The notes under the pieces are model-generated. The model was not told the origin of the DNA. It searched no databases and saw only the letters and a program-made list of their open reading frames with translations. This document shows, piece by piece, positions 1-64,000 of a stretch of DNA of 64,000 nucleotides. Where the stretch lies: NCBI GenBank assembly GCA_964607515.1, contig CAZSKU010000003.1, positions 7,154 through 71,153 of the forward strand. The letters are read 5' to 3'. How positions within the stretch are numbered: position 1 is the first letter of the stretch; each line of letters begins with the position of its first letter. The translations under genes and the position numbers were made by a program. This DNA is from an uncultured bacterium. Lineage in GTDB: Bacteria; Fermentibacterota; Fermentibacteria; Fermentibacterales; JCC-6.

Positions 1-3
1 GAG

Positions 4-1014
4 GTGGAGGCCTTGCGCCGGGAACTACAGGGAAAGCACAGCATCGGTGGCATGGACAGCAGAAGCCCTTTGATGCAGCGGATTTTCGAAGTGCTGCCCG
101 CGGTGGCCGCCAGCCCCAGCACGGTGCTCATTCTTGGAGAGACAGGGACAGGGAAGGAGGTTCTGGCCAGAACCATCCACTCCCTGGGCCCCAGGAACGG
201 AGGCCCCTTCGTGGCGGTAAACTGCGGCGCGCTTCCGGACACGCTTCTGGAATCGGAGCTGTTCGGATACAAGGCCGGCGCCTTTACCGGGGCGGTGAGG
301 GACAAGCCCGGGCGTTTCGCCGCAGCCCGGAAGGGCACCCTGTTCCTGGACGAAATCGGAGAGGTCAGCCCGGCCCTTCAGGTCCGGCTTCTCAGGGTTC
401 TTCAGGAAAAGACCTTCGAGCCCCTGGGATCGGTGGCCCCGGAGACCTCCGACGCCAGAATCATGGCCGCCACCAACTGCGATCTTCGCGAGAAGATGAT
501 CCTGGGGGCTTTCCGGGAGGACCTGTACTACAGGATCAACGTGGTCAGGCTGGAACTTCCCCCCCTCCGGAACCGGAGGGAGGACATTCCTCTGCTGGTG
601 TCCAGGTTCGTGGAGAAGTTCAATCTTCTCCAGGACAGGCATGTCTCGGGGATATCCCCGGAGACCCTGTCCCTTTTCATGGCCCATGACTGGCCCGGGA
701 ACATCCGGGAGCTGGAGAACGTCGTCGAGAGGGCCTTCATCCTGTGCGGCGACGGCCCCATAGGAATCGAACACCTCCCCGGGGAGATGAGGGAGCAGCT
801 TTCCCTCCCTTCCCCTTCTCCCGGAAGCGTCAGGGCGCACCAGATCCTGGACGCATCCCTGATAAGAGCCGCCCTGGACAGGAACCGGCAGAACCGGGAC
901 GCCGCCGCCAGGGAACTGGGAATCCACAGGAGCACCCTGTTCCGGCGGATGAAAAAGCTGGGACTCCTTTCGGAACCGGAAGAGCCGAGGAATAATCCCA
1001 ACGGTAATACGTAG
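4..1014 (+). CDS. Sigma-54-dependent transcriptional activator (NtrC/Fis family); 5' end truncated by the window, so the receiver/sensor domain is missing
   Basis: AAA+ Walker A 'LILGETGTGKEVLARTIH', sigma-54 contact motif 'GAFTGA', Walker B 'LFLDEIGEV', C-terminal Fis-type HTH 'AARELGIHRSTLFRRMKKLGL'. The ORF runs to the window edge. Confidence 0.9.
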   Translation: MEALRRELQGKHSIGGMDSRSPLMQRIFEVLPAVAASPSTVLILGETGTGKEVLARTIHSLGPRNGGPFVAVNCGALPDTLLESELFGYKAGAFTGAVRDKPGRFAAARKGTLFLDEIGEVSPALQVRLLRVLQEKTFEPLGSVAPETSDARIMAATNCDLREKMILGAFREDLYYRINVVRLELPPLRNRREDIPLLVSRFVEKFNLLQDRHVSGISPETLSLFMAHDWPGNIRELENVVERAFILCGDGPIGIEHLPGEMREQLSLPSPSPGSVRAHQILDASLIRAALDRNRQNRDAAARELGIHRSTLFRRMKKLGLLSEPEEPRNNPNGNT

Positions 1015-1041
1015 CATATTCACAACACGTATCGGAGGCAC

Positions 1042-1059
1042 TGTTGCATATGTGCAACA
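1042..1059. promoter_or_regulatory. Inverted repeat TGTTGCA-N4-TGCAACA, a candidate upstream activator sequence for the adjacent sigma-54 activator
   Basis: Perfect 7-bp arms read directly in the sequence. It lies about 90 bp upstream of the putative -24/-12 promoter, with an AT-rich tract between them that could be an IHF bend. Confidence 0.4.
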
Positions 1060-1133
1060 TTACCGATTACCTGCTGCCTGACTAACATCATATTTACCAT
1101 GTTTTTGCGAGGTTTTCTGCTTTCGTCTCATAC

Positions 1134-1149
1134 TGGCAATCTTCGTGCT
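1134..1149 (+). promoter_or_regulatory. Putative sigma-54 (-24/-12) promoter TGGCAatcttcgTGCt
   Basis: GG and GC dinucleotides sit at the canonical spacing (TGGCA-N8-GC) about 25 bp upstream of the ATG at 1175. It follows a sigma-54 activator gene. Confidence 0.45.
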
Positions 1150-1174
1150 ATCTCAATTGCGGGAGGACAGGGTT

Positions 1175-1732
1175 ATGAAAGCGGCCTTCGCCGTCTGGGA
1201 AAACAGGATCGCACCGGTCTTCGACGTGGCCCGGAGGGCATGCATCGTGGAATCCGGAGTTGACAGGGCTCCCGGAAGGGAAACCGTCGAACTTCCCGAG
1301 GGACATCCCTCCGGGAAGGCCGACTTCCTGGCGGACCGCCGGGTTGAGACCCTGGTGTGCGGCGCCGTGACCAGGCCCGCCCTCTGGTTCCTGGCCTCCC
1401 GCGGCATCCAGGTGATCGCCTTCGTGGCGGGCGACCTGGAGAAGGTCATAGGGGCATGGCTGGAGGGAAAGTTATCCCTGGACGAGGCCTTCCTGATGCC
1501 CGGTTGCTGCGGTAACCGACGAAGGGGAAAAACGGAAGGGCTCCCCGGCGCCTGCCGCGGCGGCATGGGCGCAAGAAGAATCGGAGGGCCGGGGGCCGGA
1601 AGGCGTTCCGGCGGATGCGTCTGCCCGGTCTGCGGGCACCGTGAGTTTCTGATGCCCGGCGTGCCCTGCGGATCGAGGGAGTGTCCGGTATGCGGCGCTC
1701 CCATGACGAAAAACATGGAAGGGAGGCATTGA
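1175..1732 (+). CDS. NifX/NifB-C-terminal-like dinitrogenase FeMo-cofactor-binding-domain protein (COG1433-type) with a C-terminal Cys-rich CxxC tail
   Basis: ATG preceded by GGGAGGA at 7 nt. N-terminal ~110 aa resemble the NifX/NafY/NifB-C-term fold ('AFAVWENRIAPVFDVAR', 'LVCGAV', 'IQVI'). C-terminal 'CVCPVCGH...CGSRECPVCGAP' looks like a zinc ribbon. Confidence 0.75.
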   Translation: MKAAFAVWENRIAPVFDVARRACIVESGVDRAPGRETVELPEGHPSGKADFLADRRVETLVCGAVTRPALWFLASRGIQVIAFVAGDLEKVIGAWLEGKLSLDEAFLMPGCCGNRRRGKTEGLPGACRGGMGARRIGGPGAGRRSGGCVCPVCGHREFLMPGVPCGSRECPVCGAPMTKNMEGRH

Positions 1733-1733
1733 T

Positions 1734-2021
1734 ATGCCCAGAGGAGACGGAACGGGACCCAACGGAATGGGTGCCATGACAGGACGCAGGATGGGATTCT
1801 GCGCCGGTTTCTCCCTCCCCGGGTTCTCAAATCGGGGCGGATTCGGAGGAATGGGTGCGGGAAGGGGACGGGGCTGGTTACAGGCCTGGCCTGCGCAGCA
1901 GGCGGTCCCGACCCCCGAGGCCGAGAGAAACTACCTCAACAGCCGCGCCGACTCGCTGCAGGCGGAACTCGACTCGATCAGGAAACGCCTCTCCGCGATC
2001 GAGAAAGGGGAAACCTCCTAG
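1734..2021 (+). CDS. DUF5320-like small protein (Gly/Arg-rich N-terminus, C-terminal coiled coil)
   Basis: 'GRRMGFCAGFSLPGFSNRGGFGGMGAGRGRG' followed by 'LQAELDSIRKRLSAIEK'. Start follows the upstream stop by 1 nt with GGGAGG before the ATG. DUF5320 is commonly found next to NifX-like and MinD-ferredoxin ATPase genes. Confidence 0.7.
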   Translation: MPRGDGTGPNGMGAMTGRRMGFCAGFSLPGFSNRGGFGGMGAGRGRGWLQAWPAQQAVPTPEAERNYLNSRADSLQAELDSIRKRLSAIEKGETS

Positions 2022-2076
2022 GACGCGGCCCGAACCGCCCCGGGCGACCGGGGCGGTTCCACATGAAAGGACTACT

Positions 2077-2439
2077 TTGAAAATCGCCTTCACAACCTCC
2101 GGCAGAACCCTCGACTCGCTTCTGGACCCCCGGTTCGGAAGGGCTCCCGGGTTTCTCATCTATGACACCGACGGTGGCTCGGTGGAGTACATCTCCAACA
2201 TTCAGAACTTCAATGCGGTCCAGGGCGCCGGCACCCAGTCGGCCCAGAACCTGGGCAGCGCCGGGGTTTCCGCGGTGGTTACCGGGCACTGCGGCCCCAA
2301 GGCCTTCAGCGTTCTTGCCCGGGCGGGGATCAAGGTCTACAACACGGGCCTCGCCACCGTGGCCGAGGCTCTGGAAGCCCTTCAGTCGGGCGGGTTGTCT
2401 CCCGCTGGGGGGCCTGACAGGGAGAGCCACTGGCAATGA
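2077..2439 (+). CDS. NifX/NifB-C-terminal-like FeMo-cofactor-binding-domain protein (TTG start inferred)
   Basis: 'KIAFTTSG...LDPRFGRAPGFLIYDTDGG...VVTGHCGPKAFSVLARAGIKVY' is the typical COG1433 fold. AAAGGA lies 5 nt before the TTG at 2077. The only in-frame ATG is far upstream, inside the preceding gene. Confidence 0.7.
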   Translation: MKIAFTTSGRTLDSLLDPRFGRAPGFLIYDTDGGSVEYISNIQNFNAVQGAGTQSAQNLGSAGVSAVVTGHCGPKAFSVLARAGIKVYNTGLATVAEALEALQSGGLSPAGGPDRESHWQ

Positions 2440-2729
2440 ACCGATGGACCGCGCGGCACCGGGAGTACCTGGCCCTCCTCGAAGAGCTCCGTCGGATAGC
2501 CGCCGGGGAGGGGCTGGTGCTGAACCCGGACAGCGAGAGGCTTGAAAAGGTTGTGGGTCTCATGACCGAGAACCTTGCCCTGACCGGTGGCAGGTTCTGC
2601 CCGTGCAAGCAGTCGCATCCCCTGAACACCGATACCGACACCACCTGCCCATGCCCGGAATGGAAGGAAGAGATCGGCTCCCTGGGACACTGCTTGTGCC
2701 GGCTCTTCTACCGGAGGCAGTCCGTATGA
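2436..2729 (+). CDS. Ferredoxin-thioredoxin reductase catalytic-subunit-like protein (FtrB-like)
   Basis: CPC...CPC...C-x-C cysteine arrangement ('CPCKQSHPLNTDTDTTCPCPEWKEEIGSLGHCLC') typical of the FTR catalytic chain. ATGA overlap with the upstream stop. Confidence 0.65.
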   Translation: MNRWTARHREYLALLEELRRIAAGEGLVLNPDSERLEKVVGLMTENLALTGGRFCPCKQSHPLNTDTDTTCPCPEWKEEIGSLGHCLCRLFYRRQSV

Positions 2730-3556
2730 AGCTGGCGGTGGCTTCAGGCAAGGGCGGCACAGGCAAAACAACGGTGGCGGTGAACCTTGCCCGGTGCTGG
2801 AACGGCCCTATCCAGCTGCTTGACTGCGATGTAGAGGCGCCGAACGCGGGGCTCTTCCTCGAAGGTGACCTGCTGCTGACCGAGACCGCCGGAGTACCGG
2901 TTCCCGTGGTGGACGAATCGCTGTGCACGGGCTGCGGCATCTGCTCCGCCTTCTGCGAGTACAACGCCATCGCCTGCGCCGGAGGCTCAGCCATGGTTTT
3001 TCCGGAGATGTGTCACGGGTGCGGTGGGTGCGCCCTGGTCTGCCCCGAAAGGGCCATCAAGGAAACGGACCACCGGATCGGAGTGGTCGAGACCCTCAGG
3101 TCCGGAAGCATCACCCTGATCCGGGGCAGGCTGGACGTCGGGGCGGCCATGGCCCCGCCCCTCATCCGTAAGGTGAAACTCATGGCCTCCCCGGAACTCC
3201 CCTGCATCATCGACTGTCCTCCGGGAACCTCGTGCCCGGTGATCGCCGCCATGAAGGGATCCGACAGGGTACTGCTGGTCACGGAGCCCACTCCCTTCGG
3301 CCTGAACGACCTGAAACTGGCGGTGGAAACGGTGAAGGAACTGGGCATACCCTTCGGTGTGGTGCTGAACCGGTCAGGCTCCGGAGACGGCAGGGTACAG
3401 GAGTTCTGCTCCTCAAGAAACATACCCCTTCTCGTGGAAATACCCGACGACCGGCGCTACGCCGAGGCCTACTCCCGGGGTGAACTCCTGGTGGACTCCT
3501 TTCCCGGGCTCAGGGACCTGTTCGTCGGGCTTCTGGTGGAACTGGAGAAACCATGA
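2726..3556 (+). CDS. MinD/Mrp-superfamily P-loop ATPase with inserted double 4Fe-4S ferredoxin domain (COG1149-type)
   Basis: Deviant Walker A 'ASGKGGTGKTTVAVNLA', two CxxCxxC...CP ferredoxin motifs ('CTGCGICSAFCEYNAI', 'CHGCGGCALVCPERAI'), ParA-like C-terminal half. ATGA overlap with the upstream gene. Confidence 0.85.
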   Translation: MKLAVASGKGGTGKTTVAVNLARCWNGPIQLLDCDVEAPNAGLFLEGDLLLTETAGVPVPVVDESLCTGCGICSAFCEYNAIACAGGSAMVFPEMCHGCGGCALVCPERAIKETDHRIGVVETLRSGSITLIRGRLDVGAAMAPPLIRKVKLMASPELPCIIDCPPGTSCPVIAAMKGSDRVLLVTEPTPFGLNDLKLAVETVKELGIPFGVVLNRSGSGDGRVQEFCSSRNIPLLVEIPDDRRYAEAYSRGELLVDSFPGLRDLFVGLLVELEKP

Positions 3557-4434
3557 TTCGCGAGCTGGTGGTCATCAGCGGCAAGGGCGGCACGGGAAAA
3601 ACAAGCGTTGCCGCTTCCCTGGCGGTTCTGGCGGAAAGACCCCTGGTGGCCGACTGCGACGTGGACGCCGCGGACCTGCACCTGCTTCTGGCCCCCCGGG
3701 AGAGGGAAGGCCACGCTTTCGAGAGCGGAAGACTGGCGGTAATCCGGGGAGAGGACTGCACCGGGTGCGGCAAGTGCATGGATCTTTGCCGGTACGGGGC
3801 GGTGGGCCGGGTGGTCACCGCCCCGGGAGACACCGTGTACTTCGTGGACTCCCACGGTTGCGAAGGGTGCGGAGTCTGCGTGCGCTTCTGTCCCGCCGAA
3901 GCCATAGATTTCCCTGTGCGTGTCTGCGGCCGGTGGATGATCTCGGACACCCGGGTGGGCCCCATGGTCCACGCCCGTCTGGGAATCGCCGCGGAGAATT
4001 CGGGAAAGCTCGTTTCCCTGGTGAGGAGGGAGGCCATGAGGCTGGCCCGGGAGGAGGACAGGGGGCTGGTGATCGTCGACGGCCCTCCCGGAGTGGGCTG
4101 CCCGGTGATAGCTTCCCTGACCGGCGCCCATCGGGCGCTGCTGGTGACGGAGCCAACCGTTTCCGGCGAACACGACCTGAGAAGAGCCCTGGAACTGACC
4201 TCTCACTTCGGGATCCCCTCCCATGTCGTAGTAAACAAGTGGGACCTGAACCCGGACATGACAAGGCGGATAGAAACGGCGGCCCGGGAAGCCGGAGCCC
4301 TTCCGGCGGGCAGGATAAGGTACGATTCAGGGGTCACCAGGGCTCAGGTGGCGGGATTGACTCCCGTTGAGGCAGAAACACAGTGCGCCGCCGATATAGT
4401 GGATGTATGGAAAACACTGGACCTGGAACCGTAA
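3553..4434 (+). CDS. Second MinD/Mrp-superfamily ATPase with inserted 4Fe-4S ferredoxin domain (paralog of the preceding gene)
   Basis: 'ISGKGGTGKTSVAASLA', 'CTGCGKCMDLCRYGAV', 'CEGCGVCVRFCPAEAI'. ATGA overlap with the upstream gene. Confidence 0.85.
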   Translation: MIRELVVISGKGGTGKTSVAASLAVLAERPLVADCDVDAADLHLLLAPREREGHAFESGRLAVIRGEDCTGCGKCMDLCRYGAVGRVVTAPGDTVYFVDSHGCEGCGVCVRFCPAEAIDFPVRVCGRWMISDTRVGPMVHARLGIAAENSGKLVSLVRREAMRLAREEDRGLVIVDGPPGVGCPVIASLTGAHRALLVTEPTVSGEHDLRRALELTSHFGIPSHVVVNKWDLNPDMTRRIETAAREAGALPAGRIRYDSGVTRAQVAGLTPVEAETQCAADIVDVWKTLDLEP

Positions 4435-4450
4435 CAATGGAGGATTCGCC

Positions 4451-4789
4451 ATGAAGATAGCCGTACCCCTGGCCGAAGGCCGGCTCGCACTGCATTTCGG
4501 ACACTGCGAGGCTTTCGCCCTTCTGGACGCCGACCCGGCCACCGGAACCGTCACCGGCAGGCAGGATCTTCCGGCCCCCCCCCATCAGCCCGGCCTTCTT
4601 CCCCCATGGCTGGCGGAGAGGGGAGCAGAGATGATTATAGCCGGAGGCATGGGTCAGAGGGCACAGGACCTGTTCCTGGCCCACGGCATCAGGGTGCTGG
4701 TGGGAGCCCCCAGGGAGACTCCCGAAGAGCTGGCGGAATCTTATCTTAGGGGAACCCTGAGTCTCGGCGGAAATGCCTGCGACCACTGA
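4451..4789 (+). CDS. NifX/NifB-C-terminal-like FeMo-cofactor-binding-domain protein (third copy)
   Basis: 'MKIAVPLAEGRLALHFGHCEAFALLD...MIIAGGMGQRAQDLFLAHGIRVLVG'. GGAGGA lies 7 nt upstream of the ATG at 4451. Confidence 0.75.
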   Translation: MKIAVPLAEGRLALHFGHCEAFALLDADPATGTVTGRQDLPAPPHQPGLLPPWLAERGAEMIIAGGMGQRAQDLFLAHGIRVLVGAPRETPEELAESYLRGTLSLGGNACDH

Positions 4790-5189
4790 GCCCCTGGCTT
4801 TCCCTGGACACAGCCACTGCCTCTTCTGCGGGGAGTTGAACCCCCATTCCCTGAGGCTTGTTTTCAGAGCCAGCGACGACGGGGCAGTGGAAACGGAGTT
4901 CACGGCCCCGGAGACCCTGCAGGGCTACGACGGCATGGTTCACGGAGGGATCCTGGCCTCCCTGATGGACGCCGCCATGACCCACTGCCTCTTTCATCTG
5001 GGAATACGGGCCTACACAGGGGACCTGCGGGTCAGGTTCCTCCGCCCGGTGCCCTGGGGCAGGCGGCTGGCGATACGTGCCGCCAGGAGAGCCTCCCGCG
5101 GGCCCGTTCACCGGCTTGAATCGGAGATATGGGAGGGCGGCGAAATGATGGCCAGAGCCTCGGCCACCTTCATGGAGAGCATGTCCTAG
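4773..5189 (+). CDS. PaaI/hotdog-fold thioesterase
   Basis: 'MVHGGILASLMDAAM...GDLRVRFLRPV' is the hotdog thioesterase signature. Its start overlaps the upstream gene by 17 nt. Confidence 0.7.
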   Translation: MPATTEPLAFPGHSHCLFCGELNPHSLRLVFRASDDGAVETEFTAPETLQGYDGMVHGGILASLMDAAMTHCLFHLGIRAYTGDLRVRFLRPVPWGRRLAIRAARRASRGPVHRLESEIWEGGEMMARASATFMESMS

Positions 5190-5233
5190 AACGGCTGCGA
5201 GTGAATTTCGTGATCGGCGGGGAACCGGTCGCC

Positions 5234-5262
5234 TTGACTATCTTTCCATAAAGACATATATT
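5234..5262 (+). promoter_or_regulatory. Sigma-70-type promoter TTGACT-N17-TATATT, overlapping an AT-rich imperfect palindrome that is the likely ArsR operator
   Basis: -35 TTGACT at 5234-5239, 17-nt spacer, -10 TATATT at 5257-5262. 'ATATATTTGTATATATGTATA' runs from 5256 to 5276. This is the only AT-rich island in a GC-rich region and sits ~30 bp upstream of arsR. Confidence 0.55.
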
Positions 5263-5292
5263 TGTATATATGTATAGACGAAAGGATCTGCC

Positions 5293-5646
5293 ATGGAAAG
5301 AGATGCGGGGGTTCTCAAGGCCCTCTCGGAGCCCGTAAGGCTGAAACTGACCGCCCTGCTGGCGGTTGCCGGGGAAACCTGCGTCTGCAGACTCGCAGAG
5401 GCCCTGGACCTCCCCTGCAGCACGATTTCCCGTCATCTGCGGATACTGCGCTCCGAAAACCTTGTGAAGGCACGAAGAGAGGGAACCTGGATGCATTACA
5501 GTCCGGCGGAATCCACGGAAGGCGTATTTCCGCTCCTTCTCTCCTATTTCAGGAACCGGGCGCCGGAAATGCCGGGGATGAAGACCGTGCTCGAAAGGCT
5601 CGAAGGGAATTCCTGCAAGCCACCCCGGACGGCGCAAAATGGCTGA
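5293..5646 (+). CDS. arsR: ArsR/SmtB-family metalloregulatory repressor
   Basis: '[16 protein letters not shown]...[42 protein letters not shown]' is the winged HTH with a Cys pair in the metal site. Directly upstream of acr3. Confidence 0.85.
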
Positions 5647-6802
5647 GAGAAGAATGAGCAACCCCTTCGAAAGGTACCTTACCCTGTGGGTGTCTCTGTG
5701 TATCATCGCCGGTATCATGCTGGGCAAGGCCGCTCCCGGTCTGGCTGCGAGCCTCGATTCCATGGCCCTGACCGTGAACGGCGCCCCGGTGGTCTCTATC
5801 CCCATTGCAGTCTGCCTTTTCCTGATGATGTACCCCATCATGGTTAAAATCGACTTCACCCGAGCGCTCAGAACCGGAGGCAATGCGAAGCCGGTGTTGC
5901 TAACCCTCTTCATCAACTGGTGTGTGAAACCCTTCACCATGTACGGCATAGCGCTTCTTTTCCTTGGATTGCTCTTCAAGCCTCTCATCGGCGTTGAAGC
6001 CACCGACATCGTAAAGCTGCCCTTCGGCCTGGATCTCCCCGCGGGCGCCGTACACGGCGCTGGAACGGTGGTTCTGAGGGAAGGGGTTCCCATGCTGGAA
6101 ATCCCTCTCTGGAGAAGCTATCTGGCGGGGGCGATCCTTCTGGGAATCGCCCCCTGCACCGCCATGGTTCTTGTCTGGAACTACCTCGCGGAAGGCAACG
6201 ACGGTCTGACCCTCATCATGGTGGCTGTGAACTCCCTGACCATGCTCCTCCTCTATGGAGTTCTCGGGGGGTTCCTGCTGGGTGTGGGCCGTCTGCCGGT
6301 TCCCTGGCAAGCTCTTCTGCTGTCCATCGGCGTGTATGTCGCCCTGCCCCTGGCTGCGGGATACCTATCCAGAAAATGGATAATCGCCTCAAAAGGCATG
6401 GCATGGTTCGAAACAAGGTTCCTCAACTTGCTGACTCCGGTCACCGTCGGAGCCCTTCTTCTGACCCTGGTTCTTCTATTCAGCTTCAAGGGAGAGGTCA
6501 TCCTGGACAATCCTCTAACCATCCTGTGGATTGCGGTACCTTTGTTCATCCAGACCGTCATGATTTTCGGTCTGGGCTACTGGCTGGCCAGGCGGCTCCG
6601 ACTGTCCTACGCCGATGCGGCCCCTGCGGCGATGATCGGAGCCTCGAATCACTTCGAAGTGGCAATCGCGACGTCCACCATGCTTTTCGGTCTGTCCTCG
6701 GGAGCAGCTCTCGCAACCGTCGTGGGGGTTCTGATCGAAGTACCCGTTATGCTCCTTCTAGTAAGGTTCTGTCTTCGGACGAGAAACCTGTTCCGCCGAT
6801 GA
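5639..6802 (+). CDS. acr3: ACR3-family arsenite efflux permease
   Basis: About 10 TM segments, '[11 protein letters not shown]' and the conserved ACR3 cysteine in '[13 protein letters not shown]'. Overlaps the arsR stop by 8 nt. Confidence 0.9.
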
Positions 6803-6832
6803 GAAGACAGACGACCTGACCGTTCCGGGGTA

Positions 6833-7702
6833 TTGCGCCGCCTCGGAGGTTTGAGCATACTCCGGCCGGGGAGGAACCCGGAGGGGCAGAAGGGTTGCTT
6901 TCACTTGCCTGACATCTCCCGCGCCGACCATCTTCTCGTGGTGCTGGAAAACCTGTCGGAACCGGTCATCTCCTACGATGATTCCCTTCACATTAACTGG
7001 ATGAACCCCGCAGCGGAGGTGTTCCTCGGGGTCAGCCTGGAGCGGACCCGGGGGCTCTCCTGCGATCAGGTCTTCCCCAGCGGCGCCCCCTGCCGGGACG
7101 ACTGCCCGGTGGCGGACGCTTTCAGGGAATGGCGCATCTCGTCGCTGGTCACCCGGGGGCTATCCCTGGGAGAGCGGCTCGTCACGGCGGTACCCGTGCT
7201 GCACGGACCCGAGGGCAGGAGCGTGCTGGAGATAATACAGTGGCCCTTCATGGAGTACTCCAGGTCGCCGTTTAGAATCAGGGTTCTGGAGGAACTAAAC
7301 GGCGCCTTCGGTCTGGAGGAGGCTGCCGCGGTCATGGTGGAGGCCATGAGGGAGGTGGCCGGCCCGGTGGCGGCGGGGGTATACAGGGAGAACCGGGAAG
7401 GCTACACCCTGGTGAGTGGAACCGGATTGCCCCCCGCGATGGGCAGGATACCACTGTTGGACGACCCTTCCTCCCCCCCCCTCTACACCTCTGCCTCATC
7501 GATCACCGGATGGCCGCAGGACGACCCCTTTCCCGAGGAAGTCTCGGTGCTGCCCCTCTCCAACGGGGAGAGCCCCGGCGGGTTCATGGTCTGCTGCGCC
7601 ATCCCCGACTCCCACGGAAGGGAGAGGCTGGAGGAGCTGCGGGCCGTTATGAACTCAGCCATGCGGAGGCTCCTTCTGGCCGGGGACTGCCGGAGGGTTT
7701 GA
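6833..7702 (+). CDS. Stand-alone PAS/GAF-like sensor-domain protein with no recognisable output domain
   Basis: N-terminal PAS-like segment ('SYDDSLHINWMNPAAEVFLGVSLERTRGLSCDQVF'), then a GAF-like region. The exact start is uncertain. Confidence 0.45.
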   Translation: MRRLGGLSILRPGRNPEGQKGCFHLPDISRADHLLVVLENLSEPVISYDDSLHINWMNPAAEVFLGVSLERTRGLSCDQVFPSGAPCRDDCPVADAFREWRISSLVTRGLSLGERLVTAVPVLHGPEGRSVLEIIQWPFMEYSRSPFRIRVLEELNGAFGLEEAAAVMVEAMREVAGPVAAGVYRENREGYTLVSGTGLPPAMGRIPLLDDPSSPPLYTSASSITGWPQDDPFPEEVSVLPLSNGESPGGFMVCCAIPDSHGRERLEELRAVMNSAMRRLLLAGDCRRV

Positions 7703-7748
7703 GGCAAAAGGAGATATATTCCTTCCTCGATCATCGAAGGGAGGAACA

Positions 7749-8144
7749 GTGGATCTTTCCCCGGCCCTTAACTCCAAAACGGTGGTCACCAGACTGGTGG
7801 AACCCCTGATGTCCGCAGCCGCGTTGGGCTCCGGAAGCCTGGAGGTTCTCTCCACCCCGTGGATGATCGCGATGATGGAGTCCGCCAGCCGCGCCGCGGT
7901 TCAGAAGCACCTTCCGGAAGGCTATACCACGGTGGGCACCCGGGTGGACGTCCGGCACACGGCCCCAGTTTTCGTAGGTGCCGAGGTCACCGTGGAGAGT
8001 AAAGTTGTCGAAATCATCGGCCGGACCCTGCTGTTCCGGGTCGCCGTCCGCCTCGGCGACTTGGAAGTGGGTTCCGGGATTCATGAAAGAGCGGTGGTGA
8101 ACATGGAGAAATTCATGTCCCTCTCCGGGAAAGGCATGTTATGA
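7749..8144 (+). CDS. Hotdog-fold acyl-CoA thioesterase (fluoroacetyl-CoA thioesterase FlK-like family), GTG start
   Basis: 'SGSLEVLSTPWMIAMMESAS...GTRVDVRHTAPVFVGAEVTVESKVVEIIGRTLLFRV'. GGGAGG lies 4 nt before the GTG at 7749. Confidence 0.7.
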   Translation: MDLSPALNSKTVVTRLVEPLMSAAALGSGSLEVLSTPWMIAMMESASRAAVQKHLPEGYTTVGTRVDVRHTAPVFVGAEVTVESKVVEIIGRTLLFRVAVRLGDLEVGSGIHERAVVNMEKFMSLSGKGML

Positions 8145-9964
8145 CCGATACCGCCCCTCTCAGGAGAAGCGAAGTACCAGGGGAGGACACCTGGGACCTG
8201 ACGCCGATGTACAGCTCGGACCGACACTGGACCGCCGCCCTGGAAAAGGCGTCGCAACTCCCCGTGCAATCCTCCCGGTGGAAAGGCACCCTGGGCTCGT
8301 CTCCCGAGAACCTCGCGGCCGTCCTGGAGCAGGTCCTTCAGGCTAACAGAACGGTTGAAAAGCTCTACGTCTACGCCCACCTCAGACAGGACCAGGACCT
8401 TTCCGACTCCGGGGCGGTGGAGATGTTCGAGAAGGCGGCCGCCCTGAACGCCAGACTGATGGCCGAAACCAGCTACCTGGCCCCGGAGATTCTGGCCGTC
8501 CCCCCGGAGACCATGGAACGGTGGCTGCAACTGGACCTGCTGGCCCCCTACAGGACGTGGCTTGACGAGATTCTCAGGGCAAGACCCCACACCCTGGACG
8601 CCCCCCGGGAGGAGCTTCTGGCCAGGGCCTTCGAGGTTTCCCGCTGTTTCAGCGCAGCCTCGGGCAAGCTCACCAACGTGGAGATGCCCGCCAGGCTTCC
8701 GGCAGTCGCCGATGACTACGGCTCCAGGGTGAAACTCACCAACAGCAATTTCATCAGGCTTCTCACGGAAGGCTCCCGGGAGGTGCGCAGGAACGCTTAC
8801 CAGGGATTCTACAGGGAGCTCGCCGGAAACACCGCCACCCTGGCGGCCCTGCTGGAGGGCCAGGTGAAAGCCCACGTGTTCAACGCCCGGGCCAGGAACT
8901 TCCCTTCGGCCCTGGAGGCATCCCTGTTCAATGACCGTGTGGGCGGCGGGGTGTACCGGGAGCTGATCTGTTCGGTCCACAGGAACCTTCCCGCTCTCCA
9001 TCGTTACTACCGGCTGAAGAAGCGGATCCTCGGGCTCGACCGACTGGCCATGTACGACCTGTACGCCCCCATCGCCGGTGAAAGCCCCAGGCGCTACACC
9101 TTCCCGGAAGCGGCGGACCTGACTCTGGAAGCTGTGAAACCTTTGGGCGGCGTCTATGAGAAAACCCTGGCTCAGGGCATAGAGAACCGGTGGATCGACC
9201 GGTACGAAAACGTAGGAAAACGCTCCGGAGCATATTCAAGCGGATGCTACGACAGCGCCCCGTACATTCTTATGAACTTCACCGGCACCCTGGACTCGGT
9301 GTTCACCCTGGCCCACGAGGCCGGACACTCCATGCACAGCAATTTCTCCCGGAAGAACCGTTCCTACCAGGAATCGGACTATCCCATCCTTCTGGCGGAG
9401 GTGGCCAGCATTACCAACGAGGTGCTGCTCTTCGAGCACCTGGTCAGGCAGGCGTCCGGACCCGAGGAGCTGGTGCCGGTTCTGGACCACCTTGTGAACG
9501 CCTTCCGGTCCACCCTGTTCCGGCAGGCCATGTTCGCCGAGTTCGAACTGCTGATCCACGAGCACGTAGAGGCGGACGGCGTTCTCACACCGGACTTCCT
9601 CAGGGAGAGCTACTACTCCCTGGTGAAGGCATACCACGGGGACGCCTTCGCCTGGGACGACACCGACGCAATGATCGGGACCGAGTGGGCCCGGGTCCCC
9701 CATTTCTATTACAATTTCTATGTTTACAAGTACGCCACCGGCATGGCCTCCGCGGTGGCCGCGGGCGAGGCCGTCCTCCGGGGGGCCGACGGGTACGTGG
9801 ACAGATACATGGATTTCCTGGGGGGAGGCCGGAGCAGACCCCCGCTGGACCAGCTCAAGGGGATCGGAATCAACCTGGAGTCCCCGGAACCGGTGGACAC
9901 CGCGGTTGCCCGGTTCGCCCGGACCGTGGCGATGCTGGAGGAAACGCTTGGGCAAAAAGGATAG
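8141..9964 (+). CDS. pepF: Oligoendopeptidase F (M3B family)
   Basis: ~600 aa with the HExxH zinc motif 'FTLAHEAGHSMHS'. Overall PepF architecture. ATGA overlap with the upstream thioesterase. Confidence 0.9.
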   Translation: MTDTAPLRRSEVPGEDTWDLTPMYSSDRHWTAALEKASQLPVQSSRWKGTLGSSPENLAAVLEQVLQANRTVEKLYVYAHLRQDQDLSDSGAVEMFEKAAALNARLMAETSYLAPEILAVPPETMERWLQLDLLAPYRTWLDEILRARPHTLDAPREELLARAFEVSRCFSAASGKLTNVEMPARLPAVADDYGSRVKLTNSNFIRLLTEGSREVRRNAYQGFYRELAGNTATLAALLEGQVKAHVFNARARNFPSALEASLFNDRVGGGVYRELICSVHRNLPALHRYYRLKKRILGLDRLAMYDLYAPIAGESPRRYTFPEAADLTLEAVKPLGGVYEKTLAQGIENRWIDRYENVGKRSGAYSSGCYDSAPYILMNFTGTLDSVFTLAHEAGHSMHSNFSRKNRSYQESDYPILLAEVASITNEVLLFEHLVRQASGPEELVPVLDHLVNAFRSTLFRQAMFAEFELLIHEHVEADGVLTPDFLRESYYSLVKAYHGDAFAWDDTDAMIGTEWARVPHFYYNFYVYKYATGMASAVAAGEAVLRGADGYVDRYMDFLGGGRSRPPLDQLKGIGINLESPEPVDTAVARFARTVAMLEETLGQKG

Positions 9965-11699
9965 TCCCGACCATCTCCTGAACCTGCTTCTCGGCAGCGG
10001 CCAGGACCTGATCACCGTGAAGGACTGCGCCCTCCGCTGCACCACCGTGAGTTCATCCCTGGCGGAGTTCTTCGGCTTCGACGACACCTTCGCCTTCCGG
10101 GGGAAAACCCTGGGCGAGGTTCTCGGGGAGGACACGGCCAGGGAGGAGGAGATCGCGGACCGGCAGGTTCTGGACAGCATGGAGACCAGGACGGTTCTGT
10201 TGAACTACCGGTCTTCCGACGGAAGCGTGCACGATTTCCAGTGCCTCAAGAGCCCCCTGTTCCAGACCGACGGAAGCCTGTGGGGAATTCTCAGCGTCAG
10301 TCGCGACACAACCGAGAGGGAGTCCCGCCTTAAGAAACTTCAGGCAGACGCCGCGGTAAACGAGGCGGTTATCATGAACGCCCCCCTGGGAGTCTCCGTG
10401 AGGGATTCCGCAGGCAATCTCGTGATGGTGAACGACGCCTGGAAGAAGATCTGGGCCCTGCAGGACCAGGAGGTCAGACAGGACATGGACAAACGCCGCC
10501 CCGGCGTCCAGTTCGATGAAACCGACAGCTACCTGGGCGGTTACACCCAGGAGGTCAGCAAGATATACAACGAGGGTGGTCAGCTCTACATTCCCCAGCT
10601 CCGGGTGAAGGAACCCAGGCCAGGAGGTGCATCCTGGGTCAGCCACCACTACTACGCCCTGCACGACGGACAGGGCGATGTGGACAAGGTGGTGGTTCTT
10701 ACGGAAGACCTGACCGAGCAGGTCAGGAGCAGAAGGGCCCTGGAGCAGAGCCAGATCAACTACAGAAACCTTTCGGAAAACGTTCCCGCGGGAATCTTCT
10801 CGGCGGAACTCAGGGTCGGGGGCCCCATCCTCTTCTGCAACCCCGCCTTCAAGCGAATGTTCGGTTTCCAGGAACACGAGACTCCCGTAGGGATGCCCCT
10901 GGAAGCCTTCGTAAGCGACCCGGACTTCTCCGCAGAGGCCATCCCGGGGCTTCTGGACACCGGCAGGGCCGACGACGTGGAACTTCTGATGCACCGGGCT
11001 GACGGCGGCGACTTCTGGGGTTCCATGACCATAAGGCTCCACAGCACCGACGACACCCTGATAATGCAGGGCGTCATAACCGACATCAGCCACCGGCGGG
11101 AGTCCCTGGAGAAGCTTCACAAGACGGTTATGGGAACGGTCTCCGCCATGGGCCGGCTGGTGGACATGAAAGACCCCTACACCGCCGGTCATCAGGAGCG
11201 GGTTGCCCATCTTGCAACGGCGATAGCCACCGAGGCCGGACTGAGCCCCGAAAGGATCGAAGGGGTTAACATCGCGGGAAAACTCCATGACATAGGCAAG
11301 ATGTGCGTTCCCGCGGAAATCCTCACCAAACCCGGAGCCGTCTCGTCGGAGGAGATGCGCCTTCTGAAAACCCACCCGGCAAGCGGCTACAATATCCTGC
11401 GGAACATCGAGTTTCCGTGGCCGGTTGCGGACTACGTGCTCCAGCACCATGAGAGGCTGGACGGGAGCGGATACCCCTCGGGGCTCACGGACAGGGACAT
11501 CTGCATCGAGGCCAAGATTCTGGCTGTGGCCGACGTGGTCGAGGCCATGGCCACCCGAAGGCCGTACCGGGCCGGCAAGGGCATCCACGAGGCGTTGCAG
11601 ACGGTGACCATGGGGTCCGGAATCCTCTATGACAGGAAGATGACCGAGATCTGCGTGCACCTGTTCATGCAGAGGGGCTACGCCCTCCCACCCTACTGA
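9948..11699 (+). CDS. PAS-PAS-HD-GYP c-di-GMP phosphodiesterase (TTG start inferred)
   Basis: Two PAS-like blocks, then an HD-GYP domain: 'HQERVAHLATAIA', 'KLHDIGKMCVP', 'HHERLDGSGYPSGL'. GGAGGA lies 7 nt before the TTG at 9948, overlapping the pepF stop. The only in-frame ATG is inside pepF. Confidence 0.8.
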   Translation: MGKKDSPDHLLNLLLGSGQDLITVKDCALRCTTVSSSLAEFFGFDDTFAFRGKTLGEVLGEDTAREEEIADRQVLDSMETRTVLLNYRSSDGSVHDFQCLKSPLFQTDGSLWGILSVSRDTTERESRLKKLQADAAVNEAVIMNAPLGVSVRDSAGNLVMVNDAWKKIWALQDQEVRQDMDKRRPGVQFDETDSYLGGYTQEVSKIYNEGGQLYIPQLRVKEPRPGGASWVSHHYYALHDGQGDVDKVVVLTEDLTEQVRSRRALEQSQINYRNLSENVPAGIFSAELRVGGPILFCNPAFKRMFGFQEHETPVGMPLEAFVSDPDFSAEAIPGLLDTGRADDVELLMHRADGGDFWGSMTIRLHSTDDTLIMQGVITDISHRRESLEKLHKTVMGTVSAMGRLVDMKDPYTAGHQERVAHLATAIATEAGLSPERIEGVNIAGKLHDIGKMCVPAEILTKPGAVSSEEMRLLKTHPASGYNILRNIEFPWPVADYVLQHHERLDGSGYPSGLTDRDICIEAKILAVADVVEAMATRRPYRAGKGIHEALQTVTMGSGILYDRKMTEICVHLFMQRGYALPPY

Positions 11700-12235
11700 T
11701 CCGAAATCACCCGGGATATCATTCCCCGGACCTCCTCCAGGGAGACTCCGGTGTCGAAGCAGTCACCGTGGGGGCGCAGGTTGGCCACGCCCAGAACCGG
11801 AATGGGAAGAGCGTCGAGAATGCCCTGGCCCAGATCCCTCGGACAGGCCACCGCCACCACGATCCCCGGCTTCCTCTCCCGCAGCAGCCTTCGGGCGAGG
11901 GTTCCGCCGGTGGCAATCCCCGCCGTTACGCCGAGTTCCCTGGAAAGAGCCGAGAGATCGCCGATGGGGCATTTCCCGCACTCCCTGCAGTTGTCCATGG
12001 CGAAAGTGATCCTGTGAGGGCAGCCGTGGAACTGCAGACAGTGGGGAAGCAGCAGGAGTATGCCCCCGGGAGGGGATTTGAAACCTGATTTCAGGGTCCT
12101 CCGGTTCACCATGGTTACCACCCTCTTCTCCGGCTCCTCCCTTCCCATGAGGTTCAGAGTCTCCAGGAGCTTCAGGAGAAGGTAGAACACCTTCACCCGA
12201 AGGCAGAAGAGACCGGGAAGCCTGTTCCTCCTCAC
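11693..12235 (-). CDS. DUF116-family protein
   Basis: 'ILLLLPHCLQ...CRECGKCPIGDL...GIATGGTLARR...IVVAVACPRDL'. It sits immediately downstream of fmt, the usual DUF116 context. Confidence 0.65.
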   Translation of the reverse strand: MRRNRLPGLFCLRVKVFYLLLKLLETLNLMGREEPEKRVVTMVNRRTLKSGFKSPPGGILLLLPHCLQFHGCPHRITFAMDNCRECGKCPIGDLSALSRELGVTAGIATGGTLARRLLRERKPGIVVAVACPRDLGQGILDALPIPVLGVANLRPHGDCFDTGVSLEEVRGMISRVISDQ

Positions 12236-13134
12236 GACCCCGGGGTCCCCCTGACCCCCCGCAGGAACGAACCGGCGTCCATTGGACGGCCCGACTCGGG
12301 CTGCACCTCCAGGAGTTCCAGCATGCCCTCCGCCGCCGCCGCCAGAAGCCTGCCTCCGGTATCGGTGAAGGTCCCGGCTTCCCCGGATCCGTCAATCCTC
12401 CGGGCGCGATGAACCTTCAGCACCTTTCCGCGGAAGATGGTCCATGCCCCGGGACAGGGATTGAAGGCCCTGACGGCTCTTTCCAGCTCTTCGGCGGAGC
12501 GGTTCCAGTCCAGCCGGGCGTCTTCCCTGGAAATCTTCTCGGCATAGGTGCCCTCCCCTGCCTGGGGCACCGGCCTGAGCCTGCCCGAGGCGTAGTCCAT
12601 GAGAACCGGGAGGATCCGGTCAGCAGCGATGAGCGCGAGCCTGGCGGAGAGTTCTCCCGCGGTCTCGCCGGGCAGCACTCCGGTTTCGACCGTGCTCAGC
12701 AGGGGTCCGGTGTCCCATCCCGAGTCGGTGATCATGAAGGATACCCCGGTTGCTTTTCTTCCCGCGAGAATGGTCCTGGCCACCGGCGCCGCCCCCCGGA
12801 AGTCCGGGAGGAGGGAGGGATGAACGTTGACAACCCCGAGGGAGGAGGATCTCAGAAGGCTTCCGGGAAGCCAGCATCCGTATGCGGCGCTCACCATGCC
12901 GTCCACGGAGGGATTGTCCAGGGCTTCCGGGTCGGGTTTCTCCGGTTTTGCCACCCGGAGACCGAGCCTCGCCGCGGCCAGGGCCACGGGGGTGCAGGAA
13001 GCCTTGCGTCCCCTGCCGGCACGGCTGTCCGGCCTGGTGACCACCGCCTTGATGTTGATTTCAGGGGAGCCTGCCAGCACTTCCAGGATGGGTACGGCGA
13101 AATCGGAGGAACCCAGAAAGAGCAGCCTCAGCAA
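12232..13134 (-). CDS. fmt: Methionyl-tRNA formyltransferase (TTG start inferred, overlapping the def stop)
   Basis: 'LRLLFLGSSDFAVPILEVL', '...GVVNVHPSLLPDFRGAAPV' formyltransferase core, C-terminal Fmt domain. The long ORF upstream of the TTG is an N-terminal extension artefact. Confidence 0.85.
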   Translation of the reverse strand: MLRLLFLGSSDFAVPILEVLAGSPEINIKAVVTRPDSRAGRGRKASCTPVALAAARLGLRVAKPEKPDPEALDNPSVDGMVSAAYGCWLPGSLLRSSSLGVVNVHPSLLPDFRGAAPVARTILAGRKATGVSFMITDSGWDTGPLLSTVETGVLPGETAGELSARLALIAADRILPVLMDYASGRLRPVPQAGEGTYAEKISREDARLDWNRSAEELERAVRAFNPCPGAWTIFRGKVLKVHRARRIDGSGEAGTFTDTGGRLLAAAAEGMLELLEVQPESGRPMDAGSFLRGVRGTPGS

Positions 13135-13637
13135 CTCTCCTCCCGGATCCTCCTCAGCCTGTTCCGAAGGAACTTCCTCTTGAGAGCCCCCATCCTGTCC
13201 ACCAGGAGAACTCCCTCCAGGTGGTCGAATTCGTGCTGGGCCAGTCTGGCGGCCAGGCCGGTGAGTTCGAGGACGATGGGTTCCCAGTTCCTGTCCAGGG
13301 CCCGGATCAGCACCCCGTGGCTTCTGTCCACGTCCGCCCATATGCCGGGAAAACTCAGACACCCCTCCTCCCCCCGGACCTGGGGGCCGAAGGGTTCCAG
13401 TTCAGGGTTTACGAACACGGTGTGTCCCGCCAGGGGAAGCCCCGTGTCCTCGCCGGCGATGAACACCCGCACCGGTTCCCCCGCCTGGGGACCCGCCAGC
13501 CCCAGGCCGTCGTGTTCCCGGAGAATGGTCTTCATGTCGAGCAGCAGGGTCTTCAGGAAATCGTCATCTTTTCCGGGCTCCAGAGGTCGGCAGCGCTCCC
13601 TCAGCACATCACGGCCGTAAAGAACGATTTCTCTCAT
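13128..13637 (-). CDS. def: Peptide deformylase
   Basis: The three PDF motifs 'GLAGPQ', 'EGCLSFPG' and 'HEFDHLEG'. Confidence 0.9.
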   Translation of the reverse strand: MREIVLYGRDVLRERCRPLEPGKDDDFLKTLLLDMKTILREHDGLGLAGPQAGEPVRVFIAGEDTGLPLAGHTVFVNPELEPFGPQVRGEEGCLSFPGIWADVDRSHGVLIRALDRNWEPIVLELTGLAARLAQHEFDHLEGVLLVDRMGALKRKFLRNRLRRIREESC

Positions 13638-14017
13638 TTCGTGTCCGGCTCGCCCGCTTCCTGGGAGGATTCCACCACCGTCAGGGATGTCTTGTCCACG
13701 TCCACCTTCACGCTCTCGGCGATCCGGACCGTGGCAACCGATCCCTTGATGTTGGTCACCACTCCGTGGATACCCCCAGCGGTCACCACGCTGTCCCCCC
13801 GCTTCATGGCCTCCCTCATCTGGGTGAGCTTCTTCTGCTGCTTCTGCTGGGGCCTGATGATCAGGAAATAGAAGATGGCCACCATGGCTATGATCGGCAG
13901 GAATCCGGTTATTCCGCCGGACCCCAGGCAGCCGGCCTGGGCCGGATCCTGGGCGGACTGTTCCTGGGCCATGAGGCCCGCTGCGGCCGCCAGAGGCAGG
14001 GTCGTGAAAATCCTCAT
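13634..14017 (-). CDS. yajC: Preprotein translocase subunit YajC
   Basis: Signal/TM segment, then 'RPQQKQQKKLTQMREAMKRGDSVVTAGGIHGVVTNI'. Confidence 0.85.
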   Translation of the reverse strand: MRIFTTLPLAAAAGLMAQEQSAQDPAQAGCLGSGGITGFLPIIAMVAIFYFLIIRPQQKQQKKLTQMREAMKRGDSVVTAGGIHGVVTNIKGSVATVRIAESVKVDVDKTSLTVVESSQEAGEPDTK

Positions 14018-14028
14018 TCCGTTTCTCC

Positions 14029-14931
14029 CTATTTGTTTCCGCCGAAGGCGGCCTTTCCGGGCCTGATGCCCAGAGCTGCCCCCACGGCGCCGGTGGCGCC
14101 CCCCAGGAGTACCACCGCCCAGAACAGCTCCGGGGGCAGGAACGAATGGCCCACCGCCCCCTGGAGCATCATACTCAGTATCGCTGATATCAGCAGGCCC
14201 CCAAGGGCTCCGGCCAAGCCGGTGACGGTACCCTCGATCAGGAAGGGGGCGGTGATGAACCAGCCTGGTGCCCCGACTATGCTCATTATCTCCACGGTAA
14301 GGGACCTCTGCACCGCTGAAAGCCGCACGGTGTAAGCCACCACCATGGCTATGCTCACCGCAAGCACCGCTCCCAGGAAGACCAGGAGCTTCCGGAAGGC
14401 TGACACGGTACTCGTCAGGCCGGGAAGGTACTCCTCCCCGTACACCGCCTCGGAAACCCCTGCCATGGCGGAGATGGCCGCCGCCATGGATCTGACGCCG
14501 TCCTCGTTGTCCCAGCCGGGATCCAGGGACACCTGTATCGAGGCGGGAAGGCTGAACCTGCCGGAAAGAAGGTCCAGGAGCCTCTCCTGTTCCGGCATTT
14601 CCGCCCGGAACAGCGCCTCGGCCTCCTGCACGGACACGTAGTACACCGACCTGACTCCCCGCATGCCGCTGATCAGGTCGGCCAGCGCCCTGCCTCCTGC
14701 AGGGGTGACTTCCGGGTCGAGAAACGCCTCGATCCTCACCGCCTGGAGTTCCCTGCGGAGCATCTCCTCAAGGTTCCAGCTCACCAAAAGGAAGGAGTTG
14801 AATACCACGAACGCAAGACTGACCATCACCAGGGTGACCGCCCGGGCCCCCGGTCTGCTGCCCAGGTGTCCCAGGGTTTCCCTCGCCAGGGCGTTCCAGA
14901 GACTCACCTCTCCTCCTCCAGATCGCTCCAT
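14029..14931 (-). CDS. ftsX: Cell-division ABC transporter permease FtsX
   Basis: Four-TM FtsX topology with a large periplasmic loop. Downstream of, and overlapping, ftsE. Confidence 0.85.
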   Translation of the reverse strand: MERSGGGEVSLWNALARETLGHLGSRPGARAVTLVMVSLAFVVFNSFLLVSWNLEEMLRRELQAVRIEAFLDPEVTPAGGRALADLISGMRGVRSVYYVSVQEAEALFRAEMPEQERLLDLLSGRFSLPASIQVSLDPGWDNEDGVRSMAAAISAMAGVSEAVYGEEYLPGLTSTVSAFRKLLVFLGAVLAVSIAMVVAYTVRLSAVQRSLTVEIMSIVGAPGWFITAPFLIEGTVTGLAGALGGLLISAILSMMLQGAVGHSFLPPELFWAVVLLGGATGAVGAALGIRPGKAAFGGNK

Positions 14932-15590
14932 CTGCCCGAGTCGGCGAGTCTTCCGCCGTCGAGGAAGAGAAACCTGGCGCTTCCCGGGGGAATTCTTCGG
15001 GGATCGTGGGTTGCCATCACCACCGCCGTTCCTCCCCGGTTGATGTCCATAAGCTGCGAGATGACCCTGGCGGAGGCGTCAGGATCCAGGTTCCCCGTGG
15101 GTTCGTCCGCCAGTAGAATCTCCGGGTGAGCCACCATGGCTCTGGCGATGGCCACCCTCTGCTGCTCGCCTCCGGCGAGCTGGTGGGGAAGGGAGTTCCT
15201 GCGATGGCTGAGACCCATCATGGCCAGAAGGCTGAACACCCGCTTCCTCACAGCCCGGCTGGAAGAGCCCGACACAGCCAGGGGAAGCGCCACGTTGTCG
15301 AAAACCGTCCTGTCCGGCAGGAGCCTGAAATCCTGAAAAACTATCCCTATCCTGCGCCGGAGCCTGGGAAAGTGCCCGGGTTTCATCATATCGCTTCTGT
15401 AACCGGCCACCTGGACCACTCCGCGGTCCGGCAGGTCGCCCATCCATATCAGCCTGAGAAGGGTGGTTTTCCCGGCTCCGCTGGGCCCGGAAACCACGAC
15501 GAACTCCCCCGCCGCGACCTGCAGACTGACCTGATCCAGCGCCGGCCAGCGGCCGTAGCTCCTGGAGACGTTCTGGATATCAATCAGCAT
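14904..15590 (-). CDS. ftsE: Cell-division ABC transporter ATP-binding protein FtsE
   Basis: Walker A 'GPSGAGKTTLLRL', ABC signature 'LAGGEQQRVAIARA', Walker B 'ILLADEPTGNLD'. Confidence 0.9.
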   Translation of the reverse strand: MLIDIQNVSRSYGRWPALDQVSLQVAAGEFVVVSGPSGAGKTTLLRLIWMGDLPDRGVVQVAGYRSDMMKPGHFPRLRRRIGIVFQDFRLLPDRTVFDNVALPLAVSGSSSRAVRKRVFSLLAMMGLSHRRNSLPHQLAGGEQQRVAIARAMVAHPEILLADEPTGNLDPDASARVISQLMDINRGGTAVVMATHDPRRIPPGSARFLFLDGGRLADSGRWSDLEEER

Positions 15591-15849
15591 CCGGGTTTTC
15601 TCCCACCACCGTGAAAAGAGACGACCTTCCGGCCCTGGAGACGCTCCTGGATTCGGGAACCGATTCCACCCGGAATGTGAGGGTGTCTCCCTGGGGTCGA
15701 ACCACCGTCACCACGGAACCGGGAAAAACCCTTGAGGCGCTCTTGGCCGTTTTCCCGTCTATCGTTACGGCGCCCGATCCGCAGGCCCTGTCGGCCAGGG
15801 ACCTGGTCTTCAGGATACCGGAAAGCTTCAGGAAAAGGTCTATTCTCAT
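15580..15849 (-). CDS. S4-domain RNA-binding protein
   Basis: 'MRIDLFLKLSGILKTRSLADRACGSGAVTIDGKTAKSASRV' is an S4 fold. Confidence 0.65.
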   Translation of the reverse strand: MRIDLFLKLSGILKTRSLADRACGSGAVTIDGKTAKSASRVFPGSVVTVVRPQGDTLTFRVESVPESRSVSRAGRSSLFTVVGENPDAD

Positions 15850-17108
15850 TCGACTCCCGGGTAGAAGACCGGAATCTCAGCCCGAAGCGAATCCAGGGTC
15901 TGCCGAAAGGAACTCTGCCAGATGTACGACGACACCGCCGATTCCAGGTCCTCCCTGGAATAACCGGAAAAATCGGGCGTCTGGTCCTCGGACAGCCTGA
16001 AAATGGCCAGGGCTGAACCCCCTTCCATGGGCAGGGGCTCGGTTATCTCCCCGGGTGACAGCCTTTCCACGGGCCCCGAAAGACTCTCATCCCATGCGCT
16101 CAGGAATACCGTGCCCAGTTCGCCGCCCCGGTACCTGGTCTCCGGATCGAGGCTGTACCGGGCCGCAGCCTGGACGAAGGATATCCCGCCCGTCGTCAGA
16201 GAGTCGCGAAGGGCTCCGGCCAGGGTTTTGACCCGTTCCCTGTCCAGGTCCTCCAGGGGCACCAGCCTGAGGATGTGGCTTGCCCTAAGGCTGTCGCCGC
16301 TCCGGTCTGTCATCATCACCAGATGCACACCGAAGGGTGTGACGAAGGGGCCCGCCATCTCCCCGGGGGACAGATCGGCGATCCTGGCCTCGAAGGCCGG
16401 AGTCATGTCGCCGGGGCTGAACCAGTTCAGATCTCCGCCGGTCCGGGCGGTGGCGTCTTGGGAGTACTCCATTGCCATGGATTCGAAGTCGGCCTGTCCC
16501 GATTCAACCCTGCCTCGAACCCCGGCCAGCAGGCTTTCCGCCTCCGCGGTGGCTCCGGGAAGGACGGGAAGGTAGATCCATTCCAGGTTCACGACCCCCA
16601 TCTCCTCCCGGAAGGCCTCCATGTTTTCCATCAGGTATCCGGCCGGGTCCGAGGGCATGGATGCGCCGGCGGAGCCGCCGACGGTTCTTGCGAAGTTCTC
16701 CGCGGCGATTCTGTGGGCAATGGTGGTCTGCAGGAGTTCCCGGTAGGTGGCGACGGAGAGTCCAGTGCCCGCCAGGGCCTGTTGAAAGGCAGCTTCACTG
16801 GCGTACTCCTCCCGACGCTGGGCAAGGAACCGCTCCACACTCTGGCTGATCTCCGCGGCGGTGGGGTACAGCCCGTTCCGCCGGGCGGCCTCCACGAGAA
16901 GCTTCTCGTCCACCAGCTCCGCCAGGGCCGCGTCGTACAGCACCTCCCCGGGACCCATCCCCCGGGCGGCGGCGGGTTCCACTCCGGACTCCGAAAGGAG
17001 GGCCACCACATCGGAATGGAGGATGGGCACCGTACCAACCACCGCGGATACTCCGTCAAGGAGGGCCGGTTCCCCGGCCAGCGTCAGAAGGATAAGGGAT
17101 AGCATCAC
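15846..17108 (-). CDS. Periplasmic SurA/PpiD-like chaperone with parvulin PPIase domain
   Basis: Signal peptide, SurA-N-like region, parvulin motif 'GGDLNWFSPGDMTPAFE...PFVTPFGVHLV'. Confidence 0.8.
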   Translation of the reverse strand: MMLSLILLTLAGEPALLDGVSAVVGTVPILHSDVVALLSESGVEPAAARGMGPGEVLYDAALAELVDEKLLVEAARRNGLYPTAAEISQSVERFLAQRREEYASEAAFQQALAGTGLSVATYRELLQTTIAHRIAAENFARTVGGSAGASMPSDPAGYLMENMEAFREEMGVVNLEWIYLPVLPGATAEAESLLAGVRGRVESGQADFESMAMEYSQDATARTGGDLNWFSPGDMTPAFEARIADLSPGEMAGPFVTPFGVHLVMMTDRSGDSLRASHILRLVPLEDLDRERVKTLAGALRDSLTTGGISFVQAAARYSLDPETRYRGGELGTVFLSAWDESLSGPVERLSPGEITEPLPMEGGSALAIFRLSEDQTPDFSGYSREDLESAVSSYIWQSSFRQTLDSLRAEIPVFYPGVE

Positions 17109-17923
17109 AGGTTGACCTCGCAGTCGAATCTCAGGGAAGCGCCGGAAGCCACGCTGTCCAGCGCCGCCTCGAGCCTCTGGTTGAACAGGTATTCACGAAC
17201 CATGGCCGCCACCCGGGTGGTATCCTCCAGGGGGCGGGTGTCGGTGGCCATCAGAATCTGCCAGCCCCCGGGGGTTTCGTAGACAGGGCTCACTCCCTGG
17301 AGTTGAGCGGTCTCCCGGGGTAGACCGGCCAGAAAGAGCTCCCCCCCGGTCACGAAACCGAGGTCCCCCCCCACGGCGGCTTTCTGGCTCAGGGATACTC
17401 TCTGGGCGGTGGTCTGGAAGTTGTCGCCCCCGGCGAGCCTGCGGTGGATGGAGTCGGCCAAAGCGCTGTCCGCCAGGAGAATATGGTAGTAATGCCTTTC
17501 CAGAAGGAACTCGCCGGGATTGCTTTGCATGTAGGCCAGCGCCTCCTGTTCCGTGGGTGTAGCCAGGGAGCCCTCCAACCTGTCCACCATCAGGTCCCTG
17601 AGGTAGACCTGCCGGGCCCGGTGCTGCAGAAGCCCGCTCAGCCGGGGATTTTCCAGCCCGGCCTCCTCGGCGGCCCTGGCCAGGAGTTCGTCCCGGCTCC
17701 ATTCCCGCACATCGCCTGGATCGAGGCCGAGCAGGGGAAGGTCTTCCATGTAGAGAACCGCGTCGCCTACCCGGGCAGCCACGGCTCCCTCCGCCGGGAG
17801 AGCCTCCCCGGACCCGCCGGGGCCGGCAAAGTCGGCCTTCAGCAGGGGAACAGCCACCAGAACCGTAACCGCCGCCATCCCGGCGGAGAGCGCCGGAAAG
17901 ACCCACCGGGGAAAGCTGTTCAT
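17105..17923 (-). CDS. Periplasmic parvulin-like peptidyl-prolyl isomerase
   Basis: Signal peptide, then 'GGDLGFVTGGELFLAGLPRETAQLQGVSPVYETPGGWQIL'. Confidence 0.7.
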   Translation of the reverse strand: MNSFPRWVFPALSAGMAAVTVLVAVPLLKADFAGPGGSGEALPAEGAVAARVGDAVLYMEDLPLLGLDPGDVREWSRDELLARAAEEAGLENPRLSGLLQHRARQVYLRDLMVDRLEGSLATPTEQEALAYMQSNPGEFLLERHYYHILLADSALADSIHRRLAGGDNFQTTAQRVSLSQKAAVGGDLGFVTGGELFLAGLPRETAQLQGVSPVYETPGGWQILMATDTRPLEDTTRVAAMVREYLFNQRLEAALDSVASGASLRFDCEVNL

Positions 17924-17933
17924 TAACCCCCTC

Positions 17934-18743
17934 CTAAAGCCGTTCCAGAAGCCTCTGCGGGTAGGTGACGACGGTATGCTCCGATTCCAGAGACCGCAGA
18001 AGCTCCATCAGAGCTTCCTCCTGACGGCTGGCAAGAAGCTCCTCCCCCGCCAGTTGAATCAGCTCCCCCTGGTTCGGCGGCGCCGCCAGGTTCCTCGTTT
18101 CCAGGAGTTCTACGATGTGAAATCCCGCGGCGGTCTCGACGACTCCGGAGACCTGCCCCGGTTCCAGGGAGCACACCGCCTCCATGAAAGTCGAACTGGT
18201 CATGCCCCGGCGGATCCACCCGAGCTGTCCCCCCTCCCGGGAGCTGGGACAGGAGGAGAAGTTCGCCGCCAGGGACTCGAAGGTTTCCCCGCCGGAGAGC
18301 CGGGAGAGAACGCTCGCAGCCAGCGTGGGACTGTCCAGAAGGATGTGTCTCACCCTGTACTCCCTGGTGTAGGTTTCACCCCAGATGTCCAGGTAGTTCT
18401 CCACCTCCAGCCTGGAAAGCTCTACCCCGTCCAGCACGTCGCCGATGTAGGCTTCTATGAGAACCCTGTCCACGGCTTCCGTCACGGCCTTCTCAACGTC
18501 GGGTCTCAAGGCGATTCCGGATGCCCTGGCCGCTGCCAGGACGAGGCGCTCCCGGACCCATGCGTCCAGTATCTGGGTGGCCTCGGATTCCGAGGCGATT
18601 CCCATGTAGCTCAGGGCTTCCTCGCCTCCGGCCTGCTCCAGGAGTTCCTCCCATGTCAGGACTTCCGAGTCCACCTGGGCCAGGACCTCCGCCGGGGCGG
18701 AGGCAGCCAGGGTCAGAAGAGCCAGCAGAGCAAAGGTCTTCAT
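17934..18743 (-). CDS. Periplasmic parvulin-like peptidyl-prolyl isomerase (start set at the internal ATG 'MKTFALLALL')
   Basis: Signal peptide, then 'REGGQLGWIRRGMTSSTFMEAVCSLEPGQVSGVVETAAGFHIV'. The ORF's upstream 70 codons have no signal-peptide logic. Confidence 0.75.
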   Translation of the reverse strand: MKTFALLALLTLAASAPAEVLAQVDSEVLTWEELLEQAGGEEALSYMGIASESEATQILDAWVRERLVLAAARASGIALRPDVEKAVTEAVDRVLIEAYIGDVLDGVELSRLEVENYLDIWGETYTREYRVRHILLDSPTLAASVLSRLSGGETFESLAANFSSCPSSREGGQLGWIRRGMTSSTFMEAVCSLEPGQVSGVVETAAGFHIVELLETRNLAAPPNQGELIQLAGEELLASRQEEALMELLRSLESEHTVVTYPQRLLERL

Positions 18744-18759
18744 GTTGTCATCCCATCCT

Positions 18760-20310
18760 TCATCGCCGGGACGAAGCGGCCCACGGGTCCACCCGCTCCA
18801 CCGCGGCAGTGTCGACGTCAACTTCCAGTTCCGCCCCCAGGCTGTCCACCAGGGCGGCGAAGAGGGAATCGAACCGGACCCGGAAGAGGTCGTCCTCCAC
18901 GGTACGGTAGATCGCAGAGAGGGGAAGGGTATCCGGCGGGGCCGCTTCCACAACCTGGAAGTACGCCGCCAGGCCTCCCCCGGTGATTACGGGTCCGCAG
19001 AAATCGCCGGGCTGCGCCTGGAAAATCCGCTCGCCGAGTTCCGGGCCGAAAGCCTCGACCGGCTGCAGGGGAGTGGGCACCGGGTCGCCGGCGGAGTCCG
19101 CCATGGTATGGAACTGGTGGAGGTCTTCGAACCCCCCGGCCCCTTCCAGGCCCGGCAGGAGATCCTCCTCCACGTAGCCGAGGAGCACGCTTCTCCGCTC
19201 CGGGAGGCAATACCTGTCATGGTTGGCGCTGTAGAACGCCCGCACTCCGGAGCTGTCGGGAAATGCTGGACGGACCGCCCGTTCCCTGACCAGGGCTTCG
19301 ATCCTGGCGTAGTCCCCCACCCCGTCGGGAGCTGAAGCCCCTCGACTTCTGGCCAGGTCGGCCATGGCCATGGTTCTGGATGCGGACATCACCATGAACC
19401 AGACCGCCGAAGCCGTGTCGGCCGGCCCGCTCAGGGGGGTGAAGGAGGCCAGTTCTCCGGGGACGCTGTCCGGGAACGAGGACCGCCTGACGTCGGTCAG
19501 GAGTTTCCGGAGGAAACCGGGGCTCAGGGAACCTCCCTCCCATGACGCCACGGGCTCCCCGTCCTCCGGATAATCCCGCAGGGAATTCCCCAGAAAGGCG
19601 TTCACCGCCGGAGCGGACAGCGAAACCCCCGCGGCCCGTTCCAGTTCCCAGCCGAAAAGCGACATGGATGCGTTGTAATCGGGTTCGGCGGTGATTCCGG
19701 TCTCTCGGGCCATACCCACCACCCAGGCCCCGTACAGAGGAATCACCGCAGCCGAATCAAGGGAGAGCAGCGGAACCAGCCCCGCCGGAAACTGCCATAC
19801 AGGTCCTGACATGAGCCTGAAGCTGGTTCCGGAACCCATGCTCCACGGGGCCACCAGGGTGCCGCCGGGGTCGGACGGGCCCTGGGAGTTCCATCGGGCG
19901 GCGGTCTCCGAGGCGGTGGCGCTGTCCGGCAGAAGGGCCACTGTCAGCAGGTATACCGAGGAATCGAGACCCGCCAGCACCTCCTGCGGGTCGAACTCCA
20001 CCGCCATGCTTCTCACGAGGGAATCCGAGAGCCACGAGTCCGAGTATATCTCCACCCAGAAGCTCTCGTCAGCCGCGGGGGACATTTCCGAGGCTTCGTC
20101 CAGGAGCCTCTTGGTGATGATGCTCTGAACCAGGGCCATCCGGCCTCCCGGTTCCAGGACCGCCACCTGGCGGTCGGGGGGAAGCCCCTGAAAAGCCTCG
20201 AGAAAATCGTCCACGGTCACCGGTTCACCGGCCACTGTAGCCAGAGTGTCCCCGGAACCGCCGCAGGACAACGTGAGGGCGAAAGCGGCGATGAGTGCGT
20301 ACCTAGCCAA
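18760..20310 (-). CDS. Periplasmic lipoprotein of the SurA-N-like/chaperone type (TTG start inferred)
   Basis: Lipobox 'FALTLSCGGSG'. GGAAGGAAGG lies 5 nt before the TTG at 20310, overlapping the mfd stop. The long ORF upstream would put ~85 aa in front of the signal peptide. Confidence 0.5.
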   Translation of the reverse strand: MARYALIAAFALTLSCGGSGDTLATVAGEPVTVDDFLEAFQGLPPDRQVAVLEPGGRMALVQSIITKRLLDEASEMSPAADESFWVEIYSDSWLSDSLVRSMAVEFDPQEVLAGLDSSVYLLTVALLPDSATASETAARWNSQGPSDPGGTLVAPWSMGSGTSFRLMSGPVWQFPAGLVPLLSLDSAAVIPLYGAWVVGMARETGITAEPDYNASMSLFGWELERAAGVSLSAPAVNAFLGNSLRDYPEDGEPVASWEGGSLSPGFLRKLLTDVRRSSFPDSVPGELASFTPLSGPADTASAVWFMVMSASRTMAMADLARSRGASAPDGVGDYARIEALVRERAVRPAFPDSSGVRAFYSANHDRYCLPERRSVLLGYVEEDLLPGLEGAGGFEDLHQFHTMADSAGDPVPTPLQPVEAFGPELGERIFQAQPGDFCGPVITGGGLAAYFQVVEAAPPDTLPLSAIYRTVEDDLFRVRFDSLFAALVDSLGAELEVDVDTAAVERVDPWAASSRR

Positions 20311-23300
20311 GAGCGCCTTCCTTCCCGGATTTTGAAGCCGAACAACCTTTGAATATACGCAAAACGTTGAGGAGCGTCTCTTTCTCGCCCTGGTGAAAGG
20401 TTTCCCGGAACCTCCTGTGCAGGACGAGCCTTCCGGTGGATTCCGTGGAGGCGGTCCATCCTGGGCCCGTTTTCTCCAGCGCCCTGTCCTTCCTGGGCGC
20501 CGAACCGGCGTGGAAGACGAGTCTGACGGATCCGCCGGAAACCACAACCTCCTCCAGCCCCGCCTGTCGGGCAAGCAGGTGAATCCTGGACCGGTCCGCC
20601 ACTCCTGTGACAGGTTCCGGCACCTCCCCGAACCGGTCCTGAATGTAGCTCAACCACTCCCGGATCATCTCCTCGCCGGAGGCGCGCCACACCCAGCGGT
20701 AGAGGTTCACCCTTTCAGACGTGTCCGGGGCGTACTCCTCCGGGATGAAAGCCTCTCCGGGAATCTCCACCCTCACCGTCCGGACCTCCTCGGATTCCTC
20801 CCCCCGCAGGGATCTGACCTCCCGGGCCAGGAGTTCCTCGAACATCCCGTATCCCACCGCATCCACGTGGCCGTGCTGTCCCGAACCCAGGAGCTCGCCC
20901 CCGCCCCTTATTTCCAGGTCCCTCATGGCCACGTGCCAGCCGGAGCCCAGCTGGGTGTACCTCTGCACCGCCTCCAGTCTTCCCCTGCTCTCGGGCTTCA
21001 GCCTGGCCCTCCCTTCGGGGGTTATCAGGTAGCAGTAGGCCTGGTGATGGCTTCTCCCCACCCTTCCCCTGAGCTGGTACAGATCCGCCAGACCGAAGGC
21101 ATGGGCGTTGTCAATGAAGATCGTGTTAACCCTGGGCAGGTCCAGACCCGACTCGATGATGGAGGTGCACAGCAACACCCTGTACCTACCCTCGATAAAG
21201 GAGTGCATCACATCCTCCAGCATTGCCGGGGGCATCTGGCCGTGCCCCGTGACCACGTCCAGATCAAGGATTTTCTCCAGCCTATCCCTCACCCGGTCCA
21301 GGGTCTGAACCCGGTTGTGCACGAAGAAGGCCTGGCCGTCCCGCTCCAGCTCCCGGTCCACGGCCCGGCGTATAACCGCCTCATCCCACGGGATGATCTG
21401 GGTCTGGATGGGATACCTGTCCCTGGGCGGCGTTGTTATCAGGCTGATGTTCCTGAAGCCGGAAAGGGACATGTGCAGGGTTCTGGGTATCGGGGTTGCG
21501 GTCATGGAGAGGGTGTCCACGGTGGAGCGTATCTCCCGGAGGTACTCCTTCTGCCTGACCCCGAACCGGTGCTCCTCGTCCACTATGAGTAGCCCGAGAT
21601 CATTGAATCTCACGTCCTTCTGAAGGAGCCGGTGGGTCCCGACCACTATTCCCACCCGGCCCTCCGCCAGCCCCCTGAGCACTGTCCTCTGTTCGGGCGG
21701 AGTCTGAAACCTGCTTAGAAGACCGACGGTGAGGGGGAATTCGGCGGTTCTGTCCCTGAAGGTGTTGAAGTGCTGCTCCGCCAGGATGGTGGTGGGCACC
21801 AGCACCGCCACCTGCCTGCCGGTCTCCGCCACCCTGAAGGCGGCCCGGACAGCCACCTCGGTCTTCCCGAAACCCACGTCCCCGCATACCAGCCTGTCCA
21901 TGGGGCTGGGCCGGTCAAAGTCCGACAGAACCGAGTCTATGGCCTTCCTCTGGTCGTCGGTCTCGTCGTAGGGAAAACTCTCCACCAGCGCCTGCATGTG
22001 CCTGCCCGGAGGGGGGAGTACCGGTCTTGTCCTGGCTTTCCTCTCGGCGTAGAGCATCGCCAGCCTTCCGGCTATCTCGCCGGCCTTCCTCCTGGCCCGT
22101 CCGAGCCTTCCCTCCCAGAGGGTTCCACCGATCCTGTCCAGACCGGGCTGGGCTCCCCCGGGGGACAGGTACTTCTTCACCTGGCCGATTTCGTGAAGAG
22201 GGACCAGGAGTTTGTCGCCCCCCTCGTACTCCATCTCAAGACAGTCCCAGGAGCCGTCGGAGGTGATGATTCGCCGGATGCCCAGAAACCTCCCTATCCC
22301 GTGGGCCTCGTGGACCACGAAACACCCCGGGGTGAACTCGTCCCAGTCAGACACAGTCTGTCCGCCCCGGAACTTCCTCACCCTCTCCGGCCTCCGGCGC
22401 CTGCTCAGAAGCCCCCTTTCCACAAGAAAGGCCAGGGGGCCTTCCGGGGTGTCGGAGGCGATGAAGCCCTCTGAAAGCGAGGCCACCGATATGTCCACGG
22501 CGCCTCTCACCTCCTCGGGAAGCAGTTCCGCGATAGTCTCGGATTCCGCCCTGGTGTCGCAGGCGATGAATATCCGATACCCTTCCGACAACCAGACCCT
22601 GAACTGCCTGACCATCTCCCGGGTATGCCCGGCGAAGCCCGAGACCGGTGCGGTGGGCATGGAGAAGTCGGTGTCATCGCTGATTTCCGGAAGGTGCACC
22701 AGGATCTGCCCGGCCTTCTTCATGCCCAGGCAGAGTTCGTCCCATCCTGCGTAGAGGTCCTCCGGGGCGAAGGGCACACCCTGGGGAAAGGATGACCTGC
22801 GGGCTTCCAGGGAGGCTTCCACCGAAGCCTGCAGACGGTCGGGCTCCAGCAGGACCAGGGTGCCTATGGCCGGAAGGTAGTCCAGGATGGTGCCGGTCTC
22901 CCGGAAGAAGAGCGGCGTGTAATGCTCGATCCCGGGAAAGTCGCACGACCCCGAGAGCTGCTCCTCCAGCGGGTGCTCCGGGGGCAGTGCGTCCAGTGCC
23001 CGGTTCCAGTGGTCCGGGGTGAGGAACAGCTCCCGGGCGGGTATCAGGACCACTTCCCTCAGGCTCCTGACACTTCGCTGCGACTGGGGGTCGAAAAGCC
23101 TCAGGGATTCCACCTGGTCGTCCCAGAACTCGACTCTCACAGGGTTGGAGTGGCCGTATGACCCCACGTCCACCACTCCTCCCCGCCGGGACCATCTGCC
23201 CTGTTCGAAAACCCCGGTCTCCCTCCTGAACCCCGCCGCCAGGAGCCAGTCCCCGAGGGTGTCCGGCGCCAGCCTCATACCCTCGTACACCTTCAGAAAC

Positions 23301-23713
23301 GGGAATTCCCCGGGAGGGGGCATCCTCTTGATCAGGGCCGGCGCGGACGCCACCACCAGGGTTTCGCTGTCCCCCTTCAGCAGCCCCGCCATGCACTCGA
23401 TCCTGTCGGCCACCACCCCCTGGTGAGCCTCCTCACCGTGGAAAGGCAGGGTTTCGTGGGATGGGAAGTGGAGCACCGGCCCCGGCAGAAGGGCCGCCAG
23501 ATCATCCCGGATGCTCTCGGCTTCCCTGGCTCCAGGGGCGATGACCATCGTGGGACCCGCCAGCCGGTGGGCCGCCGCCACGGCCAGGGGAAGGGCGGCA
23601 CCCCCCAGCCCACCCATGGATACCACGTCTCCGGCACCCGCGGCGAGCCGCTGGAGAAGGGGGGCGAAAACTCCGTCCCAGAATGCTTCGTCCCGGATCA
23701 GTGATTCAGCCAC
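20303..23713 (-). CDS. mfd: Transcription-repair coupling factor Mfd
   Basis: 1136 aa. UvrB-homology N-terminus, RNAP-interacting domain, superfamily-2 translocase motifs ('GDVGFGKTEVA', 'DEEHRFGV', 'QLRGRVGR'). Confidence 0.95.
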   Translation of the reverse strand: MAESLIRDEAFWDGVFAPLLQRLAAGAGDVVSMGGLGGAALPLAVAAAHRLAGPTMVIAPGAREAESIRDDLAALLPGPVLHFPSHETLPFHGEEAHQGVVADRIECMAGLLKGDSETLVVASAPALIKRMPPPGEFPFLKVYEGMRLAPDTLGDWLLAAGFRRETGVFEQGRWSRRGGVVDVGSYGHSNPVRVEFWDDQVESLRLFDPQSQRSVRSLREVVLIPARELFLTPDHWNRALDALPPEHPLEEQLSGSCDFPGIEHYTPLFFRETGTILDYLPAIGTLVLLEPDRLQASVEASLEARRSSFPQGVPFAPEDLYAGWDELCLGMKKAGQILVHLPEISDDTDFSMPTAPVSGFAGHTREMVRQFRVWLSEGYRIFIACDTRAESETIAELLPEEVRGAVDISVASLSEGFIASDTPEGPLAFLVERGLLSRRRRPERVRKFRGGQTVSDWDEFTPGCFVVHEAHGIGRFLGIRRIITSDGSWDCLEMEYEGGDKLLVPLHEIGQVKKYLSPGGAQPGLDRIGGTLWEGRLGRARRKAGEIAGRLAMLYAERKARTRPVLPPPGRHMQALVESFPYDETDDQRKAIDSVLSDFDRPSPMDRLVCGDVGFGKTEVAVRAAFRVAETGRQVAVLVPTTILAEQHFNTFRDRTAEFPLTVGLLSRFQTPPEQRTVLRGLAEGRVGIVVGTHRLLQKDVRFNDLGLLIVDEEHRFGVRQKEYLREIRSTVDTLSMTATPIPRTLHMSLSGFRNISLITTPPRDRYPIQTQIIPWDEAVIRRAVDRELERDGQAFFVHNRVQTLDRVRDRLEKILDLDVVTGHGQMPPAMLEDVMHSFIEGRYRVLLCTSIIESGLDLPRVNTIFIDNAHAFGLADLYQLRGRVGRSHHQAYCYLITPEGRARLKPESRGRLEAVQRYTQLGSGWHVAMRDLEIRGGGELLGSGQHGHVDAVGYGMFEELLAREVRSLRGEESEEVRTVRVEIPGEAFIPEEYAPDTSERVNLYRWVWRASGEEMIREWLSYIQDRFGEVPEPVTGVADRSRIHLLARQAGLEEVVVSGGSVRLVFHAGSAPRKDRALEKTGPGWTASTESTGRLVLHRRFRETFHQGEKETLLNVLRIFKGCSASKSGKEGALG

Positions 23714-24875
23714 GCCCGAGCAGTTTCTTCAAAAAGCCTACAATGCCCTTGCCCGCTTTGCCATGGCCGCCGTCTTCCAGCCGGTCGAGAGCTTGCAGAA
23801 TGGCGGACGCGTCCACGGAGCCCGCCACCATTCCCTTGATGTACCGGATCTTCTCCTGCTCGCCGGGTTCGGTCTTGAACAGGTTTCTGGAAAGCTTCAG
23901 GGCGGAACCCTCGAGACTCCCCCCGGTGTGGAAGAGGGGGATCCCCGCCGCGGCGCATGCGTCCCGGCGGCGGCGGTCCGGTTCGCCGCCGCAGAGCACG
24001 ACCGCCGGAGGACGGGATCCTCCCGACAGCGCCGACACGATTACGGAGTCCATGACCTCCGGCCGGGAACTGCTTACCAGAAGCACCTTCCCGGGGTCGC
24101 GGTCCATCCTCGAGAGCACCTGATCGGCGGAATCAAAGGCTGTGATGAAACCGCTTCCGGAGGCTCCGAGAGGGACCGAGGACTCGAACATCGGAAAGGC
24201 GCCGATCTCCCGGATGATCGTGGAGACCGAGGGTTGCGCGATCCTCTGGTCGAAGGGAAGGATTCCGAACACCGGAACTCCGTTCTCCCGGAACCACATC
24301 CTCAGCACAGGCTCCACGGCTTCCATCTTGGAGGGCAGAACCCTGTTTATCACCACTCCCAGAACAGGGACCCGGCGGGACTCGAACACCGACCGGCAGA
24401 GGCAGAAGCTGTCTATGGTGCTTCCCACGCCGCCGTCCAGCACCAGGATGGCGGGAATCCCCAGCAGGGATGCCACATCGGCGTTTCCCAGCCGGAAGAC
24501 CGAACCCACTCCGGGGTGTCCCGTTCCCTCCACCAGCACCAGCCCGCTCCCCGTGGAGAACTTCCGGAAGGACCGCTTCACCGATTCTCCAAGCCCCCTG
24601 GGTTCGCCGGTCCGCACGAAACGCTCCGCGGCGCCCCGGGCGGCCAGCACCGGGGTGGAATCCTCCGGAAAGTCCGGCAGCCCCAGAGCCCTGGAGATGA
24701 ACCACGAGTCCTGGCCCACCGATTCGCCGTCCACAACGGTTATCTTCTGACCCAGGGGTTTGAAGAAGGAAACCCCCCCGGGAACCATATCCTGAAGCAG
24801 CCCCCCAAGGCCCAGACACAGGGTCGTCTTTCCGGCGTCCTTGCCGGAACCTGCGATGTAAACCCCCCTGGTCAC
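23706..24875 (-). CDS. DRTGG-domain protein with BioD/CobQ-like P-loop N-terminal domain (phosphotransacetylase-N-terminal-like family)
   Basis: 'IAGSGKDAGKTTLCLGL' P-loop, central DRTGG-like region, overall COG0857-type architecture. Confidence 0.65.
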   Translation of the reverse strand: MTRGVYIAGSGKDAGKTTLCLGLGGLLQDMVPGGVSFFKPLGQKITVVDGESVGQDSWFISRALGLPDFPEDSTPVLAARGAAERFVRTGEPRGLGESVKRSFRKFSTGSGLVLVEGTGHPGVGSVFRLGNADVASLLGIPAILVLDGGVGSTIDSFCLCRSVFESRRVPVLGVVINRVLPSKMEAVEPVLRMWFRENGVPVFGILPFDQRIAQPSVSTIIREIGAFPMFESSVPLGASGSGFITAFDSADQVLSRMDRDPGKVLLVSSSRPEVMDSVIVSALSGGSRPPAVVLCGGEPDRRRRDACAAAGIPLFHTGGSLEGSALKLSRNLFKTEPGEQEKIRYIKGMVAGSVDASAILQALDRLEDGGHGKAGKGIVGFLKKLLGRG

Positions 24876-26275
24876 GAATCCTCCACCGCCGGAGGTACGG
24901 GCGGGGACTGGGAAGGAACCGGGGTAGGGGAACCGTTCAGCATCGTCCAGGCTGCCTCAAGTACGGGAAGCTGTTCCTGGAATGCCGCCAGGTCGTCACC
25001 TTCCAGGGGGTCCGAAGGGGGAACGATTTCTTCCGCCGGGTTCACGTGGCTTCCGTTCCTCAGCATCTCGAAATGCACATGGGGCCCGGTGGACAGCCCA
25101 GTGGACCCGACGTATCCGATTATCTCGCCCTGGCGGACATGGGTTCCCACGGCCTGCCCCGAGGCGAAGCCGTTCAGATGCCCGTAGGCCGTTTCGTAGC
25201 CGTTGGCGTGCCTGATTCTGACGAAGTTTCCGTAGCCTCCCTGCCACTGCCTGGTGGTTATCACCCCGTCTCCCACCGCGTAGATCTCGGTTCCCAGCGG
25301 GGCCGCGTAATCTATTCCCCGGTGGGCTCTGGTGTATCCCAGAACCGGGTGAAGCCTGGCGCTGGAGTACGGCGAACTAACCCTTCCGTAGGGTACCGGC
25401 ATCTTCAGGAACATGGTGCGCAGGGAAGCCCCGTCCCGGTGGAAGTGGTCGAGGTATGCGGTTTCGGTTCCCTCCGGGGTCACATAGAAAGGCAGCGCCT
25501 CCACCAGGCCTCCTCCGGCGAACCTGTACTTGGCGGCGAGGATCCTCAGGAACCCCGACTCGCCGTCCTCTGGATACCTCGTTTCCTCGATGAGGAGCCA
25601 CAGGCTGTCACCGGTGCGCACGTCGTAGTAGAAGTCGATGTCGTAGCAGAAGAGCCGGTCCGTCAGTTCGTGCTGAAGCTCGGCCACGTAACCGACGGCT
25701 CTGGAGGTGTCCCGGGAGCTTAGCAGCATGCCGTTGGGCGTCAGGTCGGAGGGAATAGCCGACTCCCAGAGGGCCCCCCAGACAGTGCTGGTGACCCGGC
25801 ACTGAACCGCCCGGGTGCGGATCCAGCTTTCCTGGGGCGAGAACTCCCAGAGGCTCGGAGCCCCGTCGGCCCAGCAGACCCTGAAGAATCCCCTTCGGTT
25901 GCGGGGGTAGGCCCTCAGTTCCGCCAGCCGGTCCCGGTGGTACACAGCCACGATGGAATCACCGGCCTGCTGGACGTTCCAGCCCAGGCTGTCCACCAGG
26001 AGGACGCAGGCCTGGCCGTAGCAGTTCCCCGAGAGTCCGGCGTCCCGAAGGGCGCCGCCGAGAAAGCCGTCACCCACCACTCCGACCATGGTGTCCACCG
26101 TGTCCGCCATTACCGCCATGGCGTGCCCCCGGTGGTAGTTCAGCGCCGCCATATCCCTGTGAAAGGGCCAGGACGCCCTCTCTCCCCTGCCGTATCCGGG
26201 AATTGACAGCCACGTAATGAGGCCCGCCAGAACGATGATGGTCACCGCCGCGAAGTTGCGTCTGCTTCTCTGCAA
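24872..26275 (-). CDS. M23-family peptidoglycan DD-metalloendopeptidase
   Basis: 'HRGIDYAAPLGTEIYAVGDGVI...YGHL...GEIIGYVGSTGLSTGPHVHFE' is the LytM/M23 signature. N-terminal signal/TM. Confidence 0.85.
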   Translation of the reverse strand: MQRSRRNFAAVTIIVLAGLITWLSIPGYGRGERASWPFHRDMAALNYHRGHAMAVMADTVDTMVGVVGDGFLGGALRDAGLSGNCYGQACVLLVDSLGWNVQQAGDSIVAVYHRDRLAELRAYPRNRRGFFRVCWADGAPSLWEFSPQESWIRTRAVQCRVTSTVWGALWESAIPSDLTPNGMLLSSRDTSRAVGYVAELQHELTDRLFCYDIDFYYDVRTGDSLWLLIEETRYPEDGESGFLRILAAKYRFAGGGLVEALPFYVTPEGTETAYLDHFHRDGASLRTMFLKMPVPYGRVSSPYSSARLHPVLGYTRAHRGIDYAAPLGTEIYAVGDGVITTRQWQGGYGNFVRIRHANGYETAYGHLNGFASGQAVGTHVRQGEIIGYVGSTGLSTGPHVHFEMLRNGSHVNPAEEIVPPSDPLEGDDLAAFQEQLPVLEAAWTMLNGSPTPVPSQSPPVPPAVEDS

Positions 26276-26287
26276 AAAAACCTTCCG

Positions 26288-26908
26288 TCAGCTTCCGCCG
26301 GAGAAGAGCCTTTCCCCGTAGTCGCCCATGCCCGGGCGGATGAACCAGTTCTCGTCCAGTTCCCGGTCAACGTTTGCGGTGATGAGGGTCAGTTCCTGAA
26401 AATCCCTGAGCCTGGCGATACCCTCGGGGGCCGCTATGACCGTGACCAGGATGGCCGACTCGGCCTTCCTTTCCATGAGGTATTCCAGAACCTCCGAAGC
26501 GGTTCCTCCGGTGGCCAGCATAGGGTCCAGGATGATCACCGTCCTGCCGGAGACGTTGGGTATGAAATGGTACTGCCACTGGGCCCTGGCGGTGGTTTCG
26601 TCCCTTCTGAGCCCCGCGAAGGCCACCGGCGAGTCGGGCAGCAGGTCCATGAACGGCTGAAGAAGCCCCAGACCGGCCCTGAGAATGGGCAGCAGGATCG
26701 GGGGCCTTCTGATGACCTCGCCGTAGGTGAACTCGAGGGGGGTCTCCACCTCTACCGGCGCCGTCGGAAGGTTTCTGGTGGCCTCGACAGCCAGCAGGCA
26801 CGCCAGCCTCTGGGTGTAGGCCCGGAACCGGGAAGGGGGAAAATCCTTGCACCGCAACCTGGTGACCAGATCCCGGGCAATCGGATGTTCAAACTCTATA
26901 AGGTTCAT
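26288..26908 (-). CDS. upp: Uracil phosphoribosyltransferase
   Basis: Full-length UPRTase similarity, with the PRPP-binding block 'VIILDPMLATGGTASEVLEYL'. Confidence 0.9.
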   Translation of the reverse strand: MNLIEFEHPIARDLVTRLRCKDFPPSRFRAYTQRLACLLAVEATRNLPTAPVEVETPLEFTYGEVIRRPPILLPILRAGLGLLQPFMDLLPDSPVAFAGLRRDETTARAQWQYHFIPNVSGRTVIILDPMLATGGTASEVLEYLMERKAESAILVTVIAAPEGIARLRDFQELTLITANVDRELDENWFIRPGMGDYGERLFSGGS

Positions 26909-27000
26909 TTGACCGCCCTTCCCTGGGTTTGTTTGTTGACAAGATACACCGAACTGTTTACTGTCGCCAGATGCGGAGGCAACAGGGGAAAGGCGGTTCG

Positions 27001-28233
27001 ATGGAACTTCTTGCTGCGCTTGAGGAAAGAGGCCTGGTCTACCAGATGACCGGTGTGGGGGTTCTTGGGAAGTTTCTCGAGGACAAGCCCAGGGTTTTCT
27101 ACGCCGGATTCGACGCCACAGCGGAGAGTCTGCACCTGGGGCACCTTGTTCCCCTCATGGCCGCCGCCCACATGCAGCGGGCCGGCCACAGACCCCTCAT
27201 CCTGGTGGGCGGCGCCACGGCCCTGGTCGGCGACCCCTCCTTCCGGAACACCGAGCGGCCCCTGCTTTCCCAGGACGACGTGGAGCGCTACGCGGAAGCC
27301 CTGAGAACCCAGATGACCCGTTTCCTGGATTTCGGCCCCGGCGGTGCGGTGCTGCTGAACAACGCCCGCTGGCTGCTGGATCTGAACTACATCGACTTCC
27401 TTCGCCACGTGGGAAGGCATTTCAGCGTGAACAGGATGCTCACCGCGGACAGCGTGAAGTCCAGACTGGAGACCGGCCTGAGTTTCCTGGAATTCAACTA
27501 CATGCTGCTGCAGAGCTACGACTTCCTGCACCTCTTCAGGACGTGGAACTGCGAACTGCAGCTGGGCGGGGCCGACCAGTGGGGAAACATCGTGGCGGGG
27601 GCCGACCTGGTCCGCCGGGTGGAGGGGGTAGAGGTTCACGGCATCACGTGCCCCCTGGTGACCACCACGAGCGGTGAAAAGATGAGCAAGTCCCAGCCGG
27701 GAGGCGCCGTATGGCTGGACCCCGAACTCACGAGCCCCTACCGGTACTACCAGTTCTGGATAAACACCGACGACCGCGACCTGGGCAGATTCCTGAGGCT
27801 CTACACATTCCTGCCCATGGAGGCCATCCTGGAGTTGGAGTCGGACACTGGAGCGGGGCTACGGCGGGGAAAGGAGGTTCTGGCCCTGGAGGCCACCTCC
27901 ATCGCCCACGGCCGGCGGGAAGCCGAAGCCGCGCGGGATGCCAGCAGGGCCCTTTTCCTTGGGGAGGGGGGCCTGGAGGGCGCGCCGACGGTTGAGATTT
28001 CCGGTGAGCGCGTTTTCCGGGGCATGACACTGGTGGACCTGTTCGTGGAATCCGGCCTCTGCCCCTCCAGGGGGGAGGTCCGGCGGCTGGCGGAACAGGG
28101 GGGGCTCTACGCCGGCGGGGAAAGGGTCACGAACCCCATGGAGCCCGTGACCCTTGAATCACTGGCCGGCGGAGGCCTTCTGCTGAGAGCCGGCAAGAAA
28201 CGCTACTGCAGGGCGGTTCTGGCGGGAAACTAA
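27001..28233 (+). CDS. tyrS: Tyrosine--tRNA ligase (start set at 'MELLAALEERGLVYQ')
   Basis: HIGH motif 'HLGHLVPL', KMSKS motif 'GEKMSKS', C-terminal S4-like domain. The ORF's first 24 codons are a likely extension artefact. Confidence 0.9.
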   Translation: MELLAALEERGLVYQMTGVGVLGKFLEDKPRVFYAGFDATAESLHLGHLVPLMAAAHMQRAGHRPLILVGGATALVGDPSFRNTERPLLSQDDVERYAEALRTQMTRFLDFGPGGAVLLNNARWLLDLNYIDFLRHVGRHFSVNRMLTADSVKSRLETGLSFLEFNYMLLQSYDFLHLFRTWNCELQLGGADQWGNIVAGADLVRRVEGVEVHGITCPLVTTTSGEKMSKSQPGGAVWLDPELTSPYRYYQFWINTDDRDLGRFLRLYTFLPMEAILELESDTGAGLRRGKEVLALEATSIAHGRREAEAARDASRALFLGEGGLEGAPTVEISGERVFRGMTLVDLFVESGLCPSRGEVRRLAEQGGLYAGGERVTNPMEPVTLESLAGGGLLLRAGKKRYCRAVLAGN

Positions 28234-28721
28234 CGCCCCCCGCTGGTGCCTCCCGTGGTGCCGCCCCTGCCGCTGGTGCCTCCCGTGGTACTGCCGCGGC
28301 CGCTGGATGAGCTTCCCGAGGAGGAACCGGAGGATCTGTTCTCCAGGGTGGTTATCCGGGAGGAAAGAGATCCGATCTCCTCCTCCAGGTCGGTGATCAC
28401 CGCTCTGAGACTGTCTATCTCGGCCCGGTCCAGGTCCGCCTGAGCCTGGAATTCGGTCTTCACCGAGTCTATGCCCGCCTGAATGTCCTGGAGCAGGAGG
28501 CTCATGTCCGGCATTTCTATGTCGCCGGTATCCGGAAACCGGAGGCCGTCCAGTTGATCCTCGAGGCCTTCCAGCCTCTCCTCGATGTCCTCTCCGGCGG
28601 TCCGGAGCTGGCTCACCTGTCCCGAGACGCCTTCGATCTTCTCCTCCACCTCCTTGACCCCCGGCACCTGGCAAGCGGCCAGTAGAAGCACGAAAACCGC
28701 GACCGTAATAGAAATCTTCAT
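28230..28721 (-). CDS. Lipoprotein with coiled-coil core and Gly/Ser/Thr-rich low-complexity C-terminal tail
   Basis: 'MKISITVAVFVLLLAACQV' lipobox, heptad-rich middle, tail 'SSGSSSGSSSSGRGSTTGGTSGRGGTTGGTSGGR'. Confidence 0.6.
   Translation of the reverse strand: MKISITVAVFVLLLAACQVPGVKEVEEKIEGVSGQVSQLRTAGEDIEERLEGLEDQLDGLRFPDTGDIEMPDMSLLLQDIQAGIDSVKTEFQAQADLDRAEIDSLRAVITDLEEEIGSLSSRITTLENRSSGSSSGSSSSGRGSTTGGTSGRGGTTGGTSGGR
28241..28306. repeat. 2.2 copies of a 30-bp direct repeat (cgctggtgcctcccgtggt...)
   Basis: Read directly in the sequence: 28241-28270 and 28271-28300 share 19/30 leading identities, followed by a partial third unit. It encodes the GGTSGRGGTTGGTSG tail of the lipoprotein. 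Confidence 0.7.
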
Positions 28722-29281
28722 GGTTCCCTCTCCTCCGTTTCTCTGATGACCTGGGCGGTGTATACGAACAACTCGGTGGATCCGTCCCGGAAAGCCCCGG
28801 GATGAAGCCCCGCCTTGAGACATGCGTGGGCCAGGAATGTATCCCTGTCCCAGCCCTCCTCGACGGCTACCTGGGGCAGCAGGGTTCCCGCCCTGTGCCC
28901 CCTTCTGACGTAGACCCCGTGGACCCCGGGAACCACTTCCTCCGGGGAGGCCGGTTTCATGGGGGACAGAAGGGATATTTCCAGATCCAGCGAACCGGTT
29001 TCCTCCGGAGTCACCGGGTGGAACCTGGGGTCCCCCACCGCGGCTTCCCGGGCCATGGCCCGGATGGTGGCCCCCAGGGAACCGGTTCCGGTGAAGCTCC
29101 CGATGCAGCCCCGCAGGCGCCCGTCTTTCTTCAGGGTGACGAAGGCGCCTCCCTGAAGGGAGAAGACGGGGTCGCAGGGAATCTCCGGGGGCGCCCCTTC
29201 AGACGCAGCCCTGACCACCGCCGCCCGGGCCAGCCTGAGAAGGGCGACGGCTTCGTCATGGTCAACCATTCCTGACCTCAT
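28718..29281 (-). CDS. AMMECR1-domain protein (AmmeMemoRadiSam system protein A type)
   Basis: Hallmark 'GAFVTLKKDGRLRGCIGSF' and 'GVHGVYV...GTLLPQVA'. Confidence 0.85.
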   Translation of the reverse strand: MRSGMVDHDEAVALLRLARAAVVRAASEGAPPEIPCDPVFSLQGGAFVTLKKDGRLRGCIGSFTGTGSLGATIRAMAREAAVGDPRFHPVTPEETGSLDLEISLLSPMKPASPEEVVPGVHGVYVRRGHRAGTLLPQVAVEEGWDRDTFLAHACLKAGLHPGAFRDGSTELFVYTAQVIRETEEREP

Positions 29282-30065
29282 CCCTGAGTATCATTCCCGA
29301 GAAGTAGCCCACCACCTGGCTCTCGCCGGCGCCGGCGTCCGCGGAGGTCGAGTAGTGGACCTCGACCCCCCGGTCGGCCCCCGCCAGAGCCGCGTAGTAG
29401 AGAAGAACAGCGATTCCGGCGGAACCGCACGCCTCGCCGCCCCGGGCCAGGGCTGAGGCCAGCCTTTCCGGCGAGAGGGAGATGAACGCGTCCCTGACCG
29501 TCGAATCGAGTCTGACCGCCTCCCCCAGGGGATGGTAGTGGGAAAGGTCGCTGCTGGCTACGAAAAAGGCGCCCCCGGTCTCCCGGTAAAGAACCGAGGC
29601 CAGTTCCCGCTGGAAAACGGGATCGTCCGAAACGGTTACCACGGGCAGAATCCTGGTTCCCGGCCAGCGGTGCTTGACGAAGGGGAGCTGCACCTCCAGG
29701 CTGTGTTCCTGGAATACACCGGAACCGATGCCCATCCGGCGAACCCTTCCGGCGGCTTCCACCTCGACCTCCACCGGCCCGAGGGGGGTCTCGAAGGCGT
29801 CCACGTCGGGAATCACCGCACCCCGAACGTAGAACCGATGGCTCGGGGCGCAGATGATAACCAGGCCCGGATCGTCCGGCGCCGCGGCGTAAGCCTTGCC
29901 CGCGGTGCCGCCGGAGTACTGGAGGCCGGCGTGGGGAACCACCATCCCCACGGCTCCCGGCAGGGGGTGGAAGTCGCCGGTGAGCCTGGCGACGGTTTCC
30001 TGGAGAACAACGGGGTTTCCGGGGTAGAAGCTCCCGGCGAACCCCGGTTCAAGGGTTCTCGCCAA
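29262..30065 (-). CDS. Memo-like protein (AmmeMemoRadiSam system protein B type), TTG start inferred
   Basis: 'AGSFYP', 'VVPHAGLQYSG', 'HSLEVQLPF', 'SSDLSHY'. GGAGGA lies 5 nt before the TTG at 30065. Overlaps AMMECR1 by 20 nt. Confidence 0.8.
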   Translation of the reverse strand: MARTLEPGFAGSFYPGNPVVLQETVARLTGDFHPLPGAVGMVVPHAGLQYSGGTAGKAYAAAPDDPGLVIICAPSHRFYVRGAVIPDVDAFETPLGPVEVEVEAAGRVRRMGIGSGVFQEHSLEVQLPFVKHRWPGTRILPVVTVSDDPVFQRELASVLYRETGGAFFVASSDLSHYHPLGEAVRLDSTVRDAFISLSPERLASALARGGEACGSAGIAVLLYYAALAGADRGVEVHYSTSADAGAGESQVVGYFSGMILRDEVRNG

Positions 30066-30753
30066 GCAGGTCCTCCATCCCGTAGAGCCCCGGCTTTTTC
30101 CCGAGGACGAAAATCGCCGCCCTGAGGGCGCCCAGGGCGAAAACCCTTCTTCCGGTGGCGGCATGGGTCAGACAGAGCCTCTCCCCGTCCCCCAGAAGGT
30201 GTACCTGGTGTTCTCCCGCAACGTCGCCTCCCCTGAGGGAGTGGACTCCGATCTCACCCGGAGGTCGTCCGGCGCCTCGACCGGAGCGGCCGTACACCCT
30301 CTCCCCGGGGATTCCTTCCATAAGGGCCGCCGCGGTGCCGCTGGGGCTGTCGGCTTTGCCCCGATGGTGGATCTCCACGATCTCCATGTCGAAGCCGCCG
30401 CCCAGCATAGACAGGGCTTCCCTCACCAGCCGGTTCAGCACGAATACCCCGGCGCTCATGTTGGCGCTGTAGAAAACCGCCCGGTCCCGGGACCAGCGGG
30501 ACAACATTGAACGATGTTCCCGGGAAAGACCCGTGGTTCCCGTCACCAGCGCGGCGGGGGTGCCCTCGAGAATCCCCTCCAGGTTGCCCCAGGCGTCGGG
30601 TGTGCTGAAATCCACGAGGACTTCCGTTCCCGGGGGAACGTCCAGGGGGGTGTCCCGGTCTATCCGGGCGCTCACGATAATGGACTGCTCCAAGGCTTCC
30701 TGGATCACCAGCCTTCCCATGCGCCCCGAAGCCCCGAAGACGCCTATGGTCAT
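30049..30753 (-). CDS. dapB: 4-hydroxy-tetrahydrodipicolinate reductase
   Basis: '[16 protein letters not shown]' Rossmann N-terminus and the DapB C-terminal domain. Start set at the internal ATG. Confidence 0.9.
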   Translation of the reverse strand: MTIGVFGASGRMGRLVIQEALEQSIIVSARIDRDTPLDVPPGTEVLVDFSTPDAWGNLEGILEGTPAALVTGTTGLSREHRSMLSRWSRDRAVFYSANMSAGVFVLNRLVREALSMLGGGFDMEIVEIHHRGKADSPSGTAAALMEGIPGERVYGRSGRGAGRPPGEIGVHSLRGGDVAGEHQVHLLGDGERLCLTHAATGRRVFALGALRAAIFVLGKKPGLYGMEDLLGENP

Positions 30754-31625
30754 CGGAGGATTCCGGCTCCGGCCAGGGCGCATCGGACGGCCTCCCGGCA
30801 TGACTCCCCCGGGGCCACCAGGGGAAGCCGGGGCGACGGGTCCGGGAAGATTCCCAGCAGGCCCAGAGCGACCTTGACCGGCCCGGGGTTGGTTTCCAGG
30901 AACAGGGCTCTGAACAGGGGGAACAGCCTCTCGTGGATCCTCCTGGCGGCCTCCACGTTTCCCGCGAGCCCCTGGCGGATCATCTCGCCCATGGCTGCGG
31001 GAGCGACGTTGGAGGTCACTGAGACCACCCCCCGGGAACCCAGGAAAGCCTGGGCCAGGGCAAGATGGTCGTCACCGGAGAAGTAGGCGATGTCGCAGGC
31101 CTTCCGGATCTCGGTAACCCTTTCCACAGTGCCGGCGGCGTCCTTGATGGCCGCTATGTTCGGGTGCCCGCCCAGAGCCGCCACGGTGTCCACGTTCATT
31201 CCCACGCCGGTACGGCCCGGAACGTTGTACATCATCACGGGCTTTTCCGAGGCGTCGGCCACCGCGGAAAAGTGGGCGATCTGGCCGGCCGGGGTGGGCT
31301 TGTTGTAGTAGGGGGTTATCACCAGCACCCCGTCTATTCCCGTTCTGACAGCTTCCCGGGTGAAACGCAGGGTGGTCTCCGTGCAGTTGGTGCCGGTGCC
31401 CCCCAGGACGGGTACCGCCCCGGAAGCCCTTTCCACAACGGTCTCCATGACCCGGAGCCTCTCGGCTTCGCTCATGGTGGCCGGCTCTCCGGTGCAGCCG
31501 CACGCCAGAAGCCCTTCAACTCCCTGATCTATCTGGAAGTCCACCAGTCGGCCCAGGGCCCGGTAGTCCGGCGCCCCCTGGGCGAAGGGGGTAGCCAGGG
31601 CGGTGAAGGTTCCCCTGAGGGTCAT
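30750..31625 (-). CDS. dapA: 4-hydroxy-tetrahydrodipicolinate synthase
   Basis: '[10 protein letters not shown]...[10 protein letters not shown]' and full-length DapA architecture. Confidence 0.9.
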
Positions 31626-32380
31626 TTCTGTTCCCGTTTGTCTATCATGTCCAGGAAGGGCTTCATAAGCTCGATGGGAATGGGGAAGGCGATGGTGGAG
31701 TTGTTCTCCGTGGCGATCTCGCCCAGGGTCTGAAGGTACCTCAGCTGAAGGGCCACCGGATGCTGCTCGATCACCTGGGCTGCCTCGCTGAGCTTCTTGG
31801 AGGCCTGGAATTCGGCGTCGGCCCTGATTACCTTGGACCTGCGGTCACGCTCGGCCTCGGCCTCCTTGGCCATGACCCTCTGCATCTCCACGGGCAGGTC
31901 CACGTGCTTGACCTCCACGGCGGTGACTTTGATGCCCCAGGGGTCGGTCATCCGGTCGAGGATGTCCTGGAGCTTGCCGTTAATCTCGTCCCGCTCCGCC
32001 AGGAGCTGGTCCAGGGTGGTCTCGCCCAGAACGCTCCGAAGGGTGGTCTGGGCCAGCTGGTTGGTGGCGTACATGTAGTTGGTGACCTCCAGCACGGCCT
32101 TCTTGGGGTCCATGACCCGGTAGTAGGCCACCGCGTTGACCTTCACGCTGACGTTGTCCCGGGTGATGATGTCCTGGGGAGGCACGTCCATGGTGATGAT
32201 TCGAAGGTCCACCTTCTTGAGGACGTCTATGATCGGGAACACCAGCACCAACCCCGGCCCCTTGAGGCCGATAACCTTGCCGAGCCGGAAAACCACTCCC
32301 CTCTGGTACTCCTTCAGGACCCGTAGGGAGATGAGCAGGAAGAACCCGATGATGCCCAGCGGAATGCAGACAGGACCCAT
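31622..32380 (-). CDS. SPFH/band-7 (stomatin-like) protein
   Basis: N-terminal TM, SPFH domain with '[17 protein letters not shown]'. Paired with the downstream NfeD. Confidence 0.85.
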
Positions 32381-32396
32381 GGAAAGCTCCTTTCGG

Positions 32397-32699
32397 TTAA
32401 CAGGGTTCGACTATGAGAACCGGGTCGTCCGGATCGTAGGCCACAACCTTCGCTTCGGCGCCGGAAGCCAGCGGGGAGCCGGACCTGCACCACCAGAGTT
32501 CCCCCCTGATCTCCATCACCTGCCTCCCCCTGAAGCCCCGGGCTTTTCTGATGATCCCGCATTCCCCGACCATGCCGTCGTAGCCGGTCATTCTGGGGCC
32601 TTTCTGGGCCTTGAGACCCAGAAACAGAAGGAACACCAGTATAAGAAGGACGCATGCGGCGGTGATGATCAAGGCGATCTGGCTCATTCCACCCTCCAA
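32397..32699 (-). CDS. NfeD-family membrane protein (short form)
   Basis: N-terminal TM plus C-terminal OB-like beta domain. The canonical NfeD-stomatin pairing. Confidence 0.7.
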
Positions 32700-33793
32700 T
32701 CCTCAGCGGATTCCACACCCTTTATCCTCAGCATGAGCCCCGTAGGGTTCGTGGCCGCGGACAGGGCGGTCTCCTGGTCTATGGCGCCATCGGAGAGCAG
32801 CCTGTAGAGTGCCATGTCAAAGGTCTGCATGCCGTACTGCCTGCCGCTCTGCTCCATGGTTTCGGGGATGAGGTAGGTCTTCTCCGGGTCGGTTATGCAG
32901 TTCATGATGGTGGATGTGTGCATCATTATCTCGCACGCCAGCACCCTCTCGCCGCTGTCGTCGCACCGGGGAAGAAGCCTCTGGCTTATCACCGCCCGGA
33001 GCAGACCGCCCAGTTGAATCCTGACCTGCTTCTGCTGGTGGGCCGGGAACATGTCAATGATCCGGTTCACGGTTTCCGGAGCGTCGGTGGTATGCAGGGT
33101 GCTCATGACGAGGTGGCCGGTTTCCGCCCCGGTCAGGGCTATCAGGGCGGTTTCCGCGTCTCGCATCTCCCCGATGAGGATGACGTCCGGGTCCTGCCGG
33201 AAAACGGACCGGAGGGCGTTGGCCCAGCCCGGAGTGTCTATGCCGACCTCCCTCTGGCATACGCTGGACTTCCTGTCGGCGTGGAGGAACTCGATGGGGT
33301 CCTCTATCGTCACGATGTGGGCTTTCCTGTGTTCGTTGACGTGTCTTATCATGGCCGCCAGAGTGGTGGACTTGCCGCTCCCGGTGGCCCCGGTGACCAG
33401 CACCAGCCCCCTTCTTGTCATGGCGATGTCCTTCACCGCCTGGGGAAGGCCCAGCTTCTCGATGTCGGGAACGGTGAAGGGGATCTTCCTCATGACCACC
33501 GCCGGGGTTCCCCGCTGGTGGAAGATGTTCACCCTGAACCTCGCCTTGCCCCCGAGGCTGTACGCAAGGTCCACCTCGTTCCCATCACCGAGGCTCGCGA
33601 GTTGTTTCTCGCTGGCCATCTCGCCGATGATCCGCTGCAGGTGCTCGGTGCCGAACTCGGGAAAACCCTTGGCGTGGATGATGTGGCCGGAACGGCGGAC
33701 GATGGGCGGAGAACCCGCCTTGAAGTGAATATCGCTTACCTGGTCGTCAACCAGTGCGTCAAGGATCTGGTCAATAGCCTTGTCCCGAGCCAT
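32684..33793 (-). CDS. pilT: Type IV pilus retraction ATPase PilT
   Basis: Walker A 'GATGSGKSTT', 'GHLVMSTLHT', Asp box and His box characteristic of PilT. Confidence 0.9.
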   Translation of the reverse strand: MARDKAIDQILDALVDDQVSDIHFKAGSPPIVRRSGHIIHAKGFPEFGTEHLQRIIGEMASEKQLASLGDGNEVDLAYSLGGKARFRVNIFHQRGTPAVVMRKIPFTVPDIEKLGLPQAVKDIAMTRRGLVLVTGATGSGKSTTLAAMIRHVNEHRKAHIVTIEDPIEFLHADRKSSVCQREVGIDTPGWANALRSVFRQDPDVILIGEMRDAETALIALTGAETGHLVMSTLHTTDAPETVNRIIDMFPAHQQKQVRIQLGGLLRAVISQRLLPRCDDSGERVLACEIMMHTSTIMNCITDPEKTYLIPETMEQSGRQYGMQTFDMALYRLLSDGAIDQETALSAATNPTGLMLRIKGVESAEDWRVE

Positions 33794-34358
33794 ACAACCC
33801 CTTTTCCCGTATATATGCTCTTACTTCATCGGTTACAAGGTATCTGATGCTGCTTCCCCGGGATACCCTTTCCCTTATCTGGGTTGAGGACAGACATACT
33901 CCCGGGAACTCGAACAGCCTCACCCCGGACAGCCAGTCCCCGGAAACGCCCTCGGTCGAGAAACCCGGCCTGGTGCCCACCACAACGTCGGCCTCCCGGA
34001 GGATCCTGTCAGGTTCCCTCCACAGGTGCATCTCCGCCAGGCTGTCCATTCCCAGGATCAGACAGGGTCTGCCCCGGGAATGAGCCGAAAGGCGTTCTAT
34101 CAGATTGACAGTGTAGGAAGGACCGGTCACGGGTTCCATGTCCAGCACGGAAAACCGGTCGTCGCCGGAGATGGACATCTCAAGCATCCGCAGCCTGTGG
34201 GCGAAAGGGGTAACCCGGGGAAGCCGCTTATGGGGCGGATGCCTGGCGGGGATAAAATGGACTCGGTCCAGGCGGAACCTCTCCATGGCTTCCTGGGCCA
34301 GGACCAGATGCCCCAGGTGGGGCGGATCGAAGGTGCCTCCCAGAAAACCGGGAGTCAT
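33771..34358 (-). CDS. nadD: Nicotinate-nucleotide adenylyltransferase
   Basis: 'GGTFDPPHLGHL' is the (H/T)xGH nucleotidyltransferase motif. Confidence 0.85.
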   Translation of the reverse strand: MTPGFLGGTFDPPHLGHLVLAQEAMERFRLDRVHFIPARHPPHKRLPRVTPFAHRLRMLEMSISGDDRFSVLDMEPVTGPSYTVNLIERLSAHSRGRPCLILGMDSLAEMHLWREPDRILREADVVVGTRPGFSTEGVSGDWLSGVRLFEFPGVCLSSTQIRERVSRGSSIRYLVTDEVRAYIREKGLYGSGQGY

Positions 34359-35095
34359 CTCTCCTCCGAGAGGATCTCCTCCACCCTGAGCAGTTCTTCC
34401 GGCGAGAGAGCGCCTTCGTCCACGGCCCTCCGGTAATAACTCCTGGCGGAATAGTCGTTCCCCTGGGCCTGGTAGGCGTCGCCGATGGTGAGCATTATCC
34501 TGCCGCGGCTGGAGGCCTCGGGATAGCTGTCAAGCGCTTCCCTGAGGTAGAGGATGGCGGCGTCGGGCCTGTCTCTTCGAAGGTAGAAGCGGCCGGTGTC
34601 CAACGCCCTGAGGGCCAGATGATCGTCGATTCTGGAAAGAAGGCTTTCCGCCTGCTCCCTCAGCTCGGAGCCGGGATACCTGTCGAGGAACAGCTCGACC
34701 TCCTCCCGGGCACGGATCACCGGAGCCGGGTCCCGGCGATGGTCGCGCCGCTGCATCCAGAGAGTCTGAGCAAGGGCAAGCTGCGCGTCGTCCGCCCAGG
34801 CTCCCCTGGGAAACTCGTTCACCACCCGGTAGAGCCCGAACTCGGCGTCGGCCCAAAGCCTCATCTCCCGGTTGCACAGGGCTCCCCGGAGAAGGAAGAA
34901 GTCGTAGAGCTCGTCACCGGGGAATCTGAACTGGAGCTCGGTGTAGAGCAGGGAGGCCCGGGACCACTGTCCCTGGTCGAACCTTTCGGCGGCGGCCTGA
35001 ACCAGAGCCTCCCGGGACATTCCCTCGGAGGCCGCGGATGTTCCGCAGGCGCACATCCACAGAAGCGCCGCGACTGTTATCAGCTTCCGGTACAT
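34355..35095 (-). CDS. TPR-repeat outer-membrane lipoprotein (BamD-like)
   Basis: Lipobox 'LLWMCACGTSA' and TPR-like repeats. Confidence 0.55.
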   Translation of the reverse strand: MYRKLITVAALLWMCACGTSAASEGMSREALVQAAAERFDQGQWSRASLLYTELQFRFPGDELYDFFLLRGALCNREMRLWADAEFGLYRVVNEFPRGAWADDAQLALAQTLWMQRRDHRRDPAPVIRAREEVELFLDRYPGSELREQAESLLSRIDDHLALRALDTGRFYLRRDRPDAAILYLREALDSYPEASSRGRIMLTIGDAYQAQGNDYSARSYYRRAVDEGALSPEELLRVEEILSEER

Positions 35096-35102
35096 TCCTC
35101 TC

Positions 35103-36107
35103 CTAAGGCGTTACGAAAAACCTGAGGGAATCCCTGCGGGCTGCGGCGGTCATGGCGGCCTGGGTTCCCAGCCCCGGGGAGACCTGGCAGGCCCTCGTAT
35201 ACCAGAGCAGCGCGGTCTGCGGGTCGCCGGAGCCTTGAGCGATCTCCCCGAGGATCACCGCGGCCTCCACTCTCACACCTGTGAAACTGGAGTTCCAGAC
35301 CTCCATCAGCAACTCCCTGGCCAGGGGACCCTGCCCCTGTTCCAGTTCCTGCCGGGCTGAACGGATCAGGAGTTCCATCCGCCGATACCTCCAGCCCGGG
35401 TCAATCTCGTCCATCCGGTCCAGCTCGGTGAGAACCGACATCTCGTCTCTCCATCGGGCGGGCACGTACTGCATCAGCCTGGCAGCGGCCCTTAGCCTGG
35501 GAGTCCGCAGATCGGTTCTCACCAGGGGAATCCTGTCCAGTTCCACCAGATGCCGTTCCGCGTGGACCGCCAGCAGGCTGTCCCCGCGGGGGGTTCCGGA
35601 AAGGCTGTCGGGAACCCCGGCCACCGCCGGAAGGTGTCCCGCCGCGAAGGCCCCCCGGACGAGCCACTCCTCCTCGAAAACCTCCGCCAGTTCAGGGGAG
35701 CACTCCACGGCCTGTCCGAAGGCCGTGTACGCCTGAAGAGAGTCGGCGTCCCTGGCCATCTCCCACCCGAGTCTGCGCCAGAGTTCACCGATCCTTCGGG
35801 GCTCTGCTTCCCCGGGGGATCCGGTGAGTACCTGCAGCGCCTCCAGAGCCTTCTGCCTGGCGGTCCTGTTCCTCTCCACCTGGGATGCCAGAACCGCGGC
35901 CTCCGCCAGTTCCAGCTGAAGGGCGGGATCGTATTCCTCCTGCAGGAGGGCGGCTTCCTGATAGAAGAGCAACGCCTGGGAATACTGTCCCGAGGCCATG
36001 AACGCCCTGGCCTGTTCCAGAAGCCCCGCCTGCTCCCGGGAGGCCCCCGTGTCGCAACCCGGCAGGGTGAGAATCAGGCAGAGAAGAAAAGGCAGGGCGT
36101 TGCGCAT
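35103..36107 (-). CDS. TPR-repeat lipoprotein
   Basis: Lipobox 'LTLPGCDTG' and multiple TPR-like helices. Confidence 0.55.
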   Translation of the reverse strand: MRNALPFLLCLILTLPGCDTGASREQAGLLEQARAFMASGQYSQALLFYQEAALLQEEYDPALQLELAEAAVLASQVERNRTARQKALEALQVLTGSPGEAEPRRIGELWRRLGWEMARDADSLQAYTAFGQAVECSPELAEVFEEEWLVRGAFAAGHLPAVAGVPDSLSGTPRGDSLLAVHAERHLVELDRIPLVRTDLRTPRLRAAARLMQYVPARWRDEMSVLTELDRMDEIDPGWRYRRMELLIRSARQELEQGQGPLARELLMEVWNSSFTGVRVEAAVILGEIAQGSGDPQTALLWYTRACQVSPGLGTQAAMTAAARRDSLRFFVTP

Positions 36108-36691
36108 CAGTCCGCCCTGCTGGAATAGAAGAGGTAGATCAGGGCCGCCACCACCCCGGTGACCACAACCGGTTCCAGGACCTTGTTCCCGGTGGCCTCG
36201 GGTATCTCGTCGTTAACCCAGCGCTCCGTCCGGTGTTCAAAATCCTGGGCGTCGTCCGGGGAAACCGTGTCCTGCACCAGCCCCTCGGTTCTCCAGGTGT
36301 CCACCACCGTGCCGCTCTCGTCGGTGAGGGTGAAGGAGAGGCGGCAGACCGCGGACCTTCCCATCCGTCTGCCTCCCAGCAGCCATGATCTTTCCACGGC
36401 CCCGTAGAGGACCCCCAGCTCCATGGGCCGCACCATCAGCTGGCAACCCAGGCGTTCGGTTCTCTCGGCTTCCACCCTGACACCCCGTCCCGCCAGAAGG
36501 TCGGTGACGGACTGGCGGATGAGCCATCCGCCCTCGTGCTCTCCCTCCACGAGGATGAAAAGGCTTTCCACGCCCTCGAGGGCCACGGCGTCGGCCACCG
36601 GAACCACCGCCTGGTAGACGGCTTCCTCGAGCATCTCGAGGTTTCCCTGAACACCGGTCAGGATCGAGAGCACCAGCGCGAATGGTATCAT
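36107..36691 (-). CDS. Hypothetical secreted/membrane protein (N-terminal signal, C-terminal TM)
   Basis: The ORF has a hydrophobic N-terminus and a C-terminal 'VVVTGVVAALIYLFY'. No recognisable motif. Confidence 0.4.
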   Translation of the reverse strand: MIPFALVLSILTGVQGNLEMLEEAVYQAVVPVADAVALEGVESLFILVEGEHEGGWLIRQSVTDLLAGRGVRVEAERTERLGCQLMVRPMELGVLYGAVERSWLLGGRRMGRSAVCRLSFTLTDESGTVVDTWRTEGLVQDTVSPDDAQDFEHRTERWVNDEIPEATGNKVLEPVVVTGVVAALIYLFYSSRAD

Positions 36692-36744
36692 TTGGTCACC
36701 CTTCCTTCAAAGTGGAATTCCGCTGTTTCCCGGCAAATATAGGT

Positions 36745-37989
36745 TCATGGAAGGGGTTCGACTACCATGAACCCGTCTCCCCCCTCCACCAGACTGCAAT
36801 TGTAGACCCTTCCCGGTTCCACCGGCCGGGTGAACTCCGCCGGGGGGTCAGATTCCGGGGAATCGTAACAGGAATGCCCCTCCCACGGTGAATCCGCCAG
36901 CACCGGAACGGCGGCTCCGGAAAGCCTCTCCGCCCATGACTGGTACAGGCACTCCCCCAGGGACGACAGCGCCGCGAGCCGTCGGGAAGCCTCGGGGCCC
37001 GCTACGGCGTCCCCCTCTGCGGCCGCTCGAAGGTACTCCCTGGTGCCCTCCTCGGGCCACCAGGGGAAAGCGGCGATGTGCCGAAGCGACCGCCAGCGGC
37101 CGAGAAACGACTCCAGGGCGGCGAAGTCCCCGGTGGTCTCCCCCGGGTAGCCGGTTATCACGGTGAATCTGACCGCCACCTCCCGGGAAAGCCCCTCCAG
37201 GTCCTCCATTATGCGGGTGATCCGGTCGGGGCCGTAACCCCTTCCCATCCTTTCCAGCACCCGCCCGGAGACGTGCTGAATGGGAAGGTCCACGTAGGGG
37301 GCAAGGTTGGGGCGGTTCTCCAGAAGTTTCAACAGCCCCTTCGGGAAGTGGGCGGGATGAAGATAGTAGAGCCTGAACCAGACCTCCGGGTGGGCAAGAA
37401 TCACCCTGTCAAGCATTCCCGTCAGGTCCGGGTGCGCCCCGGAATCCTGGGCCACCAGCCCGATCTCCCGGGCGCCCTGCCGGACCACGTGGTCCACTGA
37501 CTTCTCAACCTCCCGGGAGTCCGTCGGGCGGAACGGTCCCCGGATCATGGGGATGGTGCAGTAGCTGCAGTTGTTGCCGCACCCGTCGGCGATCTTCACG
37601 AACCGCGACACCCCCCGTCCCTCCTGAAGGGGCGCAGCCGGGGATGCTCCCAGCCACAGTGCCAGCCGGTGGACTTCCCCCGGTTTCATCACCAGGTCTA
37701 TGTCCTCCAGACCACCGCTGCCGTCGTCGGAGAACCGGCCCGGCAGACAGCCCGCCAGGACCACCTTTCTCCCCTTCCCCGAAGCCTTCCATGCCAGCAC
37801 GTCCCCGAGCCTCTCCAGGCTCTCCTCCACCGCGGGGGCGATGAAGGCGCAGGTGTTCAGGATTATCAGGTCCGCCCGGTCGGGATCGTTCCGGAACCGG
37901 AGTCCCGCGCTCCTGCACACCGCCCCGAGCACCTCGGAATCCACCAGATTCTTGGGACAGCCCAGGGTAATCACGTGGAAGCTGTTCAA
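36745..37989 (-). CDS. rimO: Ribosomal protein S12 methylthiotransferase RimO (radical SAM, MTTase family)
   Basis: 'ITLGCPKNLVDSE' MTTase N-terminus, radical SAM 'CGNNCSYCTIP', C-terminal TRAM-like region. Confidence 0.85.
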   Translation of the reverse strand: MNSFHVITLGCPKNLVDSEVLGAVCRSAGLRFRNDPDRADLIILNTCAFIAPAVEESLERLGDVLAWKASGKGRKVVLAGCLPGRFSDDGSGGLEDIDLVMKPGEVHRLALWLGASPAAPLQEGRGVSRFVKIADGCGNNCSYCTIPMIRGPFRPTDSREVEKSVDHVVRQGAREIGLVAQDSGAHPDLTGMLDRVILAHPEVWFRLYYLHPAHFPKGLLKLLENRPNLAPYVDLPIQHVSGRVLERMGRGYGPDRITRIMEDLEGLSREVAVRFTVITGYPGETTGDFAALESFLGRWRSLRHIAAFPWWPEEGTREYLRAAAEGDAVAGPEASRRLAALSSLGECLYQSWAERLSGAAVPVLADSPWEGHSCYDSPESDPPAEFTRPVEPGRVYNCSLVEGGDGFMVVEPLP

Positions 37990-38565
37990 TCACTCGTCCC
38001 CGGATACCACGGCGTATCCTTCCGGAACCGGCATGTCGAAGAGTCCTCCGGGAACCCGCATCCCGGTCTCCAGCCCGCTCAGGGCCCATTCGGTGGCGTT
38101 CCCGTTGACATCGGAGGTGGAGAAGAGAACCGGCAGGGAATCCGCGGCCGAGTAACGTACCCGGAGCATCGAGATGCCTCCGCCCAGGTCCCCCTGGACC
38201 GTCACCGTCACAAGACCGTCCAGGGTCTCCCCCCGGATGTCCATGCCCTCGTCCCCGGCACGGTGCAGGAGATGGAGAAAGCCTTCGGGACTGGAGTCCC
38301 CGTAGACCATGACTTCCCCGTAAAGGGGCTCCACCGTGTAGACCGCAGTGCCGTCGCAACCGGTTATCCTGCCAGGGGGGTCGGTGAAGTCCAGTCTGAA
38401 CAGGTTGGGGTGCGCCAGGGACATGACGCCCCGGCTGACCTCGGTTTCCAGGGTTAGGGCCCAGGTGTCGGTCTGCACGAAATTCCCGGTGAGGAACACC
38501 GAGTCTTCCAGTTTGGCCGTCAGCGGGTCCAGAAGACCCGCGGCTAGTATCAGCAGAAACATCAA
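37990..38565 (-). CDS. LolA-like periplasmic lipoprotein-carrier-fold protein
   Basis: ~190 aa, signal peptide, beta-rich. It occupies the position downstream of ftsK that lolA has in E. coli. Assigned by fold and length only. Confidence 0.45.
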   Translation of the reverse strand: MMFLLILAAGLLDPLTAKLEDSVFLTGNFVQTDTWALTLETEVSRGVMSLAHPNLFRLDFTDPPGRITGCDGTAVYTVEPLYGEVMVYGDSSPEGFLHLLHRAGDEGMDIRGETLDGLVTVTVQGDLGGGISMLRVRYSAADSLPVLFSTSDVNGNATEWALSGLETGMRVPGGLFDMPVPEGYAVVSGDE

Positions 38566-38577
38566 TGGCTTCCTCCG

Positions 38578-39204
38578 TCAGGGAAACGATTGTCCCAGCA
38601 TTGCGTCGGTTCCCACCACCACCATGACCCCTCCACCCTGGGGCGCCACAGCGTCTATAAGGCTCCCGCCTCCCTGATGTTCCACCGACTCGGGTCTTGA
38701 GAGCCACCGGCTCAGGGAATCCGACAACGCCTCCGCTTCGGCCTCCATTCCCTGGCGGTGGAGCACCACGGTCACCTCAGGCGCTTCAGGGTCCATCACC
38801 GTCTCCACGGAGCAGCCCATCCCGGTGAGCCGTCCGGAGATCCATTCCATGACCTCCCCGCCGGCGGACTGGCCCACCACCACCACCGAGAGCCCCCGGA
38901 GGATGCTGTCCGACCCGGAATCTGCAATCCCGCCGGTCTCCTCCCCCAGTTCGGCTTCGATTCTGCGCACCGCCAGCCGGGCGTCCTCCGCCAGGGACGA
39001 GCCAGGGTGCCTGTATACAACCCCGTTGAACTCCTCCCTGGACGCCGACAGGCTTCCCCTCCAGTAGAGCTGGCTTGCCCTGGCGAACTGGACCAGAGCC
39101 GACTCCCCCTCGGCCAGCCCGTTCCCGTCCAGATTCTCCCCCCCGCCGCCGCAGGAGGCGAAAAAAAGCGCCGGCAGAAGAACCGCAGCCTCTAGCAGCT
39201 TCAT
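38578..39204 (-). CDS. Hypothetical lipoprotein (208 aa); ATG overlaps the ftsK stop (ATGA)
   Basis: 'MKLLEAAVLLPALFFASCGGGG' lipobox. The rest of the 692-aa ORF upstream is antisense to ftsK and is rejected. Confidence 0.55.
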   Translation of the reverse strand: MKLLEAAVLLPALFFASCGGGGENLDGNGLAEGESALVQFARASQLYWRGSLSASREEFNGVVYRHPGSSLAEDARLAVRRIEAELGEETGGIADSGSDSILRGLSVVVVGQSAGGEVMEWISGRLTGMGCSVETVMDPEAPEVTVVLHRQGMEAEAEALSDSLSRWLSRPESVEHQGGGSLIDAVAPQGGGVMVVVGTDAMLGQSFP

Positions 39205-41417
39205 CACATCTCCATTTCGTCGTCGGGAGGCAGCACCCCGGATTCCGGCTTCTGCAACACCTCCCGGGCCTTGCTTCCGCAATAGGGTCCCACCACGCCC
39301 ACCTGCTCCAGCATCTCCAGGAGTCTGGCGGCCCTGGTGTAACCCACCTTCAGCCTGCGCTGCAGCAACGAGGCGGACCCCCTCTGGTACATCACCACCA
39401 CCCTGCGGGCCTCGTCCAGCAGAGGATCGTCGAGGCTTATGTCGCCGAGGGCGTCCGGCCCCTCCTGCTCGTCGTCGGAAGGTTCGTAGTCGTAGGGCAT
39501 GTGGGGCTGTCCCTTCCAGAAGGTCACCAGCTCCTTGATCTCCCGGGAGGATACGAAGGAGCCGTGAACCCTCACGGGGTCCGGCGCCCCGGCGGGCATG
39601 AAGAGCATGTCCCCCTGGCCCAGGAGCTTCTCGGCGCCGTTCATATCCAGGATGGTTCTTGAGTCGGTCTTGGATTTGACGTTGAAGGCTATCCGGGAGG
39701 GGAAGTTTGCCTTGATCATGCCTGTTATGACGTCCACCGAGGGCCGCTGGGTGGCCACCACCAGGTGTATGCCCACCGCCCGGGCCTTCTGGGCCAGCCG
39801 GGCTATGGGCTGTTCGATGTCGTTCCCCAGAACCATCCTGAGATCGGCCAGCTCGTCGATCACCGTCACTATGGATGGCATGGTATCGGGGGTTTCCGGT
39901 GAATCGGAATCGGCTCTGCCTGATTTTTCCGCCTGGGCGGCGCTCCGGATGTTGCCGTTGTACTCGTCTATGGAACGGACTCCCTGCCGGGTGAGAAGGG
40001 CGTACCTGTCCTCCATCTCCCTGACCAGCCTGTCCAGCAGGGCCCTGGCCCGCTGGGGGTTGAGCACCACCGGAGACCAGAGGTGCGGAATCCCCTCGTA
40101 AATGGAAAGCTCCAGCATCTTGGGGTCTATCAGGGCCATCCTCACCTGGTTCGGGGTTCTCGTCATGAGGATGGAGGTGAGAATCGAGTGGATGCAAATG
40201 CTCTTGCCGCTTCCGGTGGCTCCGGCGATAAGCAGGTGGGGCATGTCGGCGATGTCCACCACCAATGGTCTTCCCTCGGCGTTCTTGCCCAGGGCAACTG
40301 GAATCCTCTCGTTCTCCACGGAAGTGAGAACCTCCCGGAGGTAGACCATCTCGGGATTCTTGTTGGGCACCTCGATGCCCACGGTACCCTTGCCGGGTAT
40401 GGGCGCCAGTATCCTTATCCTCTTGGCTGCCAGGGCCAGGGCGAGGTCGTCGGCCATGTTCACGATCCGGTTCACCTTCACCCCGAGCCCGGGAGTGAGT
40501 TCGTACCGGGTGAGAACCGGTCCCGCGCAGACGGTGTTCTCCAGGCGGCACTCGATACCGAAATCGGCCAGCTTCTCCACCAGCACCGCGCCCCGCTCCT
40601 GGATCTCCCTGGCGGACTGCCTGGTGCGTTCCCCAGGCGCGGGCATCTTCAGGCACCTGACGTCCGGAAGGGTGTAGGCGGATTCGTCTCTTTCACCGGT
40701 GTCCGCCGGAATCCGAAGCCTTGGCTTGGAGACCGTTCCGGAGGGCGACCCGGTGCTCCGCTGCTCCACCGCGGGAACCGGCGAGTCGTGGAACACCACC
40801 TTCACAGGGGACGGTTCCGGGAGCGTTTCCACCGGCGCGCCCCGGACCCACGGGCTGGAAGAAGGCTCCGGGGGCAGCCCGGCCACGACCTGGGGCACCG
40901 CTCTTGGCTTGGGCCTGCGGGATCCGAACCTGCGGAACAGCCCCTCCAGACTGCCGCCGATGTCCCACCCGGTGAGGGTCGTGAGGGACGCGGTGAAAAG
41001 GAGGAACATGGCCAGCCACGTGAGCACCCCTCCGATCAACTCCTCCAGGATGGCCACCAGCCTCATGGCCAGCCGGCCGCCAGGAAACAGCGCCGACTCC
41101 GGAAGTACTCTGGCCAGGATCACCGTGGCGGCGGCCGCCAGGAAGAACGCCGTGAGGAAGATTCCGAACAGGGTCTTCAGCCAGGGCCGGGCAAAGCCGA
41201 AACCCATGGAAAGACACCCGGCCAGGAGAACCCCTGCGGGAATGAAAAAGGCCAGCAGACCCGCGGCTTCCCTGAGCAGCAGTCCGGTCTGGGCCAGTAT
41301 ATCGGACCTTTCCGGTGGAAGAATCAGGGCCGAGACCAGGGCCGCGAACAGGAAGAGGGACAGAAAGAACAGGACGGCCCTGACGGGGCGGGGTCTGCGG
41401 GGAGCTTTCCTTTTCAT
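39204..41417 (-). CDS. ftsK: DNA translocase FtsK/SpoIIIE
   Basis: N-terminal TM segments, Pro/Ser-rich linker, motor domain with Walker A 'AGATGSGKSICI', C-terminal gamma winged helix. Confidence 0.9.
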   Translation of the reverse strand: MKRKAPRRPRPVRAVLFFLSLFLFAALVSALILPPERSDILAQTGLLLREAAGLLAFFIPAGVLLAGCLSMGFGFARPWLKTLFGIFLTAFFLAAAATVILARVLPESALFPGGRLAMRLVAILEELIGGVLTWLAMFLLFTASLTTLTGWDIGGSLEGLFRRFGSRRPKPRAVPQVVAGLPPEPSSSPWVRGAPVETLPEPSPVKVVFHDSPVPAVEQRSTGSPSGTVSKPRLRIPADTGERDESAYTLPDVRCLKMPAPGERTRQSAREIQERGAVLVEKLADFGIECRLENTVCAGPVLTRYELTPGLGVKVNRIVNMADDLALALAAKRIRILAPIPGKGTVGIEVPNKNPEMVYLREVLTSVENERIPVALGKNAEGRPLVVDIADMPHLLIAGATGSGKSICIHSILTSILMTRTPNQVRMALIDPKMLELSIYEGIPHLWSPVVLNPQRARALLDRLVREMEDRYALLTRQGVRSIDEYNGNIRSAAQAEKSGRADSDSPETPDTMPSIVTVIDELADLRMVLGNDIEQPIARLAQKARAVGIHLVVATQRPSVDVITGMIKANFPSRIAFNVKSKTDSRTILDMNGAEKLLGQGDMLFMPAGAPDPVRVHGSFVSSREIKELVTFWKGQPHMPYDYEPSDDEQEGPDALGDISLDDPLLDEARRVVVMYQRGSASLLQRRLKVGYTRAARLLEMLEQVGVVGPYCGSKAREVLQKPESGVLPPDDEMEM

Positions 41418-41947
41418 ACCCGCCTCGCCGAGGTTCCGCCGGAAACCCTCGGCGGATAGAGAGTATCGGGCCTCAGAACGCCGTCAACGTTGTAGGAGTA
41501 ACTGATGGTCCGCCCGGCGTGCAGGGAAATCTCCGCGACCCAGCTTCCGTCAGGCAGCTTCTGCATGGGATTCGCTGCCGGGTCCCAGCCGTTCCAGTCG
41601 CCCACCACGGAAACCGCCGCGGCTCCGGGGCAGCCCAGGCAGAGGAATTCCACCCTTACCCTCTCTGAAAGGCCCAGGTGCACGGCTTCCTTGAGACCAT
41701 CGTAGGGCTTGAAGACCGGCTTCACCCGGGGAGGAATCTCCATGACGCCCCCCCTGCCGGGGTCCCTGGCCCTCCTCTGCTTTCCCTTTCGCGCGAAAAA
41801 ACAGCCGAAACCCCTGAGAAAAACGCTCTCCCCGGAACTGAGGGTCTCGGTGATGATGTCCAGCAGCACCACCGTCAGGGACTGGACCTCGCGTACCGTG
41901 AGCCCGGTCCTTCTGGCGGCCTCCCTGGCGAGCTCCTCCCTGGTCAA
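41414..41947 (-). CDS. HU/IHF-family DNA-binding protein fused to a C-terminal CBM48/AMPK-beta-like (E-set) glycogen-binding-type domain
   Basis: N-terminal 'ELAREAARRTGLTVREVQSLTVVLLDIITETL...GFGCFFARKGKQRRARDPGRG' is the HU fold with its beta-arm. C-terminal 'VEFLCLGCPGAAAVSVVGDWNGWDPAANPMQKLPDGSWVAEISLHAGRTISYSYNVDG' is a CBM48-like signature. ATGA overlap with ftsK. Confidence 0.65.
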   Translation of the reverse strand: MTREELAREAARRTGLTVREVQSLTVVLLDIITETLSSGESVFLRGFGCFFARKGKQRRARDPGRGGVMEIPPRVKPVFKPYDGLKEAVHLGLSERVRVEFLCLGCPGAAAVSVVGDWNGWDPAANPMQKLPDGSWVAEISLHAGRTISYSYNVDGVLRPDTLYPPRVSGGTSARRV

Positions 41948-42045
41948 GGCGCACCTCCCCTGGCAAATGGGTATCTTCTCATGTCATGATGGATTGAATA
42001 TAGTCATAATCCGCCCGGGAAGCCCCGGGCCTCTGCCGTCAGGAG

Positions 42046-42561
42046 GTGCGTGTGCAGTCCCTTTGGGTGATCGCGGGGCCCCCGTTCTCCGGGAAGACCA
42101 CGATAGGCTCGCTTCTGGGGGAAATTCTCGGCTGCCCGTTCGTGGACCTGGACCAGATGGTGGCCTCTCGGGCGGGGGCTTCCGTGGAGGAGGTCTTCAG
42201 GCTTCAGGGCCCGGAGGCGTTCCGAAGCATGGAAACACTGTGCCTTCTTGAAATCCTCGAGATGACCGGACCCGCGGTGGCCGCTCTGGGAGGCGGGACG
42301 CTGCTTTCCCCGGAAAACCTGCATGCCGTCATGAAGAGGGCCGTTATCTTCACCCTGGTCCCGGGAGAGGCGGAACTGGAAACCAGGATCGCCCCGGGCC
42401 GCCCACTCTCCCGGGACCGAAGGGAGTTGAGGGATCTCCTCGAAAACAGGCGGGAGCACTACCTGTCCCTGCCGAACCGGGTGGACATCCGCGGGCTTTC
42501 CCCTGCCGAAGCCGCCCGGCTCATCGCCGCCAGGATCGGTCCTACTCGGATGACTCGGTGA
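42046..42561 (+). CDS. aroK: Shikimate kinase
   Basis: P-loop 'GPPFSGKTTIGSLL', 'FVDLDQ', LID region. Confidence 0.8.
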   Translation: MRVQSLWVIAGPPFSGKTTIGSLLGEILGCPFVDLDQMVASRAGASVEEVFRLQGPEAFRSMETLCLLEILEMTGPAVAALGGGTLLSPENLHAVMKRAVIFTLVPGEAELETRIAPGRPLSRDRRELRDLLENRREHYLSLPNRVDIRGLSPAEAARLIAARIGPTRMTR

Positions 42562-43531
42562 GTCCCGCCCGGGCGATGGTTTCCCGGGCGTGGGCCAGCC
42601 CCACGTAAAAACGGTCGGTGTAGAGGGTGTATTCATCCCGAAGCCCGGGCGGGGTCATGTTCACCGTGATCACGTTGGCCCCGGCGTGGAAACACCGGAG
42701 CTGTCCGTCGGGAAGCAGTTTCTGGAAGGTGCTCGTGGCGGGAATCAGTGTGTTCCCCAGGTAGAGCCTCATGGCGGCCACGAATCTCAGCCCCAGTTCC
42801 GGGTCTCCGGAAGGCTGGTGTTCCAGCGGCGTGCCCGCCGCGGGCATGAAGATGGAGACGCTGGACATCTCCACGGCCAGATCCTTCATCAGCAGAAGAT
42901 CCCCCACCAGGCTTTCAAGGGTCTGGCCGGGAAGGCCGAGAAGCGTGCCGGACCCCACGCTGAACCCCCGTTCCCGGAGGGTCCTGAGCATGGCTATCCT
43001 GTCCCGGAGGGAGAAACCGGGCTTCATCCTGGAGAAGAGCTCCGGGTCCGACGTCTCGTGCTTCAGTATGAATTTGCCCGCTCCGGCCCGTCGCCATGCA
43101 TCCAGTTCCTCCACCCCGTGGAATCCCACGCAGAGTATGACCTCCATGCCCATGGCGGATATCCCGGAGATCACCCCGGTGAGCCATCCCGCCTCGTAGG
43201 TCTCGCTTTCCGCCGCCTGCAGGAAGAAGGTCCCGATTCCGTTCCTCCGGGCTGTTGCCGCGGTGTCCAATATCTCCTCTGCGCTGAGTTCGTAACCTTC
43301 AGCGCCCCTGTTTCCCAGACGCATTCCGCAGTACAGACAGCTGCACCGGCACCGGTTCGAGAACTCGATAACCGCCCTGAGGTAGGCTTTCCGACCGAAG
43401 TGAGTCTCTCTTACCCTTGCCGCTTCCCGGCAGATCACCCCGAAATCCTCTTCGCCTGCTTCCAGAAGCGCCCGCAGATCATCCGGAGCAAAACCCTTCC
43501 GGACCCTGTCCCTAACCCAGCGCTCATCCAC
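42542..43531 (-). CDS. Radical SAM enzyme of the BioB/HydE/PylB-like family
   Basis: CX3CX2C 'CRCSCLYCGMR' at ~residue 60, 329 aa, TIM-barrel-type rSAM core. Exact subfamily not assignable by eye. Confidence 0.7.
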   Translation of the reverse strand: MDERWVRDRVRKGFAPDDLRALLEAGEEDFGVICREAARVRETHFGRKAYLRAVIEFSNRCRCSCLYCGMRLGNRGAEGYELSAEEILDTAATARRNGIGTFFLQAAESETYEAGWLTGVISGISAMGMEVILCVGFHGVEELDAWRRAGAGKFILKHETSDPELFSRMKPGFSLRDRIAMLRTLRERGFSVGSGTLLGLPGQTLESLVGDLLLMKDLAVEMSSVSIFMPAAGTPLEHQPSGDPELGLRFVAAMRLYLGNTLIPATSTFQKLLPDGQLRCFHAGANVITVNMTPPGLRDEYTLYTDRFYVGLAHARETIARAGLTESSE

Positions 43532-44282
43532 CCATCAACCTCCTGACATGTTCCAGAGCGGAGTGGTACGCCTCCGGGGGCAGCTCAACTCCGGTCCAGT
43601 ATGAAAACGAAAGGATCGCCTGTCTTACCAGCATGCCTTCCCCGGTGACCACCCTCACACCCCCTTCCCGCAGGCCGTTCCTCCATCTCCAGCGGGGGTT
43701 GTAGTTAAGGTCCATGAAAGTCCAGCCCCTGCCCGGCATGAGGGGAAAGGGGTCATCATCGTTCCAGCCCAGGGGGGTGGCGTTCACCAGGGTGCCCGGC
43801 GGCCCCTCCATGTCCGTCCGAGCCTGGTCCAGGGGATGCTGCGACGGGTCCCGGGGGTTCCTGCAGTAAACCGTGAAATCCCTTCCGGAAAGCGCCGCCG
43901 CGACTGCCGACGAGGCCCCTCCGGCACCCACCACCAGGAAGGGTTCCCGGAGCCGGGCCGCCTCCCGGGAAAAGGCTTCCAGATCCGTATTGTGCCCGGC
44001 CAGAATCCCGCCCGAAGCCCTGACGGCGTTCACGGCCCGGGTTCCAAGGGCTTCCGGCGACCTTTCGTCGCAAAGGTCGAAAACCCTTCTCTTGAATGGA
44101 ACAGTCACGTTCATGCCCGCGTATTCTCCCCCCCTGAGGGCTTCCAGCACCGACTTCAGCCGCCGGGGACGGGTGGGGAGAAGCACGTACTCGCCTGACA
44201 GCCCGGACTCTTTCAGGAAGAGCAGGTGTATCTCCGGAGACAGGGAGTGGGCCACGGGGAAGCCCACCAGCCCGAACCTCAC
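43524..44282 (-). CDS. aroE: Shikimate dehydrogenase (GTG start inferred)
   Basis: 'FGLVGFPVAHSLSPEIH', 'NVTVPFK', NADP Rossmann 'LVVGAGGASSAVAAAL'. GGAGG lies 5 nt before the GTG. The long N-terminal ORF extension is rejected. Confidence 0.8.
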   Translation of the reverse strand: MRFGLVGFPVAHSLSPEIHLLFLKESGLSGEYVLLPTRPRRLKSVLEALRGGEYAGMNVTVPFKRRVFDLCDERSPEALGTRAVNAVRASGGILAGHNTDLEAFSREAARLREPFLVVGAGGASSAVAAALSGRDFTVYCRNPRDPSQHPLDQARTDMEGPPGTLVNATPLGWNDDDPFPLMPGRGWTFMDLNYNPRWRWRNGLREGGVRVVTGEGMLVRQAILSFSYWTGVELPPEAYHSALEHVRRLMGG

Positions 44283-45502
44283 CGGTGCCTCCTTCTTCGC
44301 AGCGCCGCGAGCATTCTGTGGACGGCCGCAGAAACACCCCTGGGGGCCATGAACACCGGTTCCATCAGGTCCGTCCCCCGGGGGAGGTCCATGGCCATTG
44401 GGCTTCCCGGGTATATCCGGATGGTCCCGATGTTCACGAAGGTTCTGCGGAAGCCCAACAGAAGCCTTGCGGCGACCATGAAGGCGAGTTTCAGAACCAG
44501 CGCCGGGAATCCCTCTCCGGGATTGCCGTTGAAGAAGTTGACCCCCACCGTGAGCCCGGCTCTGCGGGCGTCCCTGACCACCGTGAAGAGCGGTCTTCCT
44601 CCGGACGGCTTTCCGAGAAGCCGCATACCCTTCCGGGTGACGGCGTCCGGCGAGAAATCCACCCAGGAACACCCGTTCGCCCTGAGCAGACGCAGAAAAT
44701 CACGGTTCACGGATTCCGAAAGCCAGGCTCCCCACTCAATAGAGATCCCGGACGCACCCAGGGCCCTGACCAGATCCTCGGCGTAATCCCTGGGATGGTC
44801 GAACACCGAGTCCACGAACATGAAGGAACGGGCCCCAAGCTCTTCAAGCCTTCGTGCGTCCTCCACCACCTCCTCCACGGGACGGGTTCTGAAGGATCGG
44901 CCGCCTATCCGGCCGTAGGTGCAGTAGCGACATCCGAAGGGGCAACCCCGGCGGCTCTGTACCCCTACTGATCCCCTGTCAGGGTAGTCCGACAGGGGGA
45001 AAACCGTGTAGTCAGGGTTCAGAAGGGTTCCCGCATCCGTCATGGGCGGCGTCAGAAGCCTCTCCGCCGGCGCGGTGCCGGCTTCGATGCTCTCCAGCAG
45101 CTCCGGGAACACCTCCTCTCCCTCTCCGGAGATGCCGAACCGTATGCCGGGCCACCGGTGCAGAATGGTTTCGGCGTATATCGAAAAGCCCGGACCGCCA
45201 ACCACCAGGGTCCCCCGGAAGTCCCGCAGCGCGTCCATGACCATTCCGAAGGCATCCATATAGGACCAGGTGACCGGCCAGCTGCTGTCGTCGATATTTC
45301 TCAGGGACACCGCTGCCACATCGGGTTCCGTCTCCCTCACCGCCAGCAGGAGCGCCGGAACGGGGTTGACGTGGAGACTAAGGTCCACCCCCGAAACCCT
45401 GTGTCCACGGGCCTTGAGGTGGGCCGAGAGAAAAGCCGGCCCCAGGGGATAGATCGGCGCTTCCCGGCGTCCCGTGGGTGACTGGATCAGAAGAACCTTC
45501 AT
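44279..45502 (-). CDS. B12-binding-domain radical SAM protein (class B rSAM)
   Basis: N-terminal B12-binding-like domain ('MKVLLIQSP...'), rSAM 'CPFGCRYCTYG'. Confidence 0.75.
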   Translation of the reverse strand: MKVLLIQSPTGRREAPIYPLGPAFLSAHLKARGHRVSGVDLSLHVNPVPALLLAVRETEPDVAAVSLRNIDDSSWPVTWSYMDAFGMVMDALRDFRGTLVVGGPGFSIYAETILHRWPGIRFGISGEGEEVFPELLESIEAGTAPAERLLTPPMTDAGTLLNPDYTVFPLSDYPDRGSVGVQSRRGCPFGCRYCTYGRIGGRSFRTRPVEEVVEDARRLEELGARSFMFVDSVFDHPRDYAEDLVRALGASGISIEWGAWLSESVNRDFLRLLRANGCSWVDFSPDAVTRKGMRLLGKPSGGRPLFTVVRDARRAGLTVGVNFFNGNPGEGFPALVLKLAFMVAARLLLGFRRTFVNIGTIRIYPGSPMAMDLPRGTDLMEPVFMAPRGVSAAVHRMLAALRRRRHR

Positions 45503-45551
45503 GGAACCGCCCTTTCAGGGGGGATTTGACCGGACGTGCCGAAAAACTATA

Positions 45552-46475
45552 ATGAAAACCATGGAAAGCGGCCTGTACCTCATCCTTCTCCTGGCGGCGC
45601 CACCCCCCACCGGAGGCAGGCACCCGGCTCTCGACAGCCTGGCGGCCTCCATACTGGCCATGGACAGCATCCCCACGGGAACGGACCTTCTCAGAATGGC
45701 CGCCCTGAAAGGATGGGTCTGGCCTCTCGGGGAGGTGTCCCTGCTGCGGGAACCGCAGGAACCGGAGCCAGACTCCCCCTTCTGGGGCAGCGGCGAGTCC
45801 GCGGACGGCTTCTGCCTGGTCACGGCTCCGGCGCCGTCCTTCCGCCTGGACCCCCTGCCCCCGGCATCGGTGGATCCCGGAGAATTCGTGGAGCTTTCCC
45901 CCAGGGGTCAGCCCCGGGACATGAGGGGGGCGGTGCTCTCCCCCTGTCTGGATGTGATCCCATTGAAGGAACCGGGGTTCCGGGCTTTCCGGGAGGGGAC
46001 CTGGTGGGTGGAGTTCATGGCCGATACCCCCTACGGTCCGCAGGTGCTCATGCTCACCCCGGTCACCGCCGGCGAACCCGGCGGATGGCCGGGCAACGGC
46101 TGGGGTCGTGACAGGATCATCGAGGGAATCAACGGGCTTCGCAGGAAGCTCGGAATCGGGGAACTTCGGGAAAACCCGGTGCTCAACGTACTATGCGGCA
46201 TCAGGGCAAGGCAGGCCGGCAGTTGGGGAGGGGCCTTTCACTCCTTTCCAGGAAGCCCCGGGACGGGGGCCATGATGCCGCCCGCTTTCGGCGCCTGGGC
46301 CGAGAACATCGCCACCGGTTCCACCGTGGAAGAGGCCCTGGAGATGATCCTGGTCAGCCCCTTCCACCTGGCCTCATGCCTTCAGGAAAGGTATCGCTTC
46401 ATGGGGACCGGAACTGTCTCCGGCGGCCGGGGAGCGACCCTTGTTATCATCCTGTCGGAGGCTGCCGATGAGTGA
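45552..46475 (+). CDS. Hypothetical secreted protein
   Basis: Signal-like 'MKTMESGLYLILLLAAP'. No recognisable domain. Start uncertain (45552 or 45561). Confidence 0.4.
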   Translation: MKTMESGLYLILLLAAPPPTGGRHPALDSLAASILAMDSIPTGTDLLRMAALKGWVWPLGEVSLLREPQEPEPDSPFWGSGESADGFCLVTAPAPSFRLDPLPPASVDPGEFVELSPRGQPRDMRGAVLSPCLDVIPLKEPGFRAFREGTWWVEFMADTPYGPQVLMLTPVTAGEPGGWPGNGWGRDRIIEGINGLRRKLGIGELRENPVLNVLCGIRARQAGSWGGAFHSFPGSPGTGAMMPPAFGAWAENIATGSTVEEALEMILVSPFHLASCLQERYRFMGTGTVSGGRGATLVIILSEAADE

Positions 46476-48024
46476 CCCTCTGCTCCGCCGGACTCCCTTG
46501 ATCCCCTTCGCCGCCGGCTTCCTGGGCGTCCTTTCCGCCGCCGGAGCGGCGGCTCTGTCGCCCGACCCGGGAATCACCCTCATGCTCGCCCTCACCGCCA
46601 TGGTCTGCGCCGCCCTGAGGATATCCGTGGACGGCCGGGAGTACGAGACGGTCCACACCATGCTCCTTTTCCTCTGCTTCTGGTACGGCGGCGTCGGCGC
46701 CGGTCTTCTTGCGGTGCCGGTACTGGCCTCGGGGTCTGTTCTGGACCCACGGGATTCCCTCCGTACGGGCGCCTTCCACGTGGGCACCGTGATTCAGGGG
46801 CTGCTGATCCTCCCCATGGCGCTCCTCTTCCCCGGTGGTTCCGGAGGATACCCGCCGCCGGTCTACCTCATGCTGGTGCCCCTGCTCTTCCTCGCCAGAA
46901 GGCTGGCCGCACCCGTCCCGCACCGGAGGCCCAGGAGGAGTCTGGCCTTTCTGGGTTTCCTGGCCAACGTGCCAGCCGTGCTGCTGGCGATCCACGTAAC
47001 TGAGGCATTCGGAAGGGCGGCAACCCTGGTGCTGTGCGGACTCTGCATCTTCTACCTGATCCTGGTCCGACGGGAAACGCTGGCCATCGAGAAAAGGGCC
47101 GTCACGCTCCGCCGCATCACCCGGCACAACAGCGTTTCCAGGGCTCTGCTCTCGTCGGCTTCCCTGCCTGAGTTCATTTCAATCCTGGAGGCCGGAACAG
47201 GACCCGGTTTCACTTTCTACGAGAAGGGATCCGAGGGGTGGACCCGGTGGACCTCCTCCGGGTCCGGGAATGTTTCCGCCCTCCCGAAACCCCTTCCCGG
47301 AGGTCTCAGCTACTCGAGCCCCGCTGTACCCGGGCTTCTGATCACCGCCGAAGGGCCCGCGGCCGAGGCCGTCTCGGGTCACGTCAGGAGCGAAGCCCGG
47401 GACTTCAGTGAGCAGATCGCAAGAACCTGGCAGGTGGCCTCCGCCAGAATCCACCAGGAGGAGGCTCTTTTCAGCGTCGCCCTGCTGCTGGCAAGGATAG
47501 CGGACCTGAAGGACAGGTACACGAAGATGCACTCCCTCAGGGTCGCCGCCCTTTCCTCGGCCCTCGGATCGGAACTGGGGCTTTCGGAACCGGAACTGGC
47601 GATGCTCCGGACCGGCGCTTTGCTGCACGACATCGGCAAGGTAAGCCTGCCGTCGGAAATCCTGGGCAAGAAGGGCATCCTTACTTCCCGGGAAAGGGCA
47701 GTAATCAGGGACCATCCTGGTGAGGGCGCGGCCCTGGTATCGGGCCTCAGCAGGTTCCGGAAGGCTGCTGAAACGGTTCTGCACCACCACGAAAGGATGG
47801 ACGGCAGCGGCTACCCTTCCGGGCTTCGGGGCTCCGGTATTCCCCTGCACAGCAGGATAGTGGCGGTGGCTGACACCTTCGACGCCATCACCGCCGACAG
47901 ACCCTACCACCCGGAGGTTCAGAGCGGCAGCGCCCTCAGGGAGATCCAGGCGGGCAGGGGAACCCTGTACGACGCCCGGGTGGTGGATGCCCTGGCCAGA
48001 CTGGTGGAGGCCGGAAAATGGTGA
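46468..48024 (+). CDS. Membrane-anchored HD-GYP domain phosphodiesterase
   Basis: ~8 N-terminal TM helices, then 'HSLRVAALSSALG', 'LHDIGKVSLP', 'HHERMDGSGYPSGL'. GGAGG lies 6 nt before the ATG at 46468. Confidence 0.8.
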   Translation: MSDPLLRRTPLIPFAAGFLGVLSAAGAAALSPDPGITLMLALTAMVCAALRISVDGREYETVHTMLLFLCFWYGGVGAGLLAVPVLASGSVLDPRDSLRTGAFHVGTVIQGLLILPMALLFPGGSGGYPPPVYLMLVPLLFLARRLAAPVPHRRPRRSLAFLGFLANVPAVLLAIHVTEAFGRAATLVLCGLCIFYLILVRRETLAIEKRAVTLRRITRHNSVSRALLSSASLPEFISILEAGTGPGFTFYEKGSEGWTRWTSSGSGNVSALPKPLPGGLSYSSPAVPGLLITAEGPAAEAVSGHVRSEARDFSEQIARTWQVASARIHQEEALFSVALLLARIADLKDRYTKMHSLRVAALSSALGSELGLSEPELAMLRTGALLHDIGKVSLPSEILGKKGILTSRERAVIRDHPGEGAALVSGLSRFRKAAETVLHHHERMDGSGYPSGLRGSGIPLHSRIVAVADTFDAITADRPYHPEVQSGSALREIQAGRGTLYDARVVDALARLVEAGKW

Positions 48025-49547
48025 AGACCACCAGGCGCGCCGTATCCCCCTTCTTCGCCGCGGCCATATTCACCGCGGCCATAGCGGTACCCTCCGCCCC
48101 GGGCGCCGATTCACCTCCGCAGCTTCCCGTTATGCTGGCACTTTCCGCGGGCATTCTCATATCCGTGGTGTTCAACGGGTTTTCCACCTCCGGGACCCCG
48201 CTCTCGGTTTTCCCCTTCATGCTCACCGTTTCCGCGGTCCTTCAGCGCTCCCTCGCGGCGGGGCTGGTGTTCTCGACGGTGGCGGGAGTGGGTTCCCTGT
48301 TCCTGGAGTCCAGGCTCGGGCTGGAAAAATGGCAGGGAAGAAAGGGTTTGGCGGAGATGATCGCCTCGACTCTCCTGCTCTGCCGGATTCTCTCCCTGCT
48401 GGCGGGCATCGGGGAGGAAACGGTTCCGGGCCATTCCCTGGGTGCCGGGCTGGCGATCCTCCCGGTGCTCACAGGTCTGTCGGTGCTGGCCCTGCGGATT
48501 CTGCCGGCCCCCCCGGAACTCCGGACCGGCGGCGCCACAAGGCTTCTTTTCAACCTGCTGCCGATCCCGGTCGCCTTTCCGCTGCTGGAATACATGCCGG
48601 ACTACGGTTCCCTCCCGGTCCCTCTGGCCGGATCGGTGTTCCTGGTGGGGGTGGTTCAGGTCGGCACCTTCCTGCTCAGCTCCAGACGCCGGTCCCTGGA
48701 GAGAAGCATGGAAATGGAAAAGGCTCTGGCGGACCTGACTTCGGCCCTGTCCTCCGCCGGCAACCGGGCGGAGGTTCTTCGAATGGTGGCGGATGAACTG
48801 CTCCGGGGCAGCGGTGCCACCAGGGTTACCGTCACCCACGACAACCTTTCCGTATCACTGCCTGTACAGCCGTCGCCTCCGGGATGCAGCGTGAGCAGGG
48901 ACGTCCAGGGACTGAGAGCCGTGCTGGAGTTTCCGGTTATGCCCCTGGTCAGCCCGGAGAGGGTGGATGCATTCCTGACCAGAACCGGGGTGATGCTGCA
49001 GTGGATCACCGTGAGCGAGACCATCACCCGGGAGACATGGGAGAGCGTCGAGACCCTGGTGCTCTCTCTGGAGCGAACCGATGAGAAGGTGGCGGACTTC
49101 AGCAAGAGGGTTGCCCAGACGGTATCCGGCCTGGCTGAACACCTGGGTTTCGACAGCTGGACCGTTCATTCCCTGAGGATCGCTTCGCTGCTCCACTCCG
49201 GCTCAGGAGCCGTTTCGGGAAGCCTTGAAAGGGACGACTCCGAACCGGAATCCCCCGGTATCTCCCGGATCACCCTGGACGCCATGAAGTACCAGGGAGA
49301 GTGCTGGGACGGTTCGGGCGCCAGGGGGCTTCGGGGGGAGGACATTCCCATGGCCGCCAGAATACTGGCCGTGGGAATAGGCTGGGAAAAGGCTTTCACT
49401 GCCGGAGGCGTCAGGGAAGCTGAAAAGGCCATGAGAATAGGAAGCGGCCTGCTCTACGACCCTTCCCTGGCGCTGGCCCTGACCGAGTTGAAACGCCGGA
49501 CGGCCCCGGAGGAGCCGTCCGGCGTGTCCGTCAGTGGTCGATGGTGA
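48018..49547 (+). CDS. Membrane-anchored degenerate HD-GYP-like protein (catalytic HD and GYP residues not conserved)
   Basis: TM-rich N-terminus. C-terminus aligns with the preceding gene but reads 'HSLRIASLLHSGSGA' and 'CWDGSGARGL' where HD...DGSGYP is expected. ATGGTGA overlap with the upstream gene. Confidence 0.55.
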   Translation: MVKTTRRAVSPFFAAAIFTAAIAVPSAPGADSPPQLPVMLALSAGILISVVFNGFSTSGTPLSVFPFMLTVSAVLQRSLAAGLVFSTVAGVGSLFLESRLGLEKWQGRKGLAEMIASTLLLCRILSLLAGIGEETVPGHSLGAGLAILPVLTGLSVLALRILPAPPELRTGGATRLLFNLLPIPVAFPLLEYMPDYGSLPVPLAGSVFLVGVVQVGTFLLSSRRRSLERSMEMEKALADLTSALSSAGNRAEVLRMVADELLRGSGATRVTVTHDNLSVSLPVQPSPPGCSVSRDVQGLRAVLEFPVMPLVSPERVDAFLTRTGVMLQWITVSETITRETWESVETLVLSLERTDEKVADFSKRVAQTVSGLAEHLGFDSWTVHSLRIASLLHSGSGAVSGSLERDDSEPESPGISRITLDAMKYQGECWDGSGARGLRGEDIPMAARILAVGIGWEKAFTAGGVREAEKAMRIGSGLLYDPSLALALTELKRRTAPEEPSGVSVSGRW

Positions 49548-52077
49548 GCATTCCCTCGCTGTAGACCTCGAAACTCCCGTCCAGCGTCGGATCCGAAAGC
49601 ACGCCGTAGATGTAGTAGCTGCCCTCCGGCACCCCGCTGCAGTCCCACAGGTAGTCGCTGAGGTAGTCCGGGCACTGGATGTCGGACGATATGGGAACAA
49701 GTCCCCCCGAAGGATCGGTGTCGGTGTCGTAGTACAGGTCTACGGTTCGCCCGGAGGGCCCCACCGAATACCACTCCAGATTGTAGCTGTCGTCCGCGGT
49801 GGCCCCGGGGGGCGGCGGTGAGTAGAATGACATCCAGAGAGGTTCCCGGTCGATGGTCAGAGTGCCTTCGCTGTAGTCGGCAAGGGTCTGCTGGGGGTTT
49901 TCCAGCTTCGCGTAGATGTAGTAGACCCCCTCCGGGGTGGCGGAGCAGTCCCAGGAGTATTCGAACTCGTCCCACTGGATGCCCCCGGTTATGAAGGTCA
50001 TTCCGTTCCCTGGATCCGTGTCCACATCGTAGTAGAGGCTCACAGTGCCTCCGTAGGGAGTATCGGCTGCCCACTGGACGGTGTACTCGGTCTGGGCATA
50101 GGCCCCCCAGGGCGGCGGGGCGGTGACGATGATGTAGCTGTATTCGTGGGTGACCGAGAGGGTGCCGTCGCTGTAGTCAGCCGCGAAACCGTCCGATCCT
50201 GGATCGGGTCTTCCCAGGGAGGGATCGTATATCACCGCGTAGACGTACCAGTCGCCCTCGGGGACCATGCTGGTGTCCCACAGGTAGCTTCCGGTGTTGG
50301 GCAGCCCCTCGGCGATGGGGTACAGCTGGGAGGGGTTGTTGTCGCTGTCATAGTACAGGGCGATGGCACTGCCCGAACCGCCTGCCGCGGTCCACTGCAC
50401 GGCATAACTGCTGTCCGCGGAAGCTCCTTCCGCCGGAGGCGCTGTGACTGTGATGCTGTAGCCGGAGTGGTCAACCGTCAGGGTGCCCTCGCTCCAGGCG
50501 CTGCCGGAACCCTTCAGATCCCGTGGATTCCGCTGCCTGGTGTCGGTCACGAAACCGTAGATCCAGTACACACCTTCGGGAACGTCCGAGCAGTTCCAGT
50601 TGAACTGCCCCGAGTTCGGGGTGCCCGCCACGATGCTGTGCAGGGTTCCACCGGGCTGGTTGGTGGTGCTGTAGAAAAGATACACCCAGGTGGATCCATA
50701 GGGGGCGTCGGTGTCCCACTGCAGCAGGTACTCCTCGTCCGCCGAGGCTCCTTCCGGCGGTGGAGCGGTGAAGGTGAAGGTGTACTCCTGCCCGTGGACG
50801 ATGCTCACTGCGCCGGCGCTCCAGTCACTGCCCTGGCCGTCGCTCTCCAGGGCGGCGAACACGAACCAGTCGCCCTGGGGAACCATTGAGGTGTCCCAGA
50901 GGTGCTCCCCGGTGTTCTGCACCCCGGAGGCTACGGGATACAGGGGCGCTCCGGAAGTGTCCGCGGCGTAGAACAGCGACATCGTCGCTGAACTCGGTGC
51001 ATCGGACTCCCATTCGACCAGATAGCTTTCATCCGCCTGGGCCCCCTCCTCCGGAGGCGCCGTCACCGTGACGTAGAACTGGGTGTCGTGGGCGATGTTC
51101 AGGGTTCCCTGGCTGTAGTCCGAGGCCAGGATGCCCCGGCACGCTCCACCCACGGGGGCAGCTCCGCCCCGGGCCCCCTTGGCCGGGGACATGAGCGCGG
51201 CGTAGACGTAGTATGAGCCCTCCGGCACGTCGGAGCAGTCCCAGGTGTAGTAGCCGTCGTTGTACAGGTTCTGGGCGACAGGTTCGAGCCCTTCGGAGGG
51301 GTCGGTGTCAGTGTCGTACCAGAGGGTCACCGTGGCCCCGGAAGGAGCTTCGCTGAGCCACTCGACGGTGTAGTAGCTGTCGGCGGACTCCCCTCCGGCT
51401 GGTGGTTTCTCGACTGTAATCCAGGGATCCTCCCCGTGGTTGACGTACAGGGTTCCCAGGCTGTACCCAGAGGCGGTCTCCTCCCCGTCGGTTATCTCGG
51501 CCCGGACGAAGTAGAATCCGTCAGGGACCTGCGAGCAGTCCCATAGGTACTGCCCGGTATCTTCGAGCCCCGAAGCTATCTCCGTCAGCCCCTGGTCCGG
51601 AAGGGTGTCGGTGTCCATCCAAAGGGTCACCGTTCCCACCTGGAACCCGGAAGAAACCCACATAACCGTATACGATCCGTCCGCCATGGCGCCCTCGGCG
51701 GGAGGGGCGGTCACCGTTATTCCGGGCTGGCCCTGGCTGTGGTCCACCGTGAGGGTTCCGTCGGAGTAGTCCGAAACCGCCTCCATTCCGCTGGTGAGCA
51801 CGGCCCTGACGTAGTAGTCGCCGTTGGGGACGGCCGCCAGGTCCCATTCGAAGGCTCCGGACACCGGCCGGTCCCCGGATATAAACTGCTGCCCTGAGGG
51901 GCTCTGGACGGTGTTGTAGTAGAGAGCCACCGAACCGCTGCCCTGGCCTGTCCACTCCACGGTGTAGGAGTCCGAGGCGGAAGCTCCCTGGACCGGTGGC
52001 GCGGTGACCGTCACCGCGAGCCCTCCGGAGGGTCCCGAGGGGTCGTCCCCGCAGGAAAGCAGCAGAAGGAACAGCAT
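49531..52077 (-). CDS. Large surface lipoprotein (848 aa) built from eight ~100-aa tandem repeat domains
   Basis: Lipobox 'MLFLLLLSCGDD'. Eight repeats each carry 'VTAPP-EGA-AD-SY-V-W ... LYYD-D ... Y-WD-S-VP-G-YYVYA ... GTL'. The ORF's first 91 codons are rejected. Confidence 0.7.
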   Translation of the reverse strand: MLFLLLLSCGDDPSGPSGGLAVTVTAPPVQGASASDSYTVEWTGQGSGSVALYYNTVQSPSGQQFISGDRPVSGAFEWDLAAVPNGDYYVRAVLTSGMEAVSDYSDGTLTVDHSQGQPGITVTAPPAEGAMADGSYTVMWVSSGFQVGTVTLWMDTDTLPDQGLTEIASGLEDTGQYLWDCSQVPDGFYFVRAEITDGEETASGYSLGTLYVNHGEDPWITVEKPPAGGESADSYYTVEWLSEAPSGATVTLWYDTDTDPSEGLEPVAQNLYNDGYYTWDCSDVPEGSYYVYAALMSPAKGARGGAAPVGGACRGILASDYSQGTLNIAHDTQFYVTVTAPPEEGAQADESYLVEWESDAPSSATMSLFYAADTSGAPLYPVASGVQNTGEHLWDTSMVPQGDWFVFAALESDGQGSDWSAGAVSIVHGQEYTFTFTAPPPEGASADEEYLLQWDTDAPYGSTWVYLFYSTTNQPGGTLHSIVAGTPNSGQFNWNCSDVPEGVYWIYGFVTDTRQRNPRDLKGSGSAWSEGTLTVDHSGYSITVTAPPAEGASADSSYAVQWTAAGGSGSAIALYYDSDNNPSQLYPIAEGLPNTGSYLWDTSMVPEGDWYVYAVIYDPSLGRPDPGSDGFAADYSDGTLSVTHEYSYIIVTAPPPWGAYAQTEYTVQWAADTPYGGTVSLYYDVDTDPGNGMTFITGGIQWDEFEYSWDCSATPEGVYYIYAKLENPQQTLADYSEGTLTIDREPLWMSFYSPPPPGATADDSYNLEWYSVGPSGRTVDLYYDTDTDPSGGLVPISSDIQCPDYLSDYLWDCSGVPEGSYYIYGVLSDPTLDGSFEVYSEGMLTIDH
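49580..52030. repeat. Intragenic tandem repeat region (~300-nt period, eight copies, diverged at DNA level)
   Basis: The periodicity is seen in the translated protein. Codon-level divergence between copies argues for old, selected repeats rather than recent slippage. Confidence 0.6.
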
Positions 52078-52103
52078 GGAAACCGCAGCCGGCAGCCTTC
52101 GGA

Positions 52104-55004
52104 TCACCTCGACACCTCCCCGGACAGGTCGTGGAGAGGTATCACGACCGGGTTGTCGAACCTGGGCGTCGGAGGCCCACCCCCGGCGGCGGACGACGGG
52201 TCGCCGGCCCCCGGGACGAAGCCGCCGGGCGACACGCCGTTTATAGCGCCGTGGGTGATGTTGGACAACCAGGTATCCGAGCTGAAGAACCTGAGCCCGT
52301 CGATGTTCCATCCGCCTTCGGTGTTCGCGGAGTTGCTCAGCATGCGCCACCGGAAGATCACCTTCCTTCCGGCCCCGAACACCGGAAGGTTGTCAACCCG
52401 GTAACGGTAGTAGCCCCATCCCGAGGATATGCCGGAGGTGGTGAGCACCGGATGCCATGTTGAGGGGGCCACGTTGCCGAATTCCGCCACCTCCAGGTAT
52501 CCGTAGTCCTGGTCGGACTCGAAGCGGGGACAGGCGTAGAACTCGACGTAGGCGTAGGTGTCGTAGTTGTCCAGGGTGTAGTGCATGGGAGGGGTGATCA
52601 GAGCGTTGTGCTGGCTGTTCTCGTACCGGTAGTTCCACCAGCGGTCGGACCAGTACCCGCTGTACATGTCGTTCCCGGCCCAGTTCTGGCCGTCGGGGGT
52701 GGAAAGCGGGTCGTACGATCCGCCGGTTACCTTGGTGTAGGCCATCCAGTCGGCCATCTCGTAGACCTGCATGTTCCAGATTATCTGCGGCCAGTCGGCC
52801 CCGGGCCTGCTCCGGGTGTAGTCCACCTCCCAGCCGGTGTTTGACGAGTTGCCCACGGTGCCGTAGTTGAACCTCAGACGTACCTGCTTGCCGGCGTACT
52901 CGGTGATGTCTATGACCGAGAAGTTCCACATGGTGCCCGATGTGCTGCCGGTCCAGCCCGGCTCCATTTCCAGGGCCGGAACCGCCGCGGTGTAGTAGCC
53001 CCAGTAGGGAACGATGAGACGCCATGTTTCGCCGTTGTTCTCGGTTATCTTCACGTTGCATCCGTCCCCCTGGCTGCCGAAGCTGTACCTGTGGAAGAAA
53101 GCCACCGCCAGTCTCTGACCCTCGGCGTAGGATGACAGGTCAATCACGGGACTCTGCAGCCACGCCCTCGTCGGAGTCTGCTGATAGCTGCCGCTTCCTG
53201 CGGTGGCGTAGCACCAGCTGCCTGAGTAGGCGGCGTGGTTCGATGGAATCCATTCGTCGGTGGTGTAGCCTGGCCAGGGTCCGTGGGACCATCCGGCCAT
53301 GCCCCATCCCATCTCCTCGATAGCTATCTGGTCGCAGGCTATTCCCCTGACGGGCATCGGCTGGTCGCCCCTCTGGGCGAAGCCGATGAGGAACGAGTCG
53401 GTGAAGGGTATTCCGGCCTGCTGGGCGGCCTGGGTCAGGTCCACCGTGGCCTCGGTCCAGCCGGGAAAACTCTCCGGGGCTGCGAGGATCCTGTGACTCA
53501 TGTCCCAGTAGCCTTCGCTGCCGGTGGAGACCACCACGTTGTCTATGCTGATTCCTCCGTCGCCGGTGGGGGAGACGGTGCAACCGGTTCCCTGCTGGGC
53601 GAACACTATCCGGGTGTTGGCAAGATCGTAGCCCTCGGGGATCAGATCGGAAAGGTTGATAACCACCTGGGACCAGGACCCCGGGGGGTACGCCCCGGGA
53701 TTGAGAGCCACCTGGGCCAGCGGAGTGCTGTTGATCCCCCCGGGCCCCATGATTCCTACGAAATCGTTGGCGGTGGTGATGTCGCCCCGGTTGCACATGT
53801 CGAAGGTCAGGGCGATGTCCGAACCCGCATAGGCGGAGAGGTCCAGGGTCGCCATCACCCTGTTGGTGCCGGTGTAACCCTGCCGTCGAGTGTCGAGGTT
53901 CAGGTAGGGACCAGTGGCGGGGAACTCTTCGGTCACCTGAACCCTTCCGTAATCGTTGGTCCAGAAGGTCCAGCTCCTGGGAAAACCGTTCCGGAAACCG
54001 CTGAAGTCCTCGTTGAGCACCTCCACCTGGCTGTCGGGCACCCATACCGGAAGGAAGACGCCGTCCTCGTAGTCGAGAAGGTCGCTGAACTCCCTCCAGA
54101 AGAAATGGAGCCGCAGCTCATCGCTCCAGGTGTATTCCGACAGGTCCACCCGCCAGATGGCCATCTGGGTGCTGTACCCCTGCCGGTGGCAGTCCAGGGC
54201 CAGACAACTGGCTCCCTCAAAGGCCTCCGGATCGGTCCAGCGGCGGATCCTTCCGTAGCCGTCGTCCTCGATCCACAGCTGCCAGTCGGCGTTCCAGCTG
54301 ACCGGATCCTCGAAGTACTCGGTGATCACGGGAACCCACATGTCTCCGGCCTCCATGAAGTCCTGAAAGGCAAAGCTGCTGGCGACCTCGAAGCTCTCCT
54401 GGAAGACCGTGTTCTGGTAACGGGACCCGCCGTCTTCACCGTATGAGGCGAACAGGTCCCGGAGCATCGCCGGGTCGCCGGCGGCGGCCAGGTTGTACGG
54501 GGAGACGCTTCCGGAAACCTCCGCCCCGCCCGGGGAGGAGAGGGTGTAGTCGATGCGCCTCACCAGTGCCGGTTCCGCGACCCTGTTCCCCGAGGCATCG
54601 AAATAGTCGAAGACCAGCTCACCCGGAAAACCGGGATGGACTTCCCGGCCCGCGGCGTCGCGAACGGTGACCGTTCCTCCGGCGGACATCACGGTGATGG
54701 TGTCCTCGGGGCCGAAGGCTTCGGGGGCGTCCAGGTTGGCCACCACGGTAAGTCTGTGGTTTTCGGATGCCAGTACCGGGCACCAGACACCGGGAAACAC
54801 GTTGCCCATGTAGCCGGCGTTCGACAGGAGCACTTCCAGTCGGGCCGCGACCAGTCCGGCGTCCGCCTCCGCCGCCTGTCTGGCAGCGTTTTCAGTGGCC
54901 CGGCCGGTCCCCTGGATGAACAGGTACAATCCTGCCAGGACCACACCCAGAAGGACCATGGCCAGCAGCCCCTCCACCAGGGTGAATCCCTTCTTGGTTC
55001 TCAT
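52104..55004 (-). CDS. Giant (966 aa) type IV prepilin-signal protein: PilW-like minor pilin fused to adhesin-like C-terminal modules (MAM/choice-of-anchor-J-like)
   Basis: N-terminus 'MRTKKGFTLVEGLLAMVLLGVVLAGL' is a class III prepilin cleavage/methylation motif (G|FTLVE). The remaining ~900 aa are beta-rich, with 'GGWNIDGLRFF' near the C-terminus. Confidence 0.75.
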   Translation of the reverse strand: MRTKKGFTLVEGLLAMVLLGVVLAGLYLFIQGTGRATENAARQAAEADAGLVAARLEVLLSNAGYMGNVFPGVWCPVLASENHRLTVVANLDAPEAFGPEDTITVMSAGGTVTVRDAAGREVHPGFPGELVFDYFDASGNRVAEPALVRRIDYTLSSPGGAEVSGSVSPYNLAAAGDPAMLRDLFASYGEDGGSRYQNTVFQESFEVASSFAFQDFMEAGDMWVPVITEYFEDPVSWNADWQLWIEDDGYGRIRRWTDPEAFEGASCLALDCHRQGYSTQMAIWRVDLSEYTWSDELRLHFFWREFSDLLDYEDGVFLPVWVPDSQVEVLNEDFSGFRNGFPRSWTFWTNDYGRVQVTEEFPATGPYLNLDTRRQGYTGTNRVMATLDLSAYAGSDIALTFDMCNRGDITTANDFVGIMGPGGINSTPLAQVALNPGAYPPGSWSQVVINLSDLIPEGYDLANTRIVFAQQGTGCTVSPTGDGGISIDNVVVSTGSEGYWDMSHRILAAPESFPGWTEATVDLTQAAQQAGIPFTDSFLIGFAQRGDQPMPVRGIACDQIAIEEMGWGMAGWSHGPWPGYTTDEWIPSNHAAYSGSWCYATAGSGSYQQTPTRAWLQSPVIDLSSYAEGQRLAVAFFHRYSFGSQGDGCNVKITENNGETWRLIVPYWGYYTAAVPALEMEPGWTGSTSGTMWNFSVIDITEYAGKQVRLRFNYGTVGNSSNTGWEVDYTRSRPGADWPQIIWNMQVYEMADWMAYTKVTGGSYDPLSTPDGQNWAGNDMYSGYWSDRWWNYRYENSQHNALITPPMHYTLDNYDTYAYVEFYACPRFESDQDYGYLEVAEFGNVAPSTWHPVLTTSGISSGWGYYRYRVDNLPVFGAGRKVIFRWRMLSNSANTEGGWNIDGLRFFSSDTWLSNITHGAINGVSPGGFVPGAGDPSSAAGGGPPTPRFDNPVVIPLHDLSGEVSR

Positions 55005-55066
55005 TCTTCGCCGCCTTTCCAGGAAACAGTGATTGCCGATTCTATCATAATGTCATCCGATTCCCT

Positions 55067-56413
55067 TCAGAAATCCTCCTCCGGCACGTCCATTAGCCAC
55101 GAGACCGGTGTCCACTTCCATACCTGGGGAAACCCCGGCGGATGTCGGGACACCAGTCCCGGATCCATGGCGATGCCCAGGGTGTAGCCGGTGCTTCCCG
55201 AAGAGGTCCAGGAGAACATGCCCGTCGCCAGCCCGCCGTGAATGGCCACCCTGGCGGGATTCCCGGGATACGTGTTGCTTCTGGGCCTGAACCTGCCGGT
55301 TGGAGCCGCCAGAAAGGCTCTGACCATGAACGATCTGTCGGTCTCTATATCCCAGGGGGATTCCCAGTCCTCCCCCCCGATGCAGTCCGGGTCTGTTTCG
55401 ATCACTATGTCCCCCAGGGATACCAGCCCCAGGGGGCCTCCCGCGCCGGCCAGGGCTCCCGTGATGCTCCCTCCCAGCACCAGGTCTCCGGCGCTGAAAA
55501 TCGTGAGGGGAGCGGCGAGGGGGCTCAGGGATTTCAGAACCGTGCCGCTGTAGCCTCCGGAGAGCTGTATGCAGTTCACGCCCCTCAGGGAGAGGGTTTC
55601 CGGGGGAGACTGGATTCCCCGGCGGAAAATGGCCCGGCTGCCGTCCAGAAGCACCCTGGATGCGCTCACGGAAACGGCCCCCTGAAGGCTCGCTCTCAGA
55701 TCGAGAGCCGCCTGCTGCATGTCCACGGGTTCCTGGTTCATCCTCCATGATGGTCTGCCCCGGTTGTGTCTGGGCCACGGCCGCACCCAGGTGCGGCTTC
55801 CCTCGGGGTGAGGAACCCGTGCCATGCCCACGTCCGAGAAACAGACGCCCCCCCGGGAGGTGACGCTCACCTCGTACAGCCATGGGTCGTCGGAGGAGTC
55901 CGGCGAGAAACTGTCGAAGTGGATCGTTCCATTGGAATGCACGGGTCCGTCCACCATGGTCCCCGTGGTGAAGAAGCCCGAAGGGATGTCTCCGTTCACC
56001 GCCAGGGCGAAGCCCGAGAGGAACCTTGGCACCGCCCTGACGATGATCCTGTACTCCTGGGACCTGTAGGACCCCGTGCTTCGGATTTCCGCGGCTCCGT
56101 TGGACGTGGCCGGGTCGCCGGCGGGAAATGGGTGCACCGCGACCGTTACGGTGGAACCGTCAGGCAGGTCCAGCCCTTCGGGGAAAATATCGAAGGGAAC
56201 CCCCGGAAGCGGATCCAGGCCCGCCAGGTGATGCAGGGCAAGGTTCACCCCGGACTCCGCTGCGTAGGCCGCAGCCATCCGGTCGCGCCGGAAGACCGCC
56301 GTATTGACGCTGCTCCGGAAGTAGGCCCATGCTCCCAGCACAAGGATCATCATAACCGCGGCCACCGCGATGACCATGGCCAGCGCCATGCCCCGGCTGG
56401 TTCCCCTTCTCAT
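55067..56413 (-). CDS. PilX-N-domain minor-pilin-like protein (449 aa)
   Basis: 'MRRGTSRGMALAMVIAVAAVMMILVLGAWAYF...AAESGVNLALHHL' resembles the PilX N-terminal domain. Start set at the internal ATG 56413. Confidence 0.7.
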   Translation of the reverse strand: MRRGTSRGMALAMVIAVAAVMMILVLGAWAYFRSSVNTAVFRRDRMAAAYAAESGVNLALHHLAGLDPLPGVPFDIFPEGLDLPDGSTVTVAVHPFPAGDPATSNGAAEIRSTGSYRSQEYRIIVRAVPRFLSGFALAVNGDIPSGFFTTGTMVDGPVHSNGTIHFDSFSPDSSDDPWLYEVSVTSRGGVCFSDVGMARVPHPEGSRTWVRPWPRHNRGRPSWRMNQEPVDMQQAALDLRASLQGAVSVSASRVLLDGSRAIFRRGIQSPPETLSLRGVNCIQLSGGYSGTVLKSLSPLAAPLTIFSAGDLVLGGSITGALAGAGGPLGLVSLGDIVIETDPDCIGGEDWESPWDIETDRSFMVRAFLAAPTGRFRPRSNTYPGNPARVAIHGGLATGMFSWTSSGSTGYTLGIAMDPGLVSRHPPGFPQVWKWTPVSWLMDVPEEDF

Positions 56414-56430
56414 AACCTTCACCGGAGCCT

Positions 56431-57936
56431 CTAGTAGTTGTTGAACATTATCAGACTGTCGTTCAGCGCCGGATCCTCCGTCCAGTAGAGAGTGTGCCAC
56501 CGGCCGTTGTTGGGGAAGTACGGGGGATGCATGGTCATGAGCCTGGTGTCGAAGTACACCTGGATGTCATGCCCGGTGCTATTGGTGCTGGTGTACCCCT
56601 CCTCCTGGATCATGTACCCCCCCACTATCGTCAGTTCCCCCCCGGGGTTGGGGAAGTAGTACCCGTTCTGGTTGTAGCTTCCGCTCAGGATTTGAGACTT
56701 CAGTTCACCGTCCAGGGCCAGGAGCACTGCGTCCACCTCGATGCTCTGGTTGGTGCTTATGCTGAAGCCCTGGTTCCAGTTGGTGTGATTCATCGGGTGG
56801 GCTATCAGTATGTCGCCGTTCACCGACATGAGCCCCAACATGATGTCGTTGTCGGGGTCCAGCGGGTCGTTGTTCTGGTAGAAGAGGTTCCCCGCCAGGC
56901 CGATGTTGCCCATGGTGCCGATCGAGAGCGGAATGCTGAGACCGTCCTCCTGCAGCATTCCGTAGCTCCTGATGTAAACGTTTTCATTCGGGCCCAGAGC
57001 CAGCCAGACGGCGTTCTTCGTGTACTCGGAGAGGGCGTACTTCACCACCGGCGACAGGGAGTTGAGCCTTACCATGAGGGTATCCCGACGGATGAGAATC
57101 CTCATGTTGTTGGCCACGCTGTCCCCCGACAGGTAGAGACCCCCGGTCTGGGCTGCGGTCCTGACCGACGTCCAGTCCAGTTCGTCGCTGCCGAAGGGGA
57201 TAGGTTCGGCGTTCAGCTCGAACCAGGGAACCCCCATCCTGTGCCTGTTTATGGGCTGCATCTGAAGGTTGCCGATTTCCGGTCCGGTGGCCTGCACCGA
57301 GCTGAAGCCCGAGGTTCCGTACAGGTAGTAGGGCGCCGTATTGGTGAAACTGTAGAAAAACGGGTCGTTGCTGTGGCCGGAGGAACCGCTGTAAACGCAT
57401 ACCGGTCCGTTGGCGTAGAAGGGACCGTCGAACTTGTAGCCGTCGCCGTAGTAGCCCGAGGTGCTGGGATTATCCATAAACACGCTGAAACGGGCTACGT
57501 TCTCGGGCATCACCGCGGTGCGCAACCCGTAGGTCAGCAGCCCTCCGGTGCCGCTGATCCCGGCTATCCGCCCCAGTGATCTCACCTCGTAGGCGTTGGC
57601 CGAAAGGACCCGGTCGTTGAGGTCGTTGGGGTCCACCGCCACCTTGGCCACCCCCAGGGGCGCGGGAAGGTCGTACCAGTCGTTGCCCTCGCCGCCCAGG
57701 AACCACTGGGGCTCCGTGCCCTGGGGAACGTCTGCTCCGCCCATGATCATGTGAATCGCCAGGTTGACTCCGGACTCGGCGGTGAGCCTGACCTGAATCC
57801 TCTCCCTGGCCCAGGTCTGGGACCGCCCGCTGGAGCGCAGGTAGGTGTAGGCGGCCCCGGTAAGGATGATCAGGACCAGCGCCGATATGACCACCAGGGC
57901 CAGCGCCGATCCCCGGGAGCGGTGTGTCGTCCGCAT
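56431..57936 (-). CDS. PilX-N-domain minor-pilin-like protein (501 aa), paralog of the downstream gene
   Basis: 'MRTTHRSRGSALALVVISALVLIILTGAAYTYL...TAESGVNLAIHMI'. The ORF's upstream 123 codons are rejected. GAGG lies 6 nt before the ATG at 57936. Confidence 0.7.
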   Translation of the reverse strand: MRTTHRSRGSALALVVISALVLIILTGAAYTYLRSSGRSQTWARERIQVRLTAESGVNLAIHMIMGGADVPQGTEPQWFLGGEGNDWYDLPAPLGVAKVAVDPNDLNDRVLSANAYEVRSLGRIAGISGTGGLLTYGLRTAVMPENVARFSVFMDNPSTSGYYGDGYKFDGPFYANGPVCVYSGSSGHSNDPFFYSFTNTAPYYLYGTSGFSSVQATGPEIGNLQMQPINRHRMGVPWFELNAEPIPFGSDELDWTSVRTAAQTGGLYLSGDSVANNMRILIRRDTLMVRLNSLSPVVKYALSEYTKNAVWLALGPNENVYIRSYGMLQEDGLSIPLSIGTMGNIGLAGNLFYQNNDPLDPDNDIMLGLMSVNGDILIAHPMNHTNWNQGFSISTNQSIEVDAVLLALDGELKSQILSGSYNQNGYYFPNPGGELTIVGGYMIQEEGYTSTNSTGHDIQVYFDTRLMTMHPPYFPNNGRWHTLYWTEDPALNDSLIMFNNY

Positions 57937-57944
57937 CTCCTGCC

Positions 57945-60900
57945 TCACTTTCCACCGGCGGTACGGCCGAAGAATTGAATGTTGTCCAGGTTCCAGCCGC
58001 CCCGGACTCCGAAGACGCCCGAGTCCAGAACGAACCTGATGTAGTAGCAGAGGTAGGAGGGGTGGTCGTTGAAGTGCTGGGTCAGGTTGATGGTCTCGTA
58101 CTGCCAGTTGTTGTCGTAGAAGCCGTTGTAGGTTCTCACGGTGATCCAGTCGCCCTCCGTCGGAATCTGTTCGGGGTCGGTGCCGAAGGCCAGCTGCACG
58201 TGAGCCAGGTCGTTGGTGGCCAGCCGGAGGCAGCGGAAGAACCTGACGCTCACCGTGTCGTAAACGGCCGCCTCCTCCATGGGGTAACCGCTTGAGGCGA
58301 ACCACGCCCAGGAGTTGTTGTTGTAGTAGCCGTCGGTGGTGAGGTCCGTCCCCGCGACCATGTTAAGGTTAGCGGGAAGCAGGGCCGGATCCACCGCCGG
58401 GAAGAACAGGGGCGCCCCGATCTCCCAGTCGTTTCCGGTGCCACCGGAGGTCCAGGTGACTCCGCTCCCCAGTTCCATGTCCTCGCCGGTGTAGATGGCC
58501 TCGCAGTCGCCGTAGTTGTAGAGGAAGGTCATGGGTACGTTCTGGCTGAACTGGGTGCCGTCGTCGTGGATCAACACGGTCTTGCCGCCGATATTGACCC
58601 GCAGCGCCGGTCTGGTGGTCATGAGGTTCAGAAAGGTGGGCGGCGAGGCCAGGCTCTGGGCCGACCTGCAGGCATTGGTGATCTCCCCGTGGACGAAGTT
58701 CCCGGAAGGACCCAGGGGGGGCTGCACCGTGCGCACCTTCACCACCAGGTTCATTCCCGCGGGAAGGAAGTAGCTTGGACTCACGGGGATGGTCTGCCAC
58801 TCCTCCAGGTTGTTCAGGGTGTACGGGCCGCTGTAGGCGTGGAACAGGCTTTCGGTGTTCAGCATGCCCCCGGAGGGGAAGCTGGTCAGGTCCGTGGCGC
58901 CCAGGTACACGTCCAGCTGCCCGAAGGTGTACTCGGGCACCCAGGTCTTCTTGAAGGCGATCTCCGTAATCTCGTAGCCGTTGATGGTGCATTCCGCAAG
59001 AAAGTCGTCAAGGTACCATCCGGTCTGGGTCACCCCGGCGTCGGAGAAGAACACGAACCGGAACCTGACGCTCTCCCCCTTGTAGGGGTCCAGGTCCACG
59101 TGCTCCATGAACCAGCCCCTGCTCCCGGAGAACACGCTGCGTCCGTTCACGGTGTGGCTGTACGCCAGGCCGCTCTCCGGGCCTAGGTCCGTCCATGGTC
59201 CCCCTGAAACGGACACCTGGACGTAGCCGTAGTCCACCCCGGTCTGCATGCTCAGGGCGTGTCTGAAGGACAGTTCTGGGTCCACCGCCTCCAGGGGCAC
59301 CGAGAACTCCGGCGTGGCGAGCCAGCAGTCGCTGTTGTTGCTGTAGGAGCCTGGATTGTTGGCGAAGAGCGACCACATGAAGTCCAGGGGGTTGGCGGGA
59401 TTCTGCCTGACGCTCCAGTCGTCCACCCCGCCGGGGAAGAAGCCATGGGACCAGCCGGGGATGGTGAGAATCTGTTCTATGATCCCCACCTCGAAGTCGT
59501 CCCAGCTTATCCCGTGGGTGTTCCAGGGGCCCGTTCCTGACTGGCTGAGTACCACTCCGAGAGAATCGTCGAACTCCATTCCGTGGTTCCTCAGGGCTGC
59601 GCTCAGGTCCAGGGCCAGGGTGTTCCAGTCCGGGCCGGCCGACGGAGTCCCTATCCGGGTGTATATGGTGTCGGAGGCTCCGGCTATCACAACCACGTTG
59701 TCCAGGCTTATCCCCCGGTTGCCCGTGAAGTCCGTGGCCCTGCCGTTGTCGTACTGGCCGAAGACGATGTACAGAGGGTTCGGTGGAGTGCCGGAAATGG
59801 AGAAAGTGGTCGAGCGTTCGTGCCACTGGTCGTCGCTGTAGGATTCGGGGGTAAGTTCAGCCGCCGGCGTGACCGGCCCCTCAATGACTCCTGTGGAGTT
59901 CCAGCCGATGAAGTCGCCGGATTCAGCCACCGGATCGTAGGGATGGTCGAGGTCACCGTGGTCGTGGAACCTGTAGTTCACGGTGAATTCTGTGTTGCTT
60001 CCCAGCCCGGTGGTTGGAACCTCTATCATCATCCGCACCCGGCCGTAGGTGTTGTCGGTCCTGCTGTCCAGGGTTGCGAATCCGCCGTCCCCCTGCCAGC
60101 CGTCGGGGCTGTGGATACGGCTTCTTCCGTAAAGGTCCCCCCAGAAGGTCACGTCGCCGGGCGCCAGGAACACCGAGTTGAAGTCCTCGGTGAGCAGGAC
60201 CTGGGGCGAGCCGGAGAGGTCGATGAAGAAAACGCCGTCGTTGAGGCCCACGGTCTCCAGGGAACCGGTCAGGGTGGCCACCTTCAGATAGATGTCGTCC
60301 ACCCAGGCGCTGTAGCCGGTCATGTCCATGAAGGTGCCGGCCACGTTCCTGGTCTCCGCTCCGAAGTCGAGCCTCTGCATCCTCAGGGTTTCATCCACTA
60401 CCGATACGCTGCCCATGGGGCCCAGAGGCATCATGGTCCAGGCGAGCGCCTTGGCGGCGAAATCGTCGGAGTGGATGGGAATCGAGTCGGGCATGATCTG
60501 GGGGTTGTTCAGATCGTCCTCCCACAGGACAACGTTGGTGGACTGCCCGCTCTCTCCCTCGAAGTTCTCCTCCGCTGTTATGGGATCCCCCGGAGTGCCG
60601 CCGCCGCCGCTCCCTCCCAGGGCCCAGTAGAGTACGTTGTAGAAGAAGTCGAGCCCGTCGCTGGAGTAGGTGTTGGCGGAAGGCAGCCCGTAGAGCACCC
60701 GACGGACCGGCAGGAACTCGTCCCTCACGCACACCAGCGCCGGCACGTCTCCGGGAATACTGTCTATTGAGGTGATGTTGGTGGTTTCCAGGGACAGGTC
60801 CAGCAGGTAGTTCATCACCCCTGGAGCCGGGAACATCTCGAAGGTGTCGGCGTCGGGCTGGGCCGATGGAATCTCATAGGGGAACTTGTGTATCTGATGG

Positions 60901-61889
60901 TCGTGCACGACCTTGAAACAGGTCTCGTAAAGGGATGAGGTCATTGGGGTAAGCCCCATGGAGAAGACCAGGGACGCGTCGTCCGGATCCAGGCAGATGA
61001 CCGGGCAGGGGATCGCCTGAAGGGCGCCGCTCATTCCGGAGTGATAGAGAGAGCCGCCGCTGGTGATATCCCTGAGGATCACCAGGTCAATCTCGTTGCT
61101 GACGTAATCGTAGGTGGGCAGGGCATCGTCCGCCAGGGGAATGACCTTCAGCCCCCAGTACTCCATAAGAAGGATCATGGTGTACTCGCCCGGGGTCGGG
61201 GTGAGGGAGTCGGGCTGTCCCGCCACGTTCATCACCACGTTGCCCTCCAGGGGAGGCGGCGGAATGAACGACGGGTCTATGTCCCTGTATACCCCCAGGT
61301 TTCTGGGGCTGATGGTGGTTCGAACCGAGGTCTGGTAAACGTTGCCCATGTAGGTGTCCTGAAGCACCAGCCTCACCCGGATGTGCCTCACCGCGTCACG
61401 GTCCTGCAGGCTCAGGGGCTGGGTGAAGACGTTGCCCGTCTCGCTCAGGTACTCGAACTGAAGGCTGATGATGTTGTGCCCCAGACGGCGCTGCATGGAG
61501 CCGTTGTCGGTTATGTACACGAAGCCGTCCGTTCCCAGCAGCACGTTCCGGTGTTCGTCGTCATCCACCTGTCCCCAGGGAGCCTCGTAATCTGCGTAGA
61601 ACGAGAAGCTTCCCGGTTCGGTGGTCTCAACCGGGTGCCAGAGGTCTCCGTCTATCCCTCCGTGGGGCAGATAACCGGCCCATATAACCTCGTCGGCAAT
61701 CTGCTCCAGGGCGAGCCTTCCGGCGGTGGCCAGCTCGTTCTGCCTCCGGCTGAAGTGGAACTGCTGCATTCCCTTGGTGAAGAAGAGGAAAACCGCGGCG
61801 AAAATCACCCCGAGGACGCCGATCACTATCGCCAGCTCCACCAGGGACATTCCCCGAAGCCGGCGGTTGCCTGATTCACTGAGCCTCAT
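57945..61889 (-). CDS. Giant (1314 aa) type IV prepilin-signal protein: PilW-like minor pilin fused to repeated MAM/choice-of-anchor-J-like beta-sandwich modules
   Basis: 'MRLSESGNRRLRGMSLVELAIVIGVLGVIFAAVFLFF' prepilin motif (G|MSLVE). Downstream modules end in 'GISLDNVVV', 'TGWYLDDFLAEC' and 'GGWNLDNIQFFG'. Confidence 0.75.
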   Translation of the reverse strand: MRLSESGNRRLRGMSLVELAIVIGVLGVIFAAVFLFFTKGMQQFHFSRRQNELATAGRLALEQIADEVIWAGYLPHGGIDGDLWHPVETTEPGSFSFYADYEAPWGQVDDDEHRNVLLGTDGFVYITDNGSMQRRLGHNIISLQFEYLSETGNVFTQPLSLQDRDAVRHIRVRLVLQDTYMGNVYQTSVRTTISPRNLGVYRDIDPSFIPPPPLEGNVVMNVAGQPDSLTPTPGEYTMILLMEYWGLKVIPLADDALPTYDYVSNEIDLVILRDITSGGSLYHSGMSGALQAIPCPVICLDPDDASLVFSMGLTPMTSSLYETCFKVVHDHQIHKFPYEIPSAQPDADTFEMFPAPGVMNYLLDLSLETTNITSIDSIPGDVPALVCVRDEFLPVRRVLYGLPSANTYSSDGLDFFYNVLYWALGGSGGGGTPGDPITAEENFEGESGQSTNVVLWEDDLNNPQIMPDSIPIHSDDFAAKALAWTMMPLGPMGSVSVVDETLRMQRLDFGAETRNVAGTFMDMTGYSAWVDDIYLKVATLTGSLETVGLNDGVFFIDLSGSPQVLLTEDFNSVFLAPGDVTFWGDLYGRSRIHSPDGWQGDGGFATLDSRTDNTYGRVRMMIEVPTTGLGSNTEFTVNYRFHDHGDLDHPYDPVAESGDFIGWNSTGVIEGPVTPAAELTPESYSDDQWHERSTTFSISGTPPNPLYIVFGQYDNGRATDFTGNRGISLDNVVVIAGASDTIYTRIGTPSAGPDWNTLALDLSAALRNHGMEFDDSLGVVLSQSGTGPWNTHGISWDDFEVGIIEQILTIPGWSHGFFPGGVDDWSVRQNPANPLDFMWSLFANNPGSYSNNSDCWLATPEFSVPLEAVDPELSFRHALSMQTGVDYGYVQVSVSGGPWTDLGPESGLAYSHTVNGRSVFSGSRGWFMEHVDLDPYKGESVRFRFVFFSDAGVTQTGWYLDDFLAECTINGYEITEIAFKKTWVPEYTFGQLDVYLGATDLTSFPSGGMLNTESLFHAYSGPYTLNNLEEWQTIPVSPSYFLPAGMNLVVKVRTVQPPLGPSGNFVHGEITNACRSAQSLASPPTFLNLMTTRPALRVNIGGKTVLIHDDGTQFSQNVPMTFLYNYGDCEAIYTGEDMELGSGVTWTSGGTGNDWEIGAPLFFPAVDPALLPANLNMVAGTDLTTDGYYNNNSWAWFASSGYPMEEAAVYDTVSVRFFRCLRLATNDLAHVQLAFGTDPEQIPTEGDWITVRTYNGFYDNNWQYETINLTQHFNDHPSYLCYYIRFVLDSGVFGVRGGWNLDNIQFFGRTAGGK

Positions 61890-61903
61890 CGTCTTCACCC
61901 CCC

Positions 61904-62272
61904 TTAGAACAGGATGCTGAGGCTGGTGGAATCGGCCCCTTCGGGGCCGTTCCAGGTGACCCGGCATCTGACGAGTTTCGCCGCCGGGTACTCCGAATAG
62001 GGTGTGGAGATGACCACGACCCTCTCGAAACCCTCCGGAAGCACCTCCAGCGGGCCGGCGCCGTCGGGCATGGAAGCCACGTCCAGGGTGCGCATCTCCT
62101 CGAGCTTCTCCCGGCAGTACTGAAGCCCCTTGGTCATGAGATCCATCTCGTTCGAGCTTCTGACGATGTGGAAGAAGAACACCGCGATTCCCGCCACGAT
62201 GATGGCCAGCAGAATGGACGCGATGACCACTTCCATAAGGGTGAAACCGCCGCTGCCGCGGATTCTGTTCAT
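61904..62272 (-). CDS. PilV/GspI-like minor (pseudo)pilin
   Basis: 'GSGGFTLMEVVIASILLAIIVAGI' prepilin motif, ~120 aa. Confidence 0.7.
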   Translation of the reverse strand: MNRIRGSGGFTLMEVVIASILLAIIVAGIAVFFFHIVRSSNEMDLMTKGLQYCREKLEEMRTLDVASMPDGAGPLEVLPEGFERVVVISTPYSEYPAAKLVRCRVTWNGPEGADSTSLSILF

Positions 62273-62640
62273 GGACAGGCCTCCTGACTTCTAACGCTGA
62301 ACTCCCTTGACAACTCCACAGAAATAGAATCTCCCCTGAAAACCCTGACCGAAAGGAGCCGGGTGTGGTCGCCGGTCCAGATCAGGGATGTTCTGACTCC
62401 GTATCCACGGCCCATGATGGTATCCTCCCTCTGGGCCGTGAAGGGTTCCGGAAGGGGCTGCATGGCCTGGATCTCCTGCGCCTCCAGGGTCGCCAGGGTG
62501 AGAGCGTCGGAGCGCATCTCCAGATTCCTGCTTCCCCGGAAGAAATAGCGCAGCGCCATGGCCAGCACGCCCAGCACGAGCACCATCACCAGGCCCGCCA
62601 CCACCACCTCCACCAGGGTGAATCCCCTCCTCTTCATCAT
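62269..62640 (-). CDS. FimU/GspH-like minor (pseudo)pilin
   Basis: 'MMKRRGFTLVEVVVAGLVMVLVLGVLA' prepilin motif, ~125 aa. Confidence 0.7.
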   Translation of the reverse strand: MMKRRGFTLVEVVVAGLVMVLVLGVLAMALRYFFRGSRNLEMRSDALTLATLEAQEIQAMQPLPEPFTAQREDTIMGRGYGVRTSLIWTGDHTRLLSVRVFRGDSISVELSREFSVRSQEACP

Positions 62641-64000
62641 CTGCCGGGCCTTTCCCGCTGGGCGAACACCCTCCATTCGCCGGGTCCGTCGAAGATCAGC
62701 AGAGTGTACACCCCCGATCTGACGATCCTCTCGCCGGTGCTCCTGGAGTTGACGGTCTGGGCGAGACCGTCGCCGGACAGCGGGTTGAACACCGCCAGGA
62801 ACTCCCCGGGGGAAGCGGAGAAAAGGTCCACGTCAGCTCCGTCACCGTCGCCCCAGGTGTACGGGCCGTTCTCCAGCAGGACGGTGGAGTATCCTCCGCC
62901 GGCTGCAAGCAGCGCCCGGCCTTCCGATACTCCCGCCACTCCTGACACGCTTCCGTAGAAGGCCCCCTCCCATGGCAGGGAAAGGGCGCCGGCGGGTGTG
63001 AACTCGCCGAATCCGTCGTGGTTGAGCCTCGTCCACAGAGTAACGCCTCCCGGCAGTATCCATCGGCCGCCCAGACCCAGGCTGCCCTCCACGGAACCCC
63101 AGGCGCAGAGAAACGCGTCCGGAGAGGGAGACCCCCGGTACAGACCCGAGGAGGTGAGACAGACCAGCGACCGGGGACCGGCCCAGGCGATGTCTTCCCG
63201 GCCGTCCCTGTTAAAGTCGCCGAAGAAGGCATCGTTGACGGGGGGGGCAAGGGTGAAGGAGCTGGGAGCCCCCGGTTCCCCGAAGACCCTGCCCGAAGGG
63301 GTGACCAGGGGACAGGTGCCCGGAGGGGATATGAGCCTTCCGGTTGCTCCTTCGGAAAGATCCACCAGAGTTCCGAGGTTGTGACCGTCGCTCACCGCCA
63401 GCAGGGGCTCCCCGGGGTCGCCCCCGAAGGTTATCACCGAACCGGGACCGACCCGGCCGAGCCCGGTCTCCACCGTCCGGACGACACCCTCCCGGTTTAC
63501 CACCAGCACGCTGCACGATTCCCCCGTACCAAAGACGAGCACCGCCCCGTCGGCTCCCTGCCACTGGGCACGGCACGCGCCGGTCAATTCCCTTTCTATT
63601 CCCAGCCGGAAGCTCCCTATGCGCTCCCCTGAGGCTCCGGAGAAAACCGTCACGGTATGCCCGTCATCGGGGGTGACGGCGAAAATGGATTCCCCGGAGG
63701 GAACCAGGACCGGCGCCGATTCGCCTCCCACGGGAAATCCCGCGGTGCGGGGAGGCGCTGGCTCCGAACCGCCCACCGTAAGGGTGGTGGTTACGCCCCC
63801 CAGCTGGAAGCACCTGACGGCGCCCCGTTCCAGGGGACCGCCCATGGAAACCTCCAGCATCAGAGCGTCCAGGGCTCCCTCCTCGGTGAGCCCCATCTGG
63901 ACTTCCTCCTCCCGGCGGAGCTGGTCCGAGACCATCCGGTCCAGCATGAAGAACAGGATCCCCACCGCCATCATGACGATCATGGCCGCGGCCACCGCTA
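62637..64000 (-). CDS. Membrane protein with FG-GAP/VCBS-like repeat, first gene of the pilin-like operon; start at 63995 (ORF-track first ATG), 5' extension beyond the window edge not excluded
   Basis: Hydrophobic N-terminal segment 'MAAAMIVMMAVGILFFML'. 'FFGDFNRDGREDIAW' is an FG-GAP-like motif. Beta-propeller-like Gly-rich body. The ORF-track first ATG is at 63995; an upstream start beyond the window edge cannot be excluded. Confidence 0.45.
   Translation of the reverse strand, partial: AVAAAMIVMMAVGILFFMLDRMVSDQLRREEEVQMGLTEEGALDALMLEVSMGGPLERGAVRCFQLGGVTTTLTVGGSEPAPPRTAGFPVGGESAPVLVPSGESIFAVTPDDGHTVTVFSGASGERIGSFRLGIERELTGACRAQWQGADGAVLVFGTGESCSVLVVNREGVVRTVETGLGRVGPGSVITFGGDPGEPLLAVSDGHNLGTLVDLSEGATGRLISPPGTCPLVTPSGRVFGEPGAPSSFTLAPPVNDAFFGDFNRDGREDIAWAGPRSLVCLTSSGLYRGSPSPDAFLCAWGSVEGSLGLGGRWILPGGVTLWTRLNHDGFGEFTPAGALSLPWEGAFYGSVSGVAGVSEGRALLAAGGGYSTVLLENGPYTWGDGDGADVDLFSASPGEFLAVFNPLSGDGLAQTVNSRSTGERIVRSGVYTLLIFDGPGEWRVFAQRERPGR

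Follow-up and report, generated by a model that had tools for sequence, protein, structure and literature searches.

A very large modular protein with a predicted GspJ/PilW-class pilin module in a minor-pilin operon of Candidatus Fermentibacterota

The operon and the start of the target gene

The window, meaning the whole 64,000-nt stretch of DNA analysed, derives from Candidatus Fermentibacterota, an uncultured fermentative phylum that is common in anaerobic digesters. It carries a six-gene minor-pilin cassette made up of the target gene, two small prepilin genes and three genes for proteins that we read as PilX_N-type. The genes concerned, with a slash for the predicted processing site, are as follows:

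62637..64000, (-), first cassette gene, truncated where the window ends (476 aa in the relative L001); anchor RGAAILIAVAAAMIV without Glu+5; weak FG-GAP match
62269..62640, (-), small prepilin MMKRRG/FTLVE; weak GspI/XpsI-like matches; its start and the first gene's stop overlap
61904..62272, (-), small prepilin MNRIRGSGG/FTLME; weak PilV-like matches; 4-nt overlap with the preceding gene
61890..61903, (-), ribosome-binding region GGGGGGTGAAGACG, as seen in the DNA letters themselves; it separates ATG 61889 from the stop codon of the prepilin gene upstream
57945..61889, (-), the target
56431..57936, (-), 501-aa protein read as PilX_N-type, MRTTHRSRGSALALVVISALVLIIL, no Glu+5; starts 8 nt past the target stop
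55067..56383, (-), second protein downstream read as PilX_N-type, ~438 aa, MRRGTSRGMALAMVIAVAAVMMIL; weak DUF4900 match
52104..55004, (-), second giant prepilin MRTKKG/FTLVE, 966 aa, a target paralogue by BLASTP, three genes downstream; N_methyl 28.8 bits
49531..52080, (-), last operon gene in the target lineage, 848 aa; lipobox-like LLLLSCG and repeated Kre9_KNH Ig-like modules
32684..33793, (-), outside the operon, PilT/PilU-family type IVa pilus retraction ATPase; TIGR01420 439.6 bits (cut-off 319.1); PF00437

The operon genes are co-directional, with overlaps of 1-4 nt or gaps of 8-14 nt, and four genomes retain all six cassette genes together, one of them with different flanks; the cassette is conserved across Fermentibacterota. 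The target is encoded beside partner minor pilins of GspI/PilV-like and GspK/PilX-like character. For the three larger neighbours the PilX_N-type reading is a tentative one, taken from their N-termini and two source names with no matching Pfam or NCBIfam model; the 501-aa protein, which has no Pfam or NCBIfam match of its own, belongs to a family found in Fermentibacterota only, two members of which are named PilX or PilX N-terminal domain protein (JGI, NCBI). The 966-aa paralogue aligns with the target by BLASTP (E 2e-28 over 459 aa, spanning 521-961) and shares its pilin and C-terminal modules, and has neither the GATase1-like module nor module 970-1143; it is present in L001, the one close relative examined, and absent from three more distant loci (L002-L004).

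The target open reading frame (57945..61967, (-), 1340 aa) is present exactly as a preliminary description had given it, and the proposal made there, that an internal ATG at 61889 reveals a prepilin signal, is borne out by the class III motif MRLSESGNRRLRG/MSLVE that is seen from that start. This ATG, which yields a 1314-aa product of ~140 kDa, is the better start because the TAA of the upstream prepilin gene (61906-61904) and GGGGGGTGAAGACG lie directly before it, 14 nt separating stop and ATG and a GGGGGG ribosome-binding site preceding the latter, and because the longer 1340-aa version would overlap the upstream gene by 64 nt.

The prepilin signal, the pilin module and the GATase1-like domain

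From this start the protein divides as follows:

61851..61889, (-), leader peptide MRLSESGNRRLRG, aa 1-13, basic, ending in Gly-1 (alignment of 21 orthologues)
61302..61850, (-), pilin module, aa 14-196, GspJ/XcpW (PilW-like) class (AlphaFold2 model, Foldseek, conservation, profile match)
60609..61244, (-), class-I glutamine-amidotransferase-like (GATase1-like) alpha/beta domain, aa 216-427 (AlphaFold2, Foldseek)
59466..60545, (-), three family-specific beta-sandwich modules, aa 449-572, 573-738 and 739-808 (all-beta AlphaFold2 model)
58983..59465, (-), MAM/choice-of-anchor-J jelly-roll module, aa 809-969, ending GWYLDDFLAEC (profile matches to PF20773, NF038128 and InhA2)
58461..58982, (-), beta-sandwich module, aa 970-1143 (AlphaFold2 model)
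57948..58460, (-), C-terminal MAM/choice-of-anchor-J-related module, aa 1144-1314, ending GGWNLDNIQFFGR (hhalign to 809-969)

The leader is short and positively charged and ends in Gly right before a hydrophobic segment (alpha1N), in which Glu+5 is accompanied by ~20 hydrophobic residues; cleavage is predicted after Gly-1. Among 21 orthologues at 39-95% identity Met+1 and Glu+5 (E18) are invariant, save that P0002, an N-terminally truncated gene call, has no +1 position to count, and Gly-1 is found in 15/15 orthologues whose sequence includes the leader. The leader is only 30% identical, yet always basic; in L001 it is encoded upstream of a truncated public gene call. Residue +1 of the target is Met, not Phe, and the standard models score it below their thresholds (PF07963, N_methyl, 16.9 bits against a gathering score of 21.2; TIGR02532, 12.8 bits against a cut-off of 16.3), while in the family PF07963 matches 15 of the 21 members at E<=0.05 (best E 2.7e-7). 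These low motif scores, and the fact that processing and assembly of the target are predictions from sequence, lend something to the view that the pilin-like N-terminus is a membrane anchor only and that the protein, bitopic in the envelope, does not polymerise at all. We regard this as quite improbable: neither an invariant Gly-1/Glu+5 nor a pilin globular domain more conserved than any other part would be expected of a plain anchor, and the gene has other prepilin genes as its neighbours in a conserved cassette.

The AlphaFold2 model of residues 1-200, of moderate confidence in the pilin module (pLDDT 64-84), has a long alpha1 helix (16-73) packed on a beta-sheet (strands 87-193) that ends in TTISPRNLG. 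Foldseek matches this module to the minor pseudopilin XcpW/GspJ, both in a full-length pseudopilus model (9a1f_S, E 2.6e-5) and in crystal structures that contain no transmembrane helix (3nje_A, E 9.3e-4, TMt 0.50; 5bw0_A, TMt 0.55; 6utu), so the likeness does not come from the transmembrane helix alone. The module is also the most conserved of the protein (60.5% mean pairwise identity in the family alignment, 75% in alpha1N), and the target has a profile match to geopilin/PilA N-termini. No match to the family HMMs T2SSJ, PilW or NCBIfam gspJ was found in the target or the 21 members; on a model of moderate confidence the target appears to be shaped like the GspJ/PilW class, and would work like it. 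The earlier view of a 1314-aa protein with a prepilin N-terminus, for which a structural comparison with pilins had been suggested, is accordingly upheld by signal, invariant residues and predicted pilin fold alike. Like GspJ/XcpW, the T2SS minor pseudopilin, and PilW, the T4aP minor pilin, which are the best structural match for 14-196, the target has Glu+5 and adjoins small GspI/PilV-like prepilins and GspK/PilX-like proteins; unlike it, they have ~200-280 aa and no C-terminal extension.

GspJ and PilW have the same fold, and the Foldseek matches therefore do not discriminate between them. One could envision that the target belongs, as a GspJ-type subunit, to a pseudopilus that does not retract, either like that of type II secretion or of another type IV filament, and that it acts at the secretin or within the periplasm rather than on an exposed pilus; T2SS pseudopilins are its closest structural matches, and a neighbouring small prepilin has weak XpsI/GspI matches. 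However, no GspC/D/E/F/G genes adjoin the cassette, minor pilins in an operon of their own are typical of T4aP (an example being fimU-pilVWXY1E), a PilT/PilU retraction ATPase is present, and a binding array of 1100 residues would make little sense in the periplasm, all of which make this role improbable.

Between the pilin and the beta modules lies the GATase1-like domain (~210 aa, pLDDT >90), which Foldseek matches to glutamine amidotransferase subunits (2d7j, 7d97, 1qdl_B; target-normalised TM 0.63-0.70, E down to 6e-7). In 46 members N221, D254, R273, D304, H331, R396/397 and W422 are invariant or nearly so, and the Cys-His-Glu triad of class I glutamine amidotransferases is missing its Cys: none is conserved in this domain, C299 being seen in the closest subgroup only, and the elbow sequence is L-D-P-D-D-A. 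The domain therefore has the amidotransferase fold only and is non-catalytic as an amidotransferase.

The beta-sandwich modules

The preliminary description had seen at least three module ends with a W-x-[IL]-D-[DN] motif and likened them to MAM-type domains. All the strings that it quoted are found (GMSLVELAIVIGVLGVIF at residues 13-30, GISLDNVVV at 726-734, TGWYLDDFLAEC at 956-967 and GGWNLDNIQFFGRT at 1297-1310), but the claim stands for two ends rather than three: the strict motif has two copies (958 and 1299), in modules 809-969 and 1144-1314, and GISLDNVVV has I-S-L-D-N, with no Trp. A looser motif, G-[WIL]-x-[ILVW]-D-[DN], occurs four times (726, 793, 957 and 1298) against 0.05 expected in 5000 shuffles, and every copy sits at a predicted module end.

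The proposed comparison of the C-terminal region with MAM/choice-of-anchor-J domains gave a positive result. Module 809-969 exceeds the cut-offs of PF20773 (34.4 bits, cut-off 26.9) and NF038128 (38.9 bits, cut-off 30), such models matching 20/21 family members, and module 1144-1314 is related to it by hhalign (96.4%, E 1.2e-9). The latter is present in all family variants, including the short forms of ~830 aa, at 54% mean identity. By contrast, the module that ends in GISLDNVVV (573-738) has no detectable profile similarity to either, and hhalign found none to MAM modules for the region 449-808 as a whole, which also contains the module ending in GISWDDFEV (739-808); an exhaustive phmmer search with this region found no relatives outside the family and its paralogue. 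Module 970-1143, whose conservation is the lowest among the beta-sandwich modules (39.5% mean pairwise identity), has no profile relation to the others by hhalign. As judged by profile comparison, then, demonstrable MAM/choice-of-anchor-J homologues are two of the six beta-sandwich modules only. The middle of the protein is variable: aa ~560-733 are missing in P0012 and P0028, and short (~830 aa) and intermediate (~1120-1140 aa) forms retain the pilin module, the GATase-like domain and the last module.

Segment 809-969 alone links the target to hundreds of multidomain proteins (phmmer), and MAM, choice-of-anchor-J, InhA-like MAM and CBM-type jelly rolls are usual in secreted peptidases, glycosidases and sortase- or T9SS-anchored surface proteins. 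The NCBI name of one orthologue (P0015) is "immune inhibitor A", and the target is similar in sequence to InhA2 (4yu5, E 1.4e-5). An M6-type metallopeptidase is nonetheless scarcely credible and is refuted at the sequence level, since only the MAM domain is similar (aa 842-962), the target lacks any HExxH or HxxEH motif, and none of the 21 members has a peptidase domain.

A probable adhesin at the tip of a retractable pilus

The target belongs to a conserved, phylum-specific family within a minor-pilin operon. The PilT/PilU ATPase gene in the window indicates that the genome has pilus machinery; no gene for prepilin peptidase (PilD), PilB/C/Q or a major pilin lies within the window, and the phylum is reported to be diderm and non-flagellated, with type IV pilus genes (PMC5030696). 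We consider that the target is probably a type IV minor pilin of modular build, structurally of the GspJ/PilW class, that shows a binding array at the pilus tip, in the manner of PilY1. The class III signal would insert it into the inner membrane, and prepilin peptidase, as the conserved motif suggests, would cut after Gly13 and methylate Met14. Through the alpha1 helix and Glu+5 the pilin module would join its cassette partners, both small prepilins as well as the PilX_N-type proteins, in an initiation or tip complex on which the major pilin polymerises, as operon content and the known GspI-J-K and FimU-PilVWX complexes suggest. The extension of ~1100 residues, with one GATase1-like and six beta-sandwich modules, two of them MAM/choice-of-anchor-J, would be displayed at the distal filament end and, as PilY1 does elsewhere, may bind polysaccharide or protein ligands, or other cells; PilT-driven retraction would then draw cell and ligand together.

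Alternatively, the target could serve a competence pilus as its DNA receptor, in the manner of ComZ, a large minor pilin from Thermus; in favour of this, three genomes have dprA immediately upstream of the cassette. The recJ, helicase and obg region is syntenic in these three, and the adjacency is therefore no specific signal; moreover, the fourth genome has the cassette in another neighbourhood without dprA, and the modules are CBM/MAM-type folds rather than known DNA-binding folds. This we hold to be most unlikely.

The concept of modular pilins as adhesins exposed at the tip is well established, exemplified by Streptococcus sanguinis PilB (vWA module) and PilC (ConA-like lectin module) (Raynaud et al. 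2021, PMC8179133), and a survey counted >1,200 proteins in 264 architectures, with a highlighted multi-domain extreme of 860 residues (PMC8179133); the supplementary text searched for that paper contains neither MAM nor Fermentibacteria. Like PilB and PilC, the target has an N-terminal class III pilin module, a short linker and modules that are not pilus-specific, and is a probable minor pilin encoded beside other pilins for which tip-exposed adhesion is proposed; unlike them, with one module each, it grafts seven modules (~1100 aa), its host is diderm, its pilin module is of the GspJ/PilW class, and its modules are GATase1-like and MAM/choice-of-anchor-J. CofB/TcpB (type IVb) and ComZ are likewise minor pilins enlarged by extra beta-rich domains on the pilin module, and they sit at the tip and are required for initiation or the binding of ligands (PMC8179133), but they have ~350-550 aa and 1-2 extra domains of other folds (beta-repeat/H-type lectin; beta-solenoid), and no sequence relation of the target to them was found. 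With PilY1/PilC of type IVa pili, which has variable N-terminal effector modules, the target shares a size >1000 aa and the proposed place of a large adhesin on a minor-pilin tip complex; PilY1, however, is no pilin and is defined by a C-terminal beta-propeller, for which no Pfam match exists in the target or its orthologues, and the first cassette gene shows no more than a weak FG-GAP match. Seven extra domains with the look of binding domains, on a normal pilin "handle", most likely make a tip adhesin of a retractable pilus. The literature searched contained no paper with both terms "minor pilin" and "MAM domain".

A bolder joint reading, which we think unlikely, is that Fermentibacterota have swapped the PilY1-type tip adhesin for a giant GspJ/PilW-class pilin that works as a "fishing line". 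If so, CBM/MAM-type modules would stand in the tip array together with a GATase1-like domain in which the amidotransferase triad is lost and an invariant polar pocket is kept (N221, D254, R273, D304, H331, R396/397), the retractable pilus would catch polymeric substrates and possibly process them chemically, and the lineage of the window would have two alternative giant tips.

Whatever the merits of that scenario, the target is a very large newcomer to the known class of modular pilins, an extreme of a known design and no new type of system. Public annotation is corrected as well, both where truncated starts hide the signal and where the name "immune inhibitor A" is wrong. Modular pilins explain how simple filaments gained many functions, and this family, with seven grafted domains, ~140 kDa and a GspJ/PilW-type handle, is an extreme case of them. 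Display of the target at the tip, if it occurs, would show that adhesin arrays carried by pilins can reach the size of PilY1, and that attachment to polymers, or their capture, is a core conserved trait of Fermentibacterota.

Translation start and prepilin signal

The open reading frame of the giant modular prepilin extends from 57945 to 61967 on the minus strand (1340 aa in the six-frame list), as the preliminary description had stated, and its proposal that translation begins instead at an internal ATG at 61889, giving 1314 aa, is the correct reading. The gene immediately 5' on the same strand encodes a 122-aa prepilin (61904-62272) that stops with TAA at 61906-61904, and between this stop and the ATG at 61889 lies GGGGGGTGAAGACG; the 1340-aa version would share 64 nt with this gene, read in a different frame. 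Translated from 61889, the protein begins with the leader MRLSESGNRRLRG and continues, after the predicted cleavage point, with MSLVELAIVIGVLGVIFAAVFLFF. Among 21 aligned orthologues, Glu+5 (E18) is invariant and Met+1 is found in all except P0002, an N-terminally truncated gene call; Gly-1 is present in 15 of the 15 whose sequence includes the leader, which varies in sequence yet is always basic. The prepilin signal is masked in several public gene calls (P0001, P0006, P0009, P0018, P0025, and P0002), whose annotated starts at Met+1 or further downstream leave out the leader; at L001, a locus of 95% identity, the DNA immediately 5' of the called start encodes the leader MRRRESGNRRLRG (L001 9962-10000). 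Some orthologues are already labelled [quoted passage not shown] by automated pipelines.

One could envision the N-terminus as a mere membrane anchor, but this is contradicted by the invariance of Gly-1 and Glu+5 and by the finding that the pilin globular domain is the best-conserved part of the protein. Mean pairwise identity is highest in the pilin module (60.5%; 75% in its alpha1N), followed by the last module (54%), and lowest in the glutamine amidotransferase class I (GATase1)-like domain (41%) and the module at 970-1143 (39.5%). This gradient is the pattern that would be expected of a constant "carrier" bearing variable "effector" modules.

Predicted folds of the pilin module and its extension

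We obtained two AlphaFold2 models, each with a 26-sequence alignment behind it. Residues 1-480 were modelled at a pLDDT of 75.7; the predicted pilin part consists of a 58-residue helix (16-73) packed against a sheet whose strands span 87-193 and end in the conserved TTISPRNLG. A linker of low model confidence, proline-rich in part, occupies 196-215, and residues 216-427 form an alpha/beta domain with pLDDT above 90. The earlier suggestion of a pilin fold at the N-terminus is borne out by Foldseek comparison with the PDB, in which the pilin part resembles the minor pseudopilin XcpW/GspJ. It matches a full-length pseudopilus model (9a1f_S, E 2.6e-5), and because soluble-domain crystal structures are matched as well (3nje_A, E 9.3e-4, TMt 0.50; 5bw0; 6utu), the likeness reaches past the transmembrane helix. 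The alpha/beta domain resembles class-I glutamine amidotransferase subunits (2d7j, 7d97, and 1qdl_B; TMt 0.63-0.70). Its catalytic Cys is unconserved, C299 occurring in the closest subgroup only, and L-D-P-D-D-A forms the elbow. Although the domain as a whole is among the least conserved, N221, D254, R273, D304, H331, R396/397, and W422 are invariant or nearly so in 46 family members; they could mark a conserved polar pocket that binds a ligand, or new chemistry.

The remainder of the extension consists of predicted beta-sandwich modules. All strings quoted in the preliminary description occur in the protein, but the strict W-x-[IL]-D-[DN] motif is present in two copies (958 and 1299) rather than three. 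A looser form, G-[WIL]-x-[ILVW]-D-[DN], has four matches (726, 793, 957, and 1298) where shuffling predicts 0.05, and each of them closes a predicted module. A last strand of the form G-x-x-[LW]-D-[DN] thus recurs; it probably marks the structural-calcium strand, or the core strand, usual in CBM/MAM jelly rolls. The structural likenesses listed for these modules comprise carbohydrate-binding modules (chondroitinase CBM 8jiy; CBM4, 22, 36, 61, and 70), MAM domains of RPTPmu, PTPRK, and neuropilin, gingipain cleaved-adhesin domains, Eph ligand-binding domains, and reelin sub-repeats. Residues 847-971 match the curated models choice_anch_J (38.9 bits, cut-off 30) and InhA-like_MAM (34.4 bits, cut-off 26.9), as well as InhA2 (4yu5, E 1.4e-5). 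Pairwise hhalign comparison of the six beta modules detected homology between 809-969 and 1144-1314 (96.4%, E 1.2e-9) and no profile relation among the rest. The proposed kinship of the module ends with MAM/choice-of-anchor-J (COA-J) domains thus holds for these two modules and is not detectable for the one containing GISLDNVVV. Because only this one pair is linked, a simple tandem-repeat origin of all beta modules is rejected.

NCBI names one orthologue, P0015 from Candidatus Sabulitectum, "immune inhibitor A", which would imply an M6 peptidase. That reading is refuted: the family contains no HExxH motif and no peptidase domain, and since HExxH is missing, the name is a mis-annotation carried over from the MAM domain.

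Operon, pilus machinery, and distribution

The gene is the fourth of a compact, co-directional minus-strand operon whose junctions are overlaps of 1-4 nt or gaps of 8-14 nt. The first six genes are referred to here as the cassette.

Genes around the giant prepilin, and the pilus ATPase of the window
62637-64000 (cut by the window end; L001 7784-9214), minus: cassette gene 1, ~476 aa; RGAAILIAV... anchor read as PilX_N-like; weak FG-GAP match, E 0.004
Genes 2 and 3, minus: two small prepilins with canonical G/FTLVE and G/FTLME (slash, predicted cleavage); weak XpsI/GspI/PilV-type matches
Genes 5 and 6, minus: ~440-500 aa; R-G-[SM]-A-L-A hydrophobic N-termini without Glu+5; read as PilX_N-type
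52104-55004, minus: second giant prepilin, 966 aa, three genes downstream; MRTKKG/FTLVE; N_methyl 28.8 bits
49531-52080, minus: last gene of the operon, 848 aa; lipobox-like LLLLSCG; repeated ~100-aa Kre9_KNH Ig-like modules, E 1e-25
32684-33793, minus: PilT/PilU-family type IVa pilus retraction ATPase; TIGR01420 439.6 bits, cut-off 319.1

The weak FG-GAP match suggests that the product of gene 1 could be a beta-propeller, and hence a candidate PilY1 analogue. The cassette proteins read as PilX_N-type have no Pfam or NCBIfam match (three proteins searched in NCBIfam); gene 5 belongs to a family confined to Fermentibacterota, in which two sources have labelled members PilX or "PilX N-terminal domain-containing". 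No useful match came from searching the PDB with the sequences of the adjacent 498-aa protein and of both small prepilins. The 966-aa prepilin is a paralogue of the 1314-aa protein, aligning over the pilin module, modules 521-961, and the last module (E 2e-28) and lacking the GATase1-like domain and module 970-1143. A promoter and terminator scan of 49000-64000 found sites no commoner than in shuffled sequence and no sign of internal terminators.

Gene order across the six-gene cassette is preserved in three further genomes, around orthologues of 95% (L001), 56% (L003), and 40% (L002) identity, and in a fourth genome the cassette genes surround an 852-aa short form in another neighbourhood; we thus conclude that the cassette is the conserved unit. 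The second giant prepilin and the Ig-repeat gene are also found in L001, the one close relative examined, and are absent from L002-L004. The gene dprA lies 5' of the cassette in three genomes, yet outside the conserved unit. This proximity might link the protein to competence as a ComZ-like DNA receptor, a reading we reject because the adjacency is not conserved. Two adjacent HD_5 (HD-GYP-like) genes (46441-49547, plus strand) are convergent with the operon at its 3' end and adjoin the cassette in L001-L003, not in L004; the window also contains a PAS-HD_5 gene at a separate position (9720-11699, plus strand). The HD_5 genes beside the cassette may place the pilus under cyclic-di-GMP control.

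The PilT/PilU gene, whose neighbours include a Band_7 gene and one that is BamD/YfiO-like, lies apart from the rest of the pilus genes. PilB/C/D/M-Q and a major pilin are absent from the rest of the window, whose remaining genes, this ATPase aside, are housekeeping genes. Four PPIC-type peptidyl-prolyl isomerase/SurA-like genes stand in tandem at 15846-20574 (minus strand), upstream of mfd (TRCF). The original genomic description of Candidatus Fermentibacterota reported a diderm envelope, type IV pilus genes, and no flagella (PMC5030696). That the structural matches are T2SS proteins could indicate a T2SS-type pseudopilus subunit; however, the fold is common to GspJ and PilW, no gsp genes adjoin the cassette, and PilT is present in the window.

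A word-indexed search of 5.8 billion proteins returned 35 relatives (E no worse than ~1e-96) and one extra protein matching through its MAM domain alone. The named relatives all come from Candidatus Fermentibacteria, Fermentibacteraceae, or Sabulitectum, the last itself a member of the phylum Candidatus Fermentibacterota; most are 1286-1319 aa long and can be aligned over their whole length (39-95% identity). Exhaustive phmmer comparison of residues 1-1200 with 1.84 billion cluster representatives likewise gave 35 matches at E<=1e-30; all matches to the N-terminal 800 residues belong to the family or its 966-aa paralogue, and those outside the family run through residues ~810-967 only. By BLASTP the family takes three forms: a full form of ~1300 aa; an intermediate form of ~1120-1140 aa without residues ~560-733; and a short form of ~830 aa that retains a single MAM-like module besides the pilin, the GATase1-like domain, and the C-terminal module.

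A probable modular minor pilin

Of the readings considered, a modular minor pilin of the GspJ/PilW class suits the protein best. Under such a model, membrane insertion would be followed by prepilin peptidase cleavage after Gly13 and methylation of Met14, and the pilin module would join the other cassette pilins in an initiation or tip complex. The 1100-residue extension would then form a binding array at the filament tip for glycans, proteins, or other cells, with PilT retraction supplying a pulling force. Such an array would take the part that PilY1 plays in classical T4aP and that PilB and PilC play in S. sanguinis, and this pilin may even replace PilY1.

Modular type IV pilins are a known kind of protein: Raynaud et al. 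proposed them as tip-exposed carriers of functional modules, recording >1,200 modular pilins in 264 architectures and highlighting an 860-residue protein as the multi-domain extreme (PMC8179133). The part of their supplement available mentions neither MAM nor Fermentibacteria, which is weak evidence, and our literature search found no paper containing both "minor pilin" and "MAM domain". New are the architecture, in which a GspJ-class pilin carries a degenerate GATase1 domain plus six jelly rolls (two of MAM/COA-J type), the size of the protein, its confinement to one uncultured phylum, and the paralogous pair within one operon. To a pilus specialist the family would look like an expected, if striking, elaboration of the modular-pilin concept.
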